Assembly: GCA_013626165.1 (NCBI GenBank)
Contig: NDHX01000005.1
Coordinates: 26,875-90,874 of the forward strand
Length of the DNA: 64,000 nucleotides
DNA from: Candidatus Velesiimonas alkalicola
GTDB lineage: Bacteria; Omnitrophota; Gorgyraeia; Velesiimonadales; Velesiimonadaceae
Direction: 5' to 3'
Part shown: positions 1 to 64,000 of the stretch, one piece after another
Layout: each line of letters starts with the position of its first letter
How positions within the stretch are numbered: position 1 is the stretch's first letter
Notes under the pieces: generated by a model
The model's input: only the letters and a program-made list of their open reading frames with translations
Databases searched by the model: none
What the model was told of the DNA's origin: nothing
Translations under genes and position numbers: made by a program

Positions 1-330
1 AGATGTTCCTATTGACTATATGCCGTATATTCTACATCAAGCTGTTCAAGAGATAATAATATTTCAATTATAGATTTCTTATATTATATTCACCTTCCAG
101 TTATATATTTGGATTATAGAACAAGCCCTTAACCTGCCACTGTTCTGCCTTAAAAAACTTCAACGGTATTATTATACAGGGTGCACAACATATATGTAAT
201 AAAAGAGATTTGTCCAATCTTTTTCCTGTACCTTAAAAACAAAAAGGCATATTATGTTCTGATCTGTGTCTTGCTTTATCCGCTTTACTTCCTGTTTTTC
301 CCTTCATAAGGGTTCTAATCCTTTAATTTA

Positions 331-405
331 TGGAGCTGGTGGAGGGATTTGAACCCCCGACCAGAGGTTTACAAAACCCCTGCTCTGCCCCTGAGCTACA
401 CCAGC
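331..405 (-). tRNA. tRNA-Thr (anticodon UGU)
   Basis: The reverse complement folds as a cloverleaf: acceptor GCTGGTG/CACCAGC, anticodon loop TTTGTAA (TGT), T-arm GGGGG-TTCAAAT-CCCTC, discriminator T and an encoded CCA. Confidence 0.8.
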
Positions 406-515
406 ATAAATAAGATTCAAAATCTATCCACTATGTTATTTTATATTTATTTATAACTTTTGCAACAAAATTTAGTAATAATTTTAAGAATGGGAGAAGA
501 CAGAATATACCCATA

Positions 516-863
516 TTAGGAAGTAAGGATGAGAGGTAAGTGAGACAGGGGAAAGATGGTATTTCCGCCAATTCTACAATATCCATAGATGCCGCTTTCT
601 AAAATGTAGGGAAGGAAAAAAAATGCACCGGCAATCTGACACTTAGCCCGAAATAGCTCTGGTCTGGCTGTATCTATATTTTGAGAACGTGCCGGAATAA
701 TACTTCTCTTTCTGCTGATACCTATCTTCTGATAACTACGACGGTGTAATTTGGGAAATCCTGCGCTGGTTAAGAACCTTTCTATGGTCCGAACACTGAT
801 CGCAATGTTGTTGGTCTTTAGTTGTTGTTTTTCCAAAACTTTATATTCTGTCATACCGAGCAT
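516..863 (-). pseudogene. Transposase N-terminal fragment (HTH-like), family unassigned. It looks like a remnant sitting next to tRNA-Gln.
   Basis: 115-aa ORF with an HTH-like segment (LKTNNIAISVRTIERFL...KLHRRSYQKI) resembling N-termini of rve/IS481-like transposases. There is no catalytic domain, and it lies immediately 3' of a tRNA gene. Confidence 0.3.
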
Positions 864-957
864 ATTCCCTCTTTTAAATTAACTAATGAAGGGCGGAGTG
901 AAAATACTGGATTCCCGCCACACACATTAGTGGGCCTACCTTCTTCAAACCAGAAAT

Positions 958-1031
958 TGGCTGCCCGGCGAGGACTCGGACCTCGAGTAACGGCTCCAAA
1001 GGCCGCTGTGTTACCATTACACTACCGGGCA
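958..1031 (-). tRNA. tRNA-Gln (anticodon UUG)
   Basis: The reverse complement reads TGCCCGG TA GTGT AATGGTA ACAC A GCGGC CTTTGGA GCCGT TACT CGAGG TCCGAGT CCTCG CCGGGCA G CCA. U1:A72 plus discriminator G73 are the Gln identity set, and the anticodon is TTG. Confidence 0.75.
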
Positions 1032-1136
1032 AGAAAATTTTGGCTGTTTTTTCTTAGGAGAGCCTCTTGCATGACCGCCCCACCTAACCCCATTAGACCT
1101 ACCTGTCGCGGGCAGGCTCGTGAAACTTAAAAAGCA

Positions 1137-1262
1137 ACTGATGCACTACTGGTGCTCTGATGCTCTGGTGTTCTAATGCTCTGGTGTTCTGGTGTTCTGC
1201 CTGTCTGCGTGCTGTAGCACAGCACAGGCAGGGTGCACTGGTGCTCTGGTGTTCTGGTGCAT
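1137..1262. repeat. Tandem heptamer array, unit CTGGTG(C/T)T on this strand (complement of GCACCAG). It has an internal palindrome GTGCTGT-AGC-ACAGCAC and ends with the 35-bp block CTGGTGCATTTGAAATTAGTGGGATTGGGGTTGTGCA.
   Basis: Repeated ctggtgctctg / ctggtgttctg units are seen directly. The same terminal 35-mer recurs at 35244-35281. Confidence 0.8.
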
Positions 1263-1386
1263 TTGAAATTAGTGGGATTGGGGTTGTGCAATGGGCTCTG
1301 TTACACAAACTTACTACAGGATTGTCAAAATCAGCACCACTTATCAAACCACCCTTTTAAATTTCTTTTATTTCCCTGCATTCTTT

Positions 1387-3243
1387 TCAACAGGCAGAAA
1401 ACAACATTGCATCTGCAAACTTGTCTTGAAAATCCCTTGAAACAGAAAGCTCTATATACTCTGTCTCTGTTGATATATCCTCAACAACACCGTGAAGCTT
1501 TCTTGAAAGAAGGAGCAACCTTGCCCCCGATAGTGCGGCATTGCCTACAAACCTTATCCTCTCAGAAGCAATATCAGGGATAAGACCAATCCTTTTTGCG
1601 TTGCTTCTTCTTATAAAATTTCCGAACCCGCCTGCAAGAAATACCTCCGATATGTCTTCATCTGTTATACCATATTGTTTTTCAAGTATCTTTATACCTG
1701 CAAATATTGCAGCTTTCCCAAGCTGTAATTCTCTTATATCTTTCTGTGTTATATACACAGGATGCCCTGCTCTTGTGTTTTCTGCATTAACAAGTCTGAA
1801 ATCAAACCCCTTTTTTGAAGAAATTATCCTTTCAGCAATTTTTTCAGGAATCTTTCCTTTCAGAACATCCGGCGACTGTATTCTCCCTGTTTTATCTATA
1901 ACACCTGTTCGGACCATCTCTGCAACCGCATCTATAAGCCCTGAGCCACATATACCACAAGGGGGCTGGTTTGCTATTGTATTAACAAGGACATCTTCTG
2001 CAAAAATAACCTTTTCTATTGCACCAGCAGATGCTCTCATCCCCTGTGATATCCGTGCCCCTTCAAATGCAGGGCCTGCTGCTGTTGAGGCAGAGATAAG
2101 TCTTTTTCTGTTGCCAAGAACTATTTCTCCGTTTGTTCCTATATCAACCGAGAGCCTTATTTTTTCTGACTCATGCTGTCTTGTGGAAAGTATCACAGAG
2201 ACTGTGTCTCCTCCTACAAATCCCCCTATATTAGGAAATACACATACTGTTCCATTGGGACTTATCTGGAGTCCTAACTTTTTTGCTTTTACATCTGTGC
2301 CTTCACGAAACACAAGAGAAAATGGAACAAAACCAAGTCCTTCGGGGGATATTTTTAATACTATGTGTTGCATTGTTGAATTACCGCACAGAACTATTTT
2401 GTATATCTGTTCAACTGATATACCCGCAGAAGAAGCCATTTCCTGTATCATCTCATTCATTGTCCCTATAATTGAAAGGTGAAGTCTTTCAAGACCGTCT
2501 TTATTATTGATTATAAACTGGATTCTTGATACAACATCATCCCCGTATATTGCTTGCGGATTCATTCTTGCAGTAAGTGCAATCTCTTTTCCTGTATTAG
2601 CATCAAGAAGTGCAGAAACAACTGTTGATGTCCCTATGTCAAATGCAACGCCGTAGTTAATCCCCGTTGTATCGCCCGGTTCAAGGTTTATAAGTTCTCC
2701 GTCTGAAAACACACAGGTGCATTTGTAATCCTGTTTTTTTAAAAAATTGCGAATCTTTCTTAATATGTAAATATCTACACAGAATTTTTCACCCACATTT
2801 TTCCTGATAAGGTCAAGGTCGGATATCTGGTTATCAAGTGTGGCGGGGGGAAGTTCTGTGTACTTTTTCCATACGCTTGGATGTATCTGTTTTTCGCCCT
2901 CTATACCCAGGGTAAGTATCTTCTGTGCCGACAACCTTGTTTGTGCCGGGATTAGTATTTTACAATCCGAATTTATTTTAGACTGGCAGGACATCCTGAA
3001 ACCGGAAGATACAGCTTCCTTTCCCAATACCTTTTCCTCTGTTGGGCTTGCAGACATCTGCCCTTCAATAATCTTTATCTTGCATTTTCCACACAGTCCC
3101 TTACCGCCGCAGGGGGCTTCCATTACTATATTTGCCGATGCCGCCGCCTCAAGAATACTTGTCCCTGGGATTACAAATATTTCCTTTTCCTCTGGAAGTA
3201 CTGTTACCCTCACAGTTGGGTTCATCTGTTCTCCTGCAAACAC
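1387..3243 (-). CDS. ASKHA-domain protein with an N-terminal 2Fe-2S ferredoxin domain (DUF4445 / RACo-like corrinoid activation protein family)
   Basis: 618 aa. N-terminal plant-type ferredoxin Cys motif CGGKGLCGKCK, then a long ASKHA/DUF4445 region with Gly-rich motifs (DIGTSTV, DIGTNGEIVLG). Confidence 0.8.
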   Translation of the reverse strand: MFAGEQMNPTVRVTVLPEEKEIFVIPGTSILEAAASANIVMEAPCGGKGLCGKCKIKIIEGQMSASPTEEKVLGKEAVSSGFRMSCQSKINSDCKILIPAQTRLSAQKILTLGIEGEKQIHPSVWKKYTELPPATLDNQISDLDLIRKNVGEKFCVDIYILRKIRNFLKKQDYKCTCVFSDGELINLEPGDTTGINYGVAFDIGTSTVVSALLDANTGKEIALTARMNPQAIYGDDVVSRIQFIINNKDGLERLHLSIIGTMNEMIQEMASSAGISVEQIYKIVLCGNSTMQHIVLKISPEGLGFVPFSLVFREGTDVKAKKLGLQISPNGTVCVFPNIGGFVGGDTVSVILSTRQHESEKIRLSVDIGTNGEIVLGNRKRLISASTAAGPAFEGARISQGMRASAGAIEKVIFAEDVLVNTIANQPPCGICGSGLIDAVAEMVRTGVIDKTGRIQSPDVLKGKIPEKIAERIISSKKGFDFRLVNAENTRAGHPVYITQKDIRELQLGKAAIFAGIKILEKQYGITDEDISEVFLAGGFGNFIRRSNAKRIGLIPDIASERIRFVGNAALSGARLLLLSRKLHGVVEDISTETEYIELSVSRDFQDKFADAMLFSAC

Positions 3244-3551
3244 TTGTGGCTATACAACACTCTTAATTTGAAATTTAGAGGATATCACGCCATCAATCTT
3301 GTGTGGGTCAAATGAGATATTCTCTATGTAGTTTCTTAAATATATGACAATATCCTGGATAGAATTTTATGTTCAGAGACTCAATAATGGCAAGATTTTT
3401 AATAAGAAGCCTCTGGAGCATATTCAAATTATAACACATTACAAAAAATATATGATAAATATTTAATTTCTCCTTTTTTAACACAGGAGGCTTTTTTATT
3501 GAAATTCTGTTATAATATTTTTAAGCGTAGGACTTGATGGTATGTCTGTGA

Positions 3552-3707
3552 AGCATTATTGAGCAAGGTCTGGGACTTTGCCTCTACAAAGACACAGGAA
3601 CAGTTGATGCCCCTGTAAGAAGGATAAGAAGTAAAATAGAAACCACAGGTAAAACATACATAGAAACAACTCACAATGTGGGCTATAGACTTTGCAAGGA
3701 CATATGA
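3552..3707 (+). pseudogene. Remnant C-terminal winged-helix of an OmpR/PhoB-family response regulator (truncated, no receiver domain)
   Basis: The open frame after an in-frame TGA encodes ...TGTVDAPVRRIRSKIETTGKTYIETTHNVGYRLCKDI*. This matches the OmpR-family C-terminal consensus (TVDVHIRRLRKKIE...IETVRGVGYRL). No upstream receiver coding sequence is present. Confidence 0.4.
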
Positions 3708-4804
3708 GCATTATGAAAAGTATTGTTTCTATACACAGGTGTCCAACATATCACATAGACGATGTGCAACAGGCAGTTGAAAGGTGTTTAACTGATATCG
3801 GGGGTATAGAAAGTATTGTTAAAAAACACAACAGGGTCCTTATTAAACCAAACCTGCTTTCCGCATCAGAGCCATTTTTAGCCATTACAACACATCCGGA
3901 ATTTATAAGAGCGGTTGTAAGAATAGTCCACCGTGTGGGTGCAAAAGCAATTATTGGAGATTCATGCTATGGAAGTGTAAGGATGGAAGAGGTGTATGAA
4001 AAAACGGGGGTAAAAAGGATATGTGAGCAGGAAAATGCAGAATGTATATTTTTCAATAAGGTGACAGACTGGAAAATACCCCTGGCAAGTATTGCTCTTG
4101 AATCAGATGTTATTATAAATCTTCCTAAATTCAAGACACATAATCTTACAATACTTACAGGTGGAATAAAAAATATGTTTGGTATCGTACCCGGTACGCA
4201 GAAAATAAATTACCACAGCGACTATCCTTCAATACAAGAATTTTCAAAACTTTTAATAGATATACTTGAAAAAGTAAAGCCACACCTTACAATTATGGAT
4301 GGTATAATAGGGCTTGAAGGCGACGGACCCGGTTCAGCCGGCAAAGCACGGAACATAGGATTAATATTGTGTTCAAGAGATGTTGTGGCATTAGATACCG
4401 TTATGGCTGTTATGATGGGACTTGACCCCTTGCATATCCCGATGTTAAGAATTGCAGATGTAAGAGGCATCGGAAACTGTAAAATGGAAGATATAGAAAT
4501 AGATGGCGAAAGCACTTTTGCAAAACCTATCCCTGGTTTTATTTTACCAAAATCAGGTATAATATTGAAAATACCTTCGGCAACATTAAAGTTAGTTGGC
4601 AGGTTTATAAGTATTATGCCCGTTTTTAAAAAACAGGTTTGTTCTAAGTGCGGTCTTTGTGTAAAGAGTTGTCCGAAAGGTGCAATTGTTTTTAAGAAAA
4701 ACTTTCTATCTCTTGATGTCCACAGGTGTATATCCTGTCTTTGTTGTCAAGAGATTTGTCCCAGGGGGGCGGTAAAGGCAAAAATTTGTTTTAGATTTAA
4801 GTAG
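3692..4804 (+). CDS. DUF362 domain protein with C-terminal 4Fe-4S ferredoxin-type Cys clusters
   Basis: 370 aa (tracked ORF begins with TTG; the ATG at 3704 is a more likely start). The DUF362-like core is followed by two CxxCxxCxxxCP motifs (CSKCGLCVKSCP, CISCLCCQEICP). Confidence 0.8.
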   Translation: MQGHMSIMKSIVSIHRCPTYHIDDVQQAVERCLTDIGGIESIVKKHNRVLIKPNLLSASEPFLAITTHPEFIRAVVRIVHRVGAKAIIGDSCYGSVRMEEVYEKTGVKRICEQENAECIFFNKVTDWKIPLASIALESDVIINLPKFKTHNLTILTGGIKNMFGIVPGTQKINYHSDYPSIQEFSKLLIDILEKVKPHLTIMDGIIGLEGDGPGSAGKARNIGLILCSRDVVALDTVMAVMMGLDPLHIPMLRIADVRGIGNCKMEDIEIDGESTFAKPIPGFILPKSGIILKIPSATLKLVGRFISIMPVFKKQVCSKCGLCVKSCPKGAIVFKKNFLSLDVHRCISCLCCQEICPRGAVKAKICFRFK

Positions 4805-4811
4805 GGGGCAT

Positions 4812-5471
4812 ATGTCAAAGATAAAACCTTCGTCAGATTTTAGGGCAGAAGATACATGGAGAGTATTCAGGATAATGAGTGAATTTATAGATGGTTTTGA
4901 AACCCTTGCAGTGCTTCCTCCTGCAGTATCTATATTTGGTTCAACAAAGGCAGTGCCATCTGATGCTGATTACCAGACTGCACAAAAAATAGCCGCAATT
5001 GCCGTAAAAAAAGGACTTGCTGTTATAACAGGAGCAGGTCCAGGGATTATGGAAGCGGCAAACAAGGGCGCATTTAATGCAGGCGGTGAATCAATAGGGC
5101 TGAACATAGAACTTCCAACACAGCAAAAACCCAACCCTTATGTAAAACATCTTTTGCGGTTCAGATATTTTTTTGTAAGAAAGGTTATGTTTGTAAAATA
5201 TGCGGTGGCATTTGTATTTTTACCCGGCGGATATGGAACATTAGACGAATTTTTTGAAATACTCACACTGTTTCAGACAAAAAGACTTTCCCCTGTAACA
5301 ATTGTATTGGTGAACAAAAAGTATTGGAATGGGCTTATACAATGGCTCACAGATACAACCCTAAAACAGGGAAAGATAAGTAAAGACGATTTAAGACTGT
5401 TTCATATCGTTGATACTCCTGAACAGGCAATAAGAATTATATGCAAGAATTTGAAATGCTCTCAAAAATAA
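4812..5471 (+). CDS. LOG family protein (TIGR00730 Rossmann-fold, cytokinin riboside 5'-monophosphate phosphoribohydrolase-like)
   Basis: 219 aa with motifs GAGPGIMEAANKGA and PGGYGTLDE, which are typical of LOG / lysine-decarboxylase-like proteins. Confidence 0.8.
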   Translation: MSKIKPSSDFRAEDTWRVFRIMSEFIDGFETLAVLPPAVSIFGSTKAVPSDADYQTAQKIAAIAVKKGLAVITGAGPGIMEAANKGAFNAGGESIGLNIELPTQQKPNPYVKHLLRFRYFFVRKVMFVKYAVAFVFLPGGYGTLDEFFEILTLFQTKRLSPVTIVLVNKKYWNGLIQWLTDTTLKQGKISKDDLRLFHIVDTPEQAIRIICKNLKCSQK

Positions 5472-6349
5472 GAAACATATTTAAGACAAAGGATAGAAAT
5501 ATCCTTGTGGGTATAGGAGACGATGCGGCTGTTATAGGTCTGGATGCAAGCGAACATCTTGTTTTTGCCACAGATATGATTGTAGAGGGTATTGATTTTA
5601 AGATAAGGAATAAAAACGACGCATTTCTTGCCGGGAGAAAATCACTGGCAATAAATTTAAGTGATATTGCCGCAATGTCCGGGATTCCGCTGTATTGCGT
5701 TGTCGGTGTTGTTCTTCCAGATAAATATGGGTGGCAGATTTTAAAAAAGATTGCAAAAGGAATAAAACATATTGCCGATCAATTTGATGTCCAAGTAGTC
5801 GGCGGGGACCTATCCTCAGGCAAATATTTGCAGATAACAATTGCAATAATCGGGAAAACAAAAAATAAAAAATTTATCACAAGAAAAGGCGCAAAAATTG
5901 CAGACAGAATCCTCGTAACAGGTTCCCTGGGTGGTTCAATAAAAGGGCGTCATCTTAAATTTATCCCCCGCTTGAAAGAGGCCCAGAGCCTTGTTAAGAA
6001 TTTTAAAATAAATTCTATGATAGACATCTCAGACGGACTTGGTTCTGATATTAAAAGGATATGCGAAGAAAGCAAAACCGGTTGCAGGATATACGCAAAA
6101 AGTATTCCTCTGTCAAAGGATGCAAAAGATGTTCACTCGGCATTGAACGATGGAGAAGATTTTGAACTTCTGTTCACAGCAGATCAGGAACAGGCAAAAA
6201 ACATTATTAAACAGGCAAAAGATAAAATTGAAGTTAAAATTACAGATATAGGCGAAATCCTGCCTAAAAGCAAGGGGATGTATTTAGAATTTGAAAAAGG
6301 GGAAAGTATTAAGATACAGGCAATGGGTTATGAGCATTTTAAAAATTGA
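5441..6349 (+). CDS. thiL: Thiamine-monophosphate kinase
   Basis: 302 aa with GDDAAV...ATDMIVEGIDF and a PurM-like fold signature. Overlaps the stop of the upstream LOG gene. Confidence 0.85.
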   Translation: MQEFEMLSKIRNIFKTKDRNILVGIGDDAAVIGLDASEHLVFATDMIVEGIDFKIRNKNDAFLAGRKSLAINLSDIAAMSGIPLYCVVGVVLPDKYGWQILKKIAKGIKHIADQFDVQVVGGDLSSGKYLQITIAIIGKTKNKKFITRKGAKIADRILVTGSLGGSIKGRHLKFIPRLKEAQSLVKNFKINSMIDISDGLGSDIKRICEESKTGCRIYAKSIPLSKDAKDVHSALNDGEDFELLFTADQEQAKNIIKQAKDKIEVKITDIGEILPKSKGMYLEFEKGESIKIQAMGYEHFKN

Positions 6350-6557
6350 TAACCTTGGGCCTTCCCTAAAAAATATTTTTCAAGGGGGCTGGACTGACTT
6401 CTTAAAAAAAGGACTGGGTGAAAAACTACCTAAACCAATGGCTGAAAAATGAAGTGGCCCAATTAAAAAATTAGAATCTCATCAAAAGTGGGAAATACCT
6501 CAATAATACAGGCACAAAGACCTGAGCACTACCTGTAAATTTATCAGTTTAACAAGT

Positions 6558-6585
6558 TTGACAGGATAACAATTATTGATATAAT
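6558..6585 (+). promoter_or_regulatory. Sigma70-like promoter, TTGACA-N16-TATAAT
   Basis: Perfect -35 TTGACA (6558-6563) and perfect -10 TATAAT (6580-6585) with a 16-bp spacer, upstream of a mini-ORF and purB. Confidence 0.6.
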
Positions 6586-6606
6586 ATTTGTTGGAAAGGA
6601 GGGTGT

Positions 6607-6648
6607 ATGGACGGAGGATGTTCAAAGAAAAAACCCAAAAAAAAGTAG
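6607..6648 (+). CDS. Lys-rich 13-codon mini-ORF (MDGGCSKKKPKKK), possibly a leader peptide
   Basis: ATG 21 nt downstream of the promoter -10, preceded by GGAAAGGAGGG (SD-like). It ends in TAG and is followed by a hairpin. Confidence 0.3.
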   Translation: MDGGCSKKKPKKK

Positions 6649-6671
6649 GACAAGAGTCCTGCGGGAACAAT

Positions 6672-6713
6672 AAAAGCCCATCAGCTGAGGTGAGGTTGAC
6701 GGGCTTTTATTGT
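6672..6713. terminator. Hairpin AAAAGCCC...GGGCTTTT (bidirectional terminator-like or attenuator) between the mini-ORF and purB
   Basis: 8-bp stem AAAAGCCC/GGGCTTTT with U-rich tails on both strands and a large (~24-nt) loop. Confidence 0.4.
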
Positions 6714-6730
6714 GTTAAAGGGGGGAGGAA

Positions 6731-8035
6731 ATGATATCAAGATATACACTGCCACAGATGGGAAATATATGGTCTGAACAGAATAAATTCAAAACCTGGC
6801 TTGATGTAGAAATTGCAGCACTTGAGGCACAGTGCGAGATTGGAAGTATTCCTAAAAATGTTGTAGAAAGGATAAAGAAAAATGTCAAATTTGATGTCAA
6901 AAAAATAGAAGAGATTGAGTTCGGCAAAGGAGGAACAGGTCACGACTTACTTGCATTTCTTAAAAACCTTTCTGAATATGTAAAAGAAGACTTAAGGTAC
7001 ATTCACGTCGGTTTAACCTCCTATGATATAGAAGATACTGCTCTTGCAATCAGGCTTAAAGCATCTTCCGATCTAATTCTGAAAAATTTAAACAAACTAT
7101 CTTCTTTGTTAAAAACACTTTCAAAAAAATATACCATCACCCCAATGATTGGAAGAACACATGGTGTTCATGCAGAACCCATAACATTTGGTTTTAAGAT
7201 GGCAGTATGGTATCAGGAAATAAAAAGACACATAGAAAGGTTGTATCTTGCAAAAAAAACAATATCTGTGGGCAAAATTTCAGGCGCAGTTGGCACATTC
7301 TCTAATATAGACACAAGAATAGAAAAGATTGTATGCAAAAAACTAGGACTTGATGCTGATTTAATCTCAACACAGATTATACAAAGAGACAGGCATGCAT
7401 ATTTTGTTACAACACTTGCATTAATAGGAGCATCATTGGAAAAATTTGCAACAGAAATAAGAAACCTGCAAAGAACAGAAATACTTGAAGTAGAGGAGTT
7501 TTTCGGTAAAACACAGAAAGGCTCAAGTGCAATGCCCCATAAAAGAAATCCGATTATATCTGAAAGAATAACAGGGCTTGCAAGAGTGCTCAGGGGGTAT
7601 GCTTTAACCTCTATGGAAACAGTCTCACTATGGCATGAAAGAGATCTTACAAACTCATCTGCTGAAAGAATCATACTGCCTGATGCCTGTATTGCACTTG
7701 ACTATATAATTGTTAAATTAAGGGAGGTTCTTGAAAATCTAAATATATACCCTGAAAATATGTTAAAAAACATAAGTCACACAAGGGGGCTTATATTTTC
7801 ACAAAGGGTGATGCTAAAACTTTCTGAAAAAGGACTTTCAAGAGAAAAAGCATATGAGGTTGTTCAAAAAAATGCAATGAAATCACGAGAACAAGGTCTT
7901 GATTTTAAAAACCTGCTTATGCAAGATCAAGAAGTAAAAACCCTTCTTACAGAAAATGAACTAAACAATTGTTTTGATATAAAATACTACTTAAGAAATA
8001 TTCAGAAGGTCATAAAAAGAGCAATACAAAGATAG
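6731..8035 (+). CDS. purB: Adenylosuccinate lyase
   Basis: 434 aa. N-terminus MISRYTLPQMGNIWSEQNKF... and the fumarate-lyase signature GSSAMPHKRNP. Confidence 0.9.
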   Translation: MISRYTLPQMGNIWSEQNKFKTWLDVEIAALEAQCEIGSIPKNVVERIKKNVKFDVKKIEEIEFGKGGTGHDLLAFLKNLSEYVKEDLRYIHVGLTSYDIEDTALAIRLKASSDLILKNLNKLSSLLKTLSKKYTITPMIGRTHGVHAEPITFGFKMAVWYQEIKRHIERLYLAKKTISVGKISGAVGTFSNIDTRIEKIVCKKLGLDADLISTQIIQRDRHAYFVTTLALIGASLEKFATEIRNLQRTEILEVEEFFGKTQKGSSAMPHKRNPIISERITGLARVLRGYALTSMETVSLWHERDLTNSSAERIILPDACIALDYIIVKLREVLENLNIYPENMLKNISHTRGLIFSQRVMLKLSEKGLSREKAYEVVQKNAMKSREQGLDFKNLLMQDQEVKTLLTENELNNCFDIKYYLRNIQKVIKRAIQR

Positions 8036-8218
8036 TGGTGCCCTGTCCCTAAAATTCTGGCAGGGGAATGAAATGCCTGTTTAATCCTTATAATCATTGT
8101 GTTGGAATTTCAGGAAAAGACAGAAGGGCTTGGGTTTATTGTATAGAGTATTTTTAAACTTAGATTAGGAGATGAAAGCAAGATAAAGATAAAAAAGACA
8201 AAGACAATCAGTGTTTGT

Positions 8219-9307
8219 GTGTCTTTACGAAATATACAAGGAAGAACAGTGACACATCTTGAATTATTTAAATCTACAGTTGAACACAGGGGGAACAAAG
8301 AATTTTTATTTTATGCAGAGTTTACGCCTGAGGTTGATAAAAAAATCAGAGAGAAGTATAAACTTGATAAAAATGTCGACCTACGGGATTTTTTTGGTAT
8401 ATATCATCGTAACAATATATTCCCAGAGGCGATTCAAAAACAGAAGCCGGATTTCGATGTATATTTTGAGGATGTAGAAAAACCAGAAGGTTCATTTATA
8501 AATGAGTTAGGTGTGCTTGAAATTCCTGCAAAATTCTATCATTTTACTGGATATATAAGTCCTTTAAGAAACGCAAAAAGCTTTTCTGATATACAAAGAT
8601 TCCCATACCCTTCAAAAGAATTTGAGAAAGTTAGAATAAAAGAAAAAATAGATAATGTTCATAAAGAAGGAAGGGTTGCTTCCTGCTTTGTGGGGCATAT
8701 GTACGAAGACAGTTGGCAGGTCAGAGGATATGAAGAATTTTTGATAGATTTATTTGAACAGCCACAGTGGTGTGAATACATATTGGATAAATTTGCAGAA
8801 AAGAATCTTGAACTTGCGACATTTTTGGCAGAGGCAGGAGCAGATGTTATTGCAACAGGCGATGATGTTGCGAGCCAGAAAGCAATGATGTTTTCGCCAT
8901 CTGTATGGAGAAATTTTCTTAAACCAAGATGGGCAAAGATTTATAGTGCGGCAAGGAAGATAAAACCTGATATCCAGATATGGTATCACAGTGACGGCAA
9001 TATCACAGAAATTATACCTGACTTAATAGAAATTGGAATAACCATACTTAATCCTGTCCAACCTGAATGTATGTCCCCCATAGAGGTAAAAAAGAGATTT
9101 GGGAAGCAACTTGTATTAGATGGAACAATAGGGACCCAAACCACAATGCCATTTGGAACGCCTGAAGATATCAGAAAGGTTGTAGACGAAATGAAAAAAA
9201 CAGTTGGATATGATGGGGCATTAATACTTGCGCCTACACATATACTTGAACCTGATGTTTCAGTAGAAAATATAGTGGCATTTGTAAAAGCATGTAAGGA
9301 AGAATAA
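8219..9307 (+). CDS. Uroporphyrinogen decarboxylase (URO-D) family protein (MtaA/CmuA-like methyltransferase-type)
   Basis: 362 aa with URO-D-like TIM-barrel features; the C-terminal half resembles methylcobamide:CoM methyltransferase-like URO-D family members. Confidence 0.7.
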   Translation: MSLRNIQGRTVTHLELFKSTVEHRGNKEFLFYAEFTPEVDKKIREKYKLDKNVDLRDFFGIYHRNNIFPEAIQKQKPDFDVYFEDVEKPEGSFINELGVLEIPAKFYHFTGYISPLRNAKSFSDIQRFPYPSKEFEKVRIKEKIDNVHKEGRVASCFVGHMYEDSWQVRGYEEFLIDLFEQPQWCEYILDKFAEKNLELATFLAEAGADVIATGDDVASQKAMMFSPSVWRNFLKPRWAKIYSAARKIKPDIQIWYHSDGNITEIIPDLIEIGITILNPVQPECMSPIEVKKRFGKQLVLDGTIGTQTTMPFGTPEDIRKVVDEMKKTVGYDGALILAPTHILEPDVSVENIVAFVKACKEE

Positions 9308-10281
9308 ATAAGTGTAAAATTAAGCCTCTGGAACAATATTAGAAAATGACACAACCCTTACTTAAAAACATTACAGCAACAAGGAAGTAAAAAAGATGTT
9401 ATCAGAAGCAGAAGCCACAGACTTATCCTTGCGCTCGACGGGGACAAGTATGCGCAGCGTATAATCTATTAAAACTATGAAGGGAAAAAGTGGTCGGAAG
9501 TGCAATTTTAAACTAAAAAGTAGAAACAGGTACCCACTTGGGGGTGTGGTGTTTGTGCTTGTCCGTCTGCGGCGTTGAAAATCTCGCCCTCGCCTCCTTC
9601 TTGCCTATGGTGCTTAAAACCTTGCCCATTTTTTGGGTGGGGAGCTTTGCCGATATTTGAAATTTTTTACAACAGCAAGTATTAATTTACTTATAATGCC
9701 AAGGTTTCATTTTTCAGTTGCTGGTGAGTTTGACAGACTTACCCCTGTTAAAGAACTTAAGATAATAAACAGATGTAGAACTTAAAAATGTGTATAAAAA
9801 ATACAGCAGTCTTGAAAACTGGAAATTGTTAGGATTAAAAACAAAGCATAAAAAATATTTTAGACAAGACAGATTATTATTAAATCTTTTTAGAAAATTT
9901 ATAAAAAATCTTTATCTGGCACATTTTATTGTGTAGAAATTTTAATAAATCCCGATGTAACAATTAAGGATTAAGCAGGATAATCTAATTCTCTTTGTAA
10001 ATGGTAGGAATTTTTTAGGTGAAAGTGGGAAAAAAGTTTCACCAGGGAGCATCAGGGTATCCAACAAAGCTGGGCCAGCTTATAGAGGGTATATGTCAAG
10101 CAGGCTTGTTTAGATGATAAAAAACAGCATTTTTTATGAAAGTAGAATGATAGAAAACCCTGTTTCTTTTAATTTATTCTCTAAGGGTTTATAGTGCTTT
10201 GCTTGTAAAAGATTTAATTTTTTTCAATAAAGACTTTATTTTTGATTTTGTTTCTTTTTATGGCAACCGTAGTTTTTGGCT

Positions 10282-10662
10282 CTAGTCCTGATAGTTCTTC
10301 CATACTCTTAAATGTTTTTCCTGCCCCCCCCTACCACCAAGCGTACAAAAGAAGGCAGTGTTTTTGAGTTTTTTCTTATTAAACATAAGAAAACTTCTTA
10401 CCGCAGGTGTCATTGTAAATGCCCATACAGGTGTTCCTACAATGACAGTATCAAACGATGAAATATCAGCCTGTTCTGATAGTTTAATCTGGGAATATTT
10501 TTTAAACATAGCATCCTTCCCACCAGACAAAAATTCCTTTATTCCTTTTCTATTTTCTTTTTCTAATATTTCTATAGATTTGCAATTTAGGCGTTCTGCA
10601 ATTAAATCTGCAACCATTTTTGTTGCGCCAGTTAACGAATAATATATAACCAATGTTTTCAT
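10282..10662 (-). CDS. Flavodoxin-family protein
   Basis: 126 aa with MKTLVIYYSLTGATK... and TPVWAF (FMN-binding flavodoxin-like motifs). Confidence 0.7.
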   Translation of the reverse strand: MKTLVIYYSLTGATKMVADLIAERLNCKSIEILEKENRKGIKEFLSGGKDAMFKKYSQIKLSEQADISSFDTVIVGTPVWAFTMTPAVRSFLMFNKKKLKNTAFFCTLGGRGGQEKHLRVWKNYQD

Positions 10663-10862
10663 TTCACCTCTTTCATCTTATCTTAGATTTTATCTTTTTT
10701 GCTAATGAATTTTTAACAGAACAAATAATTCCTCCACAGGTCTATTTTCTACCCTCTTTTTGTGTTTCTTTCTGTCAGTTATTAGCTTGTCTTTCCTGCG
10801 CATAATTATAACCGGCAATGGTTTAATGTCAACAAAAAATTCACATCTTCTTATTTTTGTTT

Positions 10863-10890
10863 TTGACATTTAGATAGTAAATGATAATAT
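10863..10890 (+). promoter_or_regulatory. Sigma70-like promoter, TTGACA-N16-TAATAT, upstream of leuA
   Basis: -35 TTGACA at 10863-10868 and -10 TAATAT at 10885-10890. The leuA ATG sits at 10898. Confidence 0.5.
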
Positions 10891-10897
10891 ATTAACT

Positions 10898-12424
10898 ATG
10901 GCTGAAAAGATTATTATATTTGATACCACACTGAGAGATGGAGAGCAGGCTCTTCCGGCAAGCCTTTCTGTTAAAGAAAAGATTGTTATTGCAAAGCAGC
11001 TTGAAAGACTTGGGGTAGATGTTATAGAGGCAGGGTTCCCTGTTTCTTCAATGGGCGATTTTGAGTCTGTATCAACGATGGCAAGACAGATTAGAAAACC
11101 CATTATATGCGGTCTTGCAAGATGTGTTAAAAAAGATATAGAGACTTGCAAAGATGCTCTTCAATATGCAAGATGTCCGCGTATCCATATATTCGTAGGA
11201 ACCTCCCGCATACACAGGGAGAAGAAATTAAGAAAAACAGACGAAGAAATTCTTCAAATGGCAAAAGATTCTGTAAGGCTGGCAAGAAGATTTTGTAGTG
11301 ATGTTGAATTCTCATCAGAAGATACAGGAAGAACAGAAAGAGATTTTCTTTACAGAATAGTAGAATGTGCAATAAAAGAGGGGGCAACAACTATAAATCT
11401 TCCAGATACTGTGGGTTATACATATCCTGAAGAGTTTGGTAGCATTGTATCAGGTGTTATAAATAATGTTCCCAATATTAATAAGGCAATTGTATCTGTT
11501 CACTGTCATAATGACCTTGGCATGGCATCTGCAAATTCTATCACCGCTGTTAAATATGGGGCGCGTCAGGTTGAATGTACAATAAATGGTCTTGGTGAAA
11601 GAGCCGGAAATGCTGCACTTGAAGAAATAGTAATGATATTAAATACAAGGAAAGATATATTCCCCGATATTTTCAGCAGTATCAAAACGGAACAAATTTA
11701 TACAACAAGTAAACTTGTAAGCCAGATATGTAATGTCCCGGTGCAGCCCAATAAGGCAGTTGTGGGGGCGAATGCTTTTGCACACTCTTCTGGCATACAT
11801 CAGGATGGGGTGCTGAAAGAGAGAAGAACCTACGAGATAATGACGCCTCAGTCAGTAGGACTTAAAGGAAGCCAGATGAGACTTACAGGAAGGTCTGGTA
11901 GCCATATGGTGAGGACTCGTCTTATGGAACTAGGATACAGTGAAAAAGATTTTGATATAAATAAACTTTATGAAAGGTTTAAGGCACTGGCTGATAAAAA
12001 AGGAACGGTATATGATGATGATCTTATTGCACTTGTGGAACTTCGTCAGATAGACATAAAAAATAAATACGACCTTTTATATCTAAATGCAGTATCAGGT
12101 AAAAACATAATTCCTACTGCAACAGTAAGACTTTCTATAATGGAAGGGAAAAAGACAAGGGTTGTTCAAGAAGCTGCAACAGGAGATGGTCCTGTGAGTG
12201 CAACAATCTATGCCATAGAAAGAATCACAGGTTTTAACATTAAGTTAGAGGATTATAAACTTTCTGCAATGCCAGGAGGAGCAGAGGCTGTAGGACAGGT
12301 TTCTGCAATAGGTGTGTATAAAGATAAAAAGTATCATGGCAGAGGTTCAAGCACAGATATTGTTGAAGCCTCCGCTTTGGCATATCTTGACATAGTCAAC
12401 AAAATTTCAAGACTTGAAAAGTAG
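10898..12424 (+). CDS. leuA: 2-isopropylmalate synthase
   Basis: 508 aa. N-terminus IIFDTTLRDGEQ, HxH metal-site motifs (HCHNDLGMA) and a C-terminal LeuA dimerisation domain. Confidence 0.9.
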   Translation: MAEKIIIFDTTLRDGEQALPASLSVKEKIVIAKQLERLGVDVIEAGFPVSSMGDFESVSTMARQIRKPIICGLARCVKKDIETCKDALQYARCPRIHIFVGTSRIHREKKLRKTDEEILQMAKDSVRLARRFCSDVEFSSEDTGRTERDFLYRIVECAIKEGATTINLPDTVGYTYPEEFGSIVSGVINNVPNINKAIVSVHCHNDLGMASANSITAVKYGARQVECTINGLGERAGNAALEEIVMILNTRKDIFPDIFSSIKTEQIYTTSKLVSQICNVPVQPNKAVVGANAFAHSSGIHQDGVLKERRTYEIMTPQSVGLKGSQMRLTGRSGSHMVRTRLMELGYSEKDFDINKLYERFKALADKKGTVYDDDLIALVELRQIDIKNKYDLLYLNAVSGKNIIPTATVRLSIMEGKKTRVVQEAATGDGPVSATIYAIERITGFNIKLEDYKLSAMPGGAEAVGQVSAIGVYKDKKYHGRGSSTDIVEASALAYLDIVNKISRLEK

Positions 12425-12551
12425 AGTTTTTAAGATTCCCTTTATAAAAAAGGCGAGAGCCTGTAAGTTTTTGTCAGCTACTTATATACTTGACAGGCTT
12501 CCACTTAATACCACAGAGAAAATTATTTTCGTTATAACAAAAAAATGTTGA

Positions 12552-13520
12552 ATGAAAAGGATACTTCTAACAGGTTGTTGTGGATTTATAGGATGGAAAA
12601 CAGCACAGATGCTTCTTGAAAAAGGGTTCTTCGTATTTGGAATAGACAATATAAACAACTACTATGATATAAGGCTAAAAAATTATAGGCTAAACGATAT
12701 TGAAAAACACAAAAACCTCCGATTTGAAAAAACAGACATAGAAGACAGTGTCTGCCTTAACAGGATACTTAAAAAATATAGATTTGATGCAGTTATAAAC
12801 CTTGCAGCAAGAGCAGGTGTCCGATACAGTTTAAAAAATCCTTATGTATATTTTACAACCAATTCAATCGGTTGCCTTAATCTTCTTGAATGTATGAGAA
12901 AATTTGGTATAAAAAAGTTTGTTCTTGCTTCTACATCCTCATTGTATGCCGGACTTCCAGTCCCTTTTAAGGAGTGTATGGAAGTGAACAAACCCATCTC
13001 TCCTTATGCCGCATCTAAGAGGTCTGCAGAAACCATATCATATACATACCATTATCTTTATAACATTGATGTAACAATATTAAGATACTTTACCGTATAT
13101 GGTCCTGCTGGTCGTCCAGATATGAGTATTTTCAGGTTTATAAAATTGATAGATGAAGATAAAAAAATTTCAGTTTATGGAGATGGAACACAGAGAAGAG
13201 ATTGGACATACATTGATGACATAGCAGAAGGTACAATAAATGGTTTAAAAAACTTAAGGTACCAGATTATAAATTTAGGCAATAACAATCCTGTATCATT
13301 AAAATATATAATAAAAAATATTGAAAAATATTTATGTAAAAAAGCAAAAATAGACTACAAAAATTTTCATAAAGCAGATATGAAAATAACCTGCGCCTGT
13401 ATAAAAAAAGCCAAGAAACTTCTTTGCTGGACGCCAAGGGTAGATATAGAAAGCGGATTAAAAAAAACGGTGGACTGGTATTTGAAAAATAAAAGTTTTG
13501 TATCAAAAATAAAATTATAG
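12552..13520 (+). CDS. NAD-dependent epimerase/dehydratase family protein (UDP-sugar 4-epimerase-like)
   Basis: 322 aa with GxxGxxG (TGCCGFIGW) and YxxxK (YAASK) short-chain dehydrogenase/epimerase motifs. Confidence 0.8.
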   Translation: MKRILLTGCCGFIGWKTAQMLLEKGFFVFGIDNINNYYDIRLKNYRLNDIEKHKNLRFEKTDIEDSVCLNRILKKYRFDAVINLAARAGVRYSLKNPYVYFTTNSIGCLNLLECMRKFGIKKFVLASTSSLYAGLPVPFKECMEVNKPISPYAASKRSAETISYTYHYLYNIDVTILRYFTVYGPAGRPDMSIFRFIKLIDEDKKISVYGDGTQRRDWTYIDDIAEGTINGLKNLRYQIINLGNNNPVSLKYIIKNIEKYLCKKAKIDYKNFHKADMKITCACIKKAKKLLCWTPRVDIESGLKKTVDWYLKNKSFVSKIKL

Positions 13521-13573
13521 AAAATAAGCACAAAAAATAAATTCATAGATAAGAAAAATCAAAAGCAAAAAAC

Positions 13574-14098
13574 TTGATTAAAAAATTTCAAGACAGGATA
13601 CAATCATAGTCAGAGACAGCAAGGTTTTTTGTGGCTGATAAATTTTCAGATACTAACAAAAACAATTAAATAGCCGAAAAGTTGAATGGGTTAAGCTAAG
13701 AAGCGACGGCGGATTCAGGAGGCTTGAAACTGTTTTGAACCACTTGAAAATTCCACACGAAAAATTGCCACAGCAGAAACCCCAGCAGTAGAACACTTCG
13801 CGTTCATTAGGGGCAGGGGCGGCAGGACAAGACAGAGCATTCCTCAAATTTGTTTTGGTAAAGCTCAAGGGGTTAAACCCACTCGGCCAATCTTGCGATT
13901 TCACAGGGGTTTCACCCCTTTGAATTACCCCTTAAACAATGGGGAAAGCCTTCTTTCTTCTCAATCCTTTTCTGGTCAGGGGTGGTAACCTTTCTCAAGT
14001 CAGGGGGATACTCAATGCAATCTATTTTCTGCGTTTCACTCAATATCTTTTATCTTTTTTCCTACCTACTACCTACTATCTCCTATCTCCTATCTTTT
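13574..14098. ncRNA. Structured noncoding region adjacent to tRNA-Ala: a possible small RNA of unknown class. Strand is not resolved.
   Basis: ~520 bp with no credible ORF. A promoter-like TTGATT...TACAAT sits at 13574-13604. Multiple GC-rich hairpins are present (GGGGTGAAACCCCT, GGGGCAGGGGCGGCAGG). The segment is GC-richer than its AT-rich surroundings. Confidence 0.25.
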
Positions 14099-14174
14099 TG
14101 GTGGAGCTGAGGGGATTCGAACCCCTGGCCTTCTCGTTGCGAACAAGACGCGCTCCCAACTGCGCCACAGCCCC
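14099..14174 (-). tRNA. tRNA-Ala (anticodon CGC)
   Basis: The reverse complement reads GGGGCTG TG GCGC AGTTGGGA GCGC G TCTTG TTCGCAA CGAGA AGGCC AGGGG TTCGAAT CCCCT CAGCTCC A CCA. It carries the G3:U70 Ala identity pair, discriminator A73 and anticodon CGC. Confidence 0.85.
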
Positions 14175-14459
14175 ACTCTGGAGTTAGGACCATCCTTATC
14201 ATTATAAGAACCATATACAGAGGTGAGCCATAAAAACATGCGCCACCTCCGAGAATGTGCAGAATTTCATATTCCTGCATAACAATGCAGGCACTGTTCA
14301 GAACTTATATCTTCAATCTCACCCTGTTTTTTTGCATAGAATCTGCATAATAACTATGTAAACAACATGTGTTTTTACTTTTAATCTCGGGTTTTTGTCT
14401 TTTCTCCTGCTGGGCGAGCAGCCATCAGCGGGGCTTCTTATGCATAATCTCAGAAATAC

Positions 14460-14921
14460 TCACCTCCTGTTCTTATCAGCGGCTAATCTGAAAACAAGAT
14501 TGGTCCCTCCTATTTTTATCGTATCTCCAGATCTTAGTATTAGTTTTTCTATCTTCATATCATTAACAAATGTTCCGTGCTTACTTTCTAAATCCTCAAG
14601 AATATAGCCATCAACAGTAGGAATAATAACACAGTGTTTACGGGAAATAGTAAGTTCCGGTAAAACCAGATGATTTGCTTTCTCAGCCCTTCCTATAAAA
14701 AATGGTTCATTTCCCTGCACTTCACATTTTATTTCTTTTCCGTCGTCTGTTATTCCCCATATTTCTGCTTTTGAAAGGCTAACAAAAGAGTTTTGTATCT
14801 TTAGCCTTATCTGTGATAACTTCTCCTGCTTTTTTCTTTCCTCTGTTAAATCTTGAATCTGTGGTTTTTCCATTTTTTTTAAGGTTTTTAATGTAGCACG
14901 AAATTCAGAGTCTAAAAGCAT
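14460..14921 (-). CDS. FHA domain-containing protein
   Basis: 153 aa with the FHA signature GRAEKANHLVLPELTISRKHCVI...HGTFVN...GDTIKIGGTNLVF. Confidence 0.75.
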   Translation of the reverse strand: MLLDSEFRATLKTLKKMEKPQIQDLTEERKKQEKLSQIRLKIQNSFVSLSKAEIWGITDDGKEIKCEVQGNEPFFIGRAEKANHLVLPELTISRKHCVIIPTVDGYILEDLESKHGTFVNDMKIEKLILRSGDTIKIGGTNLVFRLAADKNRR

Positions 14922-15081
14922 TTTGAAAAAGAATCTTCCCCCCTATACAAATTCCTGCAATTAAAACACCCACCACAAAAAACGCAAGAAACACAACAAA
15001 AAAGGGTTGCGTCATTATAAAATACATCAACTCATTGAACAACCGCTCAATATCTATCTTTACTACTATAAAAAATACCAT

Positions 15082-15834
15082 CTATCTTCCATTGTAGATG
15101 AGAATCTCTTGTTCTGCTATTTTTATACGCTCATCTATATCAGGGTGTGTTCTTGCCCATACCGGAACCAAAACTTTTTTATTTTCAATTACCTTCAATC
15201 TTTTCAAAAAATCAACCATTGCAGAAGGATTATAGCCAGCCTTTCTGCTGTATTTAATCCCCAGTCTGTCTGCAAGCAATTCGTCTTCTCTACCGTAACC
15301 AAGAACTATCAGGCTAAAAACTGTATTTGTTATTTCTTGTATTGAAGAAAAATCTGATGAATCTCTGAATACAATTGCAGAAATAAGTGAATAGCCGTAT
15401 ACTGCTTCAAGTCTTTTTATGGGATGTCTTGCTGCAATATGTCCAATCTCATGCCCTATAACGCAGGCAAGCTCATCGTCTGTTTTTATAAAATTAAGAA
15501 GCCCTGTGTGAACATATACATAACCACCCGGCAATGCAAACGCATTTATATTTTTATCTTTTACAACAAAAAAATTATAGTTTATATCTTTTCTGTCAGA
15601 CACAGATGCTATTCTTTTTCCAATCTCTTGCACTCTTTTTTCATCATTGTTGTGTATTAAAACATATTTTCCTTGTATCTGGTATGATAATTTTTGACCT
15701 AATGCAACCTCTTGTTGTGTATCAATAAATACAAACTCTTGTCTTTCAGTGGCAGGATTATATATGGTTGCACAACCAGGCAAAAATAGCAATAAAACGG
15801 ATAAGAAGATGATAAGTGGACATCCTTTTGTCAT
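15082..15834 (-). CDS. M48 family metallopeptidase, lipoprotein (BepA/YcaL-like)
   Basis: 250 aa. Lipobox LPGC after a signal peptide, and HEXXH zinc motif GHEIGH. Confidence 0.8.
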   Translation of the reverse strand: MTKGCPLIIFLSVLLLFLPGCATIYNPATERQEFVFIDTQQEVALGQKLSYQIQGKYVLIHNNDEKRVQEIGKRIASVSDRKDINYNFFVVKDKNINAFALPGGYVYVHTGLLNFIKTDDELACVIGHEIGHIAARHPIKRLEAVYGYSLISAIVFRDSSDFSSIQEITNTVFSLIVLGYGREDELLADRLGIKYSRKAGYNPSAMVDFLKRLKVIENKKVLVPVWARTHPDIDERIKIAEQEILIYNGR

Positions 15835-16037
15835 AATTTGTTAGAGTTATTTTAAGCGATAACACATGGGATTTCAAGAGGATTGCCATTGCGAATTTGT
15901 AAGACTATAATATATACAGTATCTTTCAGTGATAAGGTGTATTATTTAGGTACGGCTCGGGATGTTCGCCAGGCGCGCTCACCCGCAGGCTCTTAAGTGC
16001 TCGAGACATACCCCCAAAAAGAAGAAGATAAAATAAA

Positions 16038-16826
16038 GTGGAAAAAATAATCGCCGCTTTTATAAATCTGTTTTATCCCCTTCATTGTTTGGTTTGCAGG
16101 CAAAGGATTGATGTTTTTTCAAGTGACCAGATGTGCAAGCAATGCCTTGATAAATTTTATTATCTAAAGGCTCCGTTTTGTACAAAATGCGGAAGACCTC
16201 TTCCTGCTGAAAGACAGGAACTGGCAAAAATATGCAGGGTATGTCAAAAATTTCCGCCGCAATTTGACAGGGGTTTTTCAGTGTGTTTATATGAAGGGGT
16301 ACTAAAAGAGTGCTTACATAAATTTAAGTATCAGGGGAAAACCGCTCTTAAGAAAACCTTTGGCAGGATGGTTTCAAGTTTTATAAATGAAAACATACTG
16401 AAAACTCTGCCGGATATTTCCGAAGAAGGTAAGAAAAATTTATTTGATTGTATTATCCCGGTTCCGCTTCATATTACAAGGATGCGTGAGAGAGGATTTA
16501 ACCAATCAGAGCTTCTTGCAATAGAGGTATGTAAAAGTCTTGATATATCATTAAAAACAAACATATTAAAAAGAAAACGGTTTACAAAGTCTCAAATCCT
16601 TTTAACTAAAAAACAAAGAAGAAAGAATGTCCGGGATGCATTTATAGCAAGAACAGATAAAACTATAAAAAGTGTGATACTCTTGGATGATATAATGACA
16701 ACAGGTTCAACATTGGACGAATGTTCAAGAACACTAAGACAGGCAGGAATAGAATTTATCTGTGCCGTTGTTGTGGCAAGGACACTGCATATTGCCACAG
16801 CAAAGCCAGACAGGAAATTCCGGTGA
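16038..16826 (+). CDS. comFC: ComF family protein (double zinc-ribbon + phosphoribosyltransferase domain)
   Basis: 262 aa. N-terminal CxxC...CxxC pairs and a C-terminal PRTase motif VILLDDIMTTGSTL. Confidence 0.8.
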   Translation: MEKIIAAFINLFYPLHCLVCRQRIDVFSSDQMCKQCLDKFYYLKAPFCTKCGRPLPAERQELAKICRVCQKFPPQFDRGFSVCLYEGVLKECLHKFKYQGKTALKKTFGRMVSSFINENILKTLPDISEEGKKNLFDCIIPVPLHITRMRERGFNQSELLAIEVCKSLDISLKTNILKRKRFTKSQILLTKKQRRKNVRDAFIARTDKTIKSVILLDDIMTTGSTLDECSRTLRQAGIEFICAVVVARTLHIATAKPDRKFR

Positions 16827-16928
16827 GGAGTTTTGCCCTTGAGCCGTGAAACCTTACCTGCCTTCGTGAAGATTAAAGAGCAACTGGTGCTCTGGGACAC
16901 CCTGACCATTGATACTTGAAAAAATAAT

Positions 16929-18020
16929 ATGAGAATTATAAGAAATTATATAATTTTTGAAATACTTGCAGCATTTTTTGTGTGTATATTTATATTTGTA
17001 TTTGTACTTATTGCCGGAAGATTTGTGGGTATGGCAGACCTTATAATAAACAAAGGGGTTTCTATATTTGACATATCAAGGGTTCTTCTGCTTCTTATTC
17101 CGTACATGCTTGCAATATCAATACCTATGGCGTTTCTTACAGGTTGTATTTTTATATTCGGAAGGATGTCTTCTGACAATGAGATAAGTGCATTGCTTTC
17201 TTCAGGTATATCATTTTCAAAAATTATTATCCCGGTGATATATCTATCTGTTTTAATAAGTTTTGTCTGCCTTTATATCCATGACAGGGTAGTACCGTCT
17301 ACACGCTTTAAGTCAAGACAGATTATAAAATCAATAGGCTTAAAAGAGCCGACTGCATTTTTAGAGCCCGGTATATTTATAAAACAGTTTGAACCATATG
17401 TAATATATATAGGTGAAATAAAAAAGGGCATAATGCACCGTGTTTGCATATACCAACCTGAACGGGGCAAGCCCACAAGAACAATATTTGCACGCAGAGC
17501 AGAAACCCTCCCCAGCGACGATGACCAGTCTGTAAGATTAAAACTATATAACGGTGCCACGGATGAGCCAGATCCCAATGACCCAAATTCATTCTTTAAG
17601 ATAATGTTTGATGAATATATAATAACACTTCATATTCCCGAAGATTCATATTCAGGGACGATTGAAAAAAAACCTCGTGAAATGACAATACAAGAGATAA
17701 AAAATCAGATAAAGGAATTAGAAGCAAAATCTATAAATACAGCTCCTCTTTCAACAGAAATACAATGGAAGATGAGTCTTTCGTTTGCCTGTATCCCTTT
17801 TGCGATAATAGCTCTGCCTATTGCAGTAAGGATAAGAAGAGCAGAAAAATCTGTTGCGTTCGGAATCTCTCTTCTGATAATTTTAATATATTACTTGATA
17901 TTTCTTTTAAGCCAGATGCTTGCGATAGAGGGGAAGATTGAACCGTATTTTCTATGGTTTGCAAATATTATGTTTACAGCAGCAGGGATCCTGTTTATAA
18001 ACTATGAAAATTATAGATAA
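16929..18020 (+). CDS. lptF: LPS export ABC transporter permease LptF (YjgP/YjgQ family)
   Basis: 363 aa polytopic membrane protein with the YjgP/YjgQ architecture, paired with an overlapping paralog downstream. Confidence 0.8.
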   Translation: MRIIRNYIIFEILAAFFVCIFIFVFVLIAGRFVGMADLIINKGVSIFDISRVLLLLIPYMLAISIPMAFLTGCIFIFGRMSSDNEISALLSSGISFSKIIIPVIYLSVLISFVCLYIHDRVVPSTRFKSRQIIKSIGLKEPTAFLEPGIFIKQFEPYVIYIGEIKKGIMHRVCIYQPERGKPTRTIFARRAETLPSDDDQSVRLKLYNGATDEPDPNDPNSFFKIMFDEYIITLHIPEDSYSGTIEKKPREMTIQEIKNQIKELEAKSINTAPLSTEIQWKMSLSFACIPFAIIALPIAVRIRRAEKSVAFGISLLIILIYYLIFLLSQMLAIEGKIEPYFLWFANIMFTAAGILFINYENYR

Positions 18021-19077
18021 ATATACAATTAGAAATATTTTGCCTTTAATATTTATTTCGTTTTTGCTTTTTCTGGTGCTTTTTATACTTATTGATATTT
18101 TCGGTCGTCTGGATGAGATAATAAGAGCAAAGGTGCCTGTGGAGATAGTTTTTAAATACTATATAAACCAGATACCATATGTGTTTGTCCGAATAATTCC
18201 TTTTTGCATCCTGATATCAACACTGTATGGTTTTAGTATTATGAACAAAGAAGGTGAAATAGGAGCTATGCTCGCCTGTGGAATAAGCAGGTTCAGGATT
18301 GCACTGCCTGTGGTTATAATTTCTATGGTTTTAAGTTTTGTTTCATTTTTTATAAGTGAATTTATTGCCCCTCAAACATATTCCAGGGCACTGGCAATTA
18401 AAAGAATTTATTTTGAAGAAAAACAACAGAAAAAGCCAACAACAATAAACAATTTAACAAAACATATCAGCAGGAAAAAAATGTTGTTTGCAGAAAGTTA
18501 TGATATTTATTCAGAGACACTTTATAATGTGATAATAACAGAATATACAGATGAAGACATACTTTCAAAAAAAACAGTTGTTCAATCTGCAAAATGGGAA
18601 AATAATATCTGGAAGGCAAAAGGTGTATCTATATTTCAATATCTGCCAACATATGAAGAACCCGTAGTGGCAGGTGAAATGGATCTGTCTCTTGAAATAA
18701 GCCCGGGCAAATTACTTGAACCTGAGTTCAACCCTGAGGTAGCCTCCATACCACAATTCAGGGAATATTTATACAGCATAAGCCGAAATCCACATAGGAC
18801 CCCAAGAAGGTTGGTTGTTGATTTTTATACAAAATATTCAATTCCGTTTGCAAACTTTATCCTAGTAGTCATGGCATGTTCGGTTGCTGTTGTAAGCAGA
18901 AAAATCGGTGCACTTCAGGGTATAGGCATAGGAATTGTTATTGGAATTCTTTTCTATATAATGTTTGCACTTAGCATTGCAATGGGAAAGGGTGGGTATA
19001 TAAATCCGATACTTTCAGCCTTTCTTGTCAATTTTCTGTTTCTTGTTATCGGTGCAGTTTTTTTTGTGCAAAAATAA
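18004..19077 (+). CDS. lptG: LPS export ABC transporter permease LptG (YjgP/YjgQ family)
   Basis: 357 aa paralog of the upstream gene, overlapping by 17 nt. This is the typical lptF-lptG arrangement. Confidence 0.8.
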   Translation: MKIIDKYTIRNILPLIFISFLLFLVLFILIDIFGRLDEIIRAKVPVEIVFKYYINQIPYVFVRIIPFCILISTLYGFSIMNKEGEIGAMLACGISRFRIALPVVIISMVLSFVSFFISEFIAPQTYSRALAIKRIYFEEKQQKKPTTINNLTKHISRKKMLFAESYDIYSETLYNVIITEYTDEDILSKKTVVQSAKWENNIWKAKGVSIFQYLPTYEEPVVAGEMDLSLEISPGKLLEPEFNPEVASIPQFREYLYSISRNPHRTPRRLVVDFYTKYSIPFANFILVVMACSVAVVSRKIGALQGIGIGIVIGILFYIMFALSIAMGKGGYINPILSAFLVNFLFLVIGAVFFVQK

Positions 19078-19167
19078 ATACAAGATTGTTAAATCTTCAA
19101 GAAAGGCCGGAAAATATACAGCAGGAAAAGATGTCAAAAAGGCATTCCTACAATTGGAAAAAATTAT

Positions 19168-19887
19168 ATGCAGATAATAAATATTTTTAAGAACAATGAC
19201 GAGAATATAATATTTAAGTGGACACTGCTTATTTCGGTAATTTTTCATATAGTGTTTATTTTAATGTCCGGTGTTTTTTTAAAAAGTAATAACAGGGATA
19301 CAGGAAAGCCAATGGAGGTGTCTTATGTAAAAATAAAAAGCCAGAGGGTGAACAGGATTTCTAAAAGTGAAGATATCTTTAAAAAAAATATCAATGAATT
19401 ACCGGCACACAAAGACATATTGCTTCTGTCGCCTAAAAATTATGTTTCTACTGAAAATTTCGTAAAAAAAGAAACAATTGAGAAGGTATCTTTAAAGTCT
19501 TCCACCGGTGCTGAGGTTCTTAAGTACGATTTTTCTTCTCTTATAACGTCTGCTGATGTTGCAGTCCCTATTGATATAGGTGTACCAATGGATAAAAAGG
19601 CGCTTGCAGGTTATTTTCAAATGTTGAGAAGAAAAATAAAAGAAGAATTAGATTCTTATCCCAAGCAGGATATAAAAAGCGAAGGAATAGTAAGGGTATC
19701 TTTTACTCTTTTAAAAGATGGCAGACTTATTGATGCAAATGTTTATTCATCCTCAGGGGTTCTTTTGCTTGATAATATTTCCGTAAGCGCCGTTAAACGT
19801 GCATCCCCGTTTTCACAGTTTCCAAAAGAACTTAACAAACCCTCTGCAACATTCTATGTGTCCATAAGTTTTGAAAAAAGGCAATGA
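19168..19887 (+). CDS. TonB-family protein (N-terminal membrane anchor + C-terminal TonB-like domain)
   Basis: 239 aa with a single N-terminal TM helix. The C-terminal VRVSFTLLKDGRLIDANVYSSSG resembles the TonB C-terminal fold. Confidence 0.6.
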   Translation: MQIINIFKNNDENIIFKWTLLISVIFHIVFILMSGVFLKSNNRDTGKPMEVSYVKIKSQRVNRISKSEDIFKKNINELPAHKDILLLSPKNYVSTENFVKKETIEKVSLKSSTGAEVLKYDFSSLITSADVAVPIDIGVPMDKKALAGYFQMLRRKIKEELDSYPKQDIKSEGIVRVSFTLLKDGRLIDANVYSSSGVLLLDNISVSAVKRASPFSQFPKELNKPSATFYVSISFEKRQ

Positions 19888-20609
19888 CAAAAGAGTATAA
19901 GGAAAGATTTTACAGGAAGTGGATGCATGCACAAGGGCTGGTTTGTTTTAATGTATGTGAAAAGGAAACCGATCTGTGGATAGCAGCAGATAAAAACTTA
20001 TCAGACAATTCGCTGCGCTGGGCAAAACATTACAGGAGGCAGGTTGAGGACTATATAAAAAAGGATAAGAGATTTCTTGAAAGCCTTGCTCCGGTTAAAG
20101 TAGATAAGAATGCTAATTTTATTATAAAACATATGGCAAGTGCCGCATCACTGGCTTGTGTAGGTCCTATGGCATCTGTTGCAGGAGCAATTGCACAGGC
20201 AGTAGGGAAAAGACTCTTAAAAAACACAAGACAGGTAATTATTGAAAATGGCGGTGATATATTTATTGTATCAAACACTGAAAGAAGATTTTCGGTATAT
20301 GCAGGGAACAGTCCTTTTGGGGGTAAGATTATTTTTAAGATAAAACCTGAACAAACACCCTGCGGGATATGTACATCAAGCGGGACTGTTGGACATTCGT
20401 TAAGTTTTGGCAAGGCAGATGCGGTTGTTGTAACTGCCGAGGATTGTGTTGTAGCAGATGCATTTGCAACATCACTGTGCAATAGGGTAAAACGGGAAAA
20501 GGATATAGAACAAGTTCTGGAAATTGCAAAAGGAGCAAAGGTTTTGACAGGTTGTATAGTGGTATTGGGTAAAAAAATCGGAATCTGGGGACACATGCAA
20601 ATATGTTAG
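19884..20609 (+). CDS. UPF0280 / ApbE-like family protein (tentative)
   Basis: 241 aa, Gly/Ala-rich with motifs GPMASVAGAIAQA and GGDIFIV. Overlaps the upstream stop. Confidence 0.4.
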   Translation: MTKEYKERFYRKWMHAQGLVCFNVCEKETDLWIAADKNLSDNSLRWAKHYRRQVEDYIKKDKRFLESLAPVKVDKNANFIIKHMASAASLACVGPMASVAGAIAQAVGKRLLKNTRQVIIENGGDIFIVSNTERRFSVYAGNSPFGGKIIFKIKPEQTPCGICTSSGTVGHSLSFGKADAVVVTAEDCVVADAFATSLCNRVKREKDIEQVLEIAKGAKVLTGCIVVLGKKIGIWGHMQIC

Positions 20610-20777
20610 AAATATCAATAATGAACATTCAAGTTTCAAGTGCCCAGGTTTGATCTGGGATGTTCCACACTCTAACCTTGCGATATCCAGAAAAAACCTT
20701 CCTGCCTCTAAGTCCGCAATTTCGTCGGGCACCCTCTCTGGGGGGGTGAGCCAGTAGAGCAACAGACCCTTATAAAA

Positions 20778-22853
20778 ATGAATATTCAGTCAAGCATTCA
20801 ATATGTTAAGGGTGTTGGCCCTCATAAAGTTGAATTATTCCAACAGGTAGGAATACAGACGGTAGAGGATATTTTTTATTATTTTCCTTTAAGATATGAG
20901 GACAGGAGTCATTTGAAAAAAATAAAGGATATTTGTCCTGATTCTTATGAAACCGTTCAGGGGGAGGTTTTTGAGTGCGGTTTTTTTGTAACTCCTCGCA
21001 GGCGGATGTCCGTATTCAAAGTGGTTCTTACAGACGGGACAGGTTTTATCACTGCTATCTGGTTTAATCAGCCATATGTAAGGCAGGTTTTTAAAAAAAG
21101 ACAAAATGTTATACTTTATGGCAGAGTAGAGTTCCCTATCACCCTCAGGCACGGTACACTACAGATGAATAACCCCGAGTATGAGTTTCTTACCAATACT
21201 TCTGAAGATACCATGCATATGGGACGGATAGTTCCGATATATTCAACAAAGAAATATCTTTCACAAAGACTGTTTCGTTCTGTTGTTAAAAAAGTATTGG
21301 ATGCCTCTTTAAAAGATATTGCTGATTTTCTTCCAAAGTCTATAATCTCATATAATCGCCTTGCAGAGATAAAATCAGCAATCCAAAATATACACTTTCC
21401 TGAAGATTTTAAGATGCTTGCTGATGCACGAAAGAGGCTTGTATTTGATGAGTTTTTTATTTTACAGATGGGATTGGGGATAAGAAAAAACAAATATAGT
21501 TCAATTGTAAAAGGTATCTTTCATAAAACCGATGGGGCAGTATTAAAAAAAGTTCTTTCAAGTTTGCCTTTTAATCTTACAGATGCGCAAGAAAAGGTTT
21601 TTAAGGAAATAAAGCAGGACCTGTCATCGCCAAAACCAATGCACAGGCTTTTGCAGGGTGATGTCGGAAGCGGAAAAACAGTAATAGCAATACTTGCTTT
21701 GTGTGCCGCAGCTGACGGAGGGTACCAGTCTGCGATTATGGTGCCTACCGAAATACTTGCACAACAACATTATAACAGACTAAAACCCATCTTTGAAGGT
21801 GCAGGTATCCATCCCGCTCTTTTGATAAGTGGAATGACTGAAAAAGCAAAACAGGCTATCAGGGATAAGATAAACAGCGGAGAGATAAACATTATTATCG
21901 GCACACATTCACTTATACAGGATAAAACAATATTTAAAAGACTCGGACTTGTTATAATTGATGAACAGCATAAGTTTGGGGTTGCACAGAGGAAGATTCT
22001 TGCAACAAAGGGAAATTTTCCGGACATTCTTATTATGACTGCAACACCGATACCACGAACACTTGCACTTACACTTTATGGAGATCTTGATATATCCATC
22101 CTAGATGAACTTCCGCCCGGAAGACATCCTGTAAAAACATACTGGACTGATGATAAAAAAAGGGATGCAATGTATGGGTTTTTAAAAGAGAAGATGTTAT
22201 CAGGAGAAAGGGTATATGTTGTATATCCGCTTATTGAAAAATCCGAAAAAATGTCTTTAAGGGCTGCTGAAAATATGTATAAAGAATTTTTAAGTATTTT
22301 TAAAGATTTTAAGGTCGGGCTTGTTCATGGGAAAATGTCTTCTATTGAAAAGGCATCTGTTATGAAAAAGTTTGAAGATGGGCATATTAAGATGCTTGTT
22401 TCTACAACTGTTCTTGAGGTGGGCATTGATGTGCCTCAAGCCTCTGTTATGATAGTAGAACATGCAGATAGATTCGGACTTTCACAACTTCATCAGTTAA
22501 GGGGGCGCGTGGGAAGGGGAAGCGTTGAATCTTACTGTATATTGCTTTCTGATGCGAAATCTGAAAATGCCCGAAAAAGGCTTCAGTCAATGGTAGAGAC
22601 AAACAATGGCTTTCAGATTGCAGAAAAAGACCTTTCAATAAGAGGTCCGGGTGAATTCTTTGGGAGCCGCCAGCATGGATTTTTTGAACTTAAGATAGGC
22701 AATCTTGTCAGTGACATAAAAATACTTGAACAGTCAAGAAATGCTGTATCATATGTTATTAAAAAAGATCCAAACCTTGTTTCAACAGAATTTTCAAAGA
22801 TAAAAGATGTAATGCTAAGAAAATTTTCCGGTGGGATGGATTTTATAGGATAA
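20778..22853 (+). CDS. recG: ATP-dependent DNA helicase RecG
   Basis: 691 aa with wedge domain, Walker A (GDVGSGKT), DEQH box and helicase C motifs (QLHQLRGRVGRG). Confidence 0.9.
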   Translation: MNIQSSIQYVKGVGPHKVELFQQVGIQTVEDIFYYFPLRYEDRSHLKKIKDICPDSYETVQGEVFECGFFVTPRRRMSVFKVVLTDGTGFITAIWFNQPYVRQVFKKRQNVILYGRVEFPITLRHGTLQMNNPEYEFLTNTSEDTMHMGRIVPIYSTKKYLSQRLFRSVVKKVLDASLKDIADFLPKSIISYNRLAEIKSAIQNIHFPEDFKMLADARKRLVFDEFFILQMGLGIRKNKYSSIVKGIFHKTDGAVLKKVLSSLPFNLTDAQEKVFKEIKQDLSSPKPMHRLLQGDVGSGKTVIAILALCAAADGGYQSAIMVPTEILAQQHYNRLKPIFEGAGIHPALLISGMTEKAKQAIRDKINSGEINIIIGTHSLIQDKTIFKRLGLVIIDEQHKFGVAQRKILATKGNFPDILIMTATPIPRTLALTLYGDLDISILDELPPGRHPVKTYWTDDKKRDAMYGFLKEKMLSGERVYVVYPLIEKSEKMSLRAAENMYKEFLSIFKDFKVGLVHGKMSSIEKASVMKKFEDGHIKMLVSTTVLEVGIDVPQASVMIVEHADRFGLSQLHQLRGRVGRGSVESYCILLSDAKSENARKRLQSMVETNNGFQIAEKDLSIRGPGEFFGSRQHGFFELKIGNLVSDIKILEQSRNAVSYVIKKDPNLVSTEFSKIKDVMLRKFSGGMDFIG

Positions 22854-23363
22854 ATGAAAAGAATTAAAAGAAAAGACATGGGACTGAGGCCCACATCTTC
22901 AATGGTAAAAATGGCGATATTTAACAGCATTGCAAATGTGCAGGGCAGGACGCTTCTTGACCTTTGTTGCGGAACAGGCGGTCTTGGGATAGAGGCACTT
23001 TTAAGAGGTGCAAGAAAGGTTGTGTTTGTAGATATAGAAAGAAACAGGATTTTAAGATTAAAAAAGCATCTTTCAGACATTGGTCTTATTGAATATTCGG
23101 TGCTGGTTAATAAAGATGTTGTGTCTTATATAAAGAAAAGTACCGAGTGTTTTGATTTTATTATTGCTGATCCTCCGTATCAGACAGATCTTGCAGTAAG
23201 AATACTAAAACAGGTATCAACAACAGATATATTAAAAACAAGCGGGACATTGATTATTGAACATTATAAAAGGTTAAAACTTCCTGAAAATGAAGGAAAA
23301 ATTTTCCTTATTAAATTAAAAACATATGGGGACACCTTGGTATCTTATTATGGGATAATATGA
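22854..23363 (+). CDS. rsmD: 16S rRNA (guanine966-N2)-methyltransferase RsmD
   Basis: 169 aa with LDLCCGTGGLGIEAL and the DPPY motif. Abuts the recG stop. Confidence 0.8.
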   Translation: MKRIKRKDMGLRPTSSMVKMAIFNSIANVQGRTLLDLCCGTGGLGIEALLRGARKVVFVDIERNRILRLKKHLSDIGLIEYSVLVNKDVVSYIKKSTECFDFIIADPPYQTDLAVRILKQVSTTDILKTSGTLIIEHYKRLKLPENEGKIFLIKLKTYGDTLVSYYGII

Positions 23364-23639
23364 TTTCTAAAACATTTCAATTAGAAATGTAAAAATTCCT
23401 GTCTGCTCCTAATACAAATCTGGGTAGTCGCCAGCGTGCGCAACGGGCAGAATGTTTTTTCTCATTCCTGATGAGGACTAAATTTTTAGGTTTTACTTTT
23501 AGAAAAAAATTATGCATACTATGTAGAAAGATACCATGCATTTTTAAAAGAACATGCTATACAGAGTGGCTGAAAATATAGGTGACCGGTAACATATTTA
23601 GTCCATAGTCAATAGTCCATAATCTACGGACAATGGACT

Positions 23640-25730
23640 GTGGACCCTGGAGACTGTTGGAGAAGAATGGATATTGAAAAAGAATTCGGTAAGGACTTAA
23701 AAGGAAAAGAAAAACAGGCACTTGCGGTAAATACCATAAGGTGTCTTGCTATGGATGCTGTTCAAAAAGCAGGGTCAGGGCATCCCGGTATGCCTATGGG
23801 AACTGCTGATTTTGCATATATACTATGGACAAGATTTTTAAGGCATAGCCCCTTAAATCCAAACTGGGAAGACAGAGACCGCTTTGTTCTATCTGCTGGT
23901 CATGGTTCTATGCTTCTTTATTCACTTCTTTATCTTTTCGGATATTCTCTTACAATTGAAGACCTGAAGAACTTCCGTCAATGGGAGAGTAAAACCCCCG
24001 GTCATCCTGAATATGGTCTTACGCAAGGCGTTGAAACCACGACAGGCCCTTTAGGACAGGGTTTTGCAAATGGTGTCGGAATGGCAATTGCTGAAAAAAT
24101 TCTTGCCTCAAAATTCAACACCCCTGATTTTAAAATAATTGACCACCACACATATGGCATCGTAAGCGACGGAGATTTAATGGAGGGTGTATCCTGCGAG
24201 GCGGCGTCTTTAGCAGGGCATCTTGGGCTTGGAAAAATTATATATTTTTATGATGACAACAAGATTACAATAGAAGGCTCAACCGAACTTGCCTTTACCG
24301 AAGATGTTGCAAAAAGATTTAAAAGTTATAACTGGAATGTGATTATTATAGACGGGCATAACCATAACCAGATAAGAAGGGCAATTAAAAAAGCGAGGTC
24401 TCGCACTCAAAGGGTACCCGAGAAGCCTACACTTATTATCGGAAGAACAATAATAGGAAAAGGAAGCCCTAAAAAACAAGGAACCTCCGCATCACACGGC
24501 GAACCATTAGGCACAGAAGAGGTCGCAGCAACAAAACAGTTTCTTGCCTGTCCCTCTGAACCGTTTATAGTGCCCAATATTGTCCAGAAAGTTTTTGCAA
24601 GATTTAAAAAAAAGGCACTGCAAGAAGAAAAACTCTGGAATGAGAAATTCCAAAAATATAGACACTCTTATCCTGACATTGCAAAAGAATGGGACATCTG
24701 GTTCGGTGGACAGATTCCCGATCTTTCATCCATCCTTCCAAGGTTTGATACATCAAAAGCCATTGCAACAAGAAATGCAAGCGGCGAGGTTTTATCAAAG
24801 GTTATGCCTTATATAAAAAATCTTGTAGGGGGCTCTGCTGACCTTGCGCCTTCTACAAAAACATATATAAAAGAGGTGGGTTGTTTCAAGAAGGATAATC
24901 CTTCGGGTAGAAATTTCCATTTTGGTGTCCGAGAACATGCAATGGGTTCAATACTTAATGGTATATCTGTTCACAGAGGGCTCATACCTTTTGGTTCTAC
25001 ATTTTTTGTATTCTCCGACTACATGAGGCCTCCTATTAGACTTGCAGCAATTATGGGTATCAAGATAATATATGTATTTACACATGACTCCATATTTGTA
25101 GGCGAAGATGGTCCTACACATCAACCGATAGAACAATATGCGGCACTGAGGACAATTCCCGGACTTACAGTAATAAGACCTGCTGATGCAAACGAGACTG
25201 CTGTTGCATGGGATGTGTCTTTAAGGAGAAAAGGTCCTGTTGCACTTCTTCTTACAAGACAAAACCTTCCGGTGTATGATAGAACAAAATATCCTTCTGC
25301 AGAAAACCTCAAGAAAGGCGCCTATATAATGGTTGACCCCGTCAGAAATAAAGAATTTCTAAGCGGGGTTGACTGTGAAGGCCCGAAAGTGATTATTATC
25401 GCAACAGGCTCTGAGGTTGAGATTGCATTAAAAGCAACAGAAACACTTAATGCACAGGGCAAAAGTGTAAGGCTTGTGAATATGCCCTGCTGGGAACTTT
25501 TTGAAGAGCAGAGCAAAGAATATAAAGAACAGGTTTTGCCTTCTTCTATTAAATCAAGGATTATAGTTGAAGCGGCAACACCATTCGGCTGGGAAAGATA
25601 TGCAGGAGAAAAAGGAAAGATAATAGGAATAAAAGGCTTCGGGAAAAGTGCGCCACACCAAATCCTGGCAGAAAAATTCGGGTTCACATCTTTAAATATT
25701 ATAAATCAGGCACTGGAGATGATAGAATGA
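23640..25730 (+). CDS. tkt: Transketolase (the likely true start is Met at 23667)
   Basis: 696 aa with TPP-binding GSGHPG and GEDGPTHQP motifs. Confidence 0.9.
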   Translation: MDPGDCWRRMDIEKEFGKDLKGKEKQALAVNTIRCLAMDAVQKAGSGHPGMPMGTADFAYILWTRFLRHSPLNPNWEDRDRFVLSAGHGSMLLYSLLYLFGYSLTIEDLKNFRQWESKTPGHPEYGLTQGVETTTGPLGQGFANGVGMAIAEKILASKFNTPDFKIIDHHTYGIVSDGDLMEGVSCEAASLAGHLGLGKIIYFYDDNKITIEGSTELAFTEDVAKRFKSYNWNVIIIDGHNHNQIRRAIKKARSRTQRVPEKPTLIIGRTIIGKGSPKKQGTSASHGEPLGTEEVAATKQFLACPSEPFIVPNIVQKVFARFKKKALQEEKLWNEKFQKYRHSYPDIAKEWDIWFGGQIPDLSSILPRFDTSKAIATRNASGEVLSKVMPYIKNLVGGSADLAPSTKTYIKEVGCFKKDNPSGRNFHFGVREHAMGSILNGISVHRGLIPFGSTFFVFSDYMRPPIRLAAIMGIKIIYVFTHDSIFVGEDGPTHQPIEQYAALRTIPGLTVIRPADANETAVAWDVSLRRKGPVALLLTRQNLPVYDRTKYPSAENLKKGAYIMVDPVRNKEFLSGVDCEGPKVIIIATGSEVEIALKATETLNAQGKSVRLVNMPCWELFEEQSKEYKEQVLPSSIKSRIIVEAATPFGWERYAGEKGKIIGIKGFGKSAPHQILAEKFGFTSLNIINQALEMIE

Positions 25731-26122
25731 TAAAAAGAAATTTTAACTCCAATGCACCAAAGCCCATAGGACCATACTCACAGGCAGTAGAGTCCGGGGG
25801 ATTTGTATTTGTTTCAGGGCAGATCCCAGTAGACCCAAAAACAGGAGATATTATTGGTAAGGATATAGAAGAACAGGCAGAACAGGTTTTTCAGAATATC
25901 CATTCAATACTAAAAGAAGTCGGTTTAGGTTTAGGAAATGTTGTTAAAACCACGATATACTTAAAAACCCTTTCCTTTTTTCCGACCGTAAATACTATCT
26001 ATCAAAAATATTTCAAGCCTCCTTATCCGGCAAGAAGTTGCATTGAAGTTTCAAACATACCTAGGGGTGCTCTTCTTGAAATTGATGTTATAGCATCGCA
26101 AGAGGGGGTTACGAAAGAATGA
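25727..26122 (+). CDS. ridA: RidA family protein (reactive enamine/imine deaminase)
   Basis: 131 aa with PKPIGPYSQAV...VFVSGQIP (YjgF/RidA signature). Confidence 0.85.
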   Translation: MIKRNFNSNAPKPIGPYSQAVESGGFVFVSGQIPVDPKTGDIIGKDIEEQAEQVFQNIHSILKEVGLGLGNVVKTTIYLKTLSFFPTVNTIYQKYFKPPYPARSCIEVSNIPRGALLEIDVIASQEGVTKE

Positions 26123-26171
26123 GCACCAGGGCACCAGTGCACCAGGGCACCAGGGCACCAGGGCACCAGTT
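26121..26171. repeat. Tandem heptamer/octamer array GCACCAG(G/T), about 6.5 copies, starting at the ridA stop codon
   Basis: gagcaccagggcaccagtgcaccagggcaccagggcaccagggcaccagt, read directly. Confidence 0.85.
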
Positions 26172-26209
26172 TATACCATGTCTTTTTCTATTTCTCCAAA
26201 AAAAGTACT

Positions 26210-27587
26210 GTTATAAAATAGTGATATGTCCTATTTCTTAACAAATGAAATGTCCGCTTTCAAAGCGGGGAATGATAATATGTTTGGCCTAATCAAGGAG
26301 GTTAGGTATGCAGACATATTATCCAAAACCCGCACTGGAGCGGGCAATGAAGGTTCAGGAGGTCATATTACGGGCTATAAGCGGACAGATTCACTGGATT
26401 CAAGCGGCAGAGATATTAGGCATATCAGACCGGCAGATGCGCCGGTGGAAATGGCGCTACGAAAAACACGGTTATGACGGCCTATATGACAGGCGCAGGA
26501 AGATACCAAGCCCCAAAAGAGTGCCTTTAGAGACCGTGGAAAAGGTCCTGCGTTTATACAGGGAAAAATACTTCGATTTTAATATGTCCCATTTTTACGA
26601 TAAGTTACGAAAAGAGCACAATATAAAATTAAGTTATAACTGGATAAGGCTTGCCTTACAAGGCGCCGGACTCGTTGAAAGACGCCAAAGACGCTCTCCC
26701 CACAGAAAACGCCGAGCAAGGAAGCCCCTAATAGGCATGATGCTCCACATGGACGGTTCTCCTCATGACTGGTTCGGTAACGGCTTAGAATATGATATCG
26801 TCACTATATCGGATGACGCAAATAATGAGCTCTACGGCATAGAACTGGCAGACGAGGAGGATTCTCTTACCTGCATGTCTCTTATCAGGAACCTCATCGA
26901 GAAGAAAGGCATATTCTGCTCGTTATACACAGACAGGGCAAGCCACTTCTTCCTTACTAAAAAGGCAGGAGAAGACGTCTCCAAAGACAACCTTACCCAA
27001 ATAGGAAGGGCCTTGCAGGAATTAGGCGCCCAGCATATCCCTTCTTATTCGCCGCAGGCAAGAGGCAGATCAGAAAGACTTAACGAGACCCTACAAGGCA
27101 GAATTCCTCAAGAACTAAGGCTAAGAGGCATAAAAACAAAGGAAGCCGCCAATAGATACCTAAAGACAGAATATCTCAAAGAACACAACAGAAGATTCGC
27201 AATAAAGCCAGAAGGCGAAGGCAGCGCCTTTATCCCGGTACCTAAGACAACGGATTTAGACAAGATTTTTTGCTTCAAACACGAAAGGACCGTCAACAAC
27301 GATAACACCATATCGTTTAACAACCGGATACTCCAAATAGGCCCATCAGAACTTAGGGTATCGTTCGCCAAATGCAGAGTTACTGTCTATGAACATATAG
27401 ATGGCTCTGTGACTATAGGATACGGCCCTCATACGCTTGGTTATTATCCGCCCAAAGGCTTATCCACATATCCATACAATTCACAAAAAGAAAAGGTAGC
27501 CAAAAGAAAAAGGACTACTACTAACATTAACCAAAAGCGGACACATCACTTGTTAGAAAAAGCGGACATCTTGACTATTTAATTACA
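26210..27587 (+). mobile_element. Intact insertion sequence (~1378 bp) with imperfect terminal inverted repeats, flanked by a 17-bp direct repeat TCTCCAAAAAAAGTACT (26193-26209 and 27588-27604)
   Basis: A perfect 17-bp direct repeat brackets the element. Termini are GTTATAAAATAGTGATATGTCC (left) vs the reverse complement of the right end, TGTAATTAAATAGTCAAGATGTCC. It holds a single long transposase ORF. Confidence 0.75.
26308..27582 (+). CDS. Transposase, rve (retroviral integrase-type DDE) catalytic core with N-terminal HTH. It is IS481-like or ISNCY (IS1202-group)-like.
   Basis: 424 aa. DDE candidates lie in HMDGS (D), LYTDRASHF (D, ~60 aa later) and SERLNETLQ (E, ~39 aa later). The N-terminal segment ILGISDRQMRRWKWRY looks HTH-like. 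Confidence 0.75.
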   Translation: MQTYYPKPALERAMKVQEVILRAISGQIHWIQAAEILGISDRQMRRWKWRYEKHGYDGLYDRRRKIPSPKRVPLETVEKVLRLYREKYFDFNMSHFYDKLRKEHNIKLSYNWIRLALQGAGLVERRQRRSPHRKRRARKPLIGMMLHMDGSPHDWFGNGLEYDIVTISDDANNELYGIELADEEDSLTCMSLIRNLIEKKGIFCSLYTDRASHFFLTKKAGEDVSKDNLTQIGRALQELGAQHIPSYSPQARGRSERLNETLQGRIPQELRLRGIKTKEAANRYLKTEYLKEHNRRFAIKPEGEGSAFIPVPKTTDLDKIFCFKHERTVNNDNTISFNNRILQIGPSELRVSFAKCRVTVYEHIDGSVTIGYGPHTLGYYPPKGLSTYPYNSQKEKVAKRKRTTTNINQKRTHHLLEKADILTI

Positions 27588-27951
27588 TCTCCAAAAAAAG
27601 TACTTGACAAGATTTAATTTATGTGGTACATTTGAAATTCAGAAGAGACACAATAGGTAGTAGTTATCATTTTAATAAACATAATGGGATGGAGGGAGAA
27701 ACCCAGAACAGTGGAACCAAACTGATTTTAAGATTTCCTCTTGGGATACAGTATTTGAAAATTAAAATGTAGAATCCATTATCAGATTTTGAAGGATGAA
27801 TAATGGAGGATGTTTTCCCGCTGCAAATGGGTTGTTCTTGCCTTCGCACTGTTTTAAGCTATTTAACTATATTCAGGGTTTTTGTATTCTAAGAGGAATG
27901 GAAAAGGGGCTTTTATAAGGTCCCTTTTTGTGTTTTTAAGGAGAAAGCAGT

Positions 27952-28947
27952 ATGTCTATAAGGATTGGTTTAACTTACGATTTAAGGTCAGACTATATCT
28001 TAAAAAAGGAAGATCCTGAAGATCTAAATGCAGAGTTTGATCATGGACAGACGATAAATGCATTAAGCAAGGTTTTTACATCCGCTGGTTATAAGGTTGT
28101 AAGAATTGGAAATGTGAAAAACCTTCTTTCATCCATTGATAACCTTGGGGTGGACATTGTGTTTAATATAGCAGAAGGCTTGTGTGGAAGAAACAGGGAA
28201 TCGCAGGTGCCCATCCTGCTTGAAATGAGGGGCATTCCTTTTGTTGGTTCTGATGCCCTTACTCTGGGACTTACACTTGATAAGATGTTTGCAAAGAAGA
28301 TATTTATTGCCAATGATATCCCAACGCCTAAGTTTATCTCTGTTAAAAATCCCTGTAAGTTGGACGGCATAGACTTGAAATTTCCTATTATTGTAAAACC
28401 GAGATTTGAGGGGTCAAGTAAAGGGATAAACGATAATTCCATCTTTATAGATAGACAGGGTTTGGTAAAGCAATGTCAGTGGCTTATAGATACATATAAA
28501 CAGCCTGCTCTTGCAGAGGAGTTTATTGAAGGAAAAGAATTCACTGTTGTAATAATAGGAAACGATGATGCATGGGCTCTACCTGTTGTTCAGATTAAAA
28601 TAGACGGAGAACTTGAACTTGGGAACAGGTGTTATACATTTTCAAGAATACACTCAACCACGCTTGATTATGTTTGTCCTGCTCAAATATCATCTGAGAT
28701 GGAAGAGGACATCAAGAAGGTTGCCCTTGCTGCTTATCATTCTGTAGAGTGCAGAGACTTTGGAAGGGTTGATATCAGGCTTGATAAGGATAACCGTTTG
28801 TATGTGCTTGAGATTAATCCTCTTCCGAGTTTGTCTTCGCAGGATGTTTTTCCTGTTGTTGCAAAAGCAGCAGGATGTAGTTACGAGGATTTGATTATGA
28901 AGATATTGGATGAGGCATTGGAAAGATACAATATAAGGAGAATATGA
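27952..28947 (+). CDS. ATP-grasp ligase, D-alanine--D-alanine ligase-like (paralog 1)
   Basis: 331 aa with Ddl-like N-terminal, central and C-terminal ATP-grasp regions (PFVGSDALT, EEFIEGKEFTV, LEINPLP). Confidence 0.75.
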   Translation: MSIRIGLTYDLRSDYILKKEDPEDLNAEFDHGQTINALSKVFTSAGYKVVRIGNVKNLLSSIDNLGVDIVFNIAEGLCGRNRESQVPILLEMRGIPFVGSDALTLGLTLDKMFAKKIFIANDIPTPKFISVKNPCKLDGIDLKFPIIVKPRFEGSSKGINDNSIFIDRQGLVKQCQWLIDTYKQPALAEEFIEGKEFTVVIIGNDDAWALPVVQIKIDGELELGNRCYTFSRIHSTTLDYVCPAQISSEMEEDIKKVALAAYHSVECRDFGRVDIRLDKDNRLYVLEINPLPSLSSQDVFPVVAKAAGCSYEDLIMKILDEALERYNIRRI

Positions 28948-29999
28948 AAAGAAAAGTTGCGCTAGTATGCAATATAAAACACTATGATTCTACAAAACCA
29001 AAGGATTATGAATCGGAATTTGATTCTATAAAAACGGTTAATTCAATAGCAGAGGCACTAAAAGACGGAGGGAACAGGGTTGATGTTATGGAGGCAAACG
29101 GTGTTCTTCTTCCCCATCTTTTAAAGAAAAAGCCGGACATAGTTTTTAATATTTCAGAGGGGGTTGGCGGCTCCAGCAGAGAGGCGCAGGTTCCCTCTAT
29201 ACTTGAATTTCTCGGTATTCCATATACCGGCTCAGGTGTCCTTGCACTTGCGCTTGCACTTGATAAGGCTAAGTCAAAGAAAATATTTATCACAGAGGGA
29301 ATTCCAACCCCAAAATTTCAGGTTTTTACTCTCGCGGATGAAGCCCTTGATACTGGACTAAAATTTCCTTTAATAGTAAAACCCAATTGTGAAGGTTCGG
29401 CAAAGGGTATATCTGCAAAAAGTGTTGTTTGTAATGAAAAAGAGTTGCCTAACCGGGTAAGAGAAGTAATAGAAACATATAAACAGCCTGCCCTTGTTGA
29501 AGAGTTCATAGAGGGGGAAGAATTTACTGTTGGAGTTCTTGGAAACGGCCAGCCTTATGTGTTTCCGCCTATGTTGATAGATTTTTCAAAATGCAAGGCC
29601 GGCGGAGAATCATTTTATTCATGGAGGGTAAAGGAATACCAGGGTGATGAAAAACAATACCTCGTTCCCGAATTTGAATGCCCTGCAAGTATAACAAAAC
29701 AAGAGGAAAGAAAATTAAAAGAAGTGGCGCTAAAATCTCACCAGGCAATAGGATGTGTGGATATATCAAGGACAGATATTCGTTTAAGCAAGAATGGTGT
29801 TCCATATGTTCTTGAAATAAATCCGTTACCGGGGCTTGACCCTGATGAAAGTAATTTTACAAAGATAACAAATTCCTGCGGCATAAAATATAAGGATCTG
29901 ATAAATACAATATTGGAGCTTGCTTGTAAAAGGTATAACCTGACGGGCTCTGATAAGAAGGAGGAGGAGAAAATTGTACACAGACTACAGGCGGTGTGA
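28944..29999 (+). CDS. ATP-grasp ligase, D-alanine--D-alanine ligase-like (paralog 2)
   Basis: 351 aa, clearly paralogous to the upstream gene (shared DIVFNI(S/A)EG...RE(A/S)QVP...GIP(Y/F)(T/V)GS...IPTPKF, EEFIEGEEFTV, LEINPLPGL). ATGA overlap with the upstream stop. Confidence 0.75.
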   Translation: MKRKVALVCNIKHYDSTKPKDYESEFDSIKTVNSIAEALKDGGNRVDVMEANGVLLPHLLKKKPDIVFNISEGVGGSSREAQVPSILEFLGIPYTGSGVLALALALDKAKSKKIFITEGIPTPKFQVFTLADEALDTGLKFPLIVKPNCEGSAKGISAKSVVCNEKELPNRVREVIETYKQPALVEEFIEGEEFTVGVLGNGQPYVFPPMLIDFSKCKAGGESFYSWRVKEYQGDEKQYLVPEFECPASITKQEERKLKEVALKSHQAIGCVDISRTDIRLSKNGVPYVLEINPLPGLDPDESNFTKITNSCGIKYKDLINTILELACKRYNLTGSDKKEEEKIVHRLQAV

Positions 30000-31149
30000 A
30001 CTCTGGAAAGATGTCCAAGAAGAACAGTGGGAGGATTGGGGTTGGCAGATAAGAAATAGAATTACAACGGTTGAACAATTAAAAAAGGTTATTGATGTAA
30101 CAGAAGAAGAAGAAAAGGGGATACTGCAGTCAAAGGGAAGACTTGCAATGGCAATTACTCCATACTGGGCAAGCCTTATGGACAAAGAAAAACCATACTG
30201 TCCGATAAGAAGGCAGGCGGTCCCTACCGTTCTTGAATCATATGTTACAGCACAGGAAACAACAGACCCTCTTTCTGAGGATGAGGATTCTCCGGTGCCG
30301 GGGCTTGTCCACAGATACCCTGACAGGGTCCTTCTTCTTGCAACGGACCAGTGTGCAATGTATTGCAGACACTGCACAAGAAGAAGGCTTGTAGGAGAAG
30401 GTGATTTTTCTATCTCGGAACACCTTGAAAAGGCTTTTGAATATATAAGAGCAAATAAAAAGATAAGAGATGTTCTTATATCAGGTGGAGACCCTCTTAT
30501 GCTGCCAGATGAGAGGATAGAAACAATACTGAAAGGTATCCGTTCAATATCAAGTGTTGAGATTGTAAGGATTGGAAGCCGTGTTCCTGTTACGCTTCCG
30601 ATGCGTATAACAGGAAATTTAATTTCAATACTTAAAAAATATAATCTGTTGTGGATGTCCATACATTTTAATCATCCGAAAGAGATTACAAAAAGATGTA
30701 AAAGAGCCTGTTCAGATGTTGTTGATGCGGGTATTCCTATGGGAAGCCAGACCGTCCTTCTTAAAGGTATTAATGAAAGGCTATACATAATGAAAAAACT
30801 TATGCATGATCTTTTAGCAATAAGGGTAAGACCTTACTATATGTATCAATGCGACCTGGCAAGAGGGACAAGTCATTTTAGAGCTCCTGTTTCAGTGGGT
30901 ATTCAATTGATGGAAAAATTAAGAGGACATACCACAGGTTATGCGGTCCCTACATACGTTATTGATGCCCCCGGTGGAGGGGGGAAGATACCTATTGCTC
31001 CAAACTATATTGTATCTGAGTCTAATGGTGTGTATACATTAAGAAATTACGAGGGGAAGATTTTCCGCTACAGCGAAGAAACAGAATTTGTTTCTGCGGC
31101 ACAGGAAGAAAATACACCTGCACCATTAGTAGAACAAAAAATAGACTGA
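29974..31149 (+). CDS. KamA-family radical SAM aminomutase (lysine 2,3-aminomutase-like). Substrate is not resolved: lysine or glutamate.
   Basis: 391 aa with the CAMYCRHCTRRR radical-SAM CxxxCxxC signature identical in style to KamA. The N-terminus ELWKDV..W.DW.WQ matches KamA. Start overlaps the preceding ATP-grasp gene. Confidence 0.8.
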   Translation: MYTDYRRCELWKDVQEEQWEDWGWQIRNRITTVEQLKKVIDVTEEEEKGILQSKGRLAMAITPYWASLMDKEKPYCPIRRQAVPTVLESYVTAQETTDPLSEDEDSPVPGLVHRYPDRVLLLATDQCAMYCRHCTRRRLVGEGDFSISEHLEKAFEYIRANKKIRDVLISGGDPLMLPDERIETILKGIRSISSVEIVRIGSRVPVTLPMRITGNLISILKKYNLLWMSIHFNHPKEITKRCKRACSDVVDAGIPMGSQTVLLKGINERLYIMKKLMHDLLAIRVRPYYMYQCDLARGTSHFRAPVSVGIQLMEKLRGHTTGYAVPTYVIDAPGGGGKIPIAPNYIVSESNGVYTLRNYEGKIFRYSEETEFVSAAQEENTPAPLVEQKID

Positions 31150-31172
31150 CAGATAAGGTTTTAAGTATATAA

Positions 31173-32761
<1,589 letters not shown>

Positions 32762-33042
32762 GTGTGCCTTTTATAAATTTAGGCGATGTATTTTTGGTCT
32801 CCTGTGGGTACACTTCTACACTCAACAATAAGTTTATATCCAGAAGGGAAGGCATTTAGAGGCACAGTTTTTGCAGAGAAACTTTCCATTATCCTTCCAG
32901 AAATAAAAACTTAAGAGCACATTATACTCGCCCCAATAGTCCGTGGACCATATTCCGTATACCGCATTCTATAAAAGATACTTACGACGATATACGAACA
33001 AAGGTTTTCCCAGGCACATGTCCGCCTGTTCTATTCAGGGAC

Positions 33043-34920
33043 TTACTCACAAAGTTGTTTTTCCGCATCCACAACATCCCTGTTAAAATAGTGTATTGTA
33101 TCTTTCAATCTTTGTTTTAGTCCATCTGAAAGTATCGGAGAATTATGGATTTCTCTTAAAACTTGAATACTCATCCTGAAATATCTTATTACATCCCCTT
33201 CATCTGTATCTGTCCATTGAAAAAGATTTTGAAATCCTGCCCCTTGAAGCCACATATGTGTTGCCTCTGCAAGGTGAAAATGTGCTTGTTTGCTTTTCGG
33301 ATAGATCCTGTATTTTGATTCAAGATAGTTTATTTTTTTATAAAAATTATCGCACATCTGTTTTAGGGCGTTTATTTTTTTTGATAGAGGTTTTTCTTTT
33401 TGATGTTTTCTTGGTTCAAATACAATGGCATTGGCTAATATCCCGAGAGAGAGTTTATCTAATTTTTCAAGTGCACCTTTTTCATACAATTCAGAAAGTA
33501 AAATCTCATAACTCGGAACACTTTTGGCAAATATACCTTTATCGGTAAGAGTGCCGTTTTTTATATTCAGACTTTCTTTAAGGCAGTTTATTTTATCTTT
33601 CATAAGGCGGGTTGTCTCCTTGTGTTGGTATTTTTTGGTTTGAAAATAATGAAGCGAAGATGGATATATATTCAAAAAATTTTCTCCATATCTCTGATAA
33701 AGGTTAAGAAGTGTTGAATAGGATGCGTTAAACTGGCTTTTTACCTCTTCGGGATTTCCGTAAATTATCCGTTTTATATTGTCAGGGGTTGTATAGCGAG
33801 GATTTATTCTGCAGTACACAGACCCTTGTTTGTCCATGCCTCTTCTTCCTGCTCTTCCGGCCATCTGATAAAAGTCCCTTGTTTTCAGGTTCTCTATTCT
33901 GTTGCCGTAAAACTTTTTAAGCTCATCAAATATAACCGTTCTGCTGGGCATATTTATACCAAGTGCAAATGTTTCTGTTGTAAATATTATTTTAAGAAGC
34001 CTGCTTGTGAATAATCTTTCTATGGTTTCTTTAAGTGTCGGAAGCATCCCTGCATGATGGTATGCTATGCCTTTCTGAATAAGCGGATAAATCTGTTTTG
34101 CCGATGGTTCATCTTGTAGTGAAAATTTTTCACACAGTAAATTATACATTGAAGATATCTTCTGGCTTTCATCGGTTTTAAGAAAATTATGGTGAATAAG
34201 TTCAAGTGCAAGACTTTCAGCTCTGTTTCTTCCGAATACAAAATATATACAAGGAAATCCTTCAACCTTCTGTATATATTCAATCAGTGAGTTAAGCCTG
34301 TTTGGTGCTTCTCTGTTTGTACTTTTTTTTAAGACCTCAATGTTGTTATATATTTTATTGTGACAATAGAAATAAAAATGAAGAGGAACAGGCCTCTTAT
34401 GTTCTATTACAACTTTTACTTCTTTTTTATGAATAGTTTGTATCCACCTTGCAAGATGGTGGACATTGGGAATTGTTGCAGAAAGTGCAAGTATGTTCAT
34501 ATGTTCCGGAAGGAATATAAAAGATTCTTCCCACACAGTTCCTCTTTCAGGATTGTCTATGTAATGGACCTCATCAAATATTATCCAGGAATATTGTTTA
34601 AGCGCATGTGCTTCTTCAAGAACTTTGTTCCTGAATATCTCTGTTGTCATTATCATAACAAGCGATTGAGGGTTTATTGAAACATCCCCTGTAAGTATGC
34701 CTACGTGTCCTGGGAACTGGGATTTAAAATCCCTGAATTTCTGGTTTGAAAGAGCCTTCAATGGGGCTGTATATATTATACCTGTTCTATCCTGAAGACA
34801 TTTTGAGATAAGATGTTCTGCAATAGCAGTCTTACCGGCCCCTGTTGGTGCAGAAACTATAACAGATAAACCGCTATTGAGATGTTCAATTGCCTTTTTT
34901 TGAAATTCGTCATAAATCAT
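33043..34920 (-). CDS. Ski2-like DEAD/DEAH-box superfamily II helicase
   Basis: 625 aa with Walker A (APTGAGKT), DEVH box and helicase C motifs (QMAGRAGRRG). Confidence 0.8.
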   Translation of the reverse strand: MIYDEFQKKAIEHLNSGLSVIVSAPTGAGKTAIAEHLISKCLQDRTGIIYTAPLKALSNQKFRDFKSQFPGHVGILTGDVSINPQSLVMIMTTEIFRNKVLEEAHALKQYSWIIFDEVHYIDNPERGTVWEESFIFLPEHMNILALSATIPNVHHLARWIQTIHKKEVKVVIEHKRPVPLHFYFYCHNKIYNNIEVLKKSTNREAPNRLNSLIEYIQKVEGFPCIYFVFGRNRAESLALELIHHNFLKTDESQKISSMYNLLCEKFSLQDEPSAKQIYPLIQKGIAYHHAGMLPTLKETIERLFTSRLLKIIFTTETFALGINMPSRTVIFDELKKFYGNRIENLKTRDFYQMAGRAGRRGMDKQGSVYCRINPRYTTPDNIKRIIYGNPEEVKSQFNASYSTLLNLYQRYGENFLNIYPSSLHYFQTKKYQHKETTRLMKDKINCLKESLNIKNGTLTDKGIFAKSVPSYEILLSELYEKGALEKLDKLSLGILANAIVFEPRKHQKEKPLSKKINALKQMCDNFYKKINYLESKYRIYPKSKQAHFHLAEATHMWLQGAGFQNLFQWTDTDEGDVIRYFRMSIQVLREIHNSPILSDGLKQRLKDTIHYFNRDVVDAEKQLCE

Positions 34921-35050
34921 GTATAATATTATAGTTTAAAAGATTGATTTATGGCAAGAAATTTGTAAAATATAAATGTAAAAGGGCAAGAAATGAAGAT
35001 TGTGTGTATGTAAAGGTAAAAACAAATTCAAAAAATGAAGGTCGGGTAGG

Positions 35051-35290
35051 ACAGAGCACCAGAGCACCAGTCACCAGAGCACCAGTTGCTCCTTAAGTTT
35101 CTAATGGGGCCTGCCCCGACTTGTCGGGGAGGGATGTCTTTTTCCATCCCCCAAAAAAAATTAAAAAAAAGTATACGAAAGATTAGAAAAGATTAGAAAA
35201 GGCTACAAAGGTCAGGTGCCCTGGTGCTCTGGTGCGCTGGTGCACTGGTGCATTTGAAATTAGTGGGATTGGGGTTGTGCAGCTGTCTTA
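35051..35290. repeat. Composite repeat. A GCACCAG array (35051-35088) is paired with an inverted CTGGTGC array (35213-35250) around a ~125-bp core. The core holds hairpins (CCCCGAC-TTG-TCGGGG) and a GATTAGAAAA x2 tandem. It is followed by the 35-bp block shared with 1226-1262.
   Basis: All seen directly. The terminal ctggtgcatttgaaattagtgggattggggttgtgca is identical to the copy near 1226. Confidence 0.8.
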
Positions 35291-35310
35291 AACTATTAAA
35301 AAGGAGGGAC

Positions 35311-35754
35311 ATGGGAAGGGTTCTTATAATAGATGACGAAGAATCTACAAGAGAGATTATAAGTATCATTCTTAAAAAAGAAGGGCACGAGATATCTACC
35401 GCCGTTGATGGAAAACAGGGACTTATGCTTGCACAGAATGAAAAACCGGATATTATACTTCTTGATATAAGAATGCCCGTTATGGATGGAATTGAAGTCT
35501 TGAAAGCATTAAAAGGAAGCGATGCAACCTCTCCTATACCTGTTGTAATGATTACGGCCCTTCCGCAAGAAAGAGAAAGGGCAATAGAAAACGGTTGTGA
35601 TGAATTTCTTACCAAACCCATAGACAGACTTGAACTTATTGCAAGGGTAAGGTCATTGACACGTTTAAGTAAATTATTTAGAGACCTTGATTTATCTATA
35701 GAGTATCTTTTAAGGCTTAAAAAGGGTGTAAAAAATGATACTTCTTTCAAATAA
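35311..35754 (+). CDS. Response regulator, receiver domain only (CheY-like)
   Basis: 147 aa: RVLIIDDEES...DIILLDIRMPVMDG...VVMITA. It has the phospho-acceptor Asp context and no output domain. The tracked ORF start at 35224 lies inside the repeat, so Met 35311 is the likely start. Confidence 0.8.
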   Translation: MGRVLIIDDEESTREIISIILKKEGHEISTAVDGKQGLMLAQNEKPDIILLDIRMPVMDGIEVLKALKGSDATSPIPVVMITALPQERERAIENGCDEFLTKPIDRLELIARVRSLTRLSKLFRDLDLSIEYLLRLKKGVKNDTSFK

Positions 35755-37183
35755 AATATGAGGTTGTAAAAACCGGTATTTTTACTATGGGACGGTAAGA
35801 AGTTTTTACTTTTTTTAAATTTTCCAGGCCGCTGTCTCCCATCAAACTTATATATCTATAAGAAATATGTTCTTTGCAAAATTCCCTGAACATCCATTGT
35901 GCAAGTCCTTTTATTTCCGGTTCTGCAATTTCAAAAAGAATACAGAATGTATCCTGTCTTAAAGGAAAACCAAATGTATACCCTTCTATTTTATTGTTGA
36001 TATATATAACCCTTCCTTCAAGCCCTAACCTTTCTGCATATAGCATTCCTGTTTGGTGTGCCAGAGCAGAATCCGATATAAGCATGTTATAGTATTCATC
36101 CTCATTGTATTTGTCCTGCGACTGATTGTTTCTTATTCTTTTTTTTGCCCATCTTAAGTACAGAGCAATGGCTTCTTGTGTTTGATGCCTTGAAAAATTT
36201 CTATATGTATATTTATACCTGTTATTAAAATAATTACAGTTAGCTCTTTTTGATTTATATCTATCTCCTTTTAATTCTACAAGTTCTTTTGTAAGGCAGA
36301 TATATTCTAAATCAGATTTTTTAAAATCCAAATAAGGTTCCTCGCAATCCTGCAGAGCAAGGTTTTCTATTCTTGAAACGGCTGAATCTTTGCCGTTTAA
36401 CTGCTTAAGAATGTCCATCCCTGTGCTTAATTGATGGCCGTTGCCTATCGGCGGCAAAAGCAAAAACCAGCCTCCTGTTTTTGCAAATATAAAAAGGTGG
36501 TCCTCAATAATTTTCCATGCAATATGCAAAATATCTTTCCATATAAATATGGACAGAAAAGAATATGAACTTAAAAAGGAGTTATATTTATTAAAAAAGT
36601 TCTGTATAATATCTTTGTCTCTGATGCAAATTTTTTTTAACCCTATGGGTAAAAATCTCTCTGTTGAGCGTTTAACAGAAAAAAGTTTCTGCACAGACGC
36701 CTGATATTCCATAATGAAACAATGATTTTTTTCAAGGTATTCCGTAAGATTTTTATTAAAATATTCTTCAAGGTATTCTACATATTTCTTAAAGCTTTCC
36801 TTTCCCCACATACTTCTTATGATTGGACAGGAAAAATCTGCGCCGACCACAATGGCATTGCGATGTTTATTTTCCATAACAACAAAAGGGTACAACTGGC
36901 AATCAAAAGGTCTTCTCTTATAGACATTACAGGAACTTTTATCAGTGTCAAAAAACGGGCATACACACACATCTTTTTTTTGAACCAATCCGATTCTTGT
37001 TCCCCTTCTATTGTCAATATGCGGAAGATATATATCCTGTATGTACGGGGAAAGATTAAGGACCTCTTCTGCATCAAGATATGGTCTTATCGGTGTATCA
37101 GGGCTTGAAAATCTACAACATACCCTGCATTTAAGGCATAGTTTTTGTGTAATAAAATTCGGTTGAGTAAACACATCTTTCAC
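35747..37183 (-). CDS. Fusion protein: N-terminal YkgJ-type Cys cluster (CxxCxxCC) plus C-terminal DUF2156-like (LPG-synthase-C / aminoacyl-tRNA-dependent transferase-like) domain. Tentative.
   Basis: 478 aa with N-terminal CLKCRVCCRF. The C-terminal ~170 aa resemble the MprF C-terminal DUF2156 pattern (GRVIYINNKIEGYTFGFP...EPEIKGLAQWMFREF...LMGDSGLENL). Confidence 0.4.
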   Translation of the reverse strand: MKDVFTQPNFITQKLCLKCRVCCRFSSPDTPIRPYLDAEEVLNLSPYIQDIYLPHIDNRRGTRIGLVQKKDVCVCPFFDTDKSSCNVYKRRPFDCQLYPFVVMENKHRNAIVVGADFSCPIIRSMWGKESFKKYVEYLEEYFNKNLTEYLEKNHCFIMEYQASVQKLFSVKRSTERFLPIGLKKICIRDKDIIQNFFNKYNSFLSSYSFLSIFIWKDILHIAWKIIEDHLFIFAKTGGWFLLLPPIGNGHQLSTGMDILKQLNGKDSAVSRIENLALQDCEEPYLDFKKSDLEYICLTKELVELKGDRYKSKRANCNYFNNRYKYTYRNFSRHQTQEAIALYLRWAKKRIRNNQSQDKYNEDEYYNMLISDSALAHQTGMLYAERLGLEGRVIYINNKIEGYTFGFPLRQDTFCILFEIAEPEIKGLAQWMFREFCKEHISYRYISLMGDSGLENLKKVKTSYRPIVKIPVFTTSYFI

Positions 37184-37566
37184 AATATTTATTATATTTT
37201 ATGGAAGAAATATTACAATAAATTTTCAACAACAGGGTAGAAAATTCAAAAATCCCTGTCTACAAGACAGGTTAAGGGCAGGTACCGCAGGCAGGGATGT
37301 TTTTCCCATTCTCAAACAAAGATAAAAAAGTATTGACAAAATTTAAGTTATATGATAAACTTATAACAAGTGGGGATTTGTATGATATATGATATGTGCA
37401 GTGTAATAAATAATTGTTTAAGTTGCTATTCAGGTTATTTAGGCTGTGGGCTATAGGCTGTTAGTATTTTTTGTTTATACTTACAGTCTAAATAACCTAT
37501 GGTCTATTTACCTAAGTGTTTAATGCGTTTTTTATATAACATATCACATACTTCCATTGGAGTAAA

Positions 37567-38655
37567 ATGGCAAAAGTAATTTTGAAGAAAGTAGGTAAAA
37601 CTTACGGCAGTAAAGTAATCGCGGTCAAGGATTTTAACCTGGAGGTCAAAGATAAAGAGTTTGTGGTCCTGGTAGGTCCTTCTGGCTGCGGGAAGTCTAC
37701 CACTTTAAGGATGATTGCGGGTCTGGAGGACATTACCGAAGGAGAAATTCACATTGATAATCTTCTGGTTAATGACCTGCCAGCCAAAGACAGGGACATC
37801 GCAATGGTTTTCCAAAATTACGCCCTCTACCCCCATATGTCTATCTATGATAACCTCTCTTTTGGCTTAAGGTTAAGAAAATTGCCGGCCCCTGAGATTA
37901 AACAGCGCGTTAAGGATGCAGCACAGATGTTAGGTATTTATGACCTGCTCCACCGCATTCCCAAAGAATTGTCCGGAGGACAACAACAAAGAGCGGCGGT
38001 AGGCAGAGCCATTGTCCGCAAACCCAAGGTATTTCTCTTTGACGAACCCTTGAGCAACCTTGATGCCAAGATGCGGGTACAGATGAGGCTGGAAATTATC
38101 AAACTTCATCAGCGGCTTCAGGCAACTATGATTTACGTCACTCATGACCAGGTAGAAGCAATGACCATGGGTGAGCGGATTGTGGTTATGAAAGACGGCC
38201 TGGTTCATCAGATTGCCGCACCCCTGGACCTGTATGAATTCCCGGTCAACAAATTTGTGGCCGGTTTTATCGGTTCACCCCCAATGAACTTCTTTGAGGG
38301 TAAGATTGTCAAAGAAGAAGTCCGCTTCTTTTTTAAAACAGAGGTGTTTAAGATTTTGCTTGCACCTGAAATTACAGAAAAGGTAAGTCCTTACCGGGAG
38401 AAAAAGATCTATTTAGGAATCAGACCTGAACACATTTCCATTGGTGAAAATGGCCAGATTTCGGTTCAGGTTGAAGTGGTGGAGCCTCTGGGCAACGAAA
38501 CCCTGCTGCACCTGCGTTGCGGAGAAAATTTGCTCTTGTGCCGCCGGTTTGTAAGCGGAGAGATAAGAAAAATACAGGAGGAAATTAAGATTTCCTTTGA
38601 CCCCAAACAGATACAACTCTTTGATTTAGATACCGAAAACTCAATTCTTCATTAA
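37567..38655 (+). CDS. Sugar ABC transporter ATP-binding protein (MalK/UgpC family)
   Basis: 362 aa with Walker A GPSGCGKST, LSGGQQQR, Walker B LFDEPLSNLD and a C-terminal TOBE-like regulatory domain. The segment is noticeably GC-richer than its neighbours. Confidence 0.85.
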   Translation: MAKVILKKVGKTYGSKVIAVKDFNLEVKDKEFVVLVGPSGCGKSTTLRMIAGLEDITEGEIHIDNLLVNDLPAKDRDIAMVFQNYALYPHMSIYDNLSFGLRLRKLPAPEIKQRVKDAAQMLGIYDLLHRIPKELSGGQQQRAAVGRAIVRKPKVFLFDEPLSNLDAKMRVQMRLEIIKLHQRLQATMIYVTHDQVEAMTMGERIVVMKDGLVHQIAAPLDLYEFPVNKFVAGFIGSPPMNFFEGKIVKEEVRFFFKTEVFKILLAPEITEKVSPYREKKIYLGIRPEHISIGENGQISVQVEVVEPLGNETLLHLRCGENLLLCRRFVSGEIRKIQEEIKISFDPKQIQLFDLDTENSILH

Positions 38656-38657
38656 GG

Positions 38658-39539
38658 TTAATATTTGGTTCCCGTCAGTTTTATCCCTTCCACAAAGAAC
38701 CGCTGGTTAAATATAAAGACAATCAGTGTGGGCAGCATCACAATTATGGAGGCAGCCATCAGGAGAGTCCAGTCGGTCGTATGAAGCCCCTGGAAAGAAG
38801 CCACTCCTATCGGCAAAGTCCTCATCTCCATACTGTTGGTAACGATTAAGGGCCACATAAAATTATTCCAGGAACCAATAAAGGTTACCGTGCCGAGTGT
38901 GGCTAGTGCGGGTTTAGAAAGAGGAATAACCACATGGCGGTAAATGCCCAATTTATTGCATCCGTCAATTCGCGCTGCGTCCTCTAAATTGCTGGAAATT
39001 GACATAAAAAACTGCCTTAAAAGAAACGTTCCGAAAGCAGTAAACAATCCCGGGATAATTAAAGCCTTATAGGTGTCAATCCAGCCGAAAAGTCTCATAA
39101 GAATAAAGGTGGGAATCATTGTAACCGCGCCCGGCAGCATCATTGTAGCCAAATAAAGGAAGAAAAGTTTATCCCGGCCTGGGAATTTTAGGCGCGCAAA
39201 AGCAAAGGCAGCTAAAGAACTGGTGAGAAGAACACCCACGGTCTGACAGAGAGCAATAAAGATGGAGTTAAGATAAAACCGGCCAAAAGGCACTGCGCGC
39301 CAGGCATCAATGTAATTTCTCCAGACAATGGGACTGGGAATCCACTGAGGCGGGAAGGTAAAGACCGCACCTGCTTCCTTTAAGGACGTGGAAAGCATCC
39401 ACAGAAAAGGCACTAACATTGTTATCGCACCTAAACTTAAGATGAAAATCCACAGGGCTTTCCAGGTTATATCCCTCTTTTTCTTCCGACGCTTGGATTC
39501 TGCCCGACTTAGATGTTTTTCATTCTGCCCCTTAAACAT
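38658..39539 (-). CDS. Carbohydrate ABC transporter permease (MalG/UgpE-like)
   Basis: 293 aa with the EAA loop motif (EDAARIDGCN...PLSKPAL) and 6 TM segments. Confidence 0.85.
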   Translation of the reverse strand: MFKGQNEKHLSRAESKRRKKKRDITWKALWIFILSLGAITMLVPFLWMLSTSLKEAGAVFTFPPQWIPSPIVWRNYIDAWRAVPFGRFYLNSIFIALCQTVGVLLTSSLAAFAFARLKFPGRDKLFFLYLATMMLPGAVTMIPTFILMRLFGWIDTYKALIIPGLFTAFGTFLLRQFFMSISSNLEDAARIDGCNKLGIYRHVVIPLSKPALATLGTVTFIGSWNNFMWPLIVTNSMEMRTLPIGVASFQGLHTTDWTLLMAASIIVMLPTLIVFIFNQRFFVEGIKLTGTKY

Positions 39540-40452
39540 ACTTTACCCCTTTTCCTCCGTACTTCCAGTTCAGTAGTGTGGCGATGAAAACAAGGGCAAA
39601 GAGTACCCATGCGATAGAAGAAGCATAGCCCATCTTAAACCACTGGTATGCATTAATATAAATATAGTAATCGATGGTGGTGGTGGCGCCGGCTGGTCCA
39701 CCACCGGTCATCATATAGGCGGACATAAACCCGCCCTGGAATCCGCCAATGACGCTCATCACAAAGATAAAAAATGTAGTGGGAGTAATGCAGGGCAGAG
39801 TGATGTATAGAAACTTTTGCCAGAAGTTGGCACCGTCCACGTCCGCTGCCTCGTAGAGATGCCGCGGCACCCCCTGTAAAGCGGCAAGATAAAGGATGGT
39901 GTTAAATCCACCAAGGCCTGCCCACAACCCCATAAAAGCAATAGCCGGTTTTGCCCATTCGATACTGGATAACCATCCCGGTCCCTGGATGCCGACCCGG
40001 GCTAAAAAGGTGTTGATCAAACCAAAGTCGGGGTTATAGAGCCATCGCCATAGAATAGCAAGTGCCACCCCGGAACATACCGTGGGCAGAAAATAGATGG
40101 TGCGGTAGATGGTAATCCCCTTTATTTTCTGATTCAAAAGAAGCGCCATTATCAGAGATAGAGCCATGCCCACCGGAATAAAGAGCATGTAGAAAATGGT
40201 ATTCCAGAGGTAATACCAGAAGTGAGGATCATTGGCGACCAGGCCGGTGGGAGTACTATGAAACCCTAACAGTTCGACAAAATTGGAAAAACCGACAAAC
40301 CTCAATGGAGTAAGAATATCCCATTCGGTAAAAGCAAGGAACAAGGACCAGAGGGCGGGCCCTATCGTAAAAACAAGAAACCCTAAAAGGTTAGGCAGAA
40401 GAAAGAGATAGGCTCCACCGTATAACACCAGGAAATTTCTTTTTTTTCTCAT
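39532..40452 (-). CDS. Carbohydrate ABC transporter permease (MalF/UgpA-like)
   Basis: 306 aa with EAA-type motif (YEAADVDGAN...ITLP). Overlaps the downstream permease gene. No substrate-binding protein gene is adjacent. Confidence 0.85.
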   Translation of the reverse strand: MRKKRNFLVLYGGAYLFLLPNLLGFLVFTIGPALWSLFLAFTEWDILTPLRFVGFSNFVELLGFHSTPTGLVANDPHFWYYLWNTIFYMLFIPVGMALSLIMALLLNQKIKGITIYRTIYFLPTVCSGVALAILWRWLYNPDFGLINTFLARVGIQGPGWLSSIEWAKPAIAFMGLWAGLGGFNTILYLAALQGVPRHLYEAADVDGANFWQKFLYITLPCITPTTFFIFVMSVIGGFQGGFMSAYMMTGGGPAGATTTIDYYIYINAYQWFKMGYASSIAWVLFALVFIATLLNWKYGGKGVKYV

Positions 40453-40794
40453 AAAATTATCCTAAATTGTCCCCGAAAGCCTTAAAAACAGTCAGTTCCC
40501 AGGAGGCTAATTATTATAAGTGAACCCTCTGTCGGGGACGCAACAAAATCTTGTCACACACGACCATCTCCAATAAAAATTTTATCATAAACTTCTAATG
40601 GTGTCAAGAAAAAAATTTTTCCTTATTATAATTAAAAGATACAGAGGCAGAGACTACGAGCATACTGGTATGATATAATAAGGCAGTAAAAAAATAAACC
40701 CCTTTAGATAAGACTTTCTATCTAATTAAAATTTGAGAACTTTTTGCTTTATATAACAGGCAGGGAAAATAAAACAGGTTAAGACGGGAAAAAT

Positions 40795-42810
40795 ATGGAA
40801 ATAAAACCATATGCAATAGTTGCAATCCCTCTACCATTGCGAGGATTGTATCATTATAAAATCAAAGATGAGGACATGGGCAGAGACCTTACAGGTTACA
40901 GGGTTAAGGTCACATTCGGACATAAAAAAAAGATTGGTTTTGTTGTTGGGATGGATATATCCTGTAATATTCCGGAACAAAAGGTTCTTCAGATTGAAAA
41001 GGTTCTGGATAACAAAAAGGTGCTAGATGATAATGTCCTGCAACTTGCAGAATGGATTTCCCAAAACTATTTCTGTTCTATCGGCGAAGCACTTTTATCC
41101 TGTGTTCCTTCCTGGACTATACTTCCTGAAAGAAAAGTAAAAACTCGCAAGACTAAAAAAGAAGAATGGAACCCCATAGCAACATCTGTTCAGTTAAATG
41201 AAGAGCAGTATGCTGCTTTTAAATCTATAACAGACAGCATAGGAAAATCATATACCGAGTTTTTACTTTATGGTGTAACAGGAAGCGGTAAGACAGAAGT
41301 GGCAATGCGTTCTGTCGGATTTGCTCTTGAAAATGGATTTTCAAGTATAATCCTTGTTCCCGAAATTTCACTTACCCCTCAGATGGTCGGATGGTTCAGG
41401 TCAAGGTTTGAAAGAAATGTTGCAGTCTTGCACAGTCATCTTACCTGTGCAGAAAGAAGATTAGAATGGGAAAGGATAGTCAAAGGAGATGCAAAAATAG
41501 TTGTAGGGGCCCGTTCTGCAATATTTGCTCCTGTCCAAAATCTTAAGGTTATTATAGTTGATGAAGAACAGGAAAATTCTTATAAACAGGATGATATACC
41601 GAGGTATAATGCCAGAGATGTTGCAAGACGCAGAGCAATACAGCACGGTGCTGTTCTTATTCTATGTAGTGCCACCCCTTCACTTGAAACATTTTATAGG
41701 GCATCCCAGGGTCAAATCCATCATCTGACACTTTCACACAGGGTTGAATCAAGACCGCTACCTGCAATTGATATTGTTGATATGAAGAAAGAGATTGTAA
41801 AAGGAAACAGAAGCCCTGTACTGTCAGATTATTTAATATTAAGAATGGAAGAAACTCTTGACAAACGCCAGCAGGTAGTTCTTTTTTTAAACAGAAGAGG
41901 CCATTCAACATATCTTTTTTGCAGGAAGTGCGGATGTGTAATAAAATGCAAAAGATGTAATGTATCTTTGATTTTTCATAGCACAGAAAAAAAACTTATA
42001 TGCCATTATTGTAATTTTAATATGAAAGCGCCAAGAATTTGTCCTGAGTGCAAAATGGATTATCTACAATTTCAGGGGGTCGGCACGCAAAGAGTTGAAA
42101 AAGAGGTTGCCAGGGTTTTTCAAGATATAAGAGTTGAAAGGATGGACACTGATATAACAAAGACAAAAGGAATACATTCAAGGATATTGGGTGAATTTGC
42201 AAAATGTAATATTGATGTTTTGATAGGAACACAGATGATAGCAAAAGGACTTGATTTTCCGAATGTAACTCTTGTCGGTATAATATCTGCTGACACGGCA
42301 CTAAACTTTGCAGACTTTCGGTCATCTGAAAAAACATTTCATCTTCTTACACAGGTCTCAGGCCGTGCCGGAAGGGGTATTATACCCGGAAGGGTTGTTA
42401 TACAGACATATCATCCACAGCACTATGTAATACGCGATATAAAAATACATTCTTATAAAGATTTTTATAGCAGGGAAATAGAAAGCAGAAAAGAACTTTT
42501 CCTGCCTCCTTTTTCAAAACTTCTTCAGATTATATCAAAAGCGAATAAAGAGCAGAAAGCAAAAGATGCGGCTGATACAGTCTGTTATGAACTCCAGACA
42601 TTTTTAAGAAAGACAGGTGCATCCGTTGTAGGACCTGCTCCTATGCCTTTATCTTTTTTGAAAAGCAAATACAGATGGACTGTTACAGTAAGGATTCCAG
42701 AAGAATTGTGGGAAAGTGCAAAAACCGGTATATGGGAATGTATAAAAAGATGTGAACATTCAACAAAGATGCGCTTTTTTATAGATGTAGATCCTGTAAG
42801 TGTATTGTGA
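40795..42810 (+). CDS. priA: Primosomal protein N' (replication restart helicase PriA)
   Basis: 671 aa with Walker A GVTGSGKT, DEEQ, Cys4-Cys4 zinc-binding insert (CRKCGC...CKRC...CHYC...CPEC) and helicase C. Confidence 0.9.
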   Translation: MEIKPYAIVAIPLPLRGLYHYKIKDEDMGRDLTGYRVKVTFGHKKKIGFVVGMDISCNIPEQKVLQIEKVLDNKKVLDDNVLQLAEWISQNYFCSIGEALLSCVPSWTILPERKVKTRKTKKEEWNPIATSVQLNEEQYAAFKSITDSIGKSYTEFLLYGVTGSGKTEVAMRSVGFALENGFSSIILVPEISLTPQMVGWFRSRFERNVAVLHSHLTCAERRLEWERIVKGDAKIVVGARSAIFAPVQNLKVIIVDEEQENSYKQDDIPRYNARDVARRRAIQHGAVLILCSATPSLETFYRASQGQIHHLTLSHRVESRPLPAIDIVDMKKEIVKGNRSPVLSDYLILRMEETLDKRQQVVLFLNRRGHSTYLFCRKCGCVIKCKRCNVSLIFHSTEKKLICHYCNFNMKAPRICPECKMDYLQFQGVGTQRVEKEVARVFQDIRVERMDTDITKTKGIHSRILGEFAKCNIDVLIGTQMIAKGLDFPNVTLVGIISADTALNFADFRSSEKTFHLLTQVSGRAGRGIIPGRVVIQTYHPQHYVIRDIKIHSYKDFYSREIESRKELFLPPFSKLLQIISKANKEQKAKDAADTVCYELQTFLRKTGASVVGPAPMPLSFLKSKYRWTVTVRIPEELWESAKTGIWECIKRCEHSTKMRFFIDVDPVSVL

Positions 42811-42971
42811 GCCTGTTGCACAGCTCCATTTCTACTCTGGCAAATTACGAAATGCGGTCAACCAATTTATATTGAAAGATTAAGTGAATCTGCTACAATA
42901 ATGCTTATGGCAGTACAGAAAACTATAAAAAACGAATTCGTATATTAATTGTTAGACACACGAGAAAGATT

Positions 42972-43226
42972 ATGAATAAAAGTAAACTGCTACAAAAGCT
43001 ACTTTCCGGTTCAAAAAATATCAGATTTTCAGAGGCAGTAGCGGGTGCTAAGATGTTTGGATTTCGGTTGGACCGTATCAACAGCAGCCATCATATTTTT
43101 GTACATCCCGACGTGCCAGAATTGGTAAATCTCCAAGATGTTAAAGGAAAAGCAAAGTCATACCAGGTGAAACAATTATTGCAGATTGTTGAACGATATA
43201 ATCTTCAAATGGAGGATGAAGCATGA
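42972..43226 (+). CDS. hicA: HicA-family toxin (YcfA-like mRNA interferase)
   Basis: 84 aa with GFRLDRINSSHHIFVHPD (GSHH-type HicA motif). Overlaps the downstream HicB-like gene. Confidence 0.6.
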   Translation: MNKSKLLQKLLSGSKNIRFSEAVAGAKMFGFRLDRINSSHHIFVHPDVPELVNLQDVKGKAKSYQVKQLLQIVERYNLQMEDEA

Positions 43227-43441
43227 AAGATTACCATGTCAATGTATTTTACAGTGACGAAGACGAGGGGTACATTGCAGATATACCCGACTTAAAACAT
43301 TGCTCCGCTTTTGGCAAAACGCCAGAAGAGGCACTGGAAGAGGTATTGAAAGCAAAAGAAGCATGGCTTGAGGCAGCACGTACTAATGGAAAACCGATAC
43401 CAATCCCTCATTTTCGACCATTGATCTATCAAGTTGTGTGA
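43223..43441 (+). CDS. hicB: HicB-family antitoxin (UPF0150-like)
   Basis: 72 aa: YHVNVFYSDEDEGYIADIPDLKHCSAFGKTPEEALEEVLKAKEAWLE, the typical HicB N-terminal fold pattern. Confidence 0.6.
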   Translation: MKDYHVNVFYSDEDEGYIADIPDLKHCSAFGKTPEEALEEVLKAKEAWLEAARTNGKPIPIPHFRPLIYQVV

Positions 43442-43537
43442 ACAAATGTGTCTAACAAGGCGCTGCACCTGACCCTCAAACGCAGTAGCGTTTTCGGGCA
43501 GGTGAGATCTATCATTAGAACCGCAAGAAGGACAAAA

Positions 43538-43723
43538 ATGAAGATGATATATTGGAAAGGGAAAAAGTTTTGGGTTGGCAAACTTCTCGAACATCCGGAG
43601 ATAATGACTCAGGGCAAGACTCTTAAGGAATTGGAAGAAAACTTAAGGGACGCCTATCTGCTTATGGCAATGGACGAAGTCCCTAAAGAACACCAAATCA
43701 AAGAACTTGCCCTTACCGTATGA
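43538..43723 (+). CDS. hicB: HicB-family antitoxin (second copy; the tracked ORF starts earlier at 43448)
   Basis: MKMIYWKGKKFWVGKLLEHPEIMTQGKTLKELEENLRDAYLLMAMDE is the HicB pattern. Its stop overlaps the start of the next gene. Confidence 0.55.
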   Translation: MKMIYWKGKKFWVGKLLEHPEIMTQGKTLKELEENLRDAYLLMAMDEVPKEHQIKELALTV

Positions 43724-43893
43724 GACTGAAAGAACTCATCAAAAAGATAGGTGAAGCAGGATGCGTTTTTGTCAGACACGGAAGAAATCATGATCTTTAC
43801 GTGAATCCCAAAACCGGCAAAAGACAACCTGTACCAAGACACAATGAAATTGACGACTATCTTGCCAAGCATATAATCAAACTGTTGACATAA
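43720..43893 (+). CDS. hicA: HicA-family toxin (second copy, 57 aa; below the ORF-track size cutoff)
   Basis: ATG at 43720 overlapping the HicB TGA. It encodes MRLKELIKKIGEAGCVFVRHGRNHDLYVNPKTGKRQPVPRHNEIDDYLAKHIIKLLT. Confidence 0.55.
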   Translation: MRLKELIKKIGEAGCVFVRHGRNHDLYVNPKTGKRQPVPRHNEIDDYLAKHIIKLLT

Positions 43894-44026
43894 CTTATAC
43901 ACTTCATTGACTATTTTTAGTAGGCGTGCTATCTTGAGATATAATAACGTTTAAGTTCGGCCGTTGAGAAGAAAGATTTAATATGAAAAAACGTATACAG
44001 TTTCAGGGCACACTTATATTCTTATG

Positions 44027-44077
44027 TGTTGACTAACGATACATTAAGTTGTATACTTAATGTATCGTTAGTCAACA
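44027..44077. repeat. Perfect 23-bp inverted repeat (TGTTGACTAACGATACATTAAGT / ACTTAATGTATCGTTAGTCAACA) with a 5-nt loop
   Basis: Seen directly. It overlaps the 3' end of the truncated transposase fragment. Confidence 0.9.
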
Positions 44078-44292
44078 TTTATGAAGTTTAGAATCTGCTC
44101 TTCTATTTCTTCTGGCACTCTATTGGGCATCCTGGGAGCTCTTCTTGTCCTTGATCTTAAACCTTCATCTCCTTCTTTATCTCTTCTCTTCTTCCACTTA
44201 TAGAACCACTTTCTGCTCACTCCATATCTTTTGCAGAGGGAGGTTATTGGTTCCCGGTTTTTATCTGCCTCTTCGAATATCCTCATTCTCAT
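44068..44292 (-). pseudogene. Truncated transposase (N-terminal HTH portion only, IS481/IS3-like)
   Basis: 74 aa: ITSLCKRYGVSRKWFYKWKKRRDKEGDEGLRSRTRRAPRMPNRVPEEIEEQIL matches the N-terminal HTH of rve-type transposases. No catalytic domain follows. Confidence 0.5.
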
Positions 44293-44489
44293 TCTATAAA
44301 GACACTCTCTTTCTCCTATACCCGAACCTCCTTTTTGTTGGTATTCTACTGGAGGTTCTGGTAGGCGTCAAAGAAATCTTTTTCATTGTTTTCCTGCCCA
44401 AAATTTTGCTTATTTAAGAGCAAATTTTGGGCAGGTAAAACAAAGATTTGTTACCACCACTTGAAGATAGTACAATTAAAATACAATAA

Positions 44490-45152
44490 CGATACCATAA
44501 CAAGCGGAAATACCGTCCGGGCACTTATAAACCTTTCTATACCCATGCTTATAAACGCCGTATTGCAGAATATACAAACCCTCATAGACCTTTTTTGGGT
44601 AGGGAAATTAGGAAGTATTGCAATTGCATCCGTTGCGACAAGCGGAACAATCCTTATGATTTTATTTCCCATTGTTGTGGGAATATCATCGGGGACAATT
44701 GCCATTGTTTCAAGATACATCGGTTCAAAAAATTATGATTTTGCAAACCATGTTGTGGGTCAATCGTTATTCCTTTTATCATAGCCGTATTTAACAAAGA
44801 AACAGATGTTATACAAATAGGTTCCGATTATTTAAGGATAGTCCCCCTATCCTATGTGTTCACGGCGCTTGGCGTTGTTCTTGGAAGGGCTTTACAGGGT
44901 GCGGGCGATACACTTGCAACAATGGTTATTACGGTTTTTTCACTCTGGGGGCTACAGATACCCCTTGCATTCTTTTTTTCCAAAATATGGGGGACAAACG
45001 GAATATGGTGGTCAATTGTCCTTACAACAGTCGTGAACGGAATTATTACGGTAATATGGTTTGAAAGGGGAGAATGGAAGAAGAAAAAAGGTTATTTCCT
45101 GTCAAAAAATGGATTTTTACCGCTTACACTTAAAGGAATTCCAAGCGCCTGA
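44490..45152 (+). pseudogene. MATE-family efflux transporter, disrupted (N-terminal and C-terminal pieces in different frames; the middle is missing)
   Basis: Frame 1 holds the MATE N-terminal TM region (NTVRALINLSIPMLINAVLQNIQTLIDLFWVGKLG...). A second frame (44856-45152) holds C-terminal MATE helices (LGRALQGAGDTLATMVITVFSLWGLQIPLAFFF). The combined length is far below the ~450 aa of an intact MATE. Confidence 0.6.
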
Positions 45153-45643
45153 ACAACCTTACCTGATGGTGAAGTCTCTGAGGTTTTTTCAAAAAGTCCC
45201 AGGTCAAGTGCGGCTCTTCCTATTGAAAACATAATTCTGTTGTCTACATTGAACTTGTTTGCAATTATTGCAGAAGAAGAAGTCGCCAGCCCAAGGTCAA
45301 TTGAATTATATGCACAGACACCCTTTGTCTTTTTTAGTTCCTCACAGGTCGGATATCCGCAGTATCCACAGTTTAGTCCCGCAGGATTTGCTTTCACACC
45401 TATTACAACAATAGCAGGAACAGACTGAATAGAATTAGCGTCTCTTTCAAAAGAAGGTCTGTGTTCACTCTTTGAGATCTGTCTCATTTTTTCTACAATC
45501 TTACTTCTTGTCTGTTCATCGTCTATGAGTATGGTTTCTATATTGTCCAACCCCTTTGTTTTTGGTGCCGTCCTTGCGGAGCATAAAATAAATCCTGCGA
45601 TATCTAATACAGAATCTTTCTCAACCTGTTTTCCTGTTTTCAT
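45092..45643 (-). CDS. Conserved hypothetical Cys-containing protein (DUF2148-like, tentative)
   Basis: 183 aa with CGYCGYPTCEEL and VCAYNSIDLGLA motifs. Overlaps the MATE remnant by ~60 bp. Confidence 0.45.
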   Translation of the reverse strand: MKTGKQVEKDSVLDIAGFILCSARTAPKTKGLDNIETILIDDEQTRSKIVEKMRQISKSEHRPSFERDANSIQSVPAIVVIGVKANPAGLNCGYCGYPTCEELKKTKGVCAYNSIDLGLATSSSAIIANKFNVDNRIMFSIGRAALDLGLFEKTSETSPSGKVVQALGIPLSVSGKNPFFDRK

Positions 45644-45660
45644 TTTTTTCTTTATTATCT

Positions 45661-46407
45661 TTAAGGACAGATATGGAAAAAAAATCTTAAAAGAAACATC
45701 ACCAAAATGCCGAGCACAAAAAACAGCATGGCTGTGTTAGTTCTTTTTGTATCTTTTTGTTTATAAATTTCTGGTATAAGGTCGCAGATTGCAATATATA
45801 AAAATCCTCCACCTGCAAATGGCAGGAGAAAGAATGAAAATGCTTGGATGTGAGATGATAGATAAAATCCTAATATTGTGCCAAGCACTGAGGTTAGTGC
45901 CGAAAGAAAATTATAGAAAAGAGCCTTAAATTTACCGAATCCACCATATACAAGAACTCCAAAGTCTCCTATTTCCTGCGGAATTTCATGCATAATGATA
46001 GAAACAGTTGCTGGAATGCCTATATAAGGCCCTATTCTAAAACCTGTTCCTATTATAACACCGTCTATAAAATTGTGCACAGCATCACCGAGCAGGTTAA
46101 GGTATCTAAATATATGAACATCACACTGCCCGCGGTGGCAGTGTCTCCAGAAAAGATATTTTTCAATGACAAAGAAAAGAAGAAAACCGAAAAGTGTAAT
46201 AACAAAAACCTTAAATAAATTCAGATTTTTAATTGCTTCTGGAAGCAGATGAAAGAAAGCCCCACCTATAAGTCCTCCTGCTGAAAGGCCAACCAGAGAT
46301 ATAAGAATTCTTTCTAAGAGTTCTTTTTTAAAAATCAAAGTACAGATCCCAACCAGTGAGATTATACTTACCAACAGACTTGCAAGTATTGCGTAAATAA
46401 AATCCAT
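45661..46407 (-). CDS. ZIP-family metal transporter (ZupT-like)
   Basis: 248 aa and 8 TM segments. Has HNFIDGV and HEIPQEIGDFGVL, the ZIP signature. Confidence 0.85.
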   Translation of the reverse strand: MDFIYAILASLLVSIISLVGICTLIFKKELLERILISLVGLSAGGLIGGAFFHLLPEAIKNLNLFKVFVITLFGFLLFFVIEKYLFWRHCHRGQCDVHIFRYLNLLGDAVHNFIDGVIIGTGFRIGPYIGIPATVSIIMHEIPQEIGDFGVLVYGGFGKFKALFYNFLSALTSVLGTILGFYLSSHIQAFSFFLLPFAGGGFLYIAICDLIPEIYKQKDTKRTNTAMLFFVLGILVMFLLRFFFHICP

Positions 46408-46545
46408 AGGTTTTATTCTAAATAAAAAAATAAATTTATCAAGAAGTTTTTAATGCAGGCGTAATTTGACAAAAAACTATGATTTGATAACATATTTAAT
46501 AGTTCACCTGTCGAGCTTGGCAGGTAAGCAGGTAGGAAGGAGGCT

Positions 46546-47703
46546 ATGAAAAGAATTGTATATCTTGATAATAATGCAACAACACCTGTAGATCCACTGG
46601 TGCTTGAGGCAATGCTTCCCTATTATAAACAGGAATACGGCAACGCATCAGGTATATACTCAAAAGGACAATCTGCAAAAATTGCAATTGAAAAGGCAAG
46701 AACCGTTATAGGTGAAGCACTTGGAACAGAACCGGTTGATATAATATTTGTTTCAGGGGGTACAGAGGCTGATAATTTTGCAATAAAAGGTGTTGCATAC
46801 TCATACCAGAATAAGGGCAGACATATCATTACAACAAAGGTTGAACATTCTGCAGTATTGAAAACCTGTCAGTATCTTGAAAAGAACGGTTTTTCCGTAA
46901 CATATTTAGATGTTGATAAAACCGGGTTGGTCAGTCCTGAAGATGTAAAAAATGCAATAACCGACAGGACAATACTTGCAACAGTTATGCATTCTAATAA
47001 TGAGGTAGGGACAGTCCAGCCAATACAGGCAATAGCAGATATCTGCAAAGAAAAAGGTGTCCTATTCCATACAGATGCTGTTCAGAGTTTCGGTAAAATC
47101 CCCCTAGATGTTGAAAAAATGGGCGTGGACTTGCTTTCTCTTTCTGCCCATAAGATTTATGGGCCCAAAGGAATAGGTATCCTGTATGTAAGAAAAAAAG
47201 TAGACCTTATACCGATGATGCATGGGGGCCCACATGAAAGAAAATTAAGGGCTGGAACAGAAAATGTGCCCTTAATAGTTGGTTTTGGTAAAGCAGTTGA
47301 GATTGCAGTGAAGAATATGAGCGAAGAACCCGACAGGATAAGAAATTTAAGGGATATGCTACATCAGGGACTTTTGTCCAGTCTTACACATCTTCACTTG
47401 AATGGACATCCCACGCAAAGACTCCCGGGTGTTTTAAATATTGGATTTGAATATGTGGAAGGCGAATCTATAATACTTAATTTTGATATGAAAGGGATTT
47501 GTGCATCAACAGGGAGTGCCTGCACATCAGGTTCACTGGAGCCTTCCCATGTGTTAACGGCAATGGGCGTTGACCCTGTTATATCCCAGGGTTCTGTAAG
47601 ATTTTCTGTCGGCAGAATGAACACAGAAAAAGATATCAAATACTGTATTAAGGTAATCCCGCCGATAATAAAAAGATTAAGAGAAATGTCTCCTCTTTCA
47701 TAA
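46546..47703 (+). CDS. Cysteine desulfurase (NifS/IscS family, class V aminotransferase)
   Basis: 385 aa with PLP-Lys motif SLSAHKIYGPKGIG and active-site Cys loop ASTGSACTSG. Confidence 0.9.
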   Translation: MKRIVYLDNNATTPVDPLVLEAMLPYYKQEYGNASGIYSKGQSAKIAIEKARTVIGEALGTEPVDIIFVSGGTEADNFAIKGVAYSYQNKGRHIITTKVEHSAVLKTCQYLEKNGFSVTYLDVDKTGLVSPEDVKNAITDRTILATVMHSNNEVGTVQPIQAIADICKEKGVLFHTDAVQSFGKIPLDVEKMGVDLLSLSAHKIYGPKGIGILYVRKKVDLIPMMHGGPHERKLRAGTENVPLIVGFGKAVEIAVKNMSEEPDRIRNLRDMLHQGLLSSLTHLHLNGHPTQRLPGVLNIGFEYVEGESIILNFDMKGICASTGSACTSGSLEPSHVLTAMGVDPVISQGSVRFSVGRMNTEKDIKYCIKVIPPIIKRLREMSPLS

Positions 47704-47726
47704 AAAATAGGTGACAGGTAAAAGCC

Positions 47727-47800
47727 GTCGCCCGTATTTCGTATTTCGTCGTCCATATTCCGTATATCGTATTCCATAAAAAACAGACGACGGGATACGA
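47727..47800. terminator. Extended hairpin (CGCCCGTATTTCGTATTTCGTCGTC ... GACGACGGGATACGAAATAC) with internal CGTATTTCG / TATTCCG repeats, then a partial CCAGTGCTCTGGTG motif
   Basis: Inverted repeat seen directly between the cysteine desulfurase gene and the TatD-like gene. Confidence 0.4.
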
Positions 47801-47828
47801 AATACCAGTGCTCTGGTGATATGGTAAT

Positions 47829-49211
47829 ATGTGGATAGATACTCACTGTCATTTGGATTTTAAAAATTTCAACAAGGACAGGGATGGTGTTCTTGAAAAA
47901 GCTTTTTCTTGTGGTGTAAAGAAAGTTATAAATCCGGCAGCATCAATCCAATCCAGCAGGAATGCTATTGATATATCTGCAAGATATAAAAATGTGTTTG
48001 CAGCCATAGGCATCCATCCAATAGATGCAGATGAATGGACGCCCCTGAATTTTAAGATTATTAAAGATCTTGCAAAATCTGAAAAAGTTATTGCAATAGG
48101 TGAAACAGGTCTTGATTATTACAGAACCGAGACAAAAAAGGGGAAACAAATAAAAAGTTTTAACGCACACATTGAGATTGCTGGACACCTTGACCTTCCG
48201 TTAATAATCCACATAAGAGATGCATTTGAGGATGCAATATCTATACTATCCCGCAGGGCAGAATCTGGCGCAAAAAATAAAGTAAAAGGGGTTGTCCATT
48301 GTTTTTCAGGAAATATAAAACAGGCAGAATCTATTCTTGATTTAGGACTTTATATATCGTTTACCGGAAATATAACATATCCCAAAGCAAAACATTTAAG
48401 AGAGGTTGTTTCTTATGTTCCAATAGAAAAAATGATGGTAGAAACCGATGCCCCTTTTCTTGCTCCGCAAGGTATCCGAGGAAAAAGAAATGAACCCTGC
48501 TATGTTATAGAGGTTGGAAAGGTTCTTACAGAGATCAAGAAATTATCCCTGCAGGATGTTGAAAGAATCACAAGTTTGAATGCAATACAGTTGTTCAGTA
48601 TAGGAGAAGAAAAATCAAAACAAAACATTGCATATCCAATAAGAGATTCATTGTATCTTAATATAACAAACAGATGCACAAATGTTTGTTCATTTTGTAT
48701 AAGGGCAAAAACCGATTTTATAAAAGGACATTTTTTAAGACTTGAAACTGAACCCGCAATAGAACAGATTATAGATGCTATAGCGGATGCAAAATCATAT
48801 AAAGAGGTTGTATTCTGTGGATATGGGGAACCAACGCTAAGACTTGATATTGTTGTAAGGGTTGCAGAAAGATTAAAAAAGATGGGTGTTCCTGTCCGAC
48901 TGAATACCAATGGGCATGGCAGCCTTATTGCCGGGAAGGATATAGTGCCTGAGATTGCAGGCAGGGTTGACAAGGTAAGCATAAGCCTTGATGCTCACGA
49001 TTCTATCACATACAATAAAATATGCAAACCTGTCTGGGGCGAAAAAACATTTGATGCAATACTTGAGTTTGCAAAAAGGTGCCTTGAACTTAATATAGAT
49101 GTAGAACTAACAGTCGTTAGAATTCCAACAGTGGATGTTGAAAAATGCAAAGAAATTGCTCACCAATTAGGGACAGTTTTCAGAGTAAGAGAATACGATG
49201 AAGTGGGATAG
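47829..49211 (+). CDS. Fusion: TatD-family metallo-hydrolase (N-terminal) plus TatD-associated radical SAM domain (C-terminal)
   Basis: 460 aa. N-terminal WIDTHCHLD..., GLDYY and HCFSG are TatD motifs. C-terminal LNITNRCTNVCSFC (CX3CX2C) and GEPTL are radical SAM motifs. Confidence 0.75.
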   Translation: MWIDTHCHLDFKNFNKDRDGVLEKAFSCGVKKVINPAASIQSSRNAIDISARYKNVFAAIGIHPIDADEWTPLNFKIIKDLAKSEKVIAIGETGLDYYRTETKKGKQIKSFNAHIEIAGHLDLPLIIHIRDAFEDAISILSRRAESGAKNKVKGVVHCFSGNIKQAESILDLGLYISFTGNITYPKAKHLREVVSYVPIEKMMVETDAPFLAPQGIRGKRNEPCYVIEVGKVLTEIKKLSLQDVERITSLNAIQLFSIGEEKSKQNIAYPIRDSLYLNITNRCTNVCSFCIRAKTDFIKGHFLRLETEPAIEQIIDAIADAKSYKEVVFCGYGEPTLRLDIVVRVAERLKKMGVPVRLNTNGHGSLIAGKDIVPEIAGRVDKVSISLDAHDSITYNKICKPVWGEKTFDAILEFAKRCLELNIDVELTVVRIPTVDVEKCKEIAHQLGTVFRVREYDEVG

Positions 49212-50199
49212 AATAAAAAATTTTATTCAAAAACAAAGATTCTGGCTTGTTATTGTTCTGATAGCGGCATCTGTTTTAATCCTGCCTTATGTAGATACAA
49301 ATGTAAATGGTTTTTTTGAAAAAGATAGTTTTGTATTAAATTGGAAAAATTTGACATCCTCACAACTTTTAAGGATTTCAATAGTTTTGGCAGGTGTGTT
49401 TTTAGGAATAATAACAGGCATTATACTGCTTGCAACATATATCGGGGGTTTTCTTATAAAAAAAGATGTGCCTTTAAAATTTCCTGCCTTAAATCTTGAT
49501 ATAAAGTGGAAGGTTTTTGATTCATTTAAGATAATGTCTATCAGTATAATAGGAACGGCGGTTTTAACGGCCCTTTTAAGTAAATCTTCAATTCTAAAAT
49601 CAACCAATACAGAATGGTTTAAGATTGGTCAGTCTTCTATCCTTGCTTGTGTTTTGCTGGTGCTTGTTATTTACTATGTTGTTTTCATATACAGAGAACA
49701 TTATAAGACACTGGGTTTTATAAAACAGGGATTGGCAAAAAAAATCGTTTTTACCGTTCTGGCTTATATTGCGGCTTTGCCCTTGTTTATTGCAGCAGCT
49801 ATCGTTGGTGCAATTATTACAACCTTATTAGGATTTTATGTAGAACCCCATCCTATCAGCATATTTCTTGTTAAAGAAAAAAATTTTTTTGTTATTATAT
49901 ATATATGGATAATTGCAGGAATTATAGCGCCTGTTTCTGAGGAATTGTTTTTTAGAGGATTTTTATATCCTGCTTTAAAAGTAAGAAACGGAAAAGTTTT
50001 AGGTATTTTGTTAAGCGCCTGTTTTTTTTCTATCCTTCACCTGAACATCTCTTCAATATTGCCGATATTTGTTTTAGGAATATTATTTGCCTGGCTTTAT
50101 GAAAACACCGGTTCTATATTTCCCTCAATATTTGCACATTCTCTTCATAACACTGTTACATTGTCTGGAATGCTCCTTATAAAAGATATGGTAATTTAA
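49198..50199 (+). CDS. CPBP-family intramembrane glutamic endopeptidase (CAAX protease-like)
   Basis: 333 aa, polytopic, with SEELFFRGF and FAHSLHN motifs. Overlaps the upstream gene's stop. Confidence 0.8.
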   Translation: MKWDRIKNFIQKQRFWLVIVLIAASVLILPYVDTNVNGFFEKDSFVLNWKNLTSSQLLRISIVLAGVFLGIITGIILLATYIGGFLIKKDVPLKFPALNLDIKWKVFDSFKIMSISIIGTAVLTALLSKSSILKSTNTEWFKIGQSSILACVLLVLVIYYVVFIYREHYKTLGFIKQGLAKKIVFTVLAYIAALPLFIAAAIVGAIITTLLGFYVEPHPISIFLVKEKNFFVIIYIWIIAGIIAPVSEELFFRGFLYPALKVRNGKVLGILLSACFFSILHLNISSILPIFVLGILFAWLYENTGSIFPSIFAHSLHNTVTLSGMLLIKDMVI

Positions 50200-50386
50200 G
50201 AATAGAAATGTCAAATATCAAATATCAAATATTAAATATCATTACACATAAGGTTCTGTGATGTGGAGGTGTCCTGTGTATTATATAGGAGACCTTTTTA
50301 TTAAATCTTTATAATTTAAAATTTATTCAAAATTGGAAATTAAAAATTCCTCACCTCTACTACCTACTATATTTTCGGAGGGGTGG

Positions 50387-50468
50387 CAGAGTGGACGAAT
50401 GCGGCGGTCTCGAAAACCGTTATCCGTCTTAAAACGGATCGGGGGTTCAAATCCCTTCCCCTCCGCCA
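50387..50468 (+). tRNA. tRNA-Ser (anticodon CGA). It marks the boundary of the downstream R-M island.
   Basis: GGAGGGG TG GCA GAGTGGACGAA TGC ... anticodon loop CTCGAAA, a long variable arm, T-arm GGGGGTTCAAATCCCTTC and 3' CCGCCA. Confidence 0.8.
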
Positions 50469-50655
50469 AAGAACCCCGAAGGAGAAACTTCGTTTCCCTA
50501 CGGGGCAGGCCTGAAAAAATGCTTGCCCCGTTAAATTTGCGAAGTAAATTTGTTCGGGGTCGGCTCGAACTTTATTTTGGCCAGAAGCGAGCTTTTCTTT
50601 ATTTTCATTCTAATATCTCTATGCTAACTATAGTATGTAGAACTAAAAATAGCAA

Positions 50656-50892
50656 GTGTATATAATAGAAGTATCTAATGTGAAACGAGAAATACTATTA
50701 AAGTTTGGTAATAAAGTCCGTGGACGACGGCTTAAATTAGGTTTATCTCAGGAAGAGTTATCTTCTCGTGCCGGCGTTCATAGAACATACATCGGAATGA
50801 TTGAAAGGGCAGAAAAAAATATAACACTCGAGAATATTGAAAAAATCGCTAAGGCACTAGAAATCTCGTTAGACAACCTTATGAAATTTTAA
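50656..50892 (+). CDS. Controller (C) protein, XRE-family HTH, of R-M system A (possible alternative GTG start at 50680)
   Basis: 78 aa with LKLGLSQEELSSRAGVHRTYIGMIERAEKNITLENIEKIAKALEISLDNL matching the C-protein family. The ACTATAGT palindrome just upstream (50627-50634) is C-box-like. Confidence 0.7.
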   Translation: MYIIEVSNVKREILLKFGNKVRGRRLKLGLSQEELSSRAGVHRTYIGMIERAEKNITLENIEKIAKALEISLDNLMKF

Positions 50893-50902
50893 AAATGCTT
50901 TT

Positions 50903-51748
50903 ATGGAAAAGAGACATCGACAACATCTAAAAACACGAAAAAGTCCGCCCTTTAACCTTTTATCCAAGGGACAAGAGGATACGGCAAAAGTGGCTTCGAA
51001 TATTGTGTGGGAAACAATACTTAAAAAATACCCACACTTAGATTTTAATAATCTTGAGACACTGGGTCTTAAAGACTTGAAAGCTGGATATGCTATTGCG
51101 TATATAAACCGAGGCACAAAATTAGTCGGTTTGCCAGAAAGAAAACCCAAAGAATTACAAGCCTTCGACTCCGCAGACGGAATTAAACCTGATGGCGGTA
51201 TATTTTTTGTTCAATCAAAAAAAGATAATTTTAACCATATTATTGGCGCGCTTGAAGTAAAACATCAAGGAGAATATGACGGATATACGCCAATTAGTGA
51301 CGCCGATTGGAAGAAGAAAGGCGGCGACCCTTCAATTCCAAGAGAGAAAAGACCGCCTCAAGCACAAGGTAATGCGATAGAGAGATTTGCTAAAAACGCC
51401 AATGCCATAAAAACACTAACCAGTTTTTATGGCTACAATCCTTATATTGTTTTTACTGAAGGGTTTGACTTTTTCCTTAAAGATGATTTCAAGATTTTTG
51501 AAAAACAACCGCATTCTTCCCGTTTCAAAAACAGAGATTCTTCGATTCTTATGAGGTTGATAGCTGGAAATGATTGGCTTCCGCTCAATAGGGTATATGT
51601 TGATTGCTTGCAGCACGGTAATACCCAAATCTGCCCAGCGACAATTTTTGCTCGAATGTCAAAATGGAGCGCAGAGGAAATCGCGAAAATTATGTTAGTA
51701 GTTATCGATAAATCTCTTGCGCGTCTACGCAAACTTGATGAGATTTAA
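50903..51748 (+). CDS. EcoRI-family type II restriction endonuclease
   Basis: 281 aa with DGIKPDGGIFFV, EVKHQGE and AQGNAIERFAKN, which correspond to EcoRI motifs (SIKPDGGI, EAKHQG, AAGNAIER). Confidence 0.75.
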   Translation: MEKRHRQHLKTRKSPPFNLLSKGQEDTAKVASNIVWETILKKYPHLDFNNLETLGLKDLKAGYAIAYINRGTKLVGLPERKPKELQAFDSADGIKPDGGIFFVQSKKDNFNHIIGALEVKHQGEYDGYTPISDADWKKKGGDPSIPREKRPPQAQGNAIERFAKNANAIKTLTSFYGYNPYIVFTEGFDFFLKDDFKIFEKQPHSSRFKNRDSSILMRLIAGNDWLPLNRVYVDCLQHGNTQICPATIFARMSKWSAEEIAKIMLVVIDKSLARLRKLDEI

Positions 51749-52944
51749 GCAGTTTTCTTTTCAAGAATCCAAAGCAATTCTTTGACTTTTATATCCCTAT
51801 CGCGCAGATTTCTTGAGCCGCGATAAGTGTTATAATCTTGCTCCATTAGTTCCCATTTCCCGTATTGCGAGAGAATTTTTTTGAAGACATCAATTGGAAT
51901 TATTCCCTCGTCGTTATAGGAAATCGCAATAAATTTTGCCCGAGTACCGGCCAAGAGTTGATCCATCGCATCTTCGGCAATCTTTCTTTTGTTATACGCC
52001 GATCTGTTCCATTCTTTTGCTATACCGCTTACACCATCTTGTATTCCCACTGGCTTACCGCCATTGATAATATTAAGCATAAAGTAATTCGAGCCATAAG
52101 GATGTTGATTATAGGGTGGGTCATAATAGACTAAATCAAAGAATGGAATATTTTTGTCTTTCACCAGTTCATTTACATCTCGTTTGCAAACAAACACAGG
52201 ACACTCAAAATCAGAAAATTCAGGCACATCAAGCGAAATTTCTTTTTTAATACGAGAAAGAGCGTTTTCCCCCCGTCCGCCAAAATGTCCATTGCCGTTG
52301 TGCTTATGAAATCCCTTAAACACGCCTGATGTGTTTGTGTGGATAGACGCTTTTACCAAAAGCGAGGCGAGACAAAAATGTTTATATTTTCTTGGCACTT
52401 CATCAATCAGTTCCCGTAAGTTATCTATAATTTTTGCGTTTTTGTTTGTGTAAAATACTCTTTCTCCTTGTTGGACATTATTATCATTTTTTGGAGCATA
52501 ATTTTTTTCTATAAATCCAATATCATTAGCTTTAAGTTTTAATTTATTTTCGTTGAGCCAATTTATATATTTTTCTAATTCTTTTATATCTATTTCTGAT
52601 TTATTAGCAAGATAAGCATGATTTAATGTTTCGGCGTAATCTTCCAAATCGTTTACATGAAGTTCGCTCGCAAATGCTTTTAACAAGCGAGCCGCCGCAC
52701 CACTTCCGACGAAGCCATCTAGTATAACCATTTTTTGCTTCCCTAACTTTTCCCTGATTTTCAGAAATCCTTTATACAGAAAAGGCAGTAGCCGTCGTTT
52801 ATTGCCAATATAGGTAATAAGATGGGAAGTAAAAAATGGGCTCTGTAAGTCTAAATTTTTTACAGGGTCTGAAGGAAACAAATTCAATTTCGATTGTGGA
52901 TAATGTTTCGATGGCATATTTTTTCTGATAACTTTAGTATACAC
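51745..52944 (-). CDS. Dam-like (D12-class, alpha) N6-adenine DNA methyltransferase of R-M system A
   Basis: 399 aa: YIGNKRRLLPFL...ILDGFVGSGAAARLL...NDLED...DPPY. The order matches Dam/EcoRV-type MTases. Convergent with, and 4 bp overlapping, the REase gene. Confidence 0.75.
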   Translation of the reverse strand: MYTKVIRKNMPSKHYPQSKLNLFPSDPVKNLDLQSPFFTSHLITYIGNKRRLLPFLYKGFLKIREKLGKQKMVILDGFVGSGAAARLLKAFASELHVNDLEDYAETLNHAYLANKSEIDIKELEKYINWLNENKLKLKANDIGFIEKNYAPKNDNNVQQGERVFYTNKNAKIIDNLRELIDEVPRKYKHFCLASLLVKASIHTNTSGVFKGFHKHNGNGHFGGRGENALSRIKKEISLDVPEFSDFECPVFVCKRDVNELVKDKNIPFFDLVYYDPPYNQHPYGSNYFMLNIINGGKPVGIQDGVSGIAKEWNRSAYNKRKIAEDAMDQLLAGTRAKFIAISYNDEGIIPIDVFKKILSQYGKWELMEQDYNTYRGSRNLRDRDIKVKELLWILEKKTA

Positions 52945-52989
52945 AATTGAAAAAATAATAGCAAGAGGGTATTATTAAATATAGAAGAA

Positions 52990-53250
52990 AATTTGCCGCC
53001 AAAGAAAAACTTGTCATGCCTGAGGCAGATCCGCCTCTGGCGGAAAATCGTCCTTCTCGCCTCCGCTTCCCACCTACGCACTGCTTCGGTCGGGCAGGCA
53101 AGGCGAGGCAGGCAGAAAAGGGTTTGGTCTTTGCTTTTCTGCCCGGCGGAGCCAATCTGTCACAAAATCAGTTCGGATATTTTCAAACAGGCACCGCCAG
53201 TTGGTAAAAGCGAAGTTTGGCTCGCCACCCGTCCCGCCCTCTAAGCCCAT
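52990..53250. repeat. GC-rich structured repeat block (copy 1 of a family also at 59000-59340, with a degenerate copy near 9560-9620)
   Basis: Shares a ~60-bp core CCGCTTCCC(A/G)CCT...CTTCGGTCGGGCAGGCAAGGCGAGGC and an AAAAGGCACCGCCA motif with 59115-59290. Contains a TCCGCC-TCT-GGCGGA hairpin. Confidence 0.8.
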
Positions 53251-53462
53251 CACAAAAATTGGTTGCTTTATTGTTTTTAATATTTCTGAAATAAATTCTA
53301 TAAAACTTTATCATGAGCATAGAGGGCGGGATGAATTTTTTGTCTTTGTCCCGCAAAGCAGAACGTCAGAAGCGGGCTTTTCTTTTTCTTGATTGTTTTG
53401 TTTTTATTTGTTATCATATACTTGTATAGAATTATAGCAGAACAATTTAATGTTATCAAATT

Positions 53463-53675
53463 ATGGAAAATAATCAAGAAAATAAACTGGGAAAAAAGAT
53501 AAAATCATTTCGGCTTAAACTTGAACTTTCACAGGACGAATTTGCCAGAAAAGCTGATATTCCTTACACCACGCTAACTAAAATTGAAACCGGCGTTATT
53601 AAGAAGCCATCGGTTTTTGTTATGGCAAAAATCGCCAAAGCACTGGGTGTTTCGATTGAGGATTTAATAAAATAA
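53463..53675 (+). CDS. Controller-type HTH protein (XRE family) of R-M system B
   Basis: 70 aa with LSQDEFARKADIPYTTLTKIETGVIKKPSVFVMAKIAKALGVSIEDLIK. The last ~50 nt are identical to gene 56183-56389. Confidence 0.7.
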   Translation: MENNQENKLGKKIKSFRLKLELSQDEFARKADIPYTTLTKIETGVIKKPSVFVMAKIAKALGVSIEDLIK

Positions 53676-53679
53676 AACT

Positions 53680-54348
53680 ATGAAAAATTCATTTTTAAGA
53701 GCAATCTCAAAAACATTTCGAGCTTACAATACTTTCGGTGCTAGAAGTAATAAAAAATTAATTCCTGTACATAAATGGTTTGCCGAGGTCATAGAAAATA
53801 AATTAGGGAAAGGATATTCGGTTAAAAGTTTAGGGAAAGACGGAGAATTTAAAATAGATGGAAAATACTATCCAAAAACACTAGACATTTCTATTTTTAA
53901 AAATCAAAGAATAATTACGACAATTAGTTTTAAGTTTGTTACCTCAAATTATAAACAGAACTCAAATAATTATTTCGAAAACTTACTTGGAGAAACCGCA
54001 AATATAAGACGAGTAAATGTTGGCTTCGCCCATTTTCTAGTTTTGCGAGCTCGCACCCCCTATTATGATAAAAATAAAGGCAGCCTGAGAGGAAAAGAAA
54101 AGAAGATAGAAATTTTAAACGAAAATGATTTAGTAAAATATGTTAAACTTTTTAATGATTTGGATTTCCCGCACAAACCAGAAGTGTTAGGTATGGCTAT
54201 AATAGATTTTGATAAACGAGGATGTGCTTATTTTGAAAACTTAAAAAATTTAGGGCTGACAGAAGAAACAAAAAATATTTTAGAAAGTCAATTATCAGTA
54301 GAAAATTTCATTGGGAAAGTAATAGCGTTGTGTAAATTAAAATCCTAG
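53680..54348 (+). CDS. Putative type II restriction endonuclease of system B (family not recognised by eye)
   Basis: 222 aa ORF. It starts 5 nt after the C gene stop and ends 4 nt before the MTase start. No similarity to housekeeping families is recognised. Confidence 0.45.
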   Translation: MKNSFLRAISKTFRAYNTFGARSNKKLIPVHKWFAEVIENKLGKGYSVKSLGKDGEFKIDGKYYPKTLDISIFKNQRIITTISFKFVTSNYKQNSNNYFENLLGETANIRRVNVGFAHFLVLRARTPYYDKNKGSLRGKEKKIEILNENDLVKYVKLFNDLDFPHKPEVLGMAIIDFDKRGCAYFENLKNLGLTEETKNILESQLSVENFIGKVIALCKLKS

Positions 54349-54351
54349 ACT

Positions 54352-55905
54352 ATGAAAATTAGCGAAAAAAAATTAAATGGCATTGTTTATACTCCTCAAT
54401 GGATTGTTGAGTTAATTTTGGACAATCTCGATTATAAAAATAATATTTACCAAAAAAAGATTATTGATCCGGCTTGCGGAGATGGGGCATTTTTAAGCGA
54501 AGTGCTTGTTAGATTTCTTAAAGATGCTAAAAAAGCAAAAATAGAAAATAAGATTATAAAAGAAAAAATAGAAAACAATATATTCGGCTTTGATATCGAC
54601 GAAAATGCTATAAAAAAATGTATTTTAATACTGGAAGGTATTGCCAAAAAATATGACTTAAAAAATATTAAATGGAATATCTTAAAGACGGATAGTTTAG
54701 ATAAATTTTTCGTTAGTAGATTTTTTGGTTCATTCGATTTCGTTGTTGGCAATCCACCATATATTAGGATTCAACATCTTGGTCTAAAAAGAAGGGAAAA
54801 AATTCAGAATGAATGGCAATTATGTAAAAAGGGGTCAACGGACATTTTTATTACCTTTTTTGAGCTCGGTTATTATTTGTTAAAAAAAACCGGGAAATTG
54901 GGTTATATTGCGCCAAACACTTATCTTAAAACAAAAGCAGGCGAAGGTTTAAGAAACTTTATAAAATTCCACCAAATATTAAAAACACTGATTGATTTTG
55001 AGCATAATCAATTATTTGATAACGCTACGACTTATTCTTTGATAACTATTTTAGATAAAAACCACAAGAAAAACACCTTTTTTTTATTTAAGGGCAATAA
55101 AGAAAATATAAATTATATTGATGAGATAAATATTGAAAATTTAAACAAAGATAATTGGATTTTAACTTCAAACGATATTCTTGAAAAATTAAATAAAATT
55201 GAAAAAAGAGGATTGCATCTGAATGAAATTGCAAAAATTCACGTCGGGATAACCACGCTTGCAGATGATTATTATATTTTTAAGGACCCTGTAATCGATG
55301 GCGATTTCGCAGAAATTAAATTAAAAGATGGAAGAGTATTCCAAGTCGAACGGGAAATTTTAAAACCGATAATAAAAGCCTCTGTGCTTAAAAATCCTAA
55401 TGAGAACCAAAATCGTTTTATAATTTTCCCTTATAAAAAAGTGAACAGCAGGCATTCTATTATTCCAGAAAAGGATCTGAAAGAAAAATATCCTTTTACA
55501 TATAAATATTTTGAGGCAATAAAAGAAGTTCTTGATAATCGCGATAAAGGAAAACCGAATCCTGTTGATTGGTATGCATTTGGAAGGTCACAGGGTCTTG
55601 ATACTTCATTTGGTAAAAAAATATTAACATCGCCAATAAATCTAAAACCAAATTTTATTGTTTGGGAAAAAGAAGAATATACTTTTTATGCCGGATATTG
55701 CATTAAATTCGATGGAGATCTAAAACTTTTAGCTAAACATCTAAACTCAAAAGATATGGAGTTTTACATTAACCATATTAGTAGAAACTATCAAAATAAT
55801 TATAAATCTTTCGCTAAAAGTTTTATCGAGAGATTTGGTATTGATGATTTAAATTTGGTAAATGGGCAGAAACAAAGACAACGATTATTGATATTTCAAC
55901 ACTAA
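54352..55905 (+). CDS. Gamma-class N6-adenine DNA methyltransferase (Eco57I/TaqI-like, NPPY) with C-terminal target-recognition domain
   Basis: 517 aa with motif X GIVYTP, motif I IIDPACGDGAFL and motif IV GNPPYIRIQ. Confidence 0.8.
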   Translation: MKISEKKLNGIVYTPQWIVELILDNLDYKNNIYQKKIIDPACGDGAFLSEVLVRFLKDAKKAKIENKIIKEKIENNIFGFDIDENAIKKCILILEGIAKKYDLKNIKWNILKTDSLDKFFVSRFFGSFDFVVGNPPYIRIQHLGLKRREKIQNEWQLCKKGSTDIFITFFELGYYLLKKTGKLGYIAPNTYLKTKAGEGLRNFIKFHQILKTLIDFEHNQLFDNATTYSLITILDKNHKKNTFFLFKGNKENINYIDEINIENLNKDNWILTSNDILEKLNKIEKRGLHLNEIAKIHVGITTLADDYYIFKDPVIDGDFAEIKLKDGRVFQVEREILKPIIKASVLKNPNENQNRFIIFPYKKVNSRHSIIPEKDLKEKYPFTYKYFEAIKEVLDNRDKGKPNPVDWYAFGRSQGLDTSFGKKILTSPINLKPNFIVWEKEEYTFYAGYCIKFDGDLKLLAKHLNSKDMEFYINHISRNYQNNYKSFAKSFIERFGIDDLNLVNGQKQRQRLLIFQH

Positions 55906-56182
55906 AAATTGTGTAAAGTTTTAAAAATATTTTTTAAATAAATATGACACCAGAATCGGCAGGGCCGAACAATCCGCCAAAGGCGGATTAGAAAAACTTG
56001 AAATCGTCGCCTCGCTGTGCGAGGCGCAAACCGCCGAAAAACCTGAAAAAATGTCGGCTCAAACTTTATTTTGGCCAGAAGCAGGCTTTTTCTCATTTTT
56101 TGTTTGATTGTTTTTATAATATTTGTTATCATTATATTGAAAAGATAATATATCACTTACATACTATCAAATTATTGAAAAT

Positions 56183-56389
56183 ATGGCAACAGAAATCAAC
56201 ATAGGCGAAAATATAAAGAAATACCGAAATAAACAAGGATTATCTCAAGAGGATTTTGCTAAGAAATCAGGCGTAAAATATACTACCCTGACTAAAATTG
56301 AGAGCAATGTAATAAAAAAGCCGTCCGTGCTTGTTATGGCGAAAATCGCCAAAGCACTGGGTGTTTCGATTGAGGATTTAATAAAATAA
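56183..56389 (+). CDS. Controller-type HTH protein (XRE family) of R-M system C
   Basis: 68 aa with LSQEDFAKKSGVKYTTLTKIESNVIKKPSVLVMAKIAKALGVSIEDLIK. Its C-terminal DNA is identical to gene 53463-53675. Confidence 0.7.
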   Translation: MATEINIGENIKKYRNKQGLSQEDFAKKSGVKYTTLTKIESNVIKKPSVLVMAKIAKALGVSIEDLIK

Positions 56390-56394
56390 AAAAT

Positions 56395-57027
56395 ATGTCA
56401 AGTAAAATAATAGAAATTTTTAACGATGAAAAGTTGATAGATAAAATTAAGAATCGCCTGCCACATTTATTTCAGTTAGCGGAATTAGAAAGCTCAAGAG
56501 CTGGGAAAATTGGAATGGAGGTCGGTTCTTTGCGCGAAAAGATTATTACTGCACTGCTTATTTATAAATTTGGGAAAGAAAATGTTGAGACAGAAATCCC
56601 CATAACCGAATCAGAAATTGATGCTAACCTTTTTGGAGCCCCCATCTCTATTAAAACAATAACCGGTACTAGATTCGGAGGAGTTAAACTAGTTTGGACG
56701 GTTGATGCCAAAAAAGCAGACGAATTTCGTAAAAATTATGAGCCCAGTTACGATATATTGTTTATACAAATTAATTGGGGAAGCGTAGGGGGATTTTACT
56801 ATATTCCATTGGAATCTCAGCGAAGGTTGTTCGATCGAATAGGGAGAGAAAATTATATTCAACTTCCAAAACCGGGAACAAACCCGAGAGGAGCGGAGAT
56901 TACTAAAGAAGCGCTATCAAGTTTAGTTAGAGACAAAGATGCCAAGACCATAGAAATACTATGGAAAAAGACAACAATAGAGTTTAACCCATATAAAAGA
57001 TGGGTAGATTACTGGAAAGAAGATTAG
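56395..57027 (+). CDS. Putative type II restriction endonuclease of system C
   Basis: 210 aa ORF between the C gene and the MTase gene in the same tight operon layout (5-nt and 1-nt spacers). Confidence 0.45.
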   Translation: MSSKIIEIFNDEKLIDKIKNRLPHLFQLAELESSRAGKIGMEVGSLREKIITALLIYKFGKENVETEIPITESEIDANLFGAPISIKTITGTRFGGVKLVWTVDAKKADEFRKNYEPSYDILFIQINWGSVGGFYYIPLESQRRLFDRIGRENYIQLPKPGTNPRGAEITKEALSSLVRDKDAKTIEILWKKTTIEFNPYKRWVDYWKED

Positions 57028-57028
57028 T

Positions 57029-57949
57029 ATGATATACCATAATTATAAAAGAAAAAATGGAACGCAAACCAGCGCCTTTGGTGCACCAGGTCGAATTAAC
57101 CATGACTCGTCAAAATTTTATAACAGCAAGCTTTATGAGGGGTTAAATAATGGAAAAGATGTTGAGTATGTTGAAAATCCAATTGAACCGCAAAATATAA
57201 ACAAAGTTTTTTGCAAGAGCAGTGAGGCAATGATAGAACTTCCAGATAACAGTGTTCATTTGATGGTCACTTCACCACCTTATAATGTTGGTAAAATGTA
57301 TGATGAAAATTTATCCCTCAAAGAATATAGAGAGTTGCTAAAACGAGTATTCAAAGAAACATACAGGGTTTTGGTCCCCGGCGGTAGAGCTTGTATAAAT
57401 ATAGCAAATTTAGGCAGAAAACCATATTTGCCACTTCACAGTTATATCATAGAAGATATGCACGCTCTTGGTTTTTTGATGAGGGGCGAGTTGCTTTGGG
57501 ACAAAGGAAGTAGCGCAAGTTCTTCAACAGCTTGGGGAACTTATCTAAAAGCAAACAATCCGGTATTGCGGGATGTCCATGAATATATTCTTGTTTTTTG
57601 TAAAGATACATTCACTCGTTTAAATCCGCATAAAAGAAAAAGTACCATTTCAAAAGAAGAATTTTTAGAATTTACAAAGAGTGTTTGGAAATTTTCCGCA
57701 GAGCGAGCTTCAAAAGTAGGCCACCCCGCTCCTTTTCCAGTTGAACTACCTTATCGCTTAATCCAACTTTATACTTTTGAAGGCGATGTTGTCCTTGACC
57801 CATTTGTTGGCGCCGGAACTACTTGCATTGCGGCACTAAAAACCAATAGAAAATATGTGGGTTATGATATTGATAAACAATATTGTGATTTGGCGGAACG
57901 AAGAATAAAACAATTTTTACAAGAACAAACGACATTATTTTCGAAATAA
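57029..57949 (+). CDS. Beta-class DNA methyltransferase (N4-cytosine/N6-adenine, SPPY motif; MethyltransfD12/N6_N4_Mtase family)
   Basis: 306 aa with motif IV VTSPPYNVGK upstream of motif I VVLDPFVGAGTT, the beta-class order (IV before I). Confidence 0.8.
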   Translation: MIYHNYKRKNGTQTSAFGAPGRINHDSSKFYNSKLYEGLNNGKDVEYVENPIEPQNINKVFCKSSEAMIELPDNSVHLMVTSPPYNVGKMYDENLSLKEYRELLKRVFKETYRVLVPGGRACINIANLGRKPYLPLHSYIIEDMHALGFLMRGELLWDKGSSASSSTAWGTYLKANNPVLRDVHEYILVFCKDTFTRLNPHKRKSTISKEEFLEFTKSVWKFSAERASKVGHPAPFPVELPYRLIQLYTFEGDVVLDPFVGAGTTCIAALKTNRKYVGYDIDKQYCDLAERRIKQFLQEQTTLFSK

Positions 57950-57965
57950 ACCAAACGTTCAAACT

Positions 57966-58019
57966 ATGGCGAAAATTGCCAAAGCGTTGGGTGTTTCGAT
58001 TGAGGAGTTATTAAAATGA
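57966..58019 (+). pseudogene. Remnant of a fourth controller gene: only the last 17 codons (MAKIAKALGVSIEELLK*) survive, overlapping the start of the downstream ORF
   Basis: DNA atggcgaaaattgccaaagcgttgggtgtttcgattgaggagttattaaaatga is near-identical to the 3' ends of the C genes at 53463-53675 and 56183-56389. Its TGA overlaps the ATG at 58016. Confidence 0.7.
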
Positions 58020-58915
58020 AAACTATAAAAAGCAAAACACTCGCAATATTTGGAGTAGTAACTTGGATACTTTCGGTTGCGTCTTTGGCTAAAGATCTCG
58101 CTGGAAATTATACGGCTCCAACAGCTTTAATTGTGGTGTCGGCATTGGCAACGCTGGTATTCACGATTATGGCAGTAGTCCGATTATGGAAACCACAAAA
58201 AGTTACTGCCGTTTTGTTTCTTGTATTGTCTTTAGTTTCTCTTGTATACGTTTCGGCTCCAATCAAAATAGTTACCTTCGTTTTGTTTATTTGGGTAATA
58301 TCGCTTCTTTGGGTAATGGGGAAACACGAGGGTCTCGCCAAGAAACTTCAAAAAGATTCTGGACTTACTGATGAAGAATTTTCTGCAATGCTAAAAGAAA
58401 AACAGAAAGGCAATGATAAAGCGGTAGAGAAAATACTTGCTTCAGCGCAAGAACGCGCTAAGGCAAAATATAAAGAAGTTACAGGCGTTAATCCAAAAAG
58501 CATTGTCCCAGAAATCGGCAAGGAGATTTCATGGGCAGATATTGTAAATCATACATTCCGCGTTTTGGATTTTGACAGAAACGAAACAACTATTGATGAA
58601 AATAATCAGGTAAAAGCCAAGAGCCGGCTCCAACCGTACGGGTATTTGCTCGCAGAATCGCCAATTTTGAATAATCGTGTAAAATTGCCTATTATTCATC
58701 GTGATGATTTTCTCCTTGCCGCAAGCGTATTTGATGAACCAAAATTGGCGGCTATGGTTAAAGACGAAGAATTGCTTGTAGTTTACTCGCCAAAACATTT
58801 AGGGCCAAAAGGGTTATCCGGTAGTCCCCACCACGTTTTACATTACGCGATTACGCCTCACGGGACATTAGACGCTTACTACTCGAAAAACAATGATATA
58901 TATGGCGAGACCTGA
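58016..58915 (+). CDS. Membrane protein of unknown function (3-4 N-terminal TM helices plus a soluble C-terminal domain), occupying the R/M position of a fourth cassette
   Basis: 299 aa with a hydrophobic N-terminus (IFGVVTWILSVASLA..., ALIVVSALATLVFTIMAVV, VLFLVLSLVSLVYV, VTFVLFIWVISLLWV) and a charged middle region. No recognised family. Confidence 0.55.
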   Translation: MKTIKSKTLAIFGVVTWILSVASLAKDLAGNYTAPTALIVVSALATLVFTIMAVVRLWKPQKVTAVLFLVLSLVSLVYVSAPIKIVTFVLFIWVISLLWVMGKHEGLAKKLQKDSGLTDEEFSAMLKEKQKGNDKAVEKILASAQERAKAKYKEVTGVNPKSIVPEIGKEISWADIVNHTFRVLDFDRNETTIDENNQVKAKSRLQPYGYLLAESPILNNRVKLPIIHRDDFLLAASVFDEPKLAAMVKDEELLVVYSPKHLGPKGLSGSPHHVLHYAITPHGTLDAYYSKNNDIYGET

Positions 58916-58999
58916 ACCACAGAAGTTAGTTGGACAATTTGTATATCAAGGTGAGATAAAAGTGCAGATAAATCCTGAACAGGAATTTTAAGGATTTGC

Positions 59000-59340
59000 C
59001 GCCAAAGAGGAAAATCATTTATGATTTTCCTTGCGGGCTACCGCCCGCGAAAAACTTGAAATCGTCCCCCGAAGTAGTCCGCCTTGGGCGGACACTACGG
59101 GGCAGGCTTTTCGCTTCCGCTTCCCGCCTTCACTTTTCAGCTTCGGTCGGGCAGGCAAGGCGAGGCGGGTGGAAAGGGGGTTCGGGGGGAAGGAATTTTT
59201 GCCCGCCCGAGCGGAAAAGTTTTTTAGAAATCAATTTCCGGATTTTCGTTAAAATAGGTTCGAATTTTAACCAAAAGGCACCGCCAATTTTCAGAATTCG
59301 GATTTTGGGCAATAAGTTACCTCGCCCCACCAGAGAAACT
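59000..59340. repeat. GC-rich structured repeat block (copy 2) closing the island
   Basis: Shares a conserved core with 53067-53130, a GAAAAACTTGAAATCGTC motif with 55985-56010, and the hairpin TCCGCC-TTG-GGCGGA. The ORF-track genes starting MPPK(R)K inside both copies are artefacts of the repeat. Confidence 0.8.
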
Positions 59341-59686
59341 GTGTTGCAATGCAGAAGACTTGATTATTAAGCCCAATCAGAAATTCCGAAATAAGGATTA
59401 AACAAGTATTTGATAAATTTAGCCCTGTAAGATATAATACGCTTATCACCCGCCCACCTGTTGCGTTGAAAAGAAAGAGGCGGATGCGGTAACCTGCCGC
59501 CTGTCTCTGCCCTAAGACTTAAGATGTGGGGACAGATGATCAGTTGGGTAGCCGATTCATCCTCTACAACAGACAGTGGCGGATAAACAGTGAACCTTAT
59601 CACCTGAGAGCTCTACAAAGGACCGGGTGAATTGACGGATAATCAGGGATCTGTGCTCACAGACTCTCAAAAAGGAGAATTAAGTT

Positions 59687-62479
59687 ATGGGTTATACTGA
59701 TGAAAATTGGTATCATCTGCCAAGTGAACAGGTTTTTGAAATCCTAAGATCTGGCCAAACAGGGCTTACCCCAATGGATGCAAAAGCAAGGCTGGAAAAA
59801 TATGGGTATAACGAGCTGGAGGTCAAAAAGCAGAGTCCTCTTATTAGATTCTTGCTACAGTTCCATAATCCTTTGCTTTATATCTTGATACTTGCTGCCA
59901 TTGTTTCTATCTTTTTAGGTAAATTTATGGATATGGGAGTTATTATGGGCGTAGTTCTTGGCACAGTGATAATAGGTTTTATTCAAGAGGGAAAGGCCGA
60001 AGCCTCTTTAGAGTCCTTAAAAAAAATGATGGTACCGCAATGCACTGTGCGGAGGAATGGTGAAAAAGAGGTCATTCTTGCGAGGGAATTAGTTCCCGGT
60101 GATGTGGTTCTACTTGAAAGCGGCAATAGAGTGCCTGCTGACTTGCGTCTATTTTTAGCAAAGAACCTGAGTGCGGATGAATCAATGCTTACGGGAGAAT
60201 CGGTGCCGGTAAATAAAAATGTTGACCCTACCCCAAAACCAAATTTGGGCCCTGAGAGACAACACTGTATGTCCTTCAGTGGTACTTTCATTAAACGAGG
60301 TCGTGGAGAAGGAGTTGTAGTGGGAACTGGAGAGCAGACAGAGATAGGTAAAATCGCAGGAATGATGCGAGAAACTGAAAGAATTACACCACCAATAATG
60401 AAGAAAATAAATAGTTTCACCAGGTTCTTAATCATTATCATCCTCTCGCTTGGTGTGGTTAATTTTATAATAGGATTAATATTTGGCTATGAAGTTGGGT
60501 ATATGCTCCTTGTCGCGGTCGGGCTGATTGTTGCTGGAATACCGGAAGGGTTGCCCGCAATAGTAATCTCCACTTTTGCCTTTGGTGCTATGGCTATGGC
60601 ACGCCGACACGCGCTTATACGCAGGCTCCCAGCAGCAGAGACATTAGGGTGCACCACAGTTATATGCTCAGATAAGACTGGCACTCTTACCAGAAACGAG
60701 ATGACAGTGACTAAGATATATTGCGGGGGGAAGAACTATCAGATAAGCGGGGTTGGTTATGAGCCCAAAGGGGAGTTTATTCTAACTAATAATAGACTTA
60801 ATGCTTTACCGGCAAAAGAAAAGTCCCATGAAATACAAAAAGTTATCTCACAAGACAAGGAGTTGATTGAAACCCTACGAGCAGGCTACCTGTGCAGCAA
60901 CTCTGCTCTGGTGGAAGATGAGCAAAAGTTATATAGCATTAAAGGAGATCCTACAGAAGGAGCCTTGATTGTCTCGGCAACTAAGGCAAATGTTACCGAA
61001 AAATTTCCTAAATTAGATGAGATACCTTTTGAACCAGACCAACAATATATGGCTACTTTGCACAAGAGTAAAGGGGAAAATATTATCTATGTGAAGGGCT
61101 CGCCAGAGAAAGTTTTAGAAATGTGCCGGCATCAGTTAGTGGATGGAAATATTGAAGGGCTAAGAACTGGGGAAATATTAGACAGCTCGGATAAGATGGC
61201 CAAAGACGCCTTGCGTGTGCTTGGTATGGCGTATAAGGTTGTGGATGAAAAGAAAAACTCTTTTACCGAAAAAGAATTGGATGGGCTAATTTTCCTTGGG
61301 CTCCAGGGAATGATAGACCCACCGAGAGAGGAAGCAATAGCAGCAGTTAAGCAATGTAAGGCAGCCGGGATAAGAGTGGCGATGATAACCGGCGATCATC
61401 TACAGACAGCAAAGGCTATTGCCAGACAATTAGAAATAGGCAGTGGCAAGGATAAGGCATTAACAGGGGAAGATGTCCAGAGAATGGACGACAGGGAATT
61501 ATCTGAAGTGGTGAATGAAGTATCGGTGTATGCCAGAGTTGCCCCGGAACATAAGTTCAGGATAGTAGAGCAATTGCATAAAAAAGGCGAGGTTGTTGCT
61601 GTTACTGGAGATGGGGTGAACGATGCTCCGGCATTAAAAAGAGCTGACATAGGAATATCTATGGGGATAGCCGGCACCGAGGTAAGCAAGGAGGCTTCTG
61701 ATATGGTCCTGACTGATGATAACTTCGCCAGCATCGTTGCCGCAGTGGAGGAAGGCAGACATATCTTCAACAATATCTGGAAGGCTATCTTGTATCTGCT
61801 TCCTACAAATGGCGGTCAGATGATGGTAATGGTAGGAGCAGTGCTACTTTCGCCATTTATACCTATTTTTGTCGAGCGTCTTCCCTTGGAACCGATACAA
61901 ATCTTGTGGGTAAATCTAATTATAGCCATAGCCTGTGCTATACCTTTGATTGCAGAGGCCAAGGAAAAGGGTCTGCTTGATAGACCCCCGCGTGATATCA
62001 ACGAACCGTTGGCTAATACATTTCTCCTCCAGAGGGTTGGATTGGTGTCTCTTGTAACGGTAACCACAGTATTTACCATATTTGGTCTTGTTTATTTAGC
62101 GCTGCGTGATTCTGGTTCGGGAAACTACCTGGCACAGGCAGGAACAGCTGCATTCACCACGCTAATCTTTGTACAGGTCTGCTATCTGTTTACTGCTAGA
62201 TCAATAAAGGAGTCGGCATTTACATTTAGTCCGTTCTCAAATAAATGGGCACTCGCAGGCGCTGTCACAACCTTGGGATTGCAAATTATAATGGTTTATT
62301 CGTTGCCCTTGTTTGGAATCAGCCCATTTAAAACAGTACCTTTTCCTGCACAGTGGTGGTTGGTCATACTTTTGGTTGCACCAGCTGGTTTTTTTGCTGT
62401 TGAGATTGAGAAACTCATAAGAAGGAGATTATGTGATCCCAATATAACAATGTCCTGTAAAAAAAAGAGGACATTTTAA
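59687..62479 (+). CDS. Cation-transporting P-type ATPase (P2-type, Ca2+/Mg2+-ATPase-like)
   Basis: 930 aa with phosphorylation motif CSDKTGTLT, TGES and the GDGVNDAPAL hinge. It has 10 TM segments and is GC-richer than the upstream island. Confidence 0.9.
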   Translation: MGYTDENWYHLPSEQVFEILRSGQTGLTPMDAKARLEKYGYNELEVKKQSPLIRFLLQFHNPLLYILILAAIVSIFLGKFMDMGVIMGVVLGTVIIGFIQEGKAEASLESLKKMMVPQCTVRRNGEKEVILARELVPGDVVLLESGNRVPADLRLFLAKNLSADESMLTGESVPVNKNVDPTPKPNLGPERQHCMSFSGTFIKRGRGEGVVVGTGEQTEIGKIAGMMRETERITPPIMKKINSFTRFLIIIILSLGVVNFIIGLIFGYEVGYMLLVAVGLIVAGIPEGLPAIVISTFAFGAMAMARRHALIRRLPAAETLGCTTVICSDKTGTLTRNEMTVTKIYCGGKNYQISGVGYEPKGEFILTNNRLNALPAKEKSHEIQKVISQDKELIETLRAGYLCSNSALVEDEQKLYSIKGDPTEGALIVSATKANVTEKFPKLDEIPFEPDQQYMATLHKSKGENIIYVKGSPEKVLEMCRHQLVDGNIEGLRTGEILDSSDKMAKDALRVLGMAYKVVDEKKNSFTEKELDGLIFLGLQGMIDPPREEAIAAVKQCKAAGIRVAMITGDHLQTAKAIARQLEIGSGKDKALTGEDVQRMDDRELSEVVNEVSVYARVAPEHKFRIVEQLHKKGEVVAVTGDGVNDAPALKRADIGISMGIAGTEVSKEASDMVLTDDNFASIVAAVEEGRHIFNNIWKAILYLLPTNGGQMMVMVGAVLLSPFIPIFVERLPLEPIQILWVNLIIAIACAIPLIAEAKEKGLLDRPPRDINEPLANTFLLQRVGLVSLVTVTTVFTIFGLVYLALRDSGSGNYLAQAGTAAFTTLIFVQVCYLFTARSIKESAFTFSPFSNKWALAGAVTTLGLQIIMVYSLPLFGISPFKTVPFPAQWWLVILLVAPAGFFAVEIEKLIRRRLCDPNITMSCKKKRTF

Positions 62480-62551
62480 CTTTATTTATGATGATATCTT
62501 CATAAGCCCCAGCAATATTTTAACTTTTTTTCCGATCGTTTTCTCCTTTTT

Positions 62552-63697
62552 TTAAGAAGAACTCTTGAGAGCTATTCCTGCTTTCCGAATGGCATCCGAG
62601 ACAGACTTTGCCAACACGGTAATGTGTCCCATCTTCCTTCCTGGACGAATCTCATTTTTGCCATAGAGATGCAGGTTTACTCCTGCAATTTTCAAAACTC
62701 CATCTATCAGTGAGAATATATCCTTTTTGCACATTAGGCCGTCTCCCAAAATGTTAACCATTACTGCTGGCGATAGTAGATCGGTTGAGCCCAAGGGCAA
62801 GCCACAAATTGCCCTTATGTGCTGTTCAAATTGAGAAGTATAACAGGCTTCAATGGTGTAGTGTCCAGAATTATGCACCCGCGGGGCAATTTCATTAACT
62901 AAAATTGTTCTGTCTTTAAGTAAAAACATCTCCACTCCTATAACCCCTATTACCCCTAACCTTTCCGCAACCCTTTTAGCAATATTAGCTGCTTTTTTTT
63001 CTACCTCAGCAGGTATCCTGGCAGGAACAATAGACATATGAAGGATATTGTTGCAATGGGTATTTTCAGGTACAGGAAAAGTCTTTATCTGTCCATTCTT
63101 TCCTCGGGCGCAGATAACGGAAATCTCTTTAACAAAGGGAATAAACTTCTCCCATATCAAAGGACCAAAAGAAGACCTGGAAAAAACGTTTTCTAGCTCC
63201 TTCCTGTTTTTTAAGACTACCTGTCCTTTCCCGTCATAGCCACCGGTAGAGGTTTTAAGCACAGCCGGCAGCCCAAGTTCTAAAAAAGCCTTTTCCAAAT
63301 CAGAAGTCCTTTCTACAGCATAAAAATCAGCGGTCAGAATGCCTTGACTTCTTAAGAATTCCTTCTCCTTTATTCTATTTTGTGTAAGTTTTAAGGCCTT
63401 TGAGCAAGGAAAAACAGAAAACCCATGCTTCTCTAAATACTCAACTGTTTCTGCGGGGATATTCTCAAACTCATATGTCAAAACATCTACTTTTTTAGCT
63501 AATTTCAGGGCTTGAGTTTTGTTGCTAAATTCAGCCACAATCTGCTCATCGCACACCTGAGCGCAGGGACACCCTAAGGTAGGATCCAAGGTTATTACTC
63601 TATAGCCCATCTTCTTGGCCTCCTGAGCAAGCATCCTTCCCAATTGCCCTCCCCCAAGGATGCCTATAGTTGAAGGAGGATATATTTTTTTATACAT
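62552..63697 (-). CDS. purK: N5-carboxyaminoimidazole ribonucleotide synthase
   Basis: 381 aa with an ATP-grasp fold: [12 protein letters not shown] at the N-terminus and PurK-type motifs. Confidence 0.85.
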
Positions 63698-64000
63698 TTT
63701 CCATTAATCCTTTTGCCTTTTCCTCAACTTCTTTAGATAAGCCCTCTTTATAATTTTGGACTTTTGTTCTTATTTCTGGATATTTCACACCCAAAACTTG
63801 AGCAGCTAAAATACCGGCGTTTCTCGCCCCATCTTTACCAATAGCCATTGTAGCGACAGGAACCCCCTTGGGCATTTGCACAATAGATAAAAGCGCATCC
63901 ACTCCTTTAAGCACCCCGGATTCAATAGGGACTCCGATGACTGCAAGAGTGGTACTTGCAGCAGTCATTCCAGGAAGATGTGCCGCTCCTCCGGCCCCGG
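63690..64000 (-). CDS. purE: N5-CAIR mutase PurE, C-terminal part (the gene continues past the window end)
   Basis: The partial ORF encodes ...[50 protein letters not shown], the PurE C-terminal signature. It lies upstream of purK on the same strand. Confidence 0.8.

Follow-up and report, generated by a model that had tools for sequence, protein, structure and literature searches.

Dispersed tandem arrays of GCACCAG in an Omnitrophota genome: a candidate lineage-wide family of octanucleotide simple-sequence repeats

The DNA analysed in this study, 64,000 nucleotides of Candidatus Velesiimonas alkalicola (hereafter the window, with positions counted from its first letter), carries tandem arrays of the motif GCACCAG at three loci and a partial copy of the array at one more site, with both strands being used. 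We favour, at a probability of about 55%, the reading that these arrays belong to a lineage-wide family of octanucleotide simple-sequence repeats that is kin to the short tandemly repeated repetitive (STRR) sequences, the long simple sequence repeats and the TAACTGA arrays of other bacteria. The window has a G+C content of 37.7%, is approximately 83% coding and is otherwise an ordinary stretch of housekeeping chromosome. The closest homologues of its Ski2-like helicase belong to Candidatus Omnitrophota (approximately 63% identity), and its host is an Omnitrophota bacterium. A search of the library used here for literature on the GCACCAG repeat sequence or on Omnitrophota repeats found nothing, and as far as this library shows the family is new for the Omnitrophota.

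The original prediction of tandem heptamer arrays, present at several loci and in both orientations, describes a real feature: a two-unit pattern (GCACCAGNGCACCAG, with up to two mismatches allowed) gave 18 matches in the window compared to 0.14 expected from shuffled sequences, and the exact heptamer GCACCAG was matched 12 and 11 times on the two strands, with about 1.5 matches expected per strand. Tandem Repeats Finder, run on the 64-kb window, reported period-8 arrays at 1149-1199, 1232-1260, 26123-26169, 35052-35086 and 35215-35252, each with 3.6-6.4 copies. The unit had been proposed to be GCACCAG(N) with a length of 7-8 bp. The fixed heptad and the free base are both confirmed; the phasing, however, is 8 bp and only occasionally 7 bp, the eighth base being missing at 35071 and in one contig of the same species (L175). 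The entropy of position 8 was 1.7-1.8 bits and that of the other unit positions at most 0.9 bits, a contrast obtained in part with a search pattern in which four core positions are held constant; direct reading of the array sequences gave the same picture of a near-invariant heptad followed by a free eighth base. Higher-order periods of 15, 16 and 24 bp are present within the arrays, and the units at the array edges are decayed, for example ATTATTAGA|GCACCAGA and CTGGTGCT|CTAATAAT. The features of the window are as follows.

1058..1139, minus strand: flank of locus 1, partly common with locus 3, consisting of TTGCTTTTTAAGTTTC, a GC hairpin and CTAATGGGG
1140..1199, minus strand: left array of locus 1, about seven degenerate units (AACACCAG / AGCACCAG / AGCATYAG) with a higher-order periodicity of 16-24 bp
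1198..1233, unstranded: GC-rich 36-bp hairpin CTGCCTGT...ACAGGCAG, interrupting the locus 1 array
1230..1260, minus strand: right array of locus 1, three to four units
1254..1290, plus strand: first copy of the shared 37-nt block, the last unit CTGGTGC followed by the 30-nt ATTTGAAATTAGTGGGATTGGGGTTGTGCA; an exact match, with 0 expected by chance
16868..16898, minus strand: partial copy, 1.5-2 units and the flank TTGCTCTTTAATCTTC, in the spacer between a comF-like gene and lptF/G
26123..26169, plus strand: locus 2 array, six perfect heptads with the eighth bases G, T, G, G, G and T
35052..35086, plus strand: left array of locus 3, four units, one of them 7 bp long
35087..35212, plus strand: core between the inverted arrays, 126 bp, with TTGCTCCTTAAGTTTC-TAATGGGG, two hairpins, an A-tract and a degenerate -35 region
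35213..35252, minus strand: right array of locus 3, five units whose eighth bases include all four nucleotides
35245..35281, plus strand: second copy of the shared 37-nt block, ending 29 nt before the ATG of the response-regulator gene (35311)

The array at locus 2 begins one base past the stop codon of ridA, that is, at the first base after the TGA, which bears out the earlier placement. An insertion sequence was said to lie 21 bp beyond this array; an IS481-like element is indeed found at 26208-27589 with a 15-bp target duplication (TCCAAAAAAAGTACT), but it starts 38 bp past the array and the duplicated target starts at 23 bp. The uninterrupted form of this site was seen in contig L121. The two partial copies that had been claimed fared differently. 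The one placed at 16877-16892 is genuine and extends over 16868-16898 with a conserved flank, being 89% identical over 28 nt to 35074-35101 and sharing GCACCAG-TTGCTCTTTAA with locus 3. The other, at 47806-47822, is a weak match of 11-18 nt at the level of chance.

Locus 1 lies between the 3' end of the RACo gene and the 5' end of tRNA-Gln (958-1031, minus strand), with the flank at 1058..1139 separating the array from the tRNA. An imperfect 18-nt inverted repeat is present (1059-1076 versus 1282-1299), and the ends of the locus can pair weakly (z = -2.98). Two loci had been reported to end in an identical 35-mer at 1226-1262 and 35244-35281. An identical block does exist, but it is 37 nt long and lies at 1254-1290 and 35245-35281, hence the earlier end coordinate of 1262 cuts through it; the coordinates given for the first copy were 28 nt off. 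The 37-nt exact match is contained in a 59-bp block that is 93% identical between loci 1 and 3, which are 34 kb apart, and the four differences between its two copies are all confined to the array part. These two copies of the 37-mer were the only ones in all the sequence compared. A 22-mer of the block had no match in the metagenome contig scan, and a protein search for spurious ORFs over other copies, with a peptide chimera covering every open frame of the 37-mer as the query, found none either. In about 50 kb of additional sequence from the same species, no further copies of the 30-mer, the 36-bp hairpin or the TTGCTyyTTAAGTTTC flank were found. The presence of the 30-nt block at two loci could be a by-product of homology-driven copying or could reflect a shared promoter or leader.

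Locus 3 occupies a 390-bp divergent region between the genes for the Ski2-like helicase and a receiver-only response regulator, with an almost leaderless helicase promoter of the form TTGCCA-18-TATAAT. Where a promoter is predicted, 40-95 bp separate the array from the -35 element downstream of it. The inverted arrays of this locus do bracket a core of 126 bp with two small hairpins, close to the hairpin-rich core of about 125 bp that had been described; the MITE-like architecture attributed to it is not supported. Homologues of the core that have no arrays are found in the promoter-upstream cassettes at 27595-27640 and 37293-37380. In each cassette a small hairpin of the GGGATGTCTTTTTCCATCCC type and an A-tract are combined with GTAyTTGACA, which a 17-bp spacer separates from an extended -10 element. 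The cassette copy at 27595-27640 is situated just past the insertion sequence. On contig L230, arrays adjoin a similar A-tract/TTGACA cassette.

One explanation of this layout is a non-autonomous mobile element of the MITE, REP or BOX type, that is, a modular element with array-containing ends which is moved by a transposase acting in trans. The 59-bp block at two distant loci with its 37 exact nucleotides, the inverted arrays around the locus 3 core, the inverted repeat of locus 1 and the hairpin nested within the array there would all fit such an element, as would a composite repeat of more than 100 bp that is near-identical on two contigs (L010 and L050) of one metagenome-assembled genome (MAG), and the breaking of short-read contigs at arrays, although contig breaks are expected at any internally repetitive tract. 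As in MITE and Correia elements, the loci are small, intergenic and multi-copy, and the inverted ends of one locus can fold into a long stem. However, target-site duplications are absent at all loci, no conserved full-length copy was found, and no strain compared has an empty-site allele of an array; the neighbouring insertion sequence, whose ends are unrelated to the arrays, does show both a target duplication and an empty site. Terminal inverted repeats are not consistent between loci, the inverted arrays being limited to locus 3 and the 18-nt repeat to locus 1. The other same-species arrays do not have related flanks, and the core amounts to ordinary promoter-upstream sequence that also exists without arrays. 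The absence of target-site duplications, consistent terminal repeats and empty sites, together with the unrelated flanks, leaves the MITE reading unsupported, and we consider a mobile element of this kind to be improbable. The resemblance to REP/BIME sequences and pneumococcal BOX elements lies in short, multi-copy sequences that are extragenic but transcribed, that occupy operon spacers and that sometimes form inverted pairs; in BOX elements, the tandem modules enclosed by the end modules also vary in number. REP/BIME units are imperfect palindromes of 20-40 bp and are associated with a RAYT transposase. The GCACCAG unit differs in not being palindromic, in having no end modules conserved across loci and in showing no evidence of mobility, and a comparison of about 30 window proteins with Pfam gave no Y1 (IS200/IS605-type, RAYT) transposase.

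The shared 37-nt block also invites a different reading, namely that it is a promoter with its transcript start, having TGgTGCATT as an extended -10 element, the array at -35 and a start near GAAATTAG, so that arrays in general would be upstream promoter elements. The block is colinear with two canonical promoters, TTGACA-17-TGgTACATT-TGAAATT at 27605-27640 and TTGACA-17-TGaTAAACT...AAGTGGGGATT at 37333-37378. At locus 3 the response-regulator ATG follows the block at a distance of 29 nt, AGGAGGG being located between the two, and the 37-mer is free of the differences that affect the array part of the 59-bp copies. On the other hand, TGCATT does not have the conserved A at -11, a promoter scan finds nothing at this position and the locus 1 copy is directed into the 3' end of a gene that runs towards it. 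Arrays elsewhere lie 17-24 nt from an ATG, too close for promoters of mRNAs led by a Shine-Dalgarno site, and the proposal accounts for just two of more than ten arrays; as a general account of the family it is therefore rather unlikely. Since it aligns with the extended -10 element and the start region of the two canonical promoters, the 37-nt block itself may be a weak promoter and leader for the response regulator. A sigma-54 promoter was rejected, with the GG-to-GC spacing in the arrays being 11 instead of 12 and that in the 37-mer being off by one or two.

The arrays had further been suspected of being slippage-prone, hypervariable tracts. Comparisons between strains gave one change of length: contigs L175 and L219, which are 99.47% identical over 11.6 kb, differ by a 15-bp indel of two units (six versus four units), a case that comes from short-read metagenome assemblies and in which an assembly error is possible. 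The other array of this pair is identical in both contigs. The length of locus 3 is unchanged in three further assemblies, whose sequences diverge from the window by 0.2-0.3%, and locus 2 has six units in all the assemblies that span it; in L121, there are four mismatches to the window over 3.5 kb and two of these fall on eighth bases of locus 2. An array before rplC has four units in both L252 and L254, despite a nearby 64-bp hairpin element that is present in one and absent from the other. With one indel but no length change in five of the six comparisons, all between short-read assemblies, the tracts appear to be mutable and not hypervariable, which lends the slippage reading modest support. 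Contingency-locus (phase-variation) repeats, in which frequent changes of copy number switch an adjacent gene, were dismissed as an identity, given the identical copy number in three to five independent assemblies at loci 2 and 3 and the housekeeping neighbours, and so was an adapter or assembly artefact, the arrays being at an identical place in at least five independent assemblies.

Beyond the window, a scan of metagenome contigs for four exact units identified at least 113 contigs, so that the arrays are confined neither to the sites first noted nor to one lineage. Among the matches listed, those on high-GC contigs are uniform microsatellites with identical eighth bases and those on low-GC contigs are more often mixed (14 of the 30 low-GC contigs have mixed eighth bases, compared with 6 of the 83 high-GC ones, p = 7.5e-6), with about half of the low-GC arrays elsewhere also having a uniform eighth base. 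A looser pattern (CACCAGNNCACCAGNNCACCAG) used to scan a genome collection was set aside, as the matches listed included unrelated 8-mer microsatellites from all phyla. At least 11 of the matching contigs come from the Japanese metagenome assemblies BBPD, BBPE, BBPF and BBPG, and the species of the window is also present in these assemblies and in several Logan runs. The tetranucleotide correlation with the window is 0.95-0.98 for contigs L175/L219, L176, L211, L230 and L242; when chunks of the window were compared with the rest of the window, five of the six gave r of 0.97-0.98 and the sixth 0.90. A second repeat family, TAGGTAG/TAGATAG (14060-14095 in the window), is common to the window and several of those contigs. 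On the basis of the matching tetranucleotide signature and this second family, we take the contigs to belong to the species of the window, and at least six further array loci are found on them (L175/L219, L176, L211, L230 and L242/L252). The genome holds several unit families: GCACCAG, the TAGGTAG type and others seen at a single locus.

Every array of this species is intergenic, and at the intergenic sites the arrays range from 3 to 11 units. They often fill the short spacers between co-directional genes, in one case starting 9 nt past a stop codon and ending 22 nt before an ATG, and must therefore be co-transcribed with these genes. In at least seven cases, the distance from the end of the array to the following start codon is 17-24 nt, and an AGGAGG-like Shine-Dalgarno site lies within this interval. 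Orientation relative to the downstream gene is mixed, with about eight CTGGTGC to five GCACCAG when the same-species and other low-GC contigs are taken together; the statistics on copy number and orientation rest on about 115 kb of sequence, in which the additional contigs were chosen for carrying arrays.

The heptad is also found in other lineages. Contigs L243 and L245, which are from the same reactors but have a correlation of only 0.63-0.74 to the window, contain long CTGGTGC arrays, and their differing composition indicates that at least one other organism of the reactors has the GCACCAG family. Contigs of MAGs labelled Nitrospinota (L010, L050 and L096) have the identical heptad, often as inverted pairs, and a hairpin module of the form CGACCCATCC-NNN-GGATGGGYRCCCCG is common to L010, L050, L230 and L242. 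No GCACCAG arrays were found at the orthologous helicase loci of the relatives at 63% identity.

Such inverted pairs raise the question of a structural role in RNA, in which inverted arrays would pair in the transcript and serve as processing sites, stabilisers or intercistronic terminators. The plus strand of locus 3 folds with its arrays paired (-98.7 kcal/mol, z = -4.85), and inverted pairs of arrays with short loops occur in L096, L010/L050, L153 and L220. Most arrays, however, are direct only, with a clear inverted partner in two of the 30 low-GC matches listed, and the folding of direct arrays is on a par with that of shuffled sequence (z = -0.7 to -1.8), with z = -3.8 for a sixth folded sequence that included 17 nt of flank. 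In L220 the eighth bases of the two arms are not complementary, the stems are not followed by a U-tract and there is no Rfam match. In Rfam 15 only four tRNAs of the window reach the gathering score, and permissive scans gave nothing credible for the three loci and nothing for ten related loci. We regard an RNA structural element as very unlikely to explain the family. Intrinsic terminators were rejected for want of U-tracts, and a boxA-like antiterminator was also rejected, TTGCTCTTTAA resembling the rrn boxA at only three sites adjoining arrays and being absent from the other arrays. Chi-like sites and DNA-uptake sequences found no support, as single heptamers are barely enriched (7 versus about 3 expected) and have no strand bias. 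The reading of the arrays as unstructured spacers was likewise discarded, those with T or G as the eighth base being partly self-complementary.

The ribosomal-protein operon gives the most direct view of how arrays come and go. Contigs L242/L252 contain the tuf-rpsJ-rplC-rplD-rplW-rplB-rpsS region (S10 operon) of the window species. The tuf-rpsJ spacer has an inverted pair of TAGGTAG-type arrays, and the rpsJ-rplC spacer (in L242, L252 and L254) ends in (GCACCAGN)4, with 17 nt between this array and the rplC ATG. The corresponding spacer of a relative whose L3 protein is 78% identical (L255) ends in the inverted (CTGGTGCN)4, likewise 17 nt from the ATG, and over both species the distance to rplC is 17-20 nt; in L255, a second such array precedes rplV, and almost all intercistronic spacers of this contig are filled by some array of 7-8 bp units. 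Occupancy of the spacers differs between the two species, with an rplB-rpsS spacer of 8 nt in L255 compared with about 285 nt in L252, and some of the other orthologous spacers hold an array in just one of the two. From this comparison it follows that the arrays are transcribed within a core operon and turn over quickly, with the unit sequence being kept across species.

The main rival to a repeat family maintained by slippage and copying is a dedicated cis-regulatory platform, in which a protein would bind contiguous heptads cooperatively, either on DNA or, as suggested for the TAACTGA repeats, on mRNA shortly ahead of the ribosome-binding site, and so network the neighbouring genes. Operators of this design are known: the omega protein of pSM19035 binds 7-bp heptads in direct or inverted arrangement and MetJ binds tandem 8-bp metboxes. 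Both belong to systems with a defined regulon, whose promoters the operators overlap, and with a known cognate repressor. GCACCAG arrays resemble these ribbon-helix-helix operators in having contiguous units of 7-8 bp, direct and inverted, with several per site. The fixed heptad with its free eighth base, the arrays placed shortly before start codons with the Shine-Dalgarno site in between, the similar type of array before rplC in two species and the keeping of the heptad across species while individual arrays turn over all speak for such a platform, and a parallel proposal exists for the TAACTGA repeats (PMC4679880). Against it stand the orientations of about 8:5 with respect to transcription, which argue against a single RNA-binding specificity, the location of many arrays inside operons and not over promoters, the lack of a common function among the neighbouring genes (ridA/ddl, the response regulator, tRNA-Gln, lptF/G and rplC) and the spacer occupancy that is not conserved between orthologous sites. 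A comparison of about 30 window proteins with Pfam, including all the array neighbours, gave no ribbon-helix-helix match. Judged from the sequence, we hold a dedicated binding platform to be a possible but tentative explanation.

Among the systems with which the arrays were compared, those of simple-sequence repeats fit best. The STRR heptamers, known in cyanobacteria since 1990 and reportedly described there as heptanucleotides by Mazel et al., are the classical example of dispersed arrays of the same unit; such arrays were later found in Beggiatoaceae as well, and to our knowledge the reuse of a single unit at hundreds of sites has not been explained. The GCACCAG arrays agree with the STRR and long simple sequence repeats in consisting of head-to-tail units within the range of 5-11 nt in tracts longer than expected by chance, in the occurrence of one unit at many dispersed loci of one genome and in the exclusion of units that are not a multiple of three from coding sequence, as seen in the same-species arrays. 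Further points of likeness are the tandem units of 7-8 nt, the several unit families per genome, the many intergenic copies and replication slippage as the proposed driver. The free eighth position and the frequent alternation of 7 and 8 bp are peculiar to the GCACCAG family. In the parts of Mrazek et al. 2007 that are relayed in PMC4679880, repeats with units of 5-11 nt are described as abundant in scattered lineages, with heptamers being the commonest, and polymerase slippage is proposed as their cause.

The nearest published parallel is the family of TAACTGA heptamers, reported from marine Beggiatoaceae and some Cyanobacteria and Bacteroidetes (MacGregor 2015, PMC4679880). It comprises 169 sets of 2-6 copies that are almost all intergenic and mostly just upstream of start codons, including those of ribosomal-protein genes. 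The family is scattered patchily over the phylogeny, and the indels that distinguish close strains come in 7-nt steps; a post-transcriptional regulator has been put forward, no function having been demonstrated for the repeats (PMC4679880). GCACCAG arrays likewise have one short unit repeated at many intergenic loci, near start codons and in ribosomal-protein operons, are patchy across phyla with no evident mechanism of transfer, and provide one case of an indel in unit increments between close strains. In BOGUAY the TAACTGA sets are mostly 'forward', come to within a few nt of the start codon and overlap the ribosome-binding site, with canonical sites being rare (PMC4679880), whereas GCACCAG arrays are found in both orientations (about 8:5), end at least 17-24 nt upstream and leave the Shine-Dalgarno site in place. 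They differ also in the free base after the heptad, in the 8-bp phasing, in being GC-rich units in an AT-rich genome and in a host from the phylum Omnitrophota.

For the preferred reading, an octanucleotide simple-sequence repeat family, the following course can be proposed. Slipped-strand mispairing would lengthen and shorten the arrays, and slippage followed by AT-biased erosion could produce the higher-order periods and the decayed edges. Arrays would persist only outside genes, presumably because steps of 7-8 bp break reading frames. Existing arrays would seed new ones through homology-driven copying and not through transposition. The same heptad at many loci and in several lineages makes pure slippage insufficient, and a seeding mechanism or a selective agent is needed in addition. 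The near-invariance of the heptad beside a free eighth base suggests recognition by a candidate nucleic-acid-binding factor that would read the heptad, more likely on DNA given the mixed orientation of the arrays. Any effect of the arrays on neighbouring genes is probably secondary and modest.

A more far-reaching proposal, which we put forward as speculative, is that GCACCAG is the site of a binding protein and that its arrays, together with the TAGGTAG-type arrays, would form a genome-wide control layer that has spread horizontally and reaches the tuf-rpsJ-rplC-...-rplV genes. If true, this layer would have spread among lineages of groundwater, sediment and bioreactors (Omnitrophota and the MAGs labelled Nitrospinota) and would be a counterpart of the TAACTGA network, which has been proposed but never demonstrated. 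To the repeat families already described, the GCACCAG family adds an unrelated uncultured phylum, a clear signature of a fixed heptad with a free base and arrays right upstream of ribosomal-protein genes, with an rplC array that is inverted between two related species. In practical terms, the arrays break short-read assemblies of these genomes and are potential strain markers. The family thus offers a concrete system in which arrays read by a protein can be told apart from tolerated products of slippage.

An IS481-like insertion sequence occupies positions 26208-27589 of the window and encodes a 424-aa transposase with HTH domains. The element has a 15-bp target duplication, TCCAAAAAAAGTACT, on both sides, and its uninterrupted site was found in L121 (BBPF01000885.1), from another assembly of the species. 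A strong promoter begins at 27605 (TTGACA-17-TACATT with a TG extension) and is followed by approximately 300 nt without an obvious gene, closed by a terminator-like hairpin at 27903-27937 directly before the ddl ribosome-binding site. This stretch (27605-27951), for which no Rfam match was found, may be a leader or a small RNA. At 34918-34957 the promoter of the helicase gene (TTGCCA-18-TATAAT) is close to consensus. The end of its -10 element is 7 nt upstream of the ATG, so the helicase mRNA is probably leaderless. Elsewhere in the window, at 50903-52944, the gene for an EcoRI-like restriction endonuclease adjoins that of a D12-class adenine methyltransferase, the two forming a type II restriction-modification pair.

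Two kinds of upstream sequence were found more than once in the window:

23443-23470, 26176-26200, 35128-35150, 37288-37315: promoter-upstream module, (GGCAG)RRATGTyTTTTyCyCATyC
53380-53710, 56100-56420, 57944-58051: upstream region in three copies, 73-76% identical

Downstream of the module comes an A-tract, which at two of the sites leads on to GTAyTTGACA-17-TGnTAmAyT; the module may represent a shared UP-element/hairpin cassette. The three-copy region, 100-200 bp long and located ahead of successive genes, is a local paralogous repeat; it is also matched by positions 2735-2896 of L211, a contig taken to belong to the window species.

In the S10 operon, the rpsJ-rplC spacer contains a 64-bp segment with a hairpin (GGTCTGCTGAAAAACTCATCAGACC...; contig L252, 457-520) that two assemblies of the species carry and a third lacks (L252 versus L254), with AGGG common to its junctions. 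The segment is a small presence/absence polymorphism within the operon. A different hairpin module, CGACCCATCC-NNN-GGATGGGYRCCCCG, adjoins GCACCAG arrays at these sites:

L230 ~237-251 and L242 ~3160-3174: contigs of the window species
L010 ~3472 and L050 ~6693: contigs of a MAG labelled Nitrospinota

Its occurrence in both genomes suggests either composite repeats that different lineages share or mis-binning.

Lineage-typical octamer arrays were also among the matches listed by the permissive genome scan, with a common CACCAG core that is imposed by the search pattern itself. Among these matches, TTCACCAG arrays occur in many Bacteroidota and GATCACCA arrays in many Acidobacteriota, and a single MAG often has several such loci:

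L012, L018, L028, L069, L086, L099, L101, L107, L110, L111: Bacteroidota contigs
L002, L016, L023, L053, L064, L102 and others: Acidobacteriota contigs

A second multi-locus heptamer family consists of TAGGTAG, TAGATAG and GGAGATA units, and further intergenic heptamer arrays are built from TAGTCCA, CGTATTT, AAATATC and AATGACA:

Window 14060-14095, 50358-50372: TAGGTAG-type
L176 1-34 and 1099-1122, L188 1-60 (GAGGTAG x6), L230 4307-4335, L242 57-148: TAGGTAG-type, other contigs
L255, a relative of the window species: TAGGTAG-type, several spacers
Window 23599-23621, 47733-47773 (related copy 32937-32976), 50206-50241: further heptamers
L211 1582-1614, L129, L132: further heptamers, other contigs

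TAGGTAG-type arrays adjoin the 3' end of tRNA-Ala, lie just upstream of tRNA-Ser and, between tuf and rpsJ, occur as an inverted pair. Read on one strand, they are Shine-Dalgarno-like (GGAGGT) and carry TAG in all frames. The AATGACA arrays were found again in other Omnitrophota contigs. Short arrays of 7-8 bp units seem to be a general trait of intergenic DNA in the lineage of the window.

Follow-up and report, generated by a model that had tools for sequence, protein, structure and literature searches.

In Candidatus Velesiimonas alkalicola (Bacteria; Omnitrophota), two paralogous ATP-grasp ligases and a lysine 2,3-aminomutase are encoded by three overlapping genes, a triad kept together across several uncultured bacterial phyla. 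We propose that these genes constitute a self-contained pathway to a small beta-lysine-containing peptide, a reading to which we give an even chance, no product, substrate or activity having been observed. No literature on this unit was found. The window referred to below is the whole stretch of 64,000 nucleotides that was analysed.

Organization and conservation of the operon

The three genes follow each other on the plus strand of the window:

LigA, 27952-28947, plus strand: 331 aa, ATP-grasp ligase of Ddl fold, acceptor site altered
LigB, 28944-29999, plus strand: 351 aa, Ddl-fold ATP-grasp ligase, paralogue of LigA
KamA, 29974-31149, plus strand: 391 aa, radical-SAM, PLP-dependent lysine 2,3-aminomutase

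The junction of LigA and LigB is an ATGA overlap (28944-28947) with AAGGAG immediately upstream. LigB and KamA overlap by 26 nt, the start codon of KamA being a TTG at 29974 preceded by GGAGGAGGAG, a start consistent with the N-terminus of 2A5H, a lysine 2,3-aminomutase of solved structure. Both overlaps had been described in an earlier note on this DNA, whose ATGA at 28944 between the two Ddl-like paralogues is exact in the window sequence. Pfam detects Dala_Dala_lig_C in LigA (E 2e-33) and LigB (E 3e-35), and Radical_SAM and LAM_C domains in KamA. The two ligases share 41.6% identity, and hhalign aligns their family profiles end to end with a probability of 100. LptF/G and FtsB are encoded close by in the window, and the chromosomal setting is a housekeeping one.

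The three-gene unit is real: the order LigA-LigB-KamA is kept in 52 of the 53 assessable independent metagenome loci, a recurrence far beyond chance. At locus L163, LigA and KamA are present without LigB, so that two ligations are not obligatory. Dadabacteria, Dehalococcoidales and Gemmatales display the order KamA-Lig-Lig, with a GNAT acetyltransferase as the fourth gene in the operons of the first two lineages; none occurs in the window operon or in Omnitrophota-type loci. An APC-family amino-acid permease gene stands divergent from KamA in all four Gemmataceae-type loci. Two ligases are fused into one protein in 36 of 149 cluster representatives; most of the fusions with both halves aligned pair one Ser-keeping module with one Ser-lacking module, in either order. 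A ligase fused to KamA was met once in each order. The gene-neighbourhood check suggested in the earlier note thus finds the triad maintained as a unit in Omnitrophota-type metagenome-assembled genomes, rearranged in three other lineages and, for some of its parts, fused. No NRPS/PKS context surrounds the loci, the flanking genes being housekeeping and variable.

The aminomutase

KamA scores 524.1 bits with the model of AblA-type lysine 2,3-aminomutases (TIGR03820), just under the cut-off of 525.4, and 368.1 bits with the general KamA model (TIGR00238, cut-off 199.2). The solved lysine 2,3-aminomutase of C. subterminale (2A5H) matches over residues 6-373 with an E-value of 1.1e-149. The lysine 2,3-aminomutase signature CAMYCRHCTRRR pointed out in the earlier note is present at residues 127-138 (window 30352-30387), where the radical-SAM CxxxCxxC motif reads CAMYCRHC (residues 127-134).

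Cys125, Cys129, Cys132, Arg134, Asp293, Asp330 and Lys337 (2A5H numbering) are kept in 66 of 66 linked KamA homologues. The window enzyme retains the cluster cysteines and the other four residues, and the regions of Asp293 and Asp330 are found in it as YQCDL and IDAPGGGGK. Lys337 is the PLP-binding residue and Arg134 the carboxylate-binding one; Asp293 and Asp330 hold the epsilon-ammonium group of lysine, Lys and Asn being found instead in glutamate 2,3-aminomutase. The Zn-site Cys268 of the clostridial enzyme is Arg in the window KamA and is replaced in all 66 linked homologues, and the clostridial C-terminal Cys cluster is absent, the window protein stopping at residue 391. The Zn site marks the clostridial enzyme and not the reaction.

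KamA reaches 239.6 bits on the EpmB model TIGR03821 against a cut-off of 369.3, and 459 bits on the glutamate 2,3-aminomutase model TIGR04368 against 650, with Asp at both positions 293 and 330. For the arginine mutase its score is 400 bits, where the model demands 600. Family membership and residues lead us to infer a lysine-type enzyme that would form beta-lysine. The earlier note had considered either beta-lysine or beta-glutamate; the first stands, and the second has to be given up in view of the glutamate model score and of the two aspartates conserved in 66 of 66 homologues.

EF-P is known to be modified with beta-lysine, and one may imagine that the ligases attach beta-lysine to a protein, either to EF-P, as ATP-grasp counterparts of EpmA, or to a ribosomal or translation factor, as a tag in the manner of RimK. 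An EF-G-like GTPase is indeed encoded within three genes after KamA in 30 of 55 Omnitrophota-type loci, which could point to translation and not to a small molecule; for this GTPase and a downstream protein bearing a YchF C-terminal domain, the counts are 26-30 of the 55. However, the EF-G-like neighbour is absent from the window, from loci L086 and L088 and from other phyla, and therefore looks like lineage synteny. KamA is moreover of the AblA/clostridial type, and Ddl-type ligases work on small molecules. No efp gene or conserved candidate target adjoins the unit, and neither its neighbours in the window nor the neighbour clusters of related loci include anything resembling EpmA or EF-P. 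We regard attachment to a protein as decidedly unlikely.

The two ligases

The predicted structure of LigB has a pLDDT of 92.6 and its best PDB matches are D-Ala-D-Ala ligases (TM 0.75-0.88, identity 24-31%); that of LigA, of moderate confidence only (pLDDT 75.7), also matches Ddl best (TM 0.72-0.84, identity 22-25%). For both proteins the top Foldseek matches are all Ddl (TM 0.72-0.88, identity about 20-31%), with the three-domain ATP-grasp fold. The ATP, Mg and oxyanion residues of DdlB (Lys97, Lys144, Glu180, Glu187, Arg255, Asp257, Glu270 and Asn272) are all kept in LigA, LigB and both families.

The substrate pockets are altered. In the first pocket, His63 is replaced by Glu, Val18 by Asp and Glu68-Asp69 by Arg-Glu (DdlB numbering), changes common to all LigA and LigB members and to the first ligase of KamA-first operons. 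This acidic pocket is seen as an AEFDH motif with Glu75 in LigA and as an SEFD motif with Glu72 in LigB. LigB retains the acceptor-site residues of Ddl (Lys230 for Lys215, Gly297 for Gly276, Ser303 for Ser281). In LigA only, Gly276 is changed to Ser (Ser293) and the carboxylate-binding Ser281 to Asp (Asp298), and no Lys aligns with Lys215. The roles of Glu15, Gly276, Arg255, Ser281 and Lys215 have been described for E. coli DdlB (PMC5717164). The assignment of substrates from these residues is an analogy with Ddl, and the alignment of the omega loop is uncertain.

These genes carry the annotation D-alanine-D-alanine ligase in many sources, and their products agree with Ddl in fold and catalytic residues, so that the ligases could simply be the D-Ala-D-Ala ligases of the organism and KamA an unrelated neighbour. 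We give this hardly any credence. Among the curated Ddl family models (NF002378, TIGR01205 and equivalogs), the best scores are 180.7 bits for LigA and 199.4 for LigB, against a cut-off of 243, and the other models fall further under their own cut-offs. A neighbour-joining tree, based on distances only and without support values, gathers the triad ligases in one clade separate from E. coli DdlB and five betaproteobacterial Ddl. All members have acids in place of His63 and Val18, LigA has lost Ser281, the ligases are strictly linked to KamA in the different phyla, and some are physically fused to it. Judged by these sequence features, LigA and LigB are not bona fide Ddl despite their fold and catalytic set.

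The acidic donor pockets of both ligases and the acceptor site of LigA imply that donor and acceptor could both be beta-lysine. The enzymes might in that case be iterative and build an oligo- or poly-beta-lysine polycation, one module initiating and the other elongating, with a product that is perhaps exported; the beta-lysine chain of streptothricins and epsilon-poly-lysine are comparable polycations. The non-equivalence of the paired modules and the amino-acid/polyamine-type APC permease adjoining Gemmataceae-type operons would suit such a scheme. We nevertheless consider it improbable: the carboxylate-binding acceptor residues of LigB fit a simple alpha-amino-acid acceptor better, the active sites of the Ddl fold are closed and small, and no exporter or membrane component is found in Omnitrophota-type operons.

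A further possibility is a building block of the cell envelope, in which a beta-lysine dipeptide would enter the peptidoglycan stem or cross-bridge or decorate another envelope polymer. Peptidoglycan dipeptide ligases are the enzymes closest to LigA and LigB in sequence and fold. The housekeeping context with LptF/G and FtsB near in the window could be added in favour of this reading, as could the glycosyltransferases often encoded upstream of the unit in relatives. Yet none of about 100 loci has a mur, fem or transfer enzyme linked to the unit, a soluble metabolite accords better with the GNAT and the permease that accompany variant operons, and we know of no peptidoglycan that contains beta-lysine. 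An envelope role remains unlikely in our opinion.

The upstream region

Two elements and a leader containing one of them precede LigA on the plus strand:

Native promoter, 27604-27632, plus strand: TTGACAA-N14-TGTGGTACATT, a -35 hexamer and an extended -10
5' leader, 27633-27951, plus strand: about 320 nt, with a conserved purine box and a terminator at its end
Intrinsic-terminator-like hairpin, 27901-27939, plus strand: found by a terminator scan, core GGGGCTTTTATAAGGTCCC at 27906-27924, followed by TTTTTGTGTTTTT

A promoter scan gives the promoter 10 of 12 matches, with TG, and the arrangement CTTGACAA ... TGTGATAAAAAA recurs in 59 of the 79 distinct leaders taken from related loci. The leader measures about 320 nt in the window versus about 115 nt in most relatives. 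Its purine box consists of GGAGG at 27691-27695, 15 nt, and GTGGAACC from 27711. In 59 leaders this box takes the form GGAGG-N12-17-(T/G)TG(G/A)AAAAA, the triplet being TTG in 55, GTG in 4 and ATG in none, and its consensus at the RNA level is GGAGG-N13/14-UUGRAAAAA. The terminator-like element ends about 12 nt ahead of the LigA ATG. A hairpin and a U-run between promoter and LigA are present in 69 of 79 leaders, as against 0-1 of 79 in shuffles; the stems differ between leaders yet remain complementary. This hairpin and U-run are a candidate attenuator.

Rfam 15 gave no match at gathering score for the window and seven related loci, and only chance-level matches at E-values up to 10. RNAalifold found no consensus structure on a MAFFT alignment of 57 leaders, because variable loops misalign the hairpin. 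By eye, the region ahead of the terminator is purine-rich and has no evident stems. The conserved leader with promoter, box and terminator is new here and outside the described Rfam families.

Next to the operon lies a mobile element:

ISNCY-family insertion sequence, 26210-27587, plus strand: transposase ORF at 26308-27582 (NF033594)

Its transposase scores 370.6 bits on NF033594 (cut-off 250), its inverted repeats are at 26234-26260 and 27534-27560, and its ends are fixed by a target-site duplication of 17 bp, TCTCCAAAAAAAGTACT, whose copies occupy 26193-26209 and 27588-27604. Two public contigs of the same organism end exactly at window position 27588. The element was inserted directly before the native -35 hexamer, whose first T is also the final T of the duplication, and promoter and leader are intact. 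The earlier note had located it exactly and had envisaged an influence on the expression of the operon; the location holds, and the operon has not been parted from its native promoter. The insertion sequence is context, outside the pathway.

Proposed pathway and product

In the reading that we prefer, a self-contained route to a small beta-lysine peptide, KamA would convert L-lysine to beta-lysine, and LigA and LigB would each form one ATP-dependent amide bond via an acyl-phosphate, in two non-equivalent sites, as inferred from the conservation of the operon and from the fusions. The acidified first pocket of both ligases would be suited to a donor carrying one more ammonium group, such as lysine or beta-lysine. 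LigB, with the Ddl acceptor site and its carboxylate-binding Ser and Lys, would probably join an ordinary alpha-amino acid to the activated carboxyl, and LigA, with Asp for Ser, would probably accept the amine of a cationic acceptor, for example an amino group of beta-lysine itself. From an aminomutase with two ligases, the expected product would therefore be soluble, of di- to tripeptide size and built on beta-lysine. The earlier interpretation of a mutase and ligases making a beta-amino-acid peptide is thereby supported: the aminomutase does not group with EpmB-type enzymes, the ligases do not group with bona fide Ddl, and the triad is conserved as a unit, so that none of the outcomes that would have refuted it has occurred, the identity of the product being left open.

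As to function, our best guess is a cytoplasmic protectant or cation. In the GNAT-carrying variants, acetylation would remove the charge of the amine that is still free, by analogy with N-epsilon-acetyl-beta-lysine. In the neighbour-joining tree, the second ligase of KamA-first operons falls into another clade at a greater distance, and these systems may thus make a different compound. The matches come mostly from freshwater, groundwater and sediment metagenomes, as judged from few record names only; this is not where a near-universal osmolyte would be expected and argues against one. In Omnitrophota-type operons, the promoter-proximal leader with its intrinsic terminator would gate expression, the overriding signal being unidentified.

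Going further, an unknown beta-lysine peptide could be a standard cell constituent of Omnitrophota and related uncultured lineages and represent a new class of cytoplasmic cation or protectant, its synthesis being switched by a leader of a new kind. We put this forward tentatively, as possible but rather doubtful. If true, the GGAGG-N13/14-UUGRAAAAA box and the sequence-conserved terminator would act as a riboswitch or as an attenuator that depends on the ribosome or on a protein.

Comparison with known systems

The earlier note had held that the operon has neither the AblAB nor the EpmAB architecture, and this proved correct. In the AblA/AblB system for N-epsilon-acetyl-beta-lysine of methanogens and some bacteria, a lysine 2,3-aminomutase from the subfamily of KamA likewise acts first and is followed by an amide-forming enzyme encoded next to it, and the Dadabacteria and Dehalococcoidales variants of the triad come closer still with their GNAT gene. 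The window unit differs by having two ATP-grasp ligases and no GNAT acetyltransferase, and by a KamA that falls just below the AblA cut-off and lacks the Zn-site cysteine. EpmA/EpmB, responsible for the beta-lysylation of EF-P, also couples a KamA-family aminomutase to an ATP-dependent enzyme forming an amide of beta-lysine. However, EpmB is a distinct subfamily, the unit has no linkage to efp, and EpmA is a class II aminoacyl-tRNA-synthetase paralogue whereas the window ligases are ATP-grasp enzymes.

With D-Ala-D-Ala ligase and the VanA/VanG family, LigA and LigB share the three-domain fold, the ATP, Mg and oxyanion residues and the Glu that binds the amino group of the donor. They differ by an identity of 20-31% only, scores under the curated cut-offs, a separate clade, the replacement of His63, Val18 and Glu68-Asp69 and, in LigA, the Asp in place of Ser281, as well as by forming a non-equivalent pair linked to KamA. 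In blasticidin S biosynthesis, an arginine 2,3-aminomutase and an amide ligase join a KamA-family beta-amino acid in an ATP-dependent manner, and in the Ngg system a GNAT and an ATP-grasp enzyme make the dipeptide osmolyte NAGGN. The logic of both is alike; the substrates and enzyme subfamilies differ from those of the window unit.

The use of two successive ATP-grasp ligases on an unusual building block supplied by a neighbouring enzyme is shared with RhiM/RhiC of rhizocticin and HsvB/HsvC of phevamine A (PMC6187163). RhiM ligates first and RhiC extends its product (PMC13579937). These systems belong to strain-specific secondary-metabolite clusters of cultured bacteria, whereas the window unit is compact, lies among housekeeping genes, occurs throughout uncultured lineages and employs ligases of the Ddl branch.

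Organization of the operon

For the triad formed by a lysine 2,3-aminomutase (KamA) and two paralogous Ddl-like ATP-grasp ligases (LigA and LigB), the reading with the best support is that its three enzymes lead from lysine to a small beta-lysine peptide, although the product has not been shown and all substrates are inferred. The ORF calls matched exactly the three same-strand genes proposed in an earlier note on this DNA, together with the two overlaps that it described, an ATGA between the ligase genes and a second one between LigB and KamA.

Features of the triad and its upstream region
26210-27587, ISNCY insertion sequence with inverted repeats (NF033594 transposase, 370.6 bits against a cut-off of 250)
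27604-27951, leader (promoter 27604-27632; GGAGG 27691; GTGGAAC 27711; hairpin 27901-27929)
27952-28947, + strand, LigA, ORF of 331 aa
28944-29999, + strand, LigB, ORF of 351 aa
29974-31149, + strand, KamA, ORF of 391 aa

The ATGA overlap is immediately preceded by AAGGAG. KamA overlaps LigB by 26 nt and starts at a TTG located 4 nt 3' of GGAGGAGGAG, a start in agreement with the N-terminus of the solved clostridial enzyme. Pfam recognizes Dala_Dala_lig_C in both ligases, and Radical_SAM and LAM_C in KamA, which carries CAMYCRHCTRRR at 30352-30387. The triad lies among housekeeping genes that vary between loci; in the window, the order is transketolase, RidA, insertion sequence, triad, enolase and FtsB. 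At the KamA stop, just before enolase, a promoter-like site close to consensus (CTGACA-16-TATAAT, 11/12 matches, 31146-31173) probably gives enolase its own promoter and makes it independent of the operon. Six tandem 8-mers, GCACCAG(G/T), occupy 26123-26170 directly 3' of the ridA stop codon.

The insertion sequence, also predicted in the earlier note, is delimited by the two copies of a 17-bp target duplication (26193-26209 and 27588-27604). Its insertion point is the exact upstream edge of the -35 hexamer, leaving promoter, leader and terminator intact, and the A-rich stretch 5' of the -35 is retained because it belongs to the target duplication. Two public contigs ('bacterium Unc6' at NCBI), encoding LigA and LigB proteins identical to those of the window and a KamA 99.7% identical, start exactly at window position 27588; assemblies commonly break in this way at repeated elements.

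Elsewhere in the window, a single ORF at 47829-49211 encodes a TatD-type hydrolase domain together with a radical-SAM domain. At 50903-52944, an EcoRI-like restriction endonuclease gene converges with a D12-class adenine methyltransferase gene; the two constitute a type II restriction-modification pair, adjoined by a tRNA gene (50377-50465).

An aminomutase of the lysine type

KamA residues 6-373 align with the lysine 2,3-aminomutase of C. subterminale (2A5H, E 1.1e-149), whose numbering is used here. KamA scores 524.1 bits on the AblA-type lysine 2,3-aminomutase model (cut-off 525.4), 459 on the glutamate mutase model (cut-off 650), 400 on the arginine mutase model (cut-off 600) and 240 on the EpmB model (cut-off 369). 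Across 66 ligase-linked KamA genes, no replacement occurs at the three cluster cysteines, Arg134, Asp293, Asp330 or the PLP lysine 337. We take Asp293 and Asp330 to bind the epsilon-ammonium of lysine, and both to be replaced in the glutamate enzyme; their invariance therefore indicates that KamA, in converting lysine, would produce beta-lysine and not beta-glutamate. Of the two products left open by the earlier note, beta-lysine is thus favoured by the retained aspartates, and beta-glutamate finds no support in a score so far under its cut-off. In contrast to the clostridial enzyme, the window KamA lacks both the Zn-site Cys268 and the Cys-rich tail.

To our knowledge, beta-lysine has few roles: as an archaeal and bacterial osmolyte, in EF-P modification, in lysine fermentation and in some antibiotics. 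The reading that the triad performs a protein modification has the EF-P case as a parallel, and faces a KamA that, by its model scores, is not EpmB-type; we hold it to be quite improbable.

Two non-equivalent ligases

The public annotation of the triad ligases, mostly D-alanine-D-alanine ligase, raises the possibility that they are ordinary Ddl. Structures were predicted with pLDDT of 75.7 for LigA and 92.6 for LigB, and the top PDB matches to these models are all Ddl (TM 0.72-0.88, identity 20-31%). On this modelled evidence, which does no more than confirm the fold, both proteins share the Ddl fold. In E. coli DdlB numbering, they also keep the catalytic set Lys97, Lys144, Glu180, Glu187, Arg255, Asp257, Glu270 and Asn272, as well as the Glu that in Ddl salt-bridges the amino group of the donor (PMC5717164).

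An identity as true Ddl is nevertheless rejected, and we consider it very improbable. The best curated Ddl model gives 181 bits for LigA and 199 bits for LigB against a cut-off of 243; in a distance-based neighbour-joining tree, built without support values, the KamA-linked ligases form one clade separate from the six true Ddl used for comparison; and the first site is changed in every LigA and LigB examined, with His63 to Glu, Val18 to Asp (in an A/S-E-F-D motif) and Glu68-Asp69 to Arg-Glu. The scores and the tree uphold the view that these proteins are Ddl-like and not bona fide Ddl. The public annotation is very probably wrong, and would inflate the apparent count of cell-wall genes in genomes bearing the triad.

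The second site separates the two paralogs. Ddl grips the carboxylate of the incoming amino acid with Lys215, Gly276 and Ser281; LigB resembles it in keeping all three, whereas LigA invariably replaces Gly276 by Ser and Ser281 by Asp, with no Lys aligned at 215. Judging from residues alone, the donor of both ligases would bear a second positive charge, as in lysine or beta-lysine, the acceptor of LigB would be an ordinary alpha-amino acid, and that of LigA the amine of a cationic molecule. A product in the form of an oligo-beta-lysine chain could draw on such a donor, and would have to be reconciled with an alpha-amino acid as the acceptor of LigB; it appears unlikely. Supply of a cell-envelope precursor by the triad is likewise unlikely. 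The small beta-lysine peptide remains the preferred product.

Distribution and gene order

For each ligase family, significant relatives number several thousand, with identities of 55-64%; the named ones belong mostly to Candidatus Omnitrophota, a phylum that reportedly has never been isolated (PMC10066038). A scan of genome contigs with LigB alone was of little use, with patterns that were too specific or matched the shared EEFIEGEE motif: of its 80 loci, 70 held ordinary betaproteobacterial Ddl, and useful information came from L003-L012 alone. An alignment-based scan of metagenomes returned another 80 loci, 53 of them long enough to judge gene order, and the order LigA-LigB-KamA was found in 52. 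Conservation of the triad as a unit, for which the earlier note had proposed a neighbourhood survey, is thereby established in these loci. The exception, L163:1364-3525, has LigA followed directly by KamA, without LigB; its leader is shorter and its terminator stem different.

Among species-representative genomes, the LigA-first order occurs in Omnitrophota and in MAGs labelled Planctomycetales, and the order KamA-Lig-Lig in three Dadabacteria, one Dehalococcoidales and one Gemmatales. The operons of Dadabacteria and Dehalococcoidales have a GNAT acetyltransferase as fourth gene. Gemmataceae-type loci carry a divergent APC amino-acid permease in four cases out of four, and two have a DUF3109/CxxCxxCC protein downstream (directly 3' of the operon, L011:8347-8865). 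In the window, five genes downstream of KamA, a CxxCxxCC domain is joined to DUF2156/LPG_synthase_C, the fold of aminoacyl-tRNA-dependent lysyl transferases (35747-37183, - strand). A connection of these CxxCxxCC proteins with the pathway is possible and was not tested.

Gene fusions also illustrate the pairing. All-against-all comparison of cluster representatives at 50% identity yielded 1,024 LigA relatives at E <=1e-30; of the 150 representatives listed, 149 were scanned for fusions, of which 36 join two ligase modules, one has a ligase followed by KamA and one has KamA followed by a ligase. In most fusions with both halves aligned, the Ser281 equivalent is present in one module and absent from the other, in either order, which indicates a consistently non-equivalent pair whose modules were fused both ways.

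Of 55 Omnitrophota-type loci, 30 encode an EF-G-like GTPase no more than three genes downstream of KamA. We rejected it as a fourth component and regard it as lineage synteny, since the window, two related loci (L086 and L088) and the other phyla do not have it. The protein has about 650 aa and a G1 motif GHAQSGKTS (L085:10351-13021, L083:14740-17059 and 28 other loci), and is accompanied 3' of KamA by a YchF C-terminal-domain protein, then purH, in about half of the Omnitrophota-type loci.

A conserved leader upstream of LigA

The conserved leader is an addition to the earlier findings. In most LigA-first operons it comprises, in order, a promoter (TTGACAA-N14-TGTGATAAAAAA; 59 of the 79 distinct leaders share its -35 as CTTGACAA), a purine-rich box (GGAGG-N13/14-TTG(G/A)AAAAA), a hairpin whose stem is largely conserved (TAAGGGCTC ... 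GAGCCCTTA) and a U-run ending about 8 nt 5' of the ATG, usually without a Shine-Dalgarno sequence. Of the 79 leaders, 69 show a strong hairpin with U-run, compared with 0-1 of 79 in shuffles. The window leader extends over about 320 nt, and an AAGGAG of its own precedes LigA; promoter, box and terminator are also found together in L103:1108-1257, L092, L138 and L099.

With a terminator between promoter and genes, we conclude that expression is attenuated; the relieving factor, whether ribosome, protein or ligand, was not identified. No terminator occurs in the 5' UTRs of KamA-first operons, whose promoters are plain, which makes the attenuator a peculiarity of LigA-first operons. The leader looks like an undescribed attenuator or riboswitch. 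A known riboswitch was rejected, as no Rfam family, the lysine riboswitch included, matches the leaders of the window and seven related loci, and neither inspection nor RNAalifold found anti-terminator or aptamer stems, the absence of a consensus structure being due to problems of leader alignment. A conserved leader peptide was rejected: the candidate ORFs that follow the box range from 3 to 47 codons, cross the terminator in varying frames and start with TTG or GTG, never ATG. These mini-ORFs start 13-14 nt from GGAGG, against 3-4 nt at the LigB and KamA starts; models based on a short ORF or on ribosome standby remain possible. The search of 0.88 Mb of DNA revealed no further box followed by a terminator, and hence no clue to a regulon. 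The signal relieving the terminator is likely a substrate or product of the pathway.

In related loci (for example L129, L103 and L144), an inverted repeat ATATTGT ... ACAATAT brackets the -10 of the conserved promoter; as the 5' arm precedes the probable start of transcription, the repeat may serve as a repressor operator and not as a stem in the RNA. In five loci (L106, L137, L149, L155, L168), the terminator and the LigA ATG are separated by additional inserts of 80-180 nt that can form hairpins (for example CATAACTTATGGAG ... ACATAAGTTAT) and look like small REP- or MITE-type repeats.

Significance and comparison with known systems

With the triad, a route to beta-lysine peptides that relies on ligases would join these known roles. 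The triad is no single-strain rarity, occurring mostly in Omnitrophota with sister versions in Planctomycetota, Dadabacteria and Dehalococcoidales. As it totals 3.2 kb and could be expressed directly, its product is testable, and the conserved leader provides a second handle on the pathway.

No dedicated model for the combination exists in Pfam and NCBIfam, where only general or Ddl models match, and our literature search uncovered no account of a linkage between KamA and Ddl-like ligases, without excluding a prior description. The enzymes themselves come from known superfamilies and their logic has precedents: AblAB, EpmAB and, for the use of two ligases, tandem amino-acid ligases such as RhiM/RhiC (PMC13579937).

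Follow-up and report, generated by a model that had tools for sequence, protein, structure and literature searches.

The 64-kb window, that is, the whole stretch of 64,000 nucleotides that was analyzed, contains an 8.8-kb island of four gene cassettes adjoining a tRNA-Ser(CGA) gene (50377..50468, plus strand; ARAGORN, Rfam tRNA 53.7 bits), whose CCGCCA 3' end forms the left island boundary. Three cassettes are R-M systems (units A, B and C, each with a C, an R and an M gene), and the last is a truncated membrane-protein cassette headed by a C-gene stub; related GC-rich junctions lie between them. An earlier interpretation made from the DNA alone (the sequence-only reading) had placed the array after this tRNA gene and counted the stub and membrane gene as a fourth unit, all of which is recovered by ARAGORN, Pfam and the ORF calls. 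At related loci, tRNA-Ser genes also flank elements of the island's family. Judging by its LptFG, purine synthesis and RACo genes, the host is a diderm and therefore not a CPR organism. The island order is not an assembly artefact, a possibility that the sequence-only reading had raised for the identical C-gene 3' ends, because it is reproduced in three independent metagenome assemblies: contig L007 (assembly GCA_002581825.1) is colinear with 53720-59067 (99.6%), contig L001 spans the tRNA-Ser through unit A, and contig L005 spans M_C through the ATPase.

Cassette A is headed by C_A (50656..50892, plus strand), a 78-aa XRE/HTH_3 regulator (Pfam HTH_3 5.7e-17), followed by the EcoRI-family restriction endonuclease R_A (50903..51748, plus strand; Pfam EcoRI 4e-14, PADLOC REase_II 2e-12) and the D12-class N6-adenine DNA methyltransferase M_A (51745..52944, minus strand; Pfam MethyltransfD12 1e-15, PADLOC MTase_II 1e-103). 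M_A is convergent with R_A (layout C> R> <M), so that the proposed three tight C-R-M units hold as to membership but A is not a co-linear trio. A head of the A type is also present in L205, after a tRNA-Ser(UGA). Cassette B comprises the 70-aa XRE/HTH_3 regulator C_B (53463..53675; Pfam HTH_3), a predicted PD-(D/E)XK nuclease with the type II restriction-enzyme fold, R_B (53680..54348), and a gamma-class (Eco57I/N6_Mtase) DNA methyltransferase, M_B (54352..55905; Pfam Eco57I 2e-28, PADLOC MTase_II 9e-127), all on the plus strand. Cassette C, likewise on the plus strand and 88% identical over its whole length to L178, consists of the 68-aa XRE/HTH_3 regulator C_C (56183..56389; Pfam HTH_3), the ThaI-family restriction endonuclease R_C (56395..57027; Pfam ThaI 4e-97, PADLOC REase_II 8e-89) and a beta-class N4/N6 DNA methyltransferase, M_C (57029..57949; Pfam N6_N4_Mtase 5e-47, PADLOC 4e-141). 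Of the endonucleases proposed from the sequence alone, R_A and R_C fall by Pfam into the EcoRI and ThaI families and R_B is a predicted PD-(D/E)XK nuclease.

The fourth cassette, D, begins with the 3' relic of a C gene of a third type (...PSVQTMAKIAKALGVSIE..; 57956..58019, plus strand), a stub of 17 codons that ends at 58019 with its stop codon overlapping the start of the membrane-protein ORF. The latter (58016..58915, plus strand, 299 aa; ORF call) was assigned to no family by Pfam or PADLOC, and is 85% identical at the nucleotide level to the cargo of L195. We take the stub and membrane gene to represent a genuine fourth cassette because L195 holds an intact version, with a full head, its own C gene before the homologous membrane ORF and an a-b-X end.

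The 9-mer CCGCCAAAG, made up of the tRNA 3' end and AAG, is found in the window at exactly four places, always on the plus strand and once per junction (chance expectation 0.27; 0 of 100 shuffles reached four). Its presence at all junctions had been overlooked in the sequence-only reading. All four junctions are likewise annotated on the plus strand. The short-form J0 (50463..50655) is made up of this core (50463-50471), a decayed LSR (large serine recombinase)-derived b block, a d' block (50560-50578), the 17-mer CCAGAAGCGAGCTTTTC (50581-50597) and the A-type C promoter region; its d' block and 17-mer are 91-98% identical to heads in CPR contigs. The long-form J1 (52990..53462) starts with block a (52990-53013), which contains the core and matches LSR codons 30-37, and continues with X(+) (~53053-53199), terminating in the pseudo-tRNA end GGCACCGCCA. 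It is completed by Y(+) (53200-53382), which corresponds in relatives to the region upstream of the LSR gene together with its inverted-repeat arm and terminates in the 17-mer (53366-53382), and then by the C_B promoter; over 150-176 nt J1 is 81-84% identical to sequences that lie beside LSR genes and cassettes in L115-L124. J2 (55971..56182), again of the short form, has blocks a (55971-55982), an 8-nt palindromic insert, b (55991-56008), the palindrome p (56009-56026), c (56027-56045), d' (56046-56072), the 17-mer (56075-56091) and the C_C promoter. The long-form J3 (58993..59313), at the right island end, has a (58993-59008), a two-hairpin insert h (59009-59048), b (59049-59066) and X(+) (59107-59286), which also terminates in GGCACCGCCA; its homology to L195 fades at ~59313. 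Hairpins at cassette ends were seen in three versions with differing stem sequences, and the pairing is kept in each.

These junctions are related to each other by direct comparison: 50559-50605 matches 56053-56099 (87%), 53383-53430 matches 56098-56145 (75%) and 53083-53109 is identical to 59140-59166 (100%), with no further copies elsewhere in the 64 kb. Both the conserved elements upstream of the C genes and the re-use within the island of the sequence 3' of the tRNA-Ser, as claimed previously, are thereby substantiated. Divergence begins directly after CCGCCA in L115, at genuine tRNA-Ser ends as well as at pseudo-ends, between J1 and J3, and in the variant contig L008.

Much of the junction sequence can be traced to an LSR gene. 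The LSR N-terminus of L122/L115 (...REFAAKEKLEIVASLCEAQTAKEPGR...) is encoded by GAATTTGCCGCCAAAGAAAAACTTGAAAT.GTCGCCTCGCT.TGCGAGGCGCAAACCGCCAAAGAACCTG, and blocks a to d' of J2 form a contiguous relic of LSR codons ~31-67: 51 of the 55 nt at 55991-56045 (93%) agree with the LSR_a gene of L115, and LSR residues 35-67 align with 55991-56086 at 61% identity (tblastn, E 9e-5). J1 and J3 give weaker tblastn matches to the LSR than J2. On this basis, we infer that the junction elements are the backbone of a family of elements, built of LSR-gene relics, pseudo-tRNA-Ser ends and the C promoter. The window itself has no LSR gene detectable by tblastn, and Pfam identified no integrase among 40 ORFs. 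The sequence-only reading had found neither an integrase nor an attC-type site and knew of no described mechanism with a C-protein gene as cassette anchor; this is not supported, given the recombinase-gene relics and tRNA-Ser-type ends in the junctions and the intact LSRs in relatives.

The exact 33-nt c-d' junction pattern is matched by at least 120 metagenome contigs, and the relatives are mostly Patescibacteria (CPR) contigs from groundwater. Their usual layout runs from a tRNA-Ser through a divergent LSR gene and ~260 nt to a head with a near-identical small HTH gene, and thence to variable cargo. The LSR gene points back at the tRNA and has 100-130-nt inverted repeats on both sides, while the head consists of the LSR-derived c-d' block, the 17-mer, a promoter and the small XRE/C regulator gene. 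The cassette ends with the LSR-derived a-b block and an X block closing in a pseudo-tRNA end, ...CCGCCA. We conducted a census of 80 metagenome loci, counting the LSR for heads with at least 1.8 kb of upstream sequence (n=29). A full-length divergent LSR lies 249-382 nt from the head in 21 of these 29; a tRNA-Ser abuts its 3' end in 17 of 20 LSR loci (anticodons TGA 7, GCT 8, CGA 1, GGA 1), and tRNA-Ser accounts for 42 of the 67 tRNAs in the census loci. In four loci without an LSR the head follows directly on the tRNA-Ser, an arrangement shared with the window; in three of them the tRNA is tRNA-Ser(CGA). In CPR loci a single cassette usually lies between inverted X arms; the repeats of the window are all direct. 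This is a very widespread tRNA-Ser-associated element family from groundwater bacteria and, apparently, an undescribed one.

The heads are conserved independently of what they precede. The segment covering J2, head and C_C (56026-56394) is ~95% identical to the head of the CfrBI system of L115, with homology ending at the start codon of the first cargo gene; against L115-L124, identity is 94% for 56026-56185 and 81-94% for the long J blocks. The C gene with its upstream element is indeed a discrete conserved unit, as had been suggested, and the modularity of the array is evident from the joining of the same head to unrelated cargo in relatives. The cassettes are not specific to R-M, with 27 first-gene families among 49 readable heads, transporters and kinases included. 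C_C belongs to an extremely conserved family of more than 1500 homologues, the best 120 of which share 90-97% amino acid identity, and the same 68-aa protein heads type III, HinfI and CfrBI systems elsewhere.

C_B and C_C are identical over their final 50 nt and only 60% identical over the preceding 138 nt, confirming the contrast first noticed in the DNA. In 310 pairs drawn from these two C families at other loci, identity over the final 51 nt never exceeds 84%. By this comparison, C_B is a recombinant with a 3' end (last 50 nt) of the C_C lineage. The R_B-M_B cargo is headed elsewhere by the 68-aa C protein and in the window by the 70-aa C_B; R_B is 96-100% identical to L137, as against 56-68% for the C region and ~78% for M_B. 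These mosaics show that recombination at the C-gene 3' end, as earlier proposed, is real, because C_B carries a C_C-type 3' end and the identity of R_B to L137 far exceeds that of its flanks.

Taken together, we consider it fairly probable that the island is a decayed, recombinase-less composite of four family cassettes at tRNA-Ser(CGA), reshuffled by homologous recombination. It would comprise two elements in tandem: the first (50469-53199) carrying cassette A, the second (53200-~59300) opening with the Y block, which is normally found ahead of the LSR gene, and carrying cassettes B, C and truncated D. Arrival and stacking would have occurred by site-specific integration at the CCGCCA ends of tRNA-Ser, and the recombinase genes would since have been lost. 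For the second element, the loss could plausibly have come about by deletion between the two 17-mer copies (CCAGAAGCGGGCTTTTC); with the LSR segment oriented as in L202, where it is reversed, these copies form direct repeats. The sequence mosaics show later reshuffling by homologous recombination and gene conversion across the conserved backbone, including the C-gene 3' end, and through an illegitimate deletion cassette C has become joined to the C-gene 3' end of cassette D. At present, mobility of the island would probably depend on an LSR provided in trans. The island endows the host with a membrane protein and with three type II R-M systems predicted to be C-regulated.

Several observations weigh against this composite origin. 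The recombinase is absent from the window, and its suggested role comes from association and relics. Serine integrases normally need a crossover of just 2 bp, without long repeats being left behind; homologous recombination would account equally well for the shared core of 6-11 nt and the long shared junctions. As long inverted repeats bracket the LSR gene and both orientations occur, the LSR could be an invertible or IS-like unit in its own right and not a cassette integrase. Every cassette retains LSR codons ~48-67 at its left end and ~30-41 at its right, which the composite origin leaves unexplained. At the right end, the boundary is not razor-sharp because the L195 homology continues ~25 nt beyond CCGCCA. 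The purely direct repeats of the window also depart from the inverted X arms usual around single cassettes in CPR loci.

Homologous recombination alone is the first alternative, albeit in our view an unlikely one. Here the backbone (J blocks and C gene) would act as portable homology arms for cassettes entering by transformation or transfer, with RecA-type exchange between backbone copies swapping, stacking and deleting them, and the LSR would be an unrelated selfish or invertase unit targeting tRNA-Ser ends. This would readily accommodate the mosaic breakpoints inside conserved blocks (R_B/L137, C_B/C_C), the J1/J3 hybrid end of L001, the two identical tandem cassettes in each of L183 and L173, a backbone 90-95% identical across differing cargo, an LSR with its own inverted repeats in either orientation, and the LSR-less loci. 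However, it explains neither the use of tRNA-Ser sites of four anticodons with divergence directly after CCGCCA, nor a backbone built of LSR gene fragments, nor the spread of one unit to unrelated phyla with unrelated flanks.

The sequence-only reading had itself envisaged a new integrase-independent, integron-like mechanism, with the C-gene 3' end and upstream element as the specific anchor for shuffling R-M specificities. The homology break precisely at the first cargo start codon, the identical 3' ends of C_B and C_C, and two independent 5'-truncated C genes that keep their 3' ends (the stub and that of L008) speak for it. We nevertheless regard it as improbable: a recombinase family closely accompanies the elements in relatives and has left relics in every junction, cargo extends beyond R-M, the C-terminal conservation of the C proteins is a trait of the whole family rather than peculiar to this genome, and ordinary homologous recombination in a conserved stretch fits the breakpoints. 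The accretion model is supported in part, as to the modularity and the exchange at the C-gene 3' end. Local tandem duplication with divergence, or misassembly, is hardly credible as the source of the repeats, for although short-read contigs end within junctions (50494, ~57956, 59008-59080), the cargo genes are unrelated to one another, closer relatives lie outside the window (L178 88%; L137, with R_B at 96-100%; L195 85%) and three independent assemblies agree on the order.

Among known systems, the SCC/SCCmec islands, with CcrAB/CcrC large serine recombinases, stack cassettes serially at one chromosomal site (rlmH); they show a short direct site repeat at each junction, R-M systems are among their cargo, and 'pseudo' cassettes lacking a recombinase are frequent. 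The present family shares the LSR association, stacking, a direct site repeat per junction, recombinase-less members and R-M cargo. It differs in targeting tRNA-Ser 3' ends rather than rlmH and in its LSRs, whose best partial NCBIfam matches (CcrB, XisF; 87-107 bits) are far below the Ccr cut-offs of 900. In contrast to SCC, a near-identical XRE/C regulator gene with its promoter stands at the head of each cassette, the junctions hold recombinase-gene fragments, long inverted repeats bracket the LSR gene, and the hosts are CPR bacteria and, in the present case, an unrelated diderm. As in integrons, a recombinase gene is divergent from a variable, stackable cassette slot with a conserved end block, sometimes with hairpins; but the recombinase is of the serine rather than tyrosine type, the attC consensus is absent, each cassette carries its own promoter and regulator, there are usually one to a few cassettes, and the platform appears mobile and targeted to tRNA-Ser.

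C-protein type II R-M systems include PvuII, BamHI, Esp1396I, Csp231I and Kpn2I (PMC3874152; PMC6237814). The island resembles them in having a small HTH_3 gene directly upstream of, and co-oriented with, the endonuclease gene across a very short gap, and by analogy the C gene would be expected to postpone expression of the nuclease when the system enters a new host. In contrast to them, one C gene (93-97% amino acid identity, ~95% nucleotide identity with its promoter) is common to unrelated R-M types and non-R-M cargo, a single genome contains two closely related C genes, and no clear palindromic C-box was found here.

Integrative elements and CIMEs accrete at tRNA and other att sites, as with ICESt1/CIME of Streptococcus thermophilus. 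IMEs have been reviewed (PMC5704250). The likeness to such accretion lies in tandem related elements at one att site, repeated att cores and internal members without an integrase; however, the units here are much smaller (2.5-3 kb), lack transfer genes and have a backbone ~95% identical across phyla. Nobusato et al. in 2000 and Furuta et al. in 2010 reportedly described 'insertion with long target duplication' of R-M gene complexes, which likewise leaves R-M units between direct repeats of at least 100 bp. In the present case, by contrast, the repeats accompany the cassettes into unrelated genomes and are therefore element backbone rather than duplicated target.

Downstream of tRNA-Ser(CGA) (50377-50468) lie four gene units. 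Unit A comprises C_A, with an HTH_3 domain, an EcoRI-family endonuclease (R_A) and a D12 methyltransferase (M_A), the last of which is encoded on the opposite strand and is convergent with R_A. In unit B, C_B is coupled to R_B, which has a PD-(D/E)XK fold, and to M_B, of the Eco57I/N6_Mtase type, and in unit C, C_C is coupled to the ThaI-family R_C (4e-97) and the N6_N4 methyltransferase M_C. The three C proteins are 68-78 aa long and match HTH_3 at 1e-15 to 4e-19; their genes are co-oriented with the R genes and lie directly upstream of them, with gaps of 10 nt (A), 4 nt (B) and 5 nt (C). Having an upstream C gene with separate endonuclease and methyltransferase genes, units A-C are predicted to be C-protein-controlled type II R-M systems. 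The fourth unit, D, pairs a 17-codon C-gene remnant with a 299-aa membrane ORF, the stop codon of the former overlapping the start of the latter. A promoter block of ~90 nt is conserved together with the C gene; a search upstream of the C genes for C-box palindromes returned only weak AT-rich inverted repeats, no more than AT-rich sequence gives. Exact-sequence look-ups with C_C and with P0122 returned no record.

The units are delimited by four GC-rich junctions (50-58% GC vs about 30-38% in the surroundings), namely J0, J1 and J2 at the starts of units A, B and C, and J3 at the right end of the island; these share a set of sequence blocks that occur nowhere else within 64 kb. Each junction opens with the 9-mer CCGCCAAAG, which consists of the final six tRNA bases followed by AAG and is found only at 50463, 52996, 55974 and 58999, on one strand (four copies in the window vs 0.27 expected by chance). 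Extra CCGCCA pseudo-ends occur at 53194-53199 and 59281-59286; at the latter, the block termed X (plus strand) ends in GGCACCGCCA (59277-59286), with the T-loop-like GGTTCGAAT just before it. The region thus has both hallmarks of a tRNA-targeted island, the 3' end of a tRNA and a copy of that 3' end at the distal boundary.

The same junction blocks flank cassettes on a series of metagenome contigs (L115-L124) at 80-94% identity, and beside those cassettes lie genes for large serine recombinases (LSRs) of 493-509 aa with Resolvase, Recombinase and Zn_ribbon_recom domains. The LSR N-terminus includes ...REFAAKEKLEIVASLCEAQTAKEPGR..., encoded by GAATTTGCCGCCAAAGAAAAACTTGAAAT.GTCGCCTCGCT.TGCGAGGCGCAAACCGCCAAAGAACCTG, and J2 (55991-56045) matches this N-terminal DNA at 51 of 55 nt. 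A tblastn search aligned LSR residues 35-67 to 55991-56086 (E 9e-5), with weaker alignment to J1 and J3. By virtue of this match the core CCGCCAAAG is at once the 3' end of tRNA-Ser and the LSR codons for A-A-K. These alignments show that the backbone formed by the junction blocks and C gene contains fragments of an LSR gene, and they overturn the claim of the sequence-only reading that neither an integrase nor an att-type site is present. As for intact genes, tblastn found no intact recombinase in the window, only the LSR relics, and no integrase family was detected in 40 window ORFs (10 in the island, 20 upstream of at least 293 aa, plus the gene calls on L001 and L005).

The blocks can be laid out along the LSR gene. 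Block a, which contains the core, corresponds to codons ~30-34, block b to codons 35-41, block p, a perfect palindrome (GCCTCGC-TGT-GCGAGGC), to codons 42-47, block c to codons 48-53 and block d', in decayed form, probably to codons 54-62; block h is an optional hairpin insert. The remaining elements are a 17-mer (CCAGAAGCGGGCTTTTC), block e, which is the C promoter, block X of about 150-180 nt, which ends in GGTTCG.AT...CACCGCCA as a pseudo-tRNA 3' end, and block Y, the arm of 100-130 nt bracketing the LSR gene, with the same 17-mer at its end, some 12 nt ahead of the LSR start codon. J2 reads a-h-b-p-c-d'-17mer-e and J0 is a decayed version of it that meets the tRNA at the core. J1 reads a-b-X-Y-e, and in J3 some 25 nt of Y come after a-h-b-X. 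There is a long form (J1 and J3, about 320-470 nt) and a short form (J0 and J2, about 130-210 nt), and every cassette has LSR codons ~48-67 at its left and ~30-41 at its right.

The h insert consists of two hairpins (59009-59048 in the window; 10237-10279 and 12949-12990 in L115), whose stems vary among copies with the pairing kept: stem 1 is GGAAAATCAT/ATGATTTTCC, ACAAAATCT/AGATTTTGT or GTAAAATCA/TGATTTTAC, and stem 2 is GCGGGC/GCCCGC or AGCGAGC/GCTCGCT. The retention of pairing despite these changes suggests a conserved structure; the junctions gave no Rfam match at the gathering score or at E <= 5. At the spot where h is found in cassette ends, an LSR gene on another contig (L118, 597-640, minus strand) has, between blocks a and b (GCCGCCAAA and GAAAAACTTG), a 21-nt imperfect palindrome, CCTGCCTGCCGGCCAGGCAGG, whose length is divisible by three.

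The modular array after tRNA-Ser with shared junction elements, as described in the sequence-only reading, is confirmed by other assemblies. Its order is reproduced by L001, which spans the tRNA through unit A, L007, which is colinear with 53720-59067 at 99.6%, and L005, which spans M_C through the ATPase gene; further, island proteins have exact-sequence matches on contigs of four NCBI metagenome assemblies and several Logan assemblies. Differences from the window were seen on two contigs. The J1 with which L001 terminates has an X block that starts as the J1 version and turns into the J3 version at CCGCTTCCC, and L008 is 99.2% identical up to 59212, with a different 5'-truncated C gene replacing the ATPase flank past ...CACACCGCCA. 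The differences stem from strain variation or from chimeric assembly. At identical points within the junctions (50494, ~57956 and 59008-59080), contigs of several independent short-read assemblies come to an end, probably because co-sampled genomes share the backbone blocks and then diverge, though strain variation could also account for this.

The exact 33-nt c-d' pattern is present in at least 120 metagenome stretches, and a census was taken on 80 loci among the matches listed. In these loci, a full-length divergent LSR gene starts 249-382 nt away from 21 of the 29 heads (the c-d' block, 17-mer, promoter and C gene) that have at least 1.8 kb of upstream sequence. Where the locus continues beyond the LSR, a tRNA-Ser gene abuts or overlaps the LSR 3' end in 17 of 20 cases (anticodons TGA in 7, GCT in 8, CGA in 1 and GGA in 1), and tRNA-Ser makes up 42 of the 67 tRNA genes in the census loci. 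Four LSR-less loci have tRNA-Ser directly before the head, as in the window, the anticodon being CGA in three of them. The census shows that relatives of the island have intact LSRs at tRNA-Ser. Judged by its scores against CcrB (87-107 bits; cut-off 900) and XisF (91-96 bits; cut-off 375), this LSR is no more than a distant relative of the named families and lies outside the Ccr family.

One contig, L115, carries two LSR-cassette units at two neighbouring tRNA-Ser genes, and its sequence changes all occur directly after CCGCCA, either at the true tRNA end or at the X pseudo-end. On contigs of the Patescibacteria (CPR), long, near-perfect inverted repeats (72-148 nt, 83-100% identity) flank the LSR gene and, separately, each cassette; the segments so enclosed in L115 (5101-6728, 6697-10441, 10573-12178 and 12175-13109) and L105 (4878-6581 and 6614-12990) form a chain of potentially invertible segments. 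At L202 1-1700 the LSR segment is co-oriented with the head, the reverse of the usual arrangement; inversion between the Y arms would give this orientation. The X arms are inverted in the CPR loci and direct in the window.

The C genes belong to ultra-conserved families that recur well beyond this island. C_C has more than 1500 homologues, the best 120 of which are 90-97% identical and come from many lineages of Patescibacteria, while C_B belongs to a second C family with more than 2400 matches. Among the contigs compared, an identical 68-aa C protein precedes several kinds of type III Mod/Res systems, HinfI, and CfrBI with a HEAT-repeat methylase, and the 70-aa C family heads a further R-M system. 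The comparison of 56026-56394 with L115 6844-7212 demonstrates directly that a discrete head has been joined to unrelated cargo: DNA identity is about 95% and is lost abruptly at both ends, the left limit being CAAACCGCC and the right limit the start codon of the first cargo gene, which is R.ThaI in the window vs a CfrBI-system methylase in L115. In relatives' contigs the gap from the C stop codon to the start of the first cargo gene is always 1-5 nt. The 49 readable heads, from loci among the matches listed, are followed by 27 families of first cargo gene. R-M cargo genes include NgoPII and several N6_N4 methylases, and the rest include an MFS transporter, a P-type ATPase, an ABC transporter, an APH-type kinase, an inositol monophosphatase and a CofE-like ligase. 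L126 has a tandem array of two C-headed defence units after a tRNA. The window cassettes themselves have closer relatives elsewhere than within the window; cassette C, for instance, is carried from b-p-c to M_C by L178 at 88%. Taken together, these comparisons show that the junctions and C genes form a shared, portable backbone, and that backbone and cargo reassort.

Two further arrangements were seen among the relatives. L183 (2675-9975) and L173 have two tandem copies, 3880 nt apart, of a non-defence cassette with a P-type ATPase and an MFS transporter, both copies being headed by a 70-aa-type C gene. Four contigs (L199, L190, L200 and L208) combine a methylase resembling M_C (82-88% nt identity to 57045-57949) with a 293-aa first gene that has no Pfam family and is not ThaI.

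Exchange at the 3' end of the C gene, which the sequence-only reading had proposed, is supported by a mosaic and by a shared terminal tract. The R_B-M_B cargo is headed in groundwater contigs by a 68-aa C gene, not by the 70-aa C_B. Against one contig, L137, the window is 56-68% identical in the C region, 96-100% over about 53650-54400 (R_B) and about 78% in M_B, a mosaic with its left breakpoint within the C 3' end. The final 50 nt of C_B are those of C_C. Over this stretch C_B resembles its own family at a mean of 75% and a maximum of 80% (mean 84% upstream), and no inter-family C_B/C_C pair from other loci exceeds 84%. The identical tract starts (...GTTATGGC) within a few bases of the point where similarity between the stub, C_B and C_C begins (57965); the match of the stub to its own C type, in L195, starts about 10 nt further left, at 57956. 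L195 holds a complete cassette D, with a head, a 69-aa third-type C gene ending in ...PSVQTMAKIAKALGVSIEDLIR, the membrane gene (85% nt) and a-b-X, and the window stub is therefore a remnant of a third-type C gene, which a deletion has fused a few bases past the M_C stop. These comparisons show that recombination has occurred in the 3' end of the C genes.

With regard to how the island arose, it would consist of two tandem elements, 50469-53199 and 53200-~59300, each of which an LSR would have integrated at a CCGCCA end. The second would begin with Y, just as LSR elements do after a tRNA end. A deletion between the paired copies of the 17-mer, directly repeated in the orientation seen in L202, could have removed its LSR; such a deletion would place Y directly before the C_B promoter, matching what is observed. 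Cassettes B, C and D would have been stacked or swapped via recombination across the backbone.

A more far-reaching reading, to which we give only a minor chance, is that the backbone is a serine-recombinase gene-cassette platform, a functional analogue of the integron that is common in Patescibacteria and crosses phyla, with the window holding a fossil array. On this reading the LSR at tRNA-Ser may capture, stack, invert and exchange cassettes; the candidate sites may derive from the LSR gene itself, as the palindrome p (GCCTCGCTGTGCGAGGC) plus the d' block, with inverted copies flanking the LSR; and the XRE 'C' head may act as a portable promoter-regulator adaptor, providing for safe expression of captured R-M, transporter or kinase genes on arrival. 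The island itself is not an integron: there is no IntI tyrosine recombinase, the relatives carrying a serine recombinase instead; each cassette has its own promoter and regulator; and the cassette ends are set apart by their block content as LSR-derived a-(h)-b blocks rather than attC.

For the island as a stack of two LSR-delivered elements, the closest counterpart in working principle is the SCC-type composite island, with its large serine recombinase, single chromosomal site, repeated short core and recombinase-less cassettes. As in SCC, the window has serial stacking at one site with a short site sequence at each junction. However, the SCC feature of a recombinase gene in or beside the island is absent in the window, which has relics only, and is present in 21 of 29 relatives' loci (among the 80 listed); C-protein-controlled R-M systems are combined into the island; and the recombinase is not of the Ccr family. 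An SSV-like split of the recombinase gene upon integration is rejected as stated, because no core has LSR codons 1-29 to its left and because LSR genes with the core inside them adjoin tRNA-Ser intact. A phage or plasmid origin is likewise rejected on the absence of the head from the corresponding collections: the head with its C gene had no match in INPHARED phages or PLSDB plasmids (distant mode), nor the 33-nt c-d' pattern in IMG/VR. A dispersed REP or MITE repeat is ruled out for the window because its J blocks are confined to the four junctions.

We found no description of this tRNA-Ser/LSR cassette family in the searchable literature on serine recombinases in CPR and on controller-protein mobility, and the window is a decayed example that points to an extensive cassette system, apparently undescribed so far. 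The CPR/Patescibacteria are largely without CRISPR and rely on R-M systems. For these organisms, a backbone with dozens of cargos and a dedicated recombinase beside it at tRNA-Ser would be a major means of exchanging defence and accessory genes. Its conservation is seen in the C proteins, at 90-97% identity, and in the exact 33-nt non-coding stretch shared by at least 120 contigs. A single controller protein common to many R-M systems bears on C-protein mutual exclusion and on cross-talk between co-resident systems. The LSR family, together with its short, well-delimited candidate sites, could interest genome engineering as a source of tools.

The same cassettes have also reached an unrelated diderm bacterium from a similar habitat. 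Elsewhere in the window are genes for LptF/LptG, purine synthesis, transketolase, enolase and a RACo-type protein, and the host is therefore a free-living diderm rather than a member of the CPR. C_B and R_B have identical counterparts at NCBI under the name 'bacterium Unc6', and Unc8, a sister MAG of Unc6, comes from serpentinising springs at The Cedars (PMC6305446), from which we infer a source habitat like that of Unc8. Species-representative genomes contain no close relative of the host (best 48% aa with the TatD-radical-SAM protein as query), which explains why no empty site was found. This query, a single ORF at 47829-49211 (plus strand) that fuses a TatD-type hydrolase to a radical-SAM domain and overlaps the next gene by 14 nt, has its best relatives, at 42-48% identity, in Omnitrophota, Planctomycetota and Nitrospirota MAGs among those genomes.

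Some other features of the surroundings deserve mention. Outside the island, a single candidate mobile-element gene was found, 23 kb away: a 424-aa ORF (26308-27582, plus strand) in which Pfam recognises only N-terminal HTH_28, HTH_32 and HTH_29 domains, a pattern typical of IS transposases. Between the right end of the island and the P-type ATPase gene lies an untranslated stretch of ~370 nt (59314-59686) with several GC-rich segments and no Rfam family even at E <= 5. Gene calls of the 99.7%-identical L001 place two HicA/HicB-type toxin-antitoxin pairs downstream of priA (~42970-43900). Finally, about 3.5 kb past the right end of the window, the same genome, as read on L005 (10343-13864), encodes a 1038-aa MmeI-like type IIG R-M protein together with a RadC-like protein.
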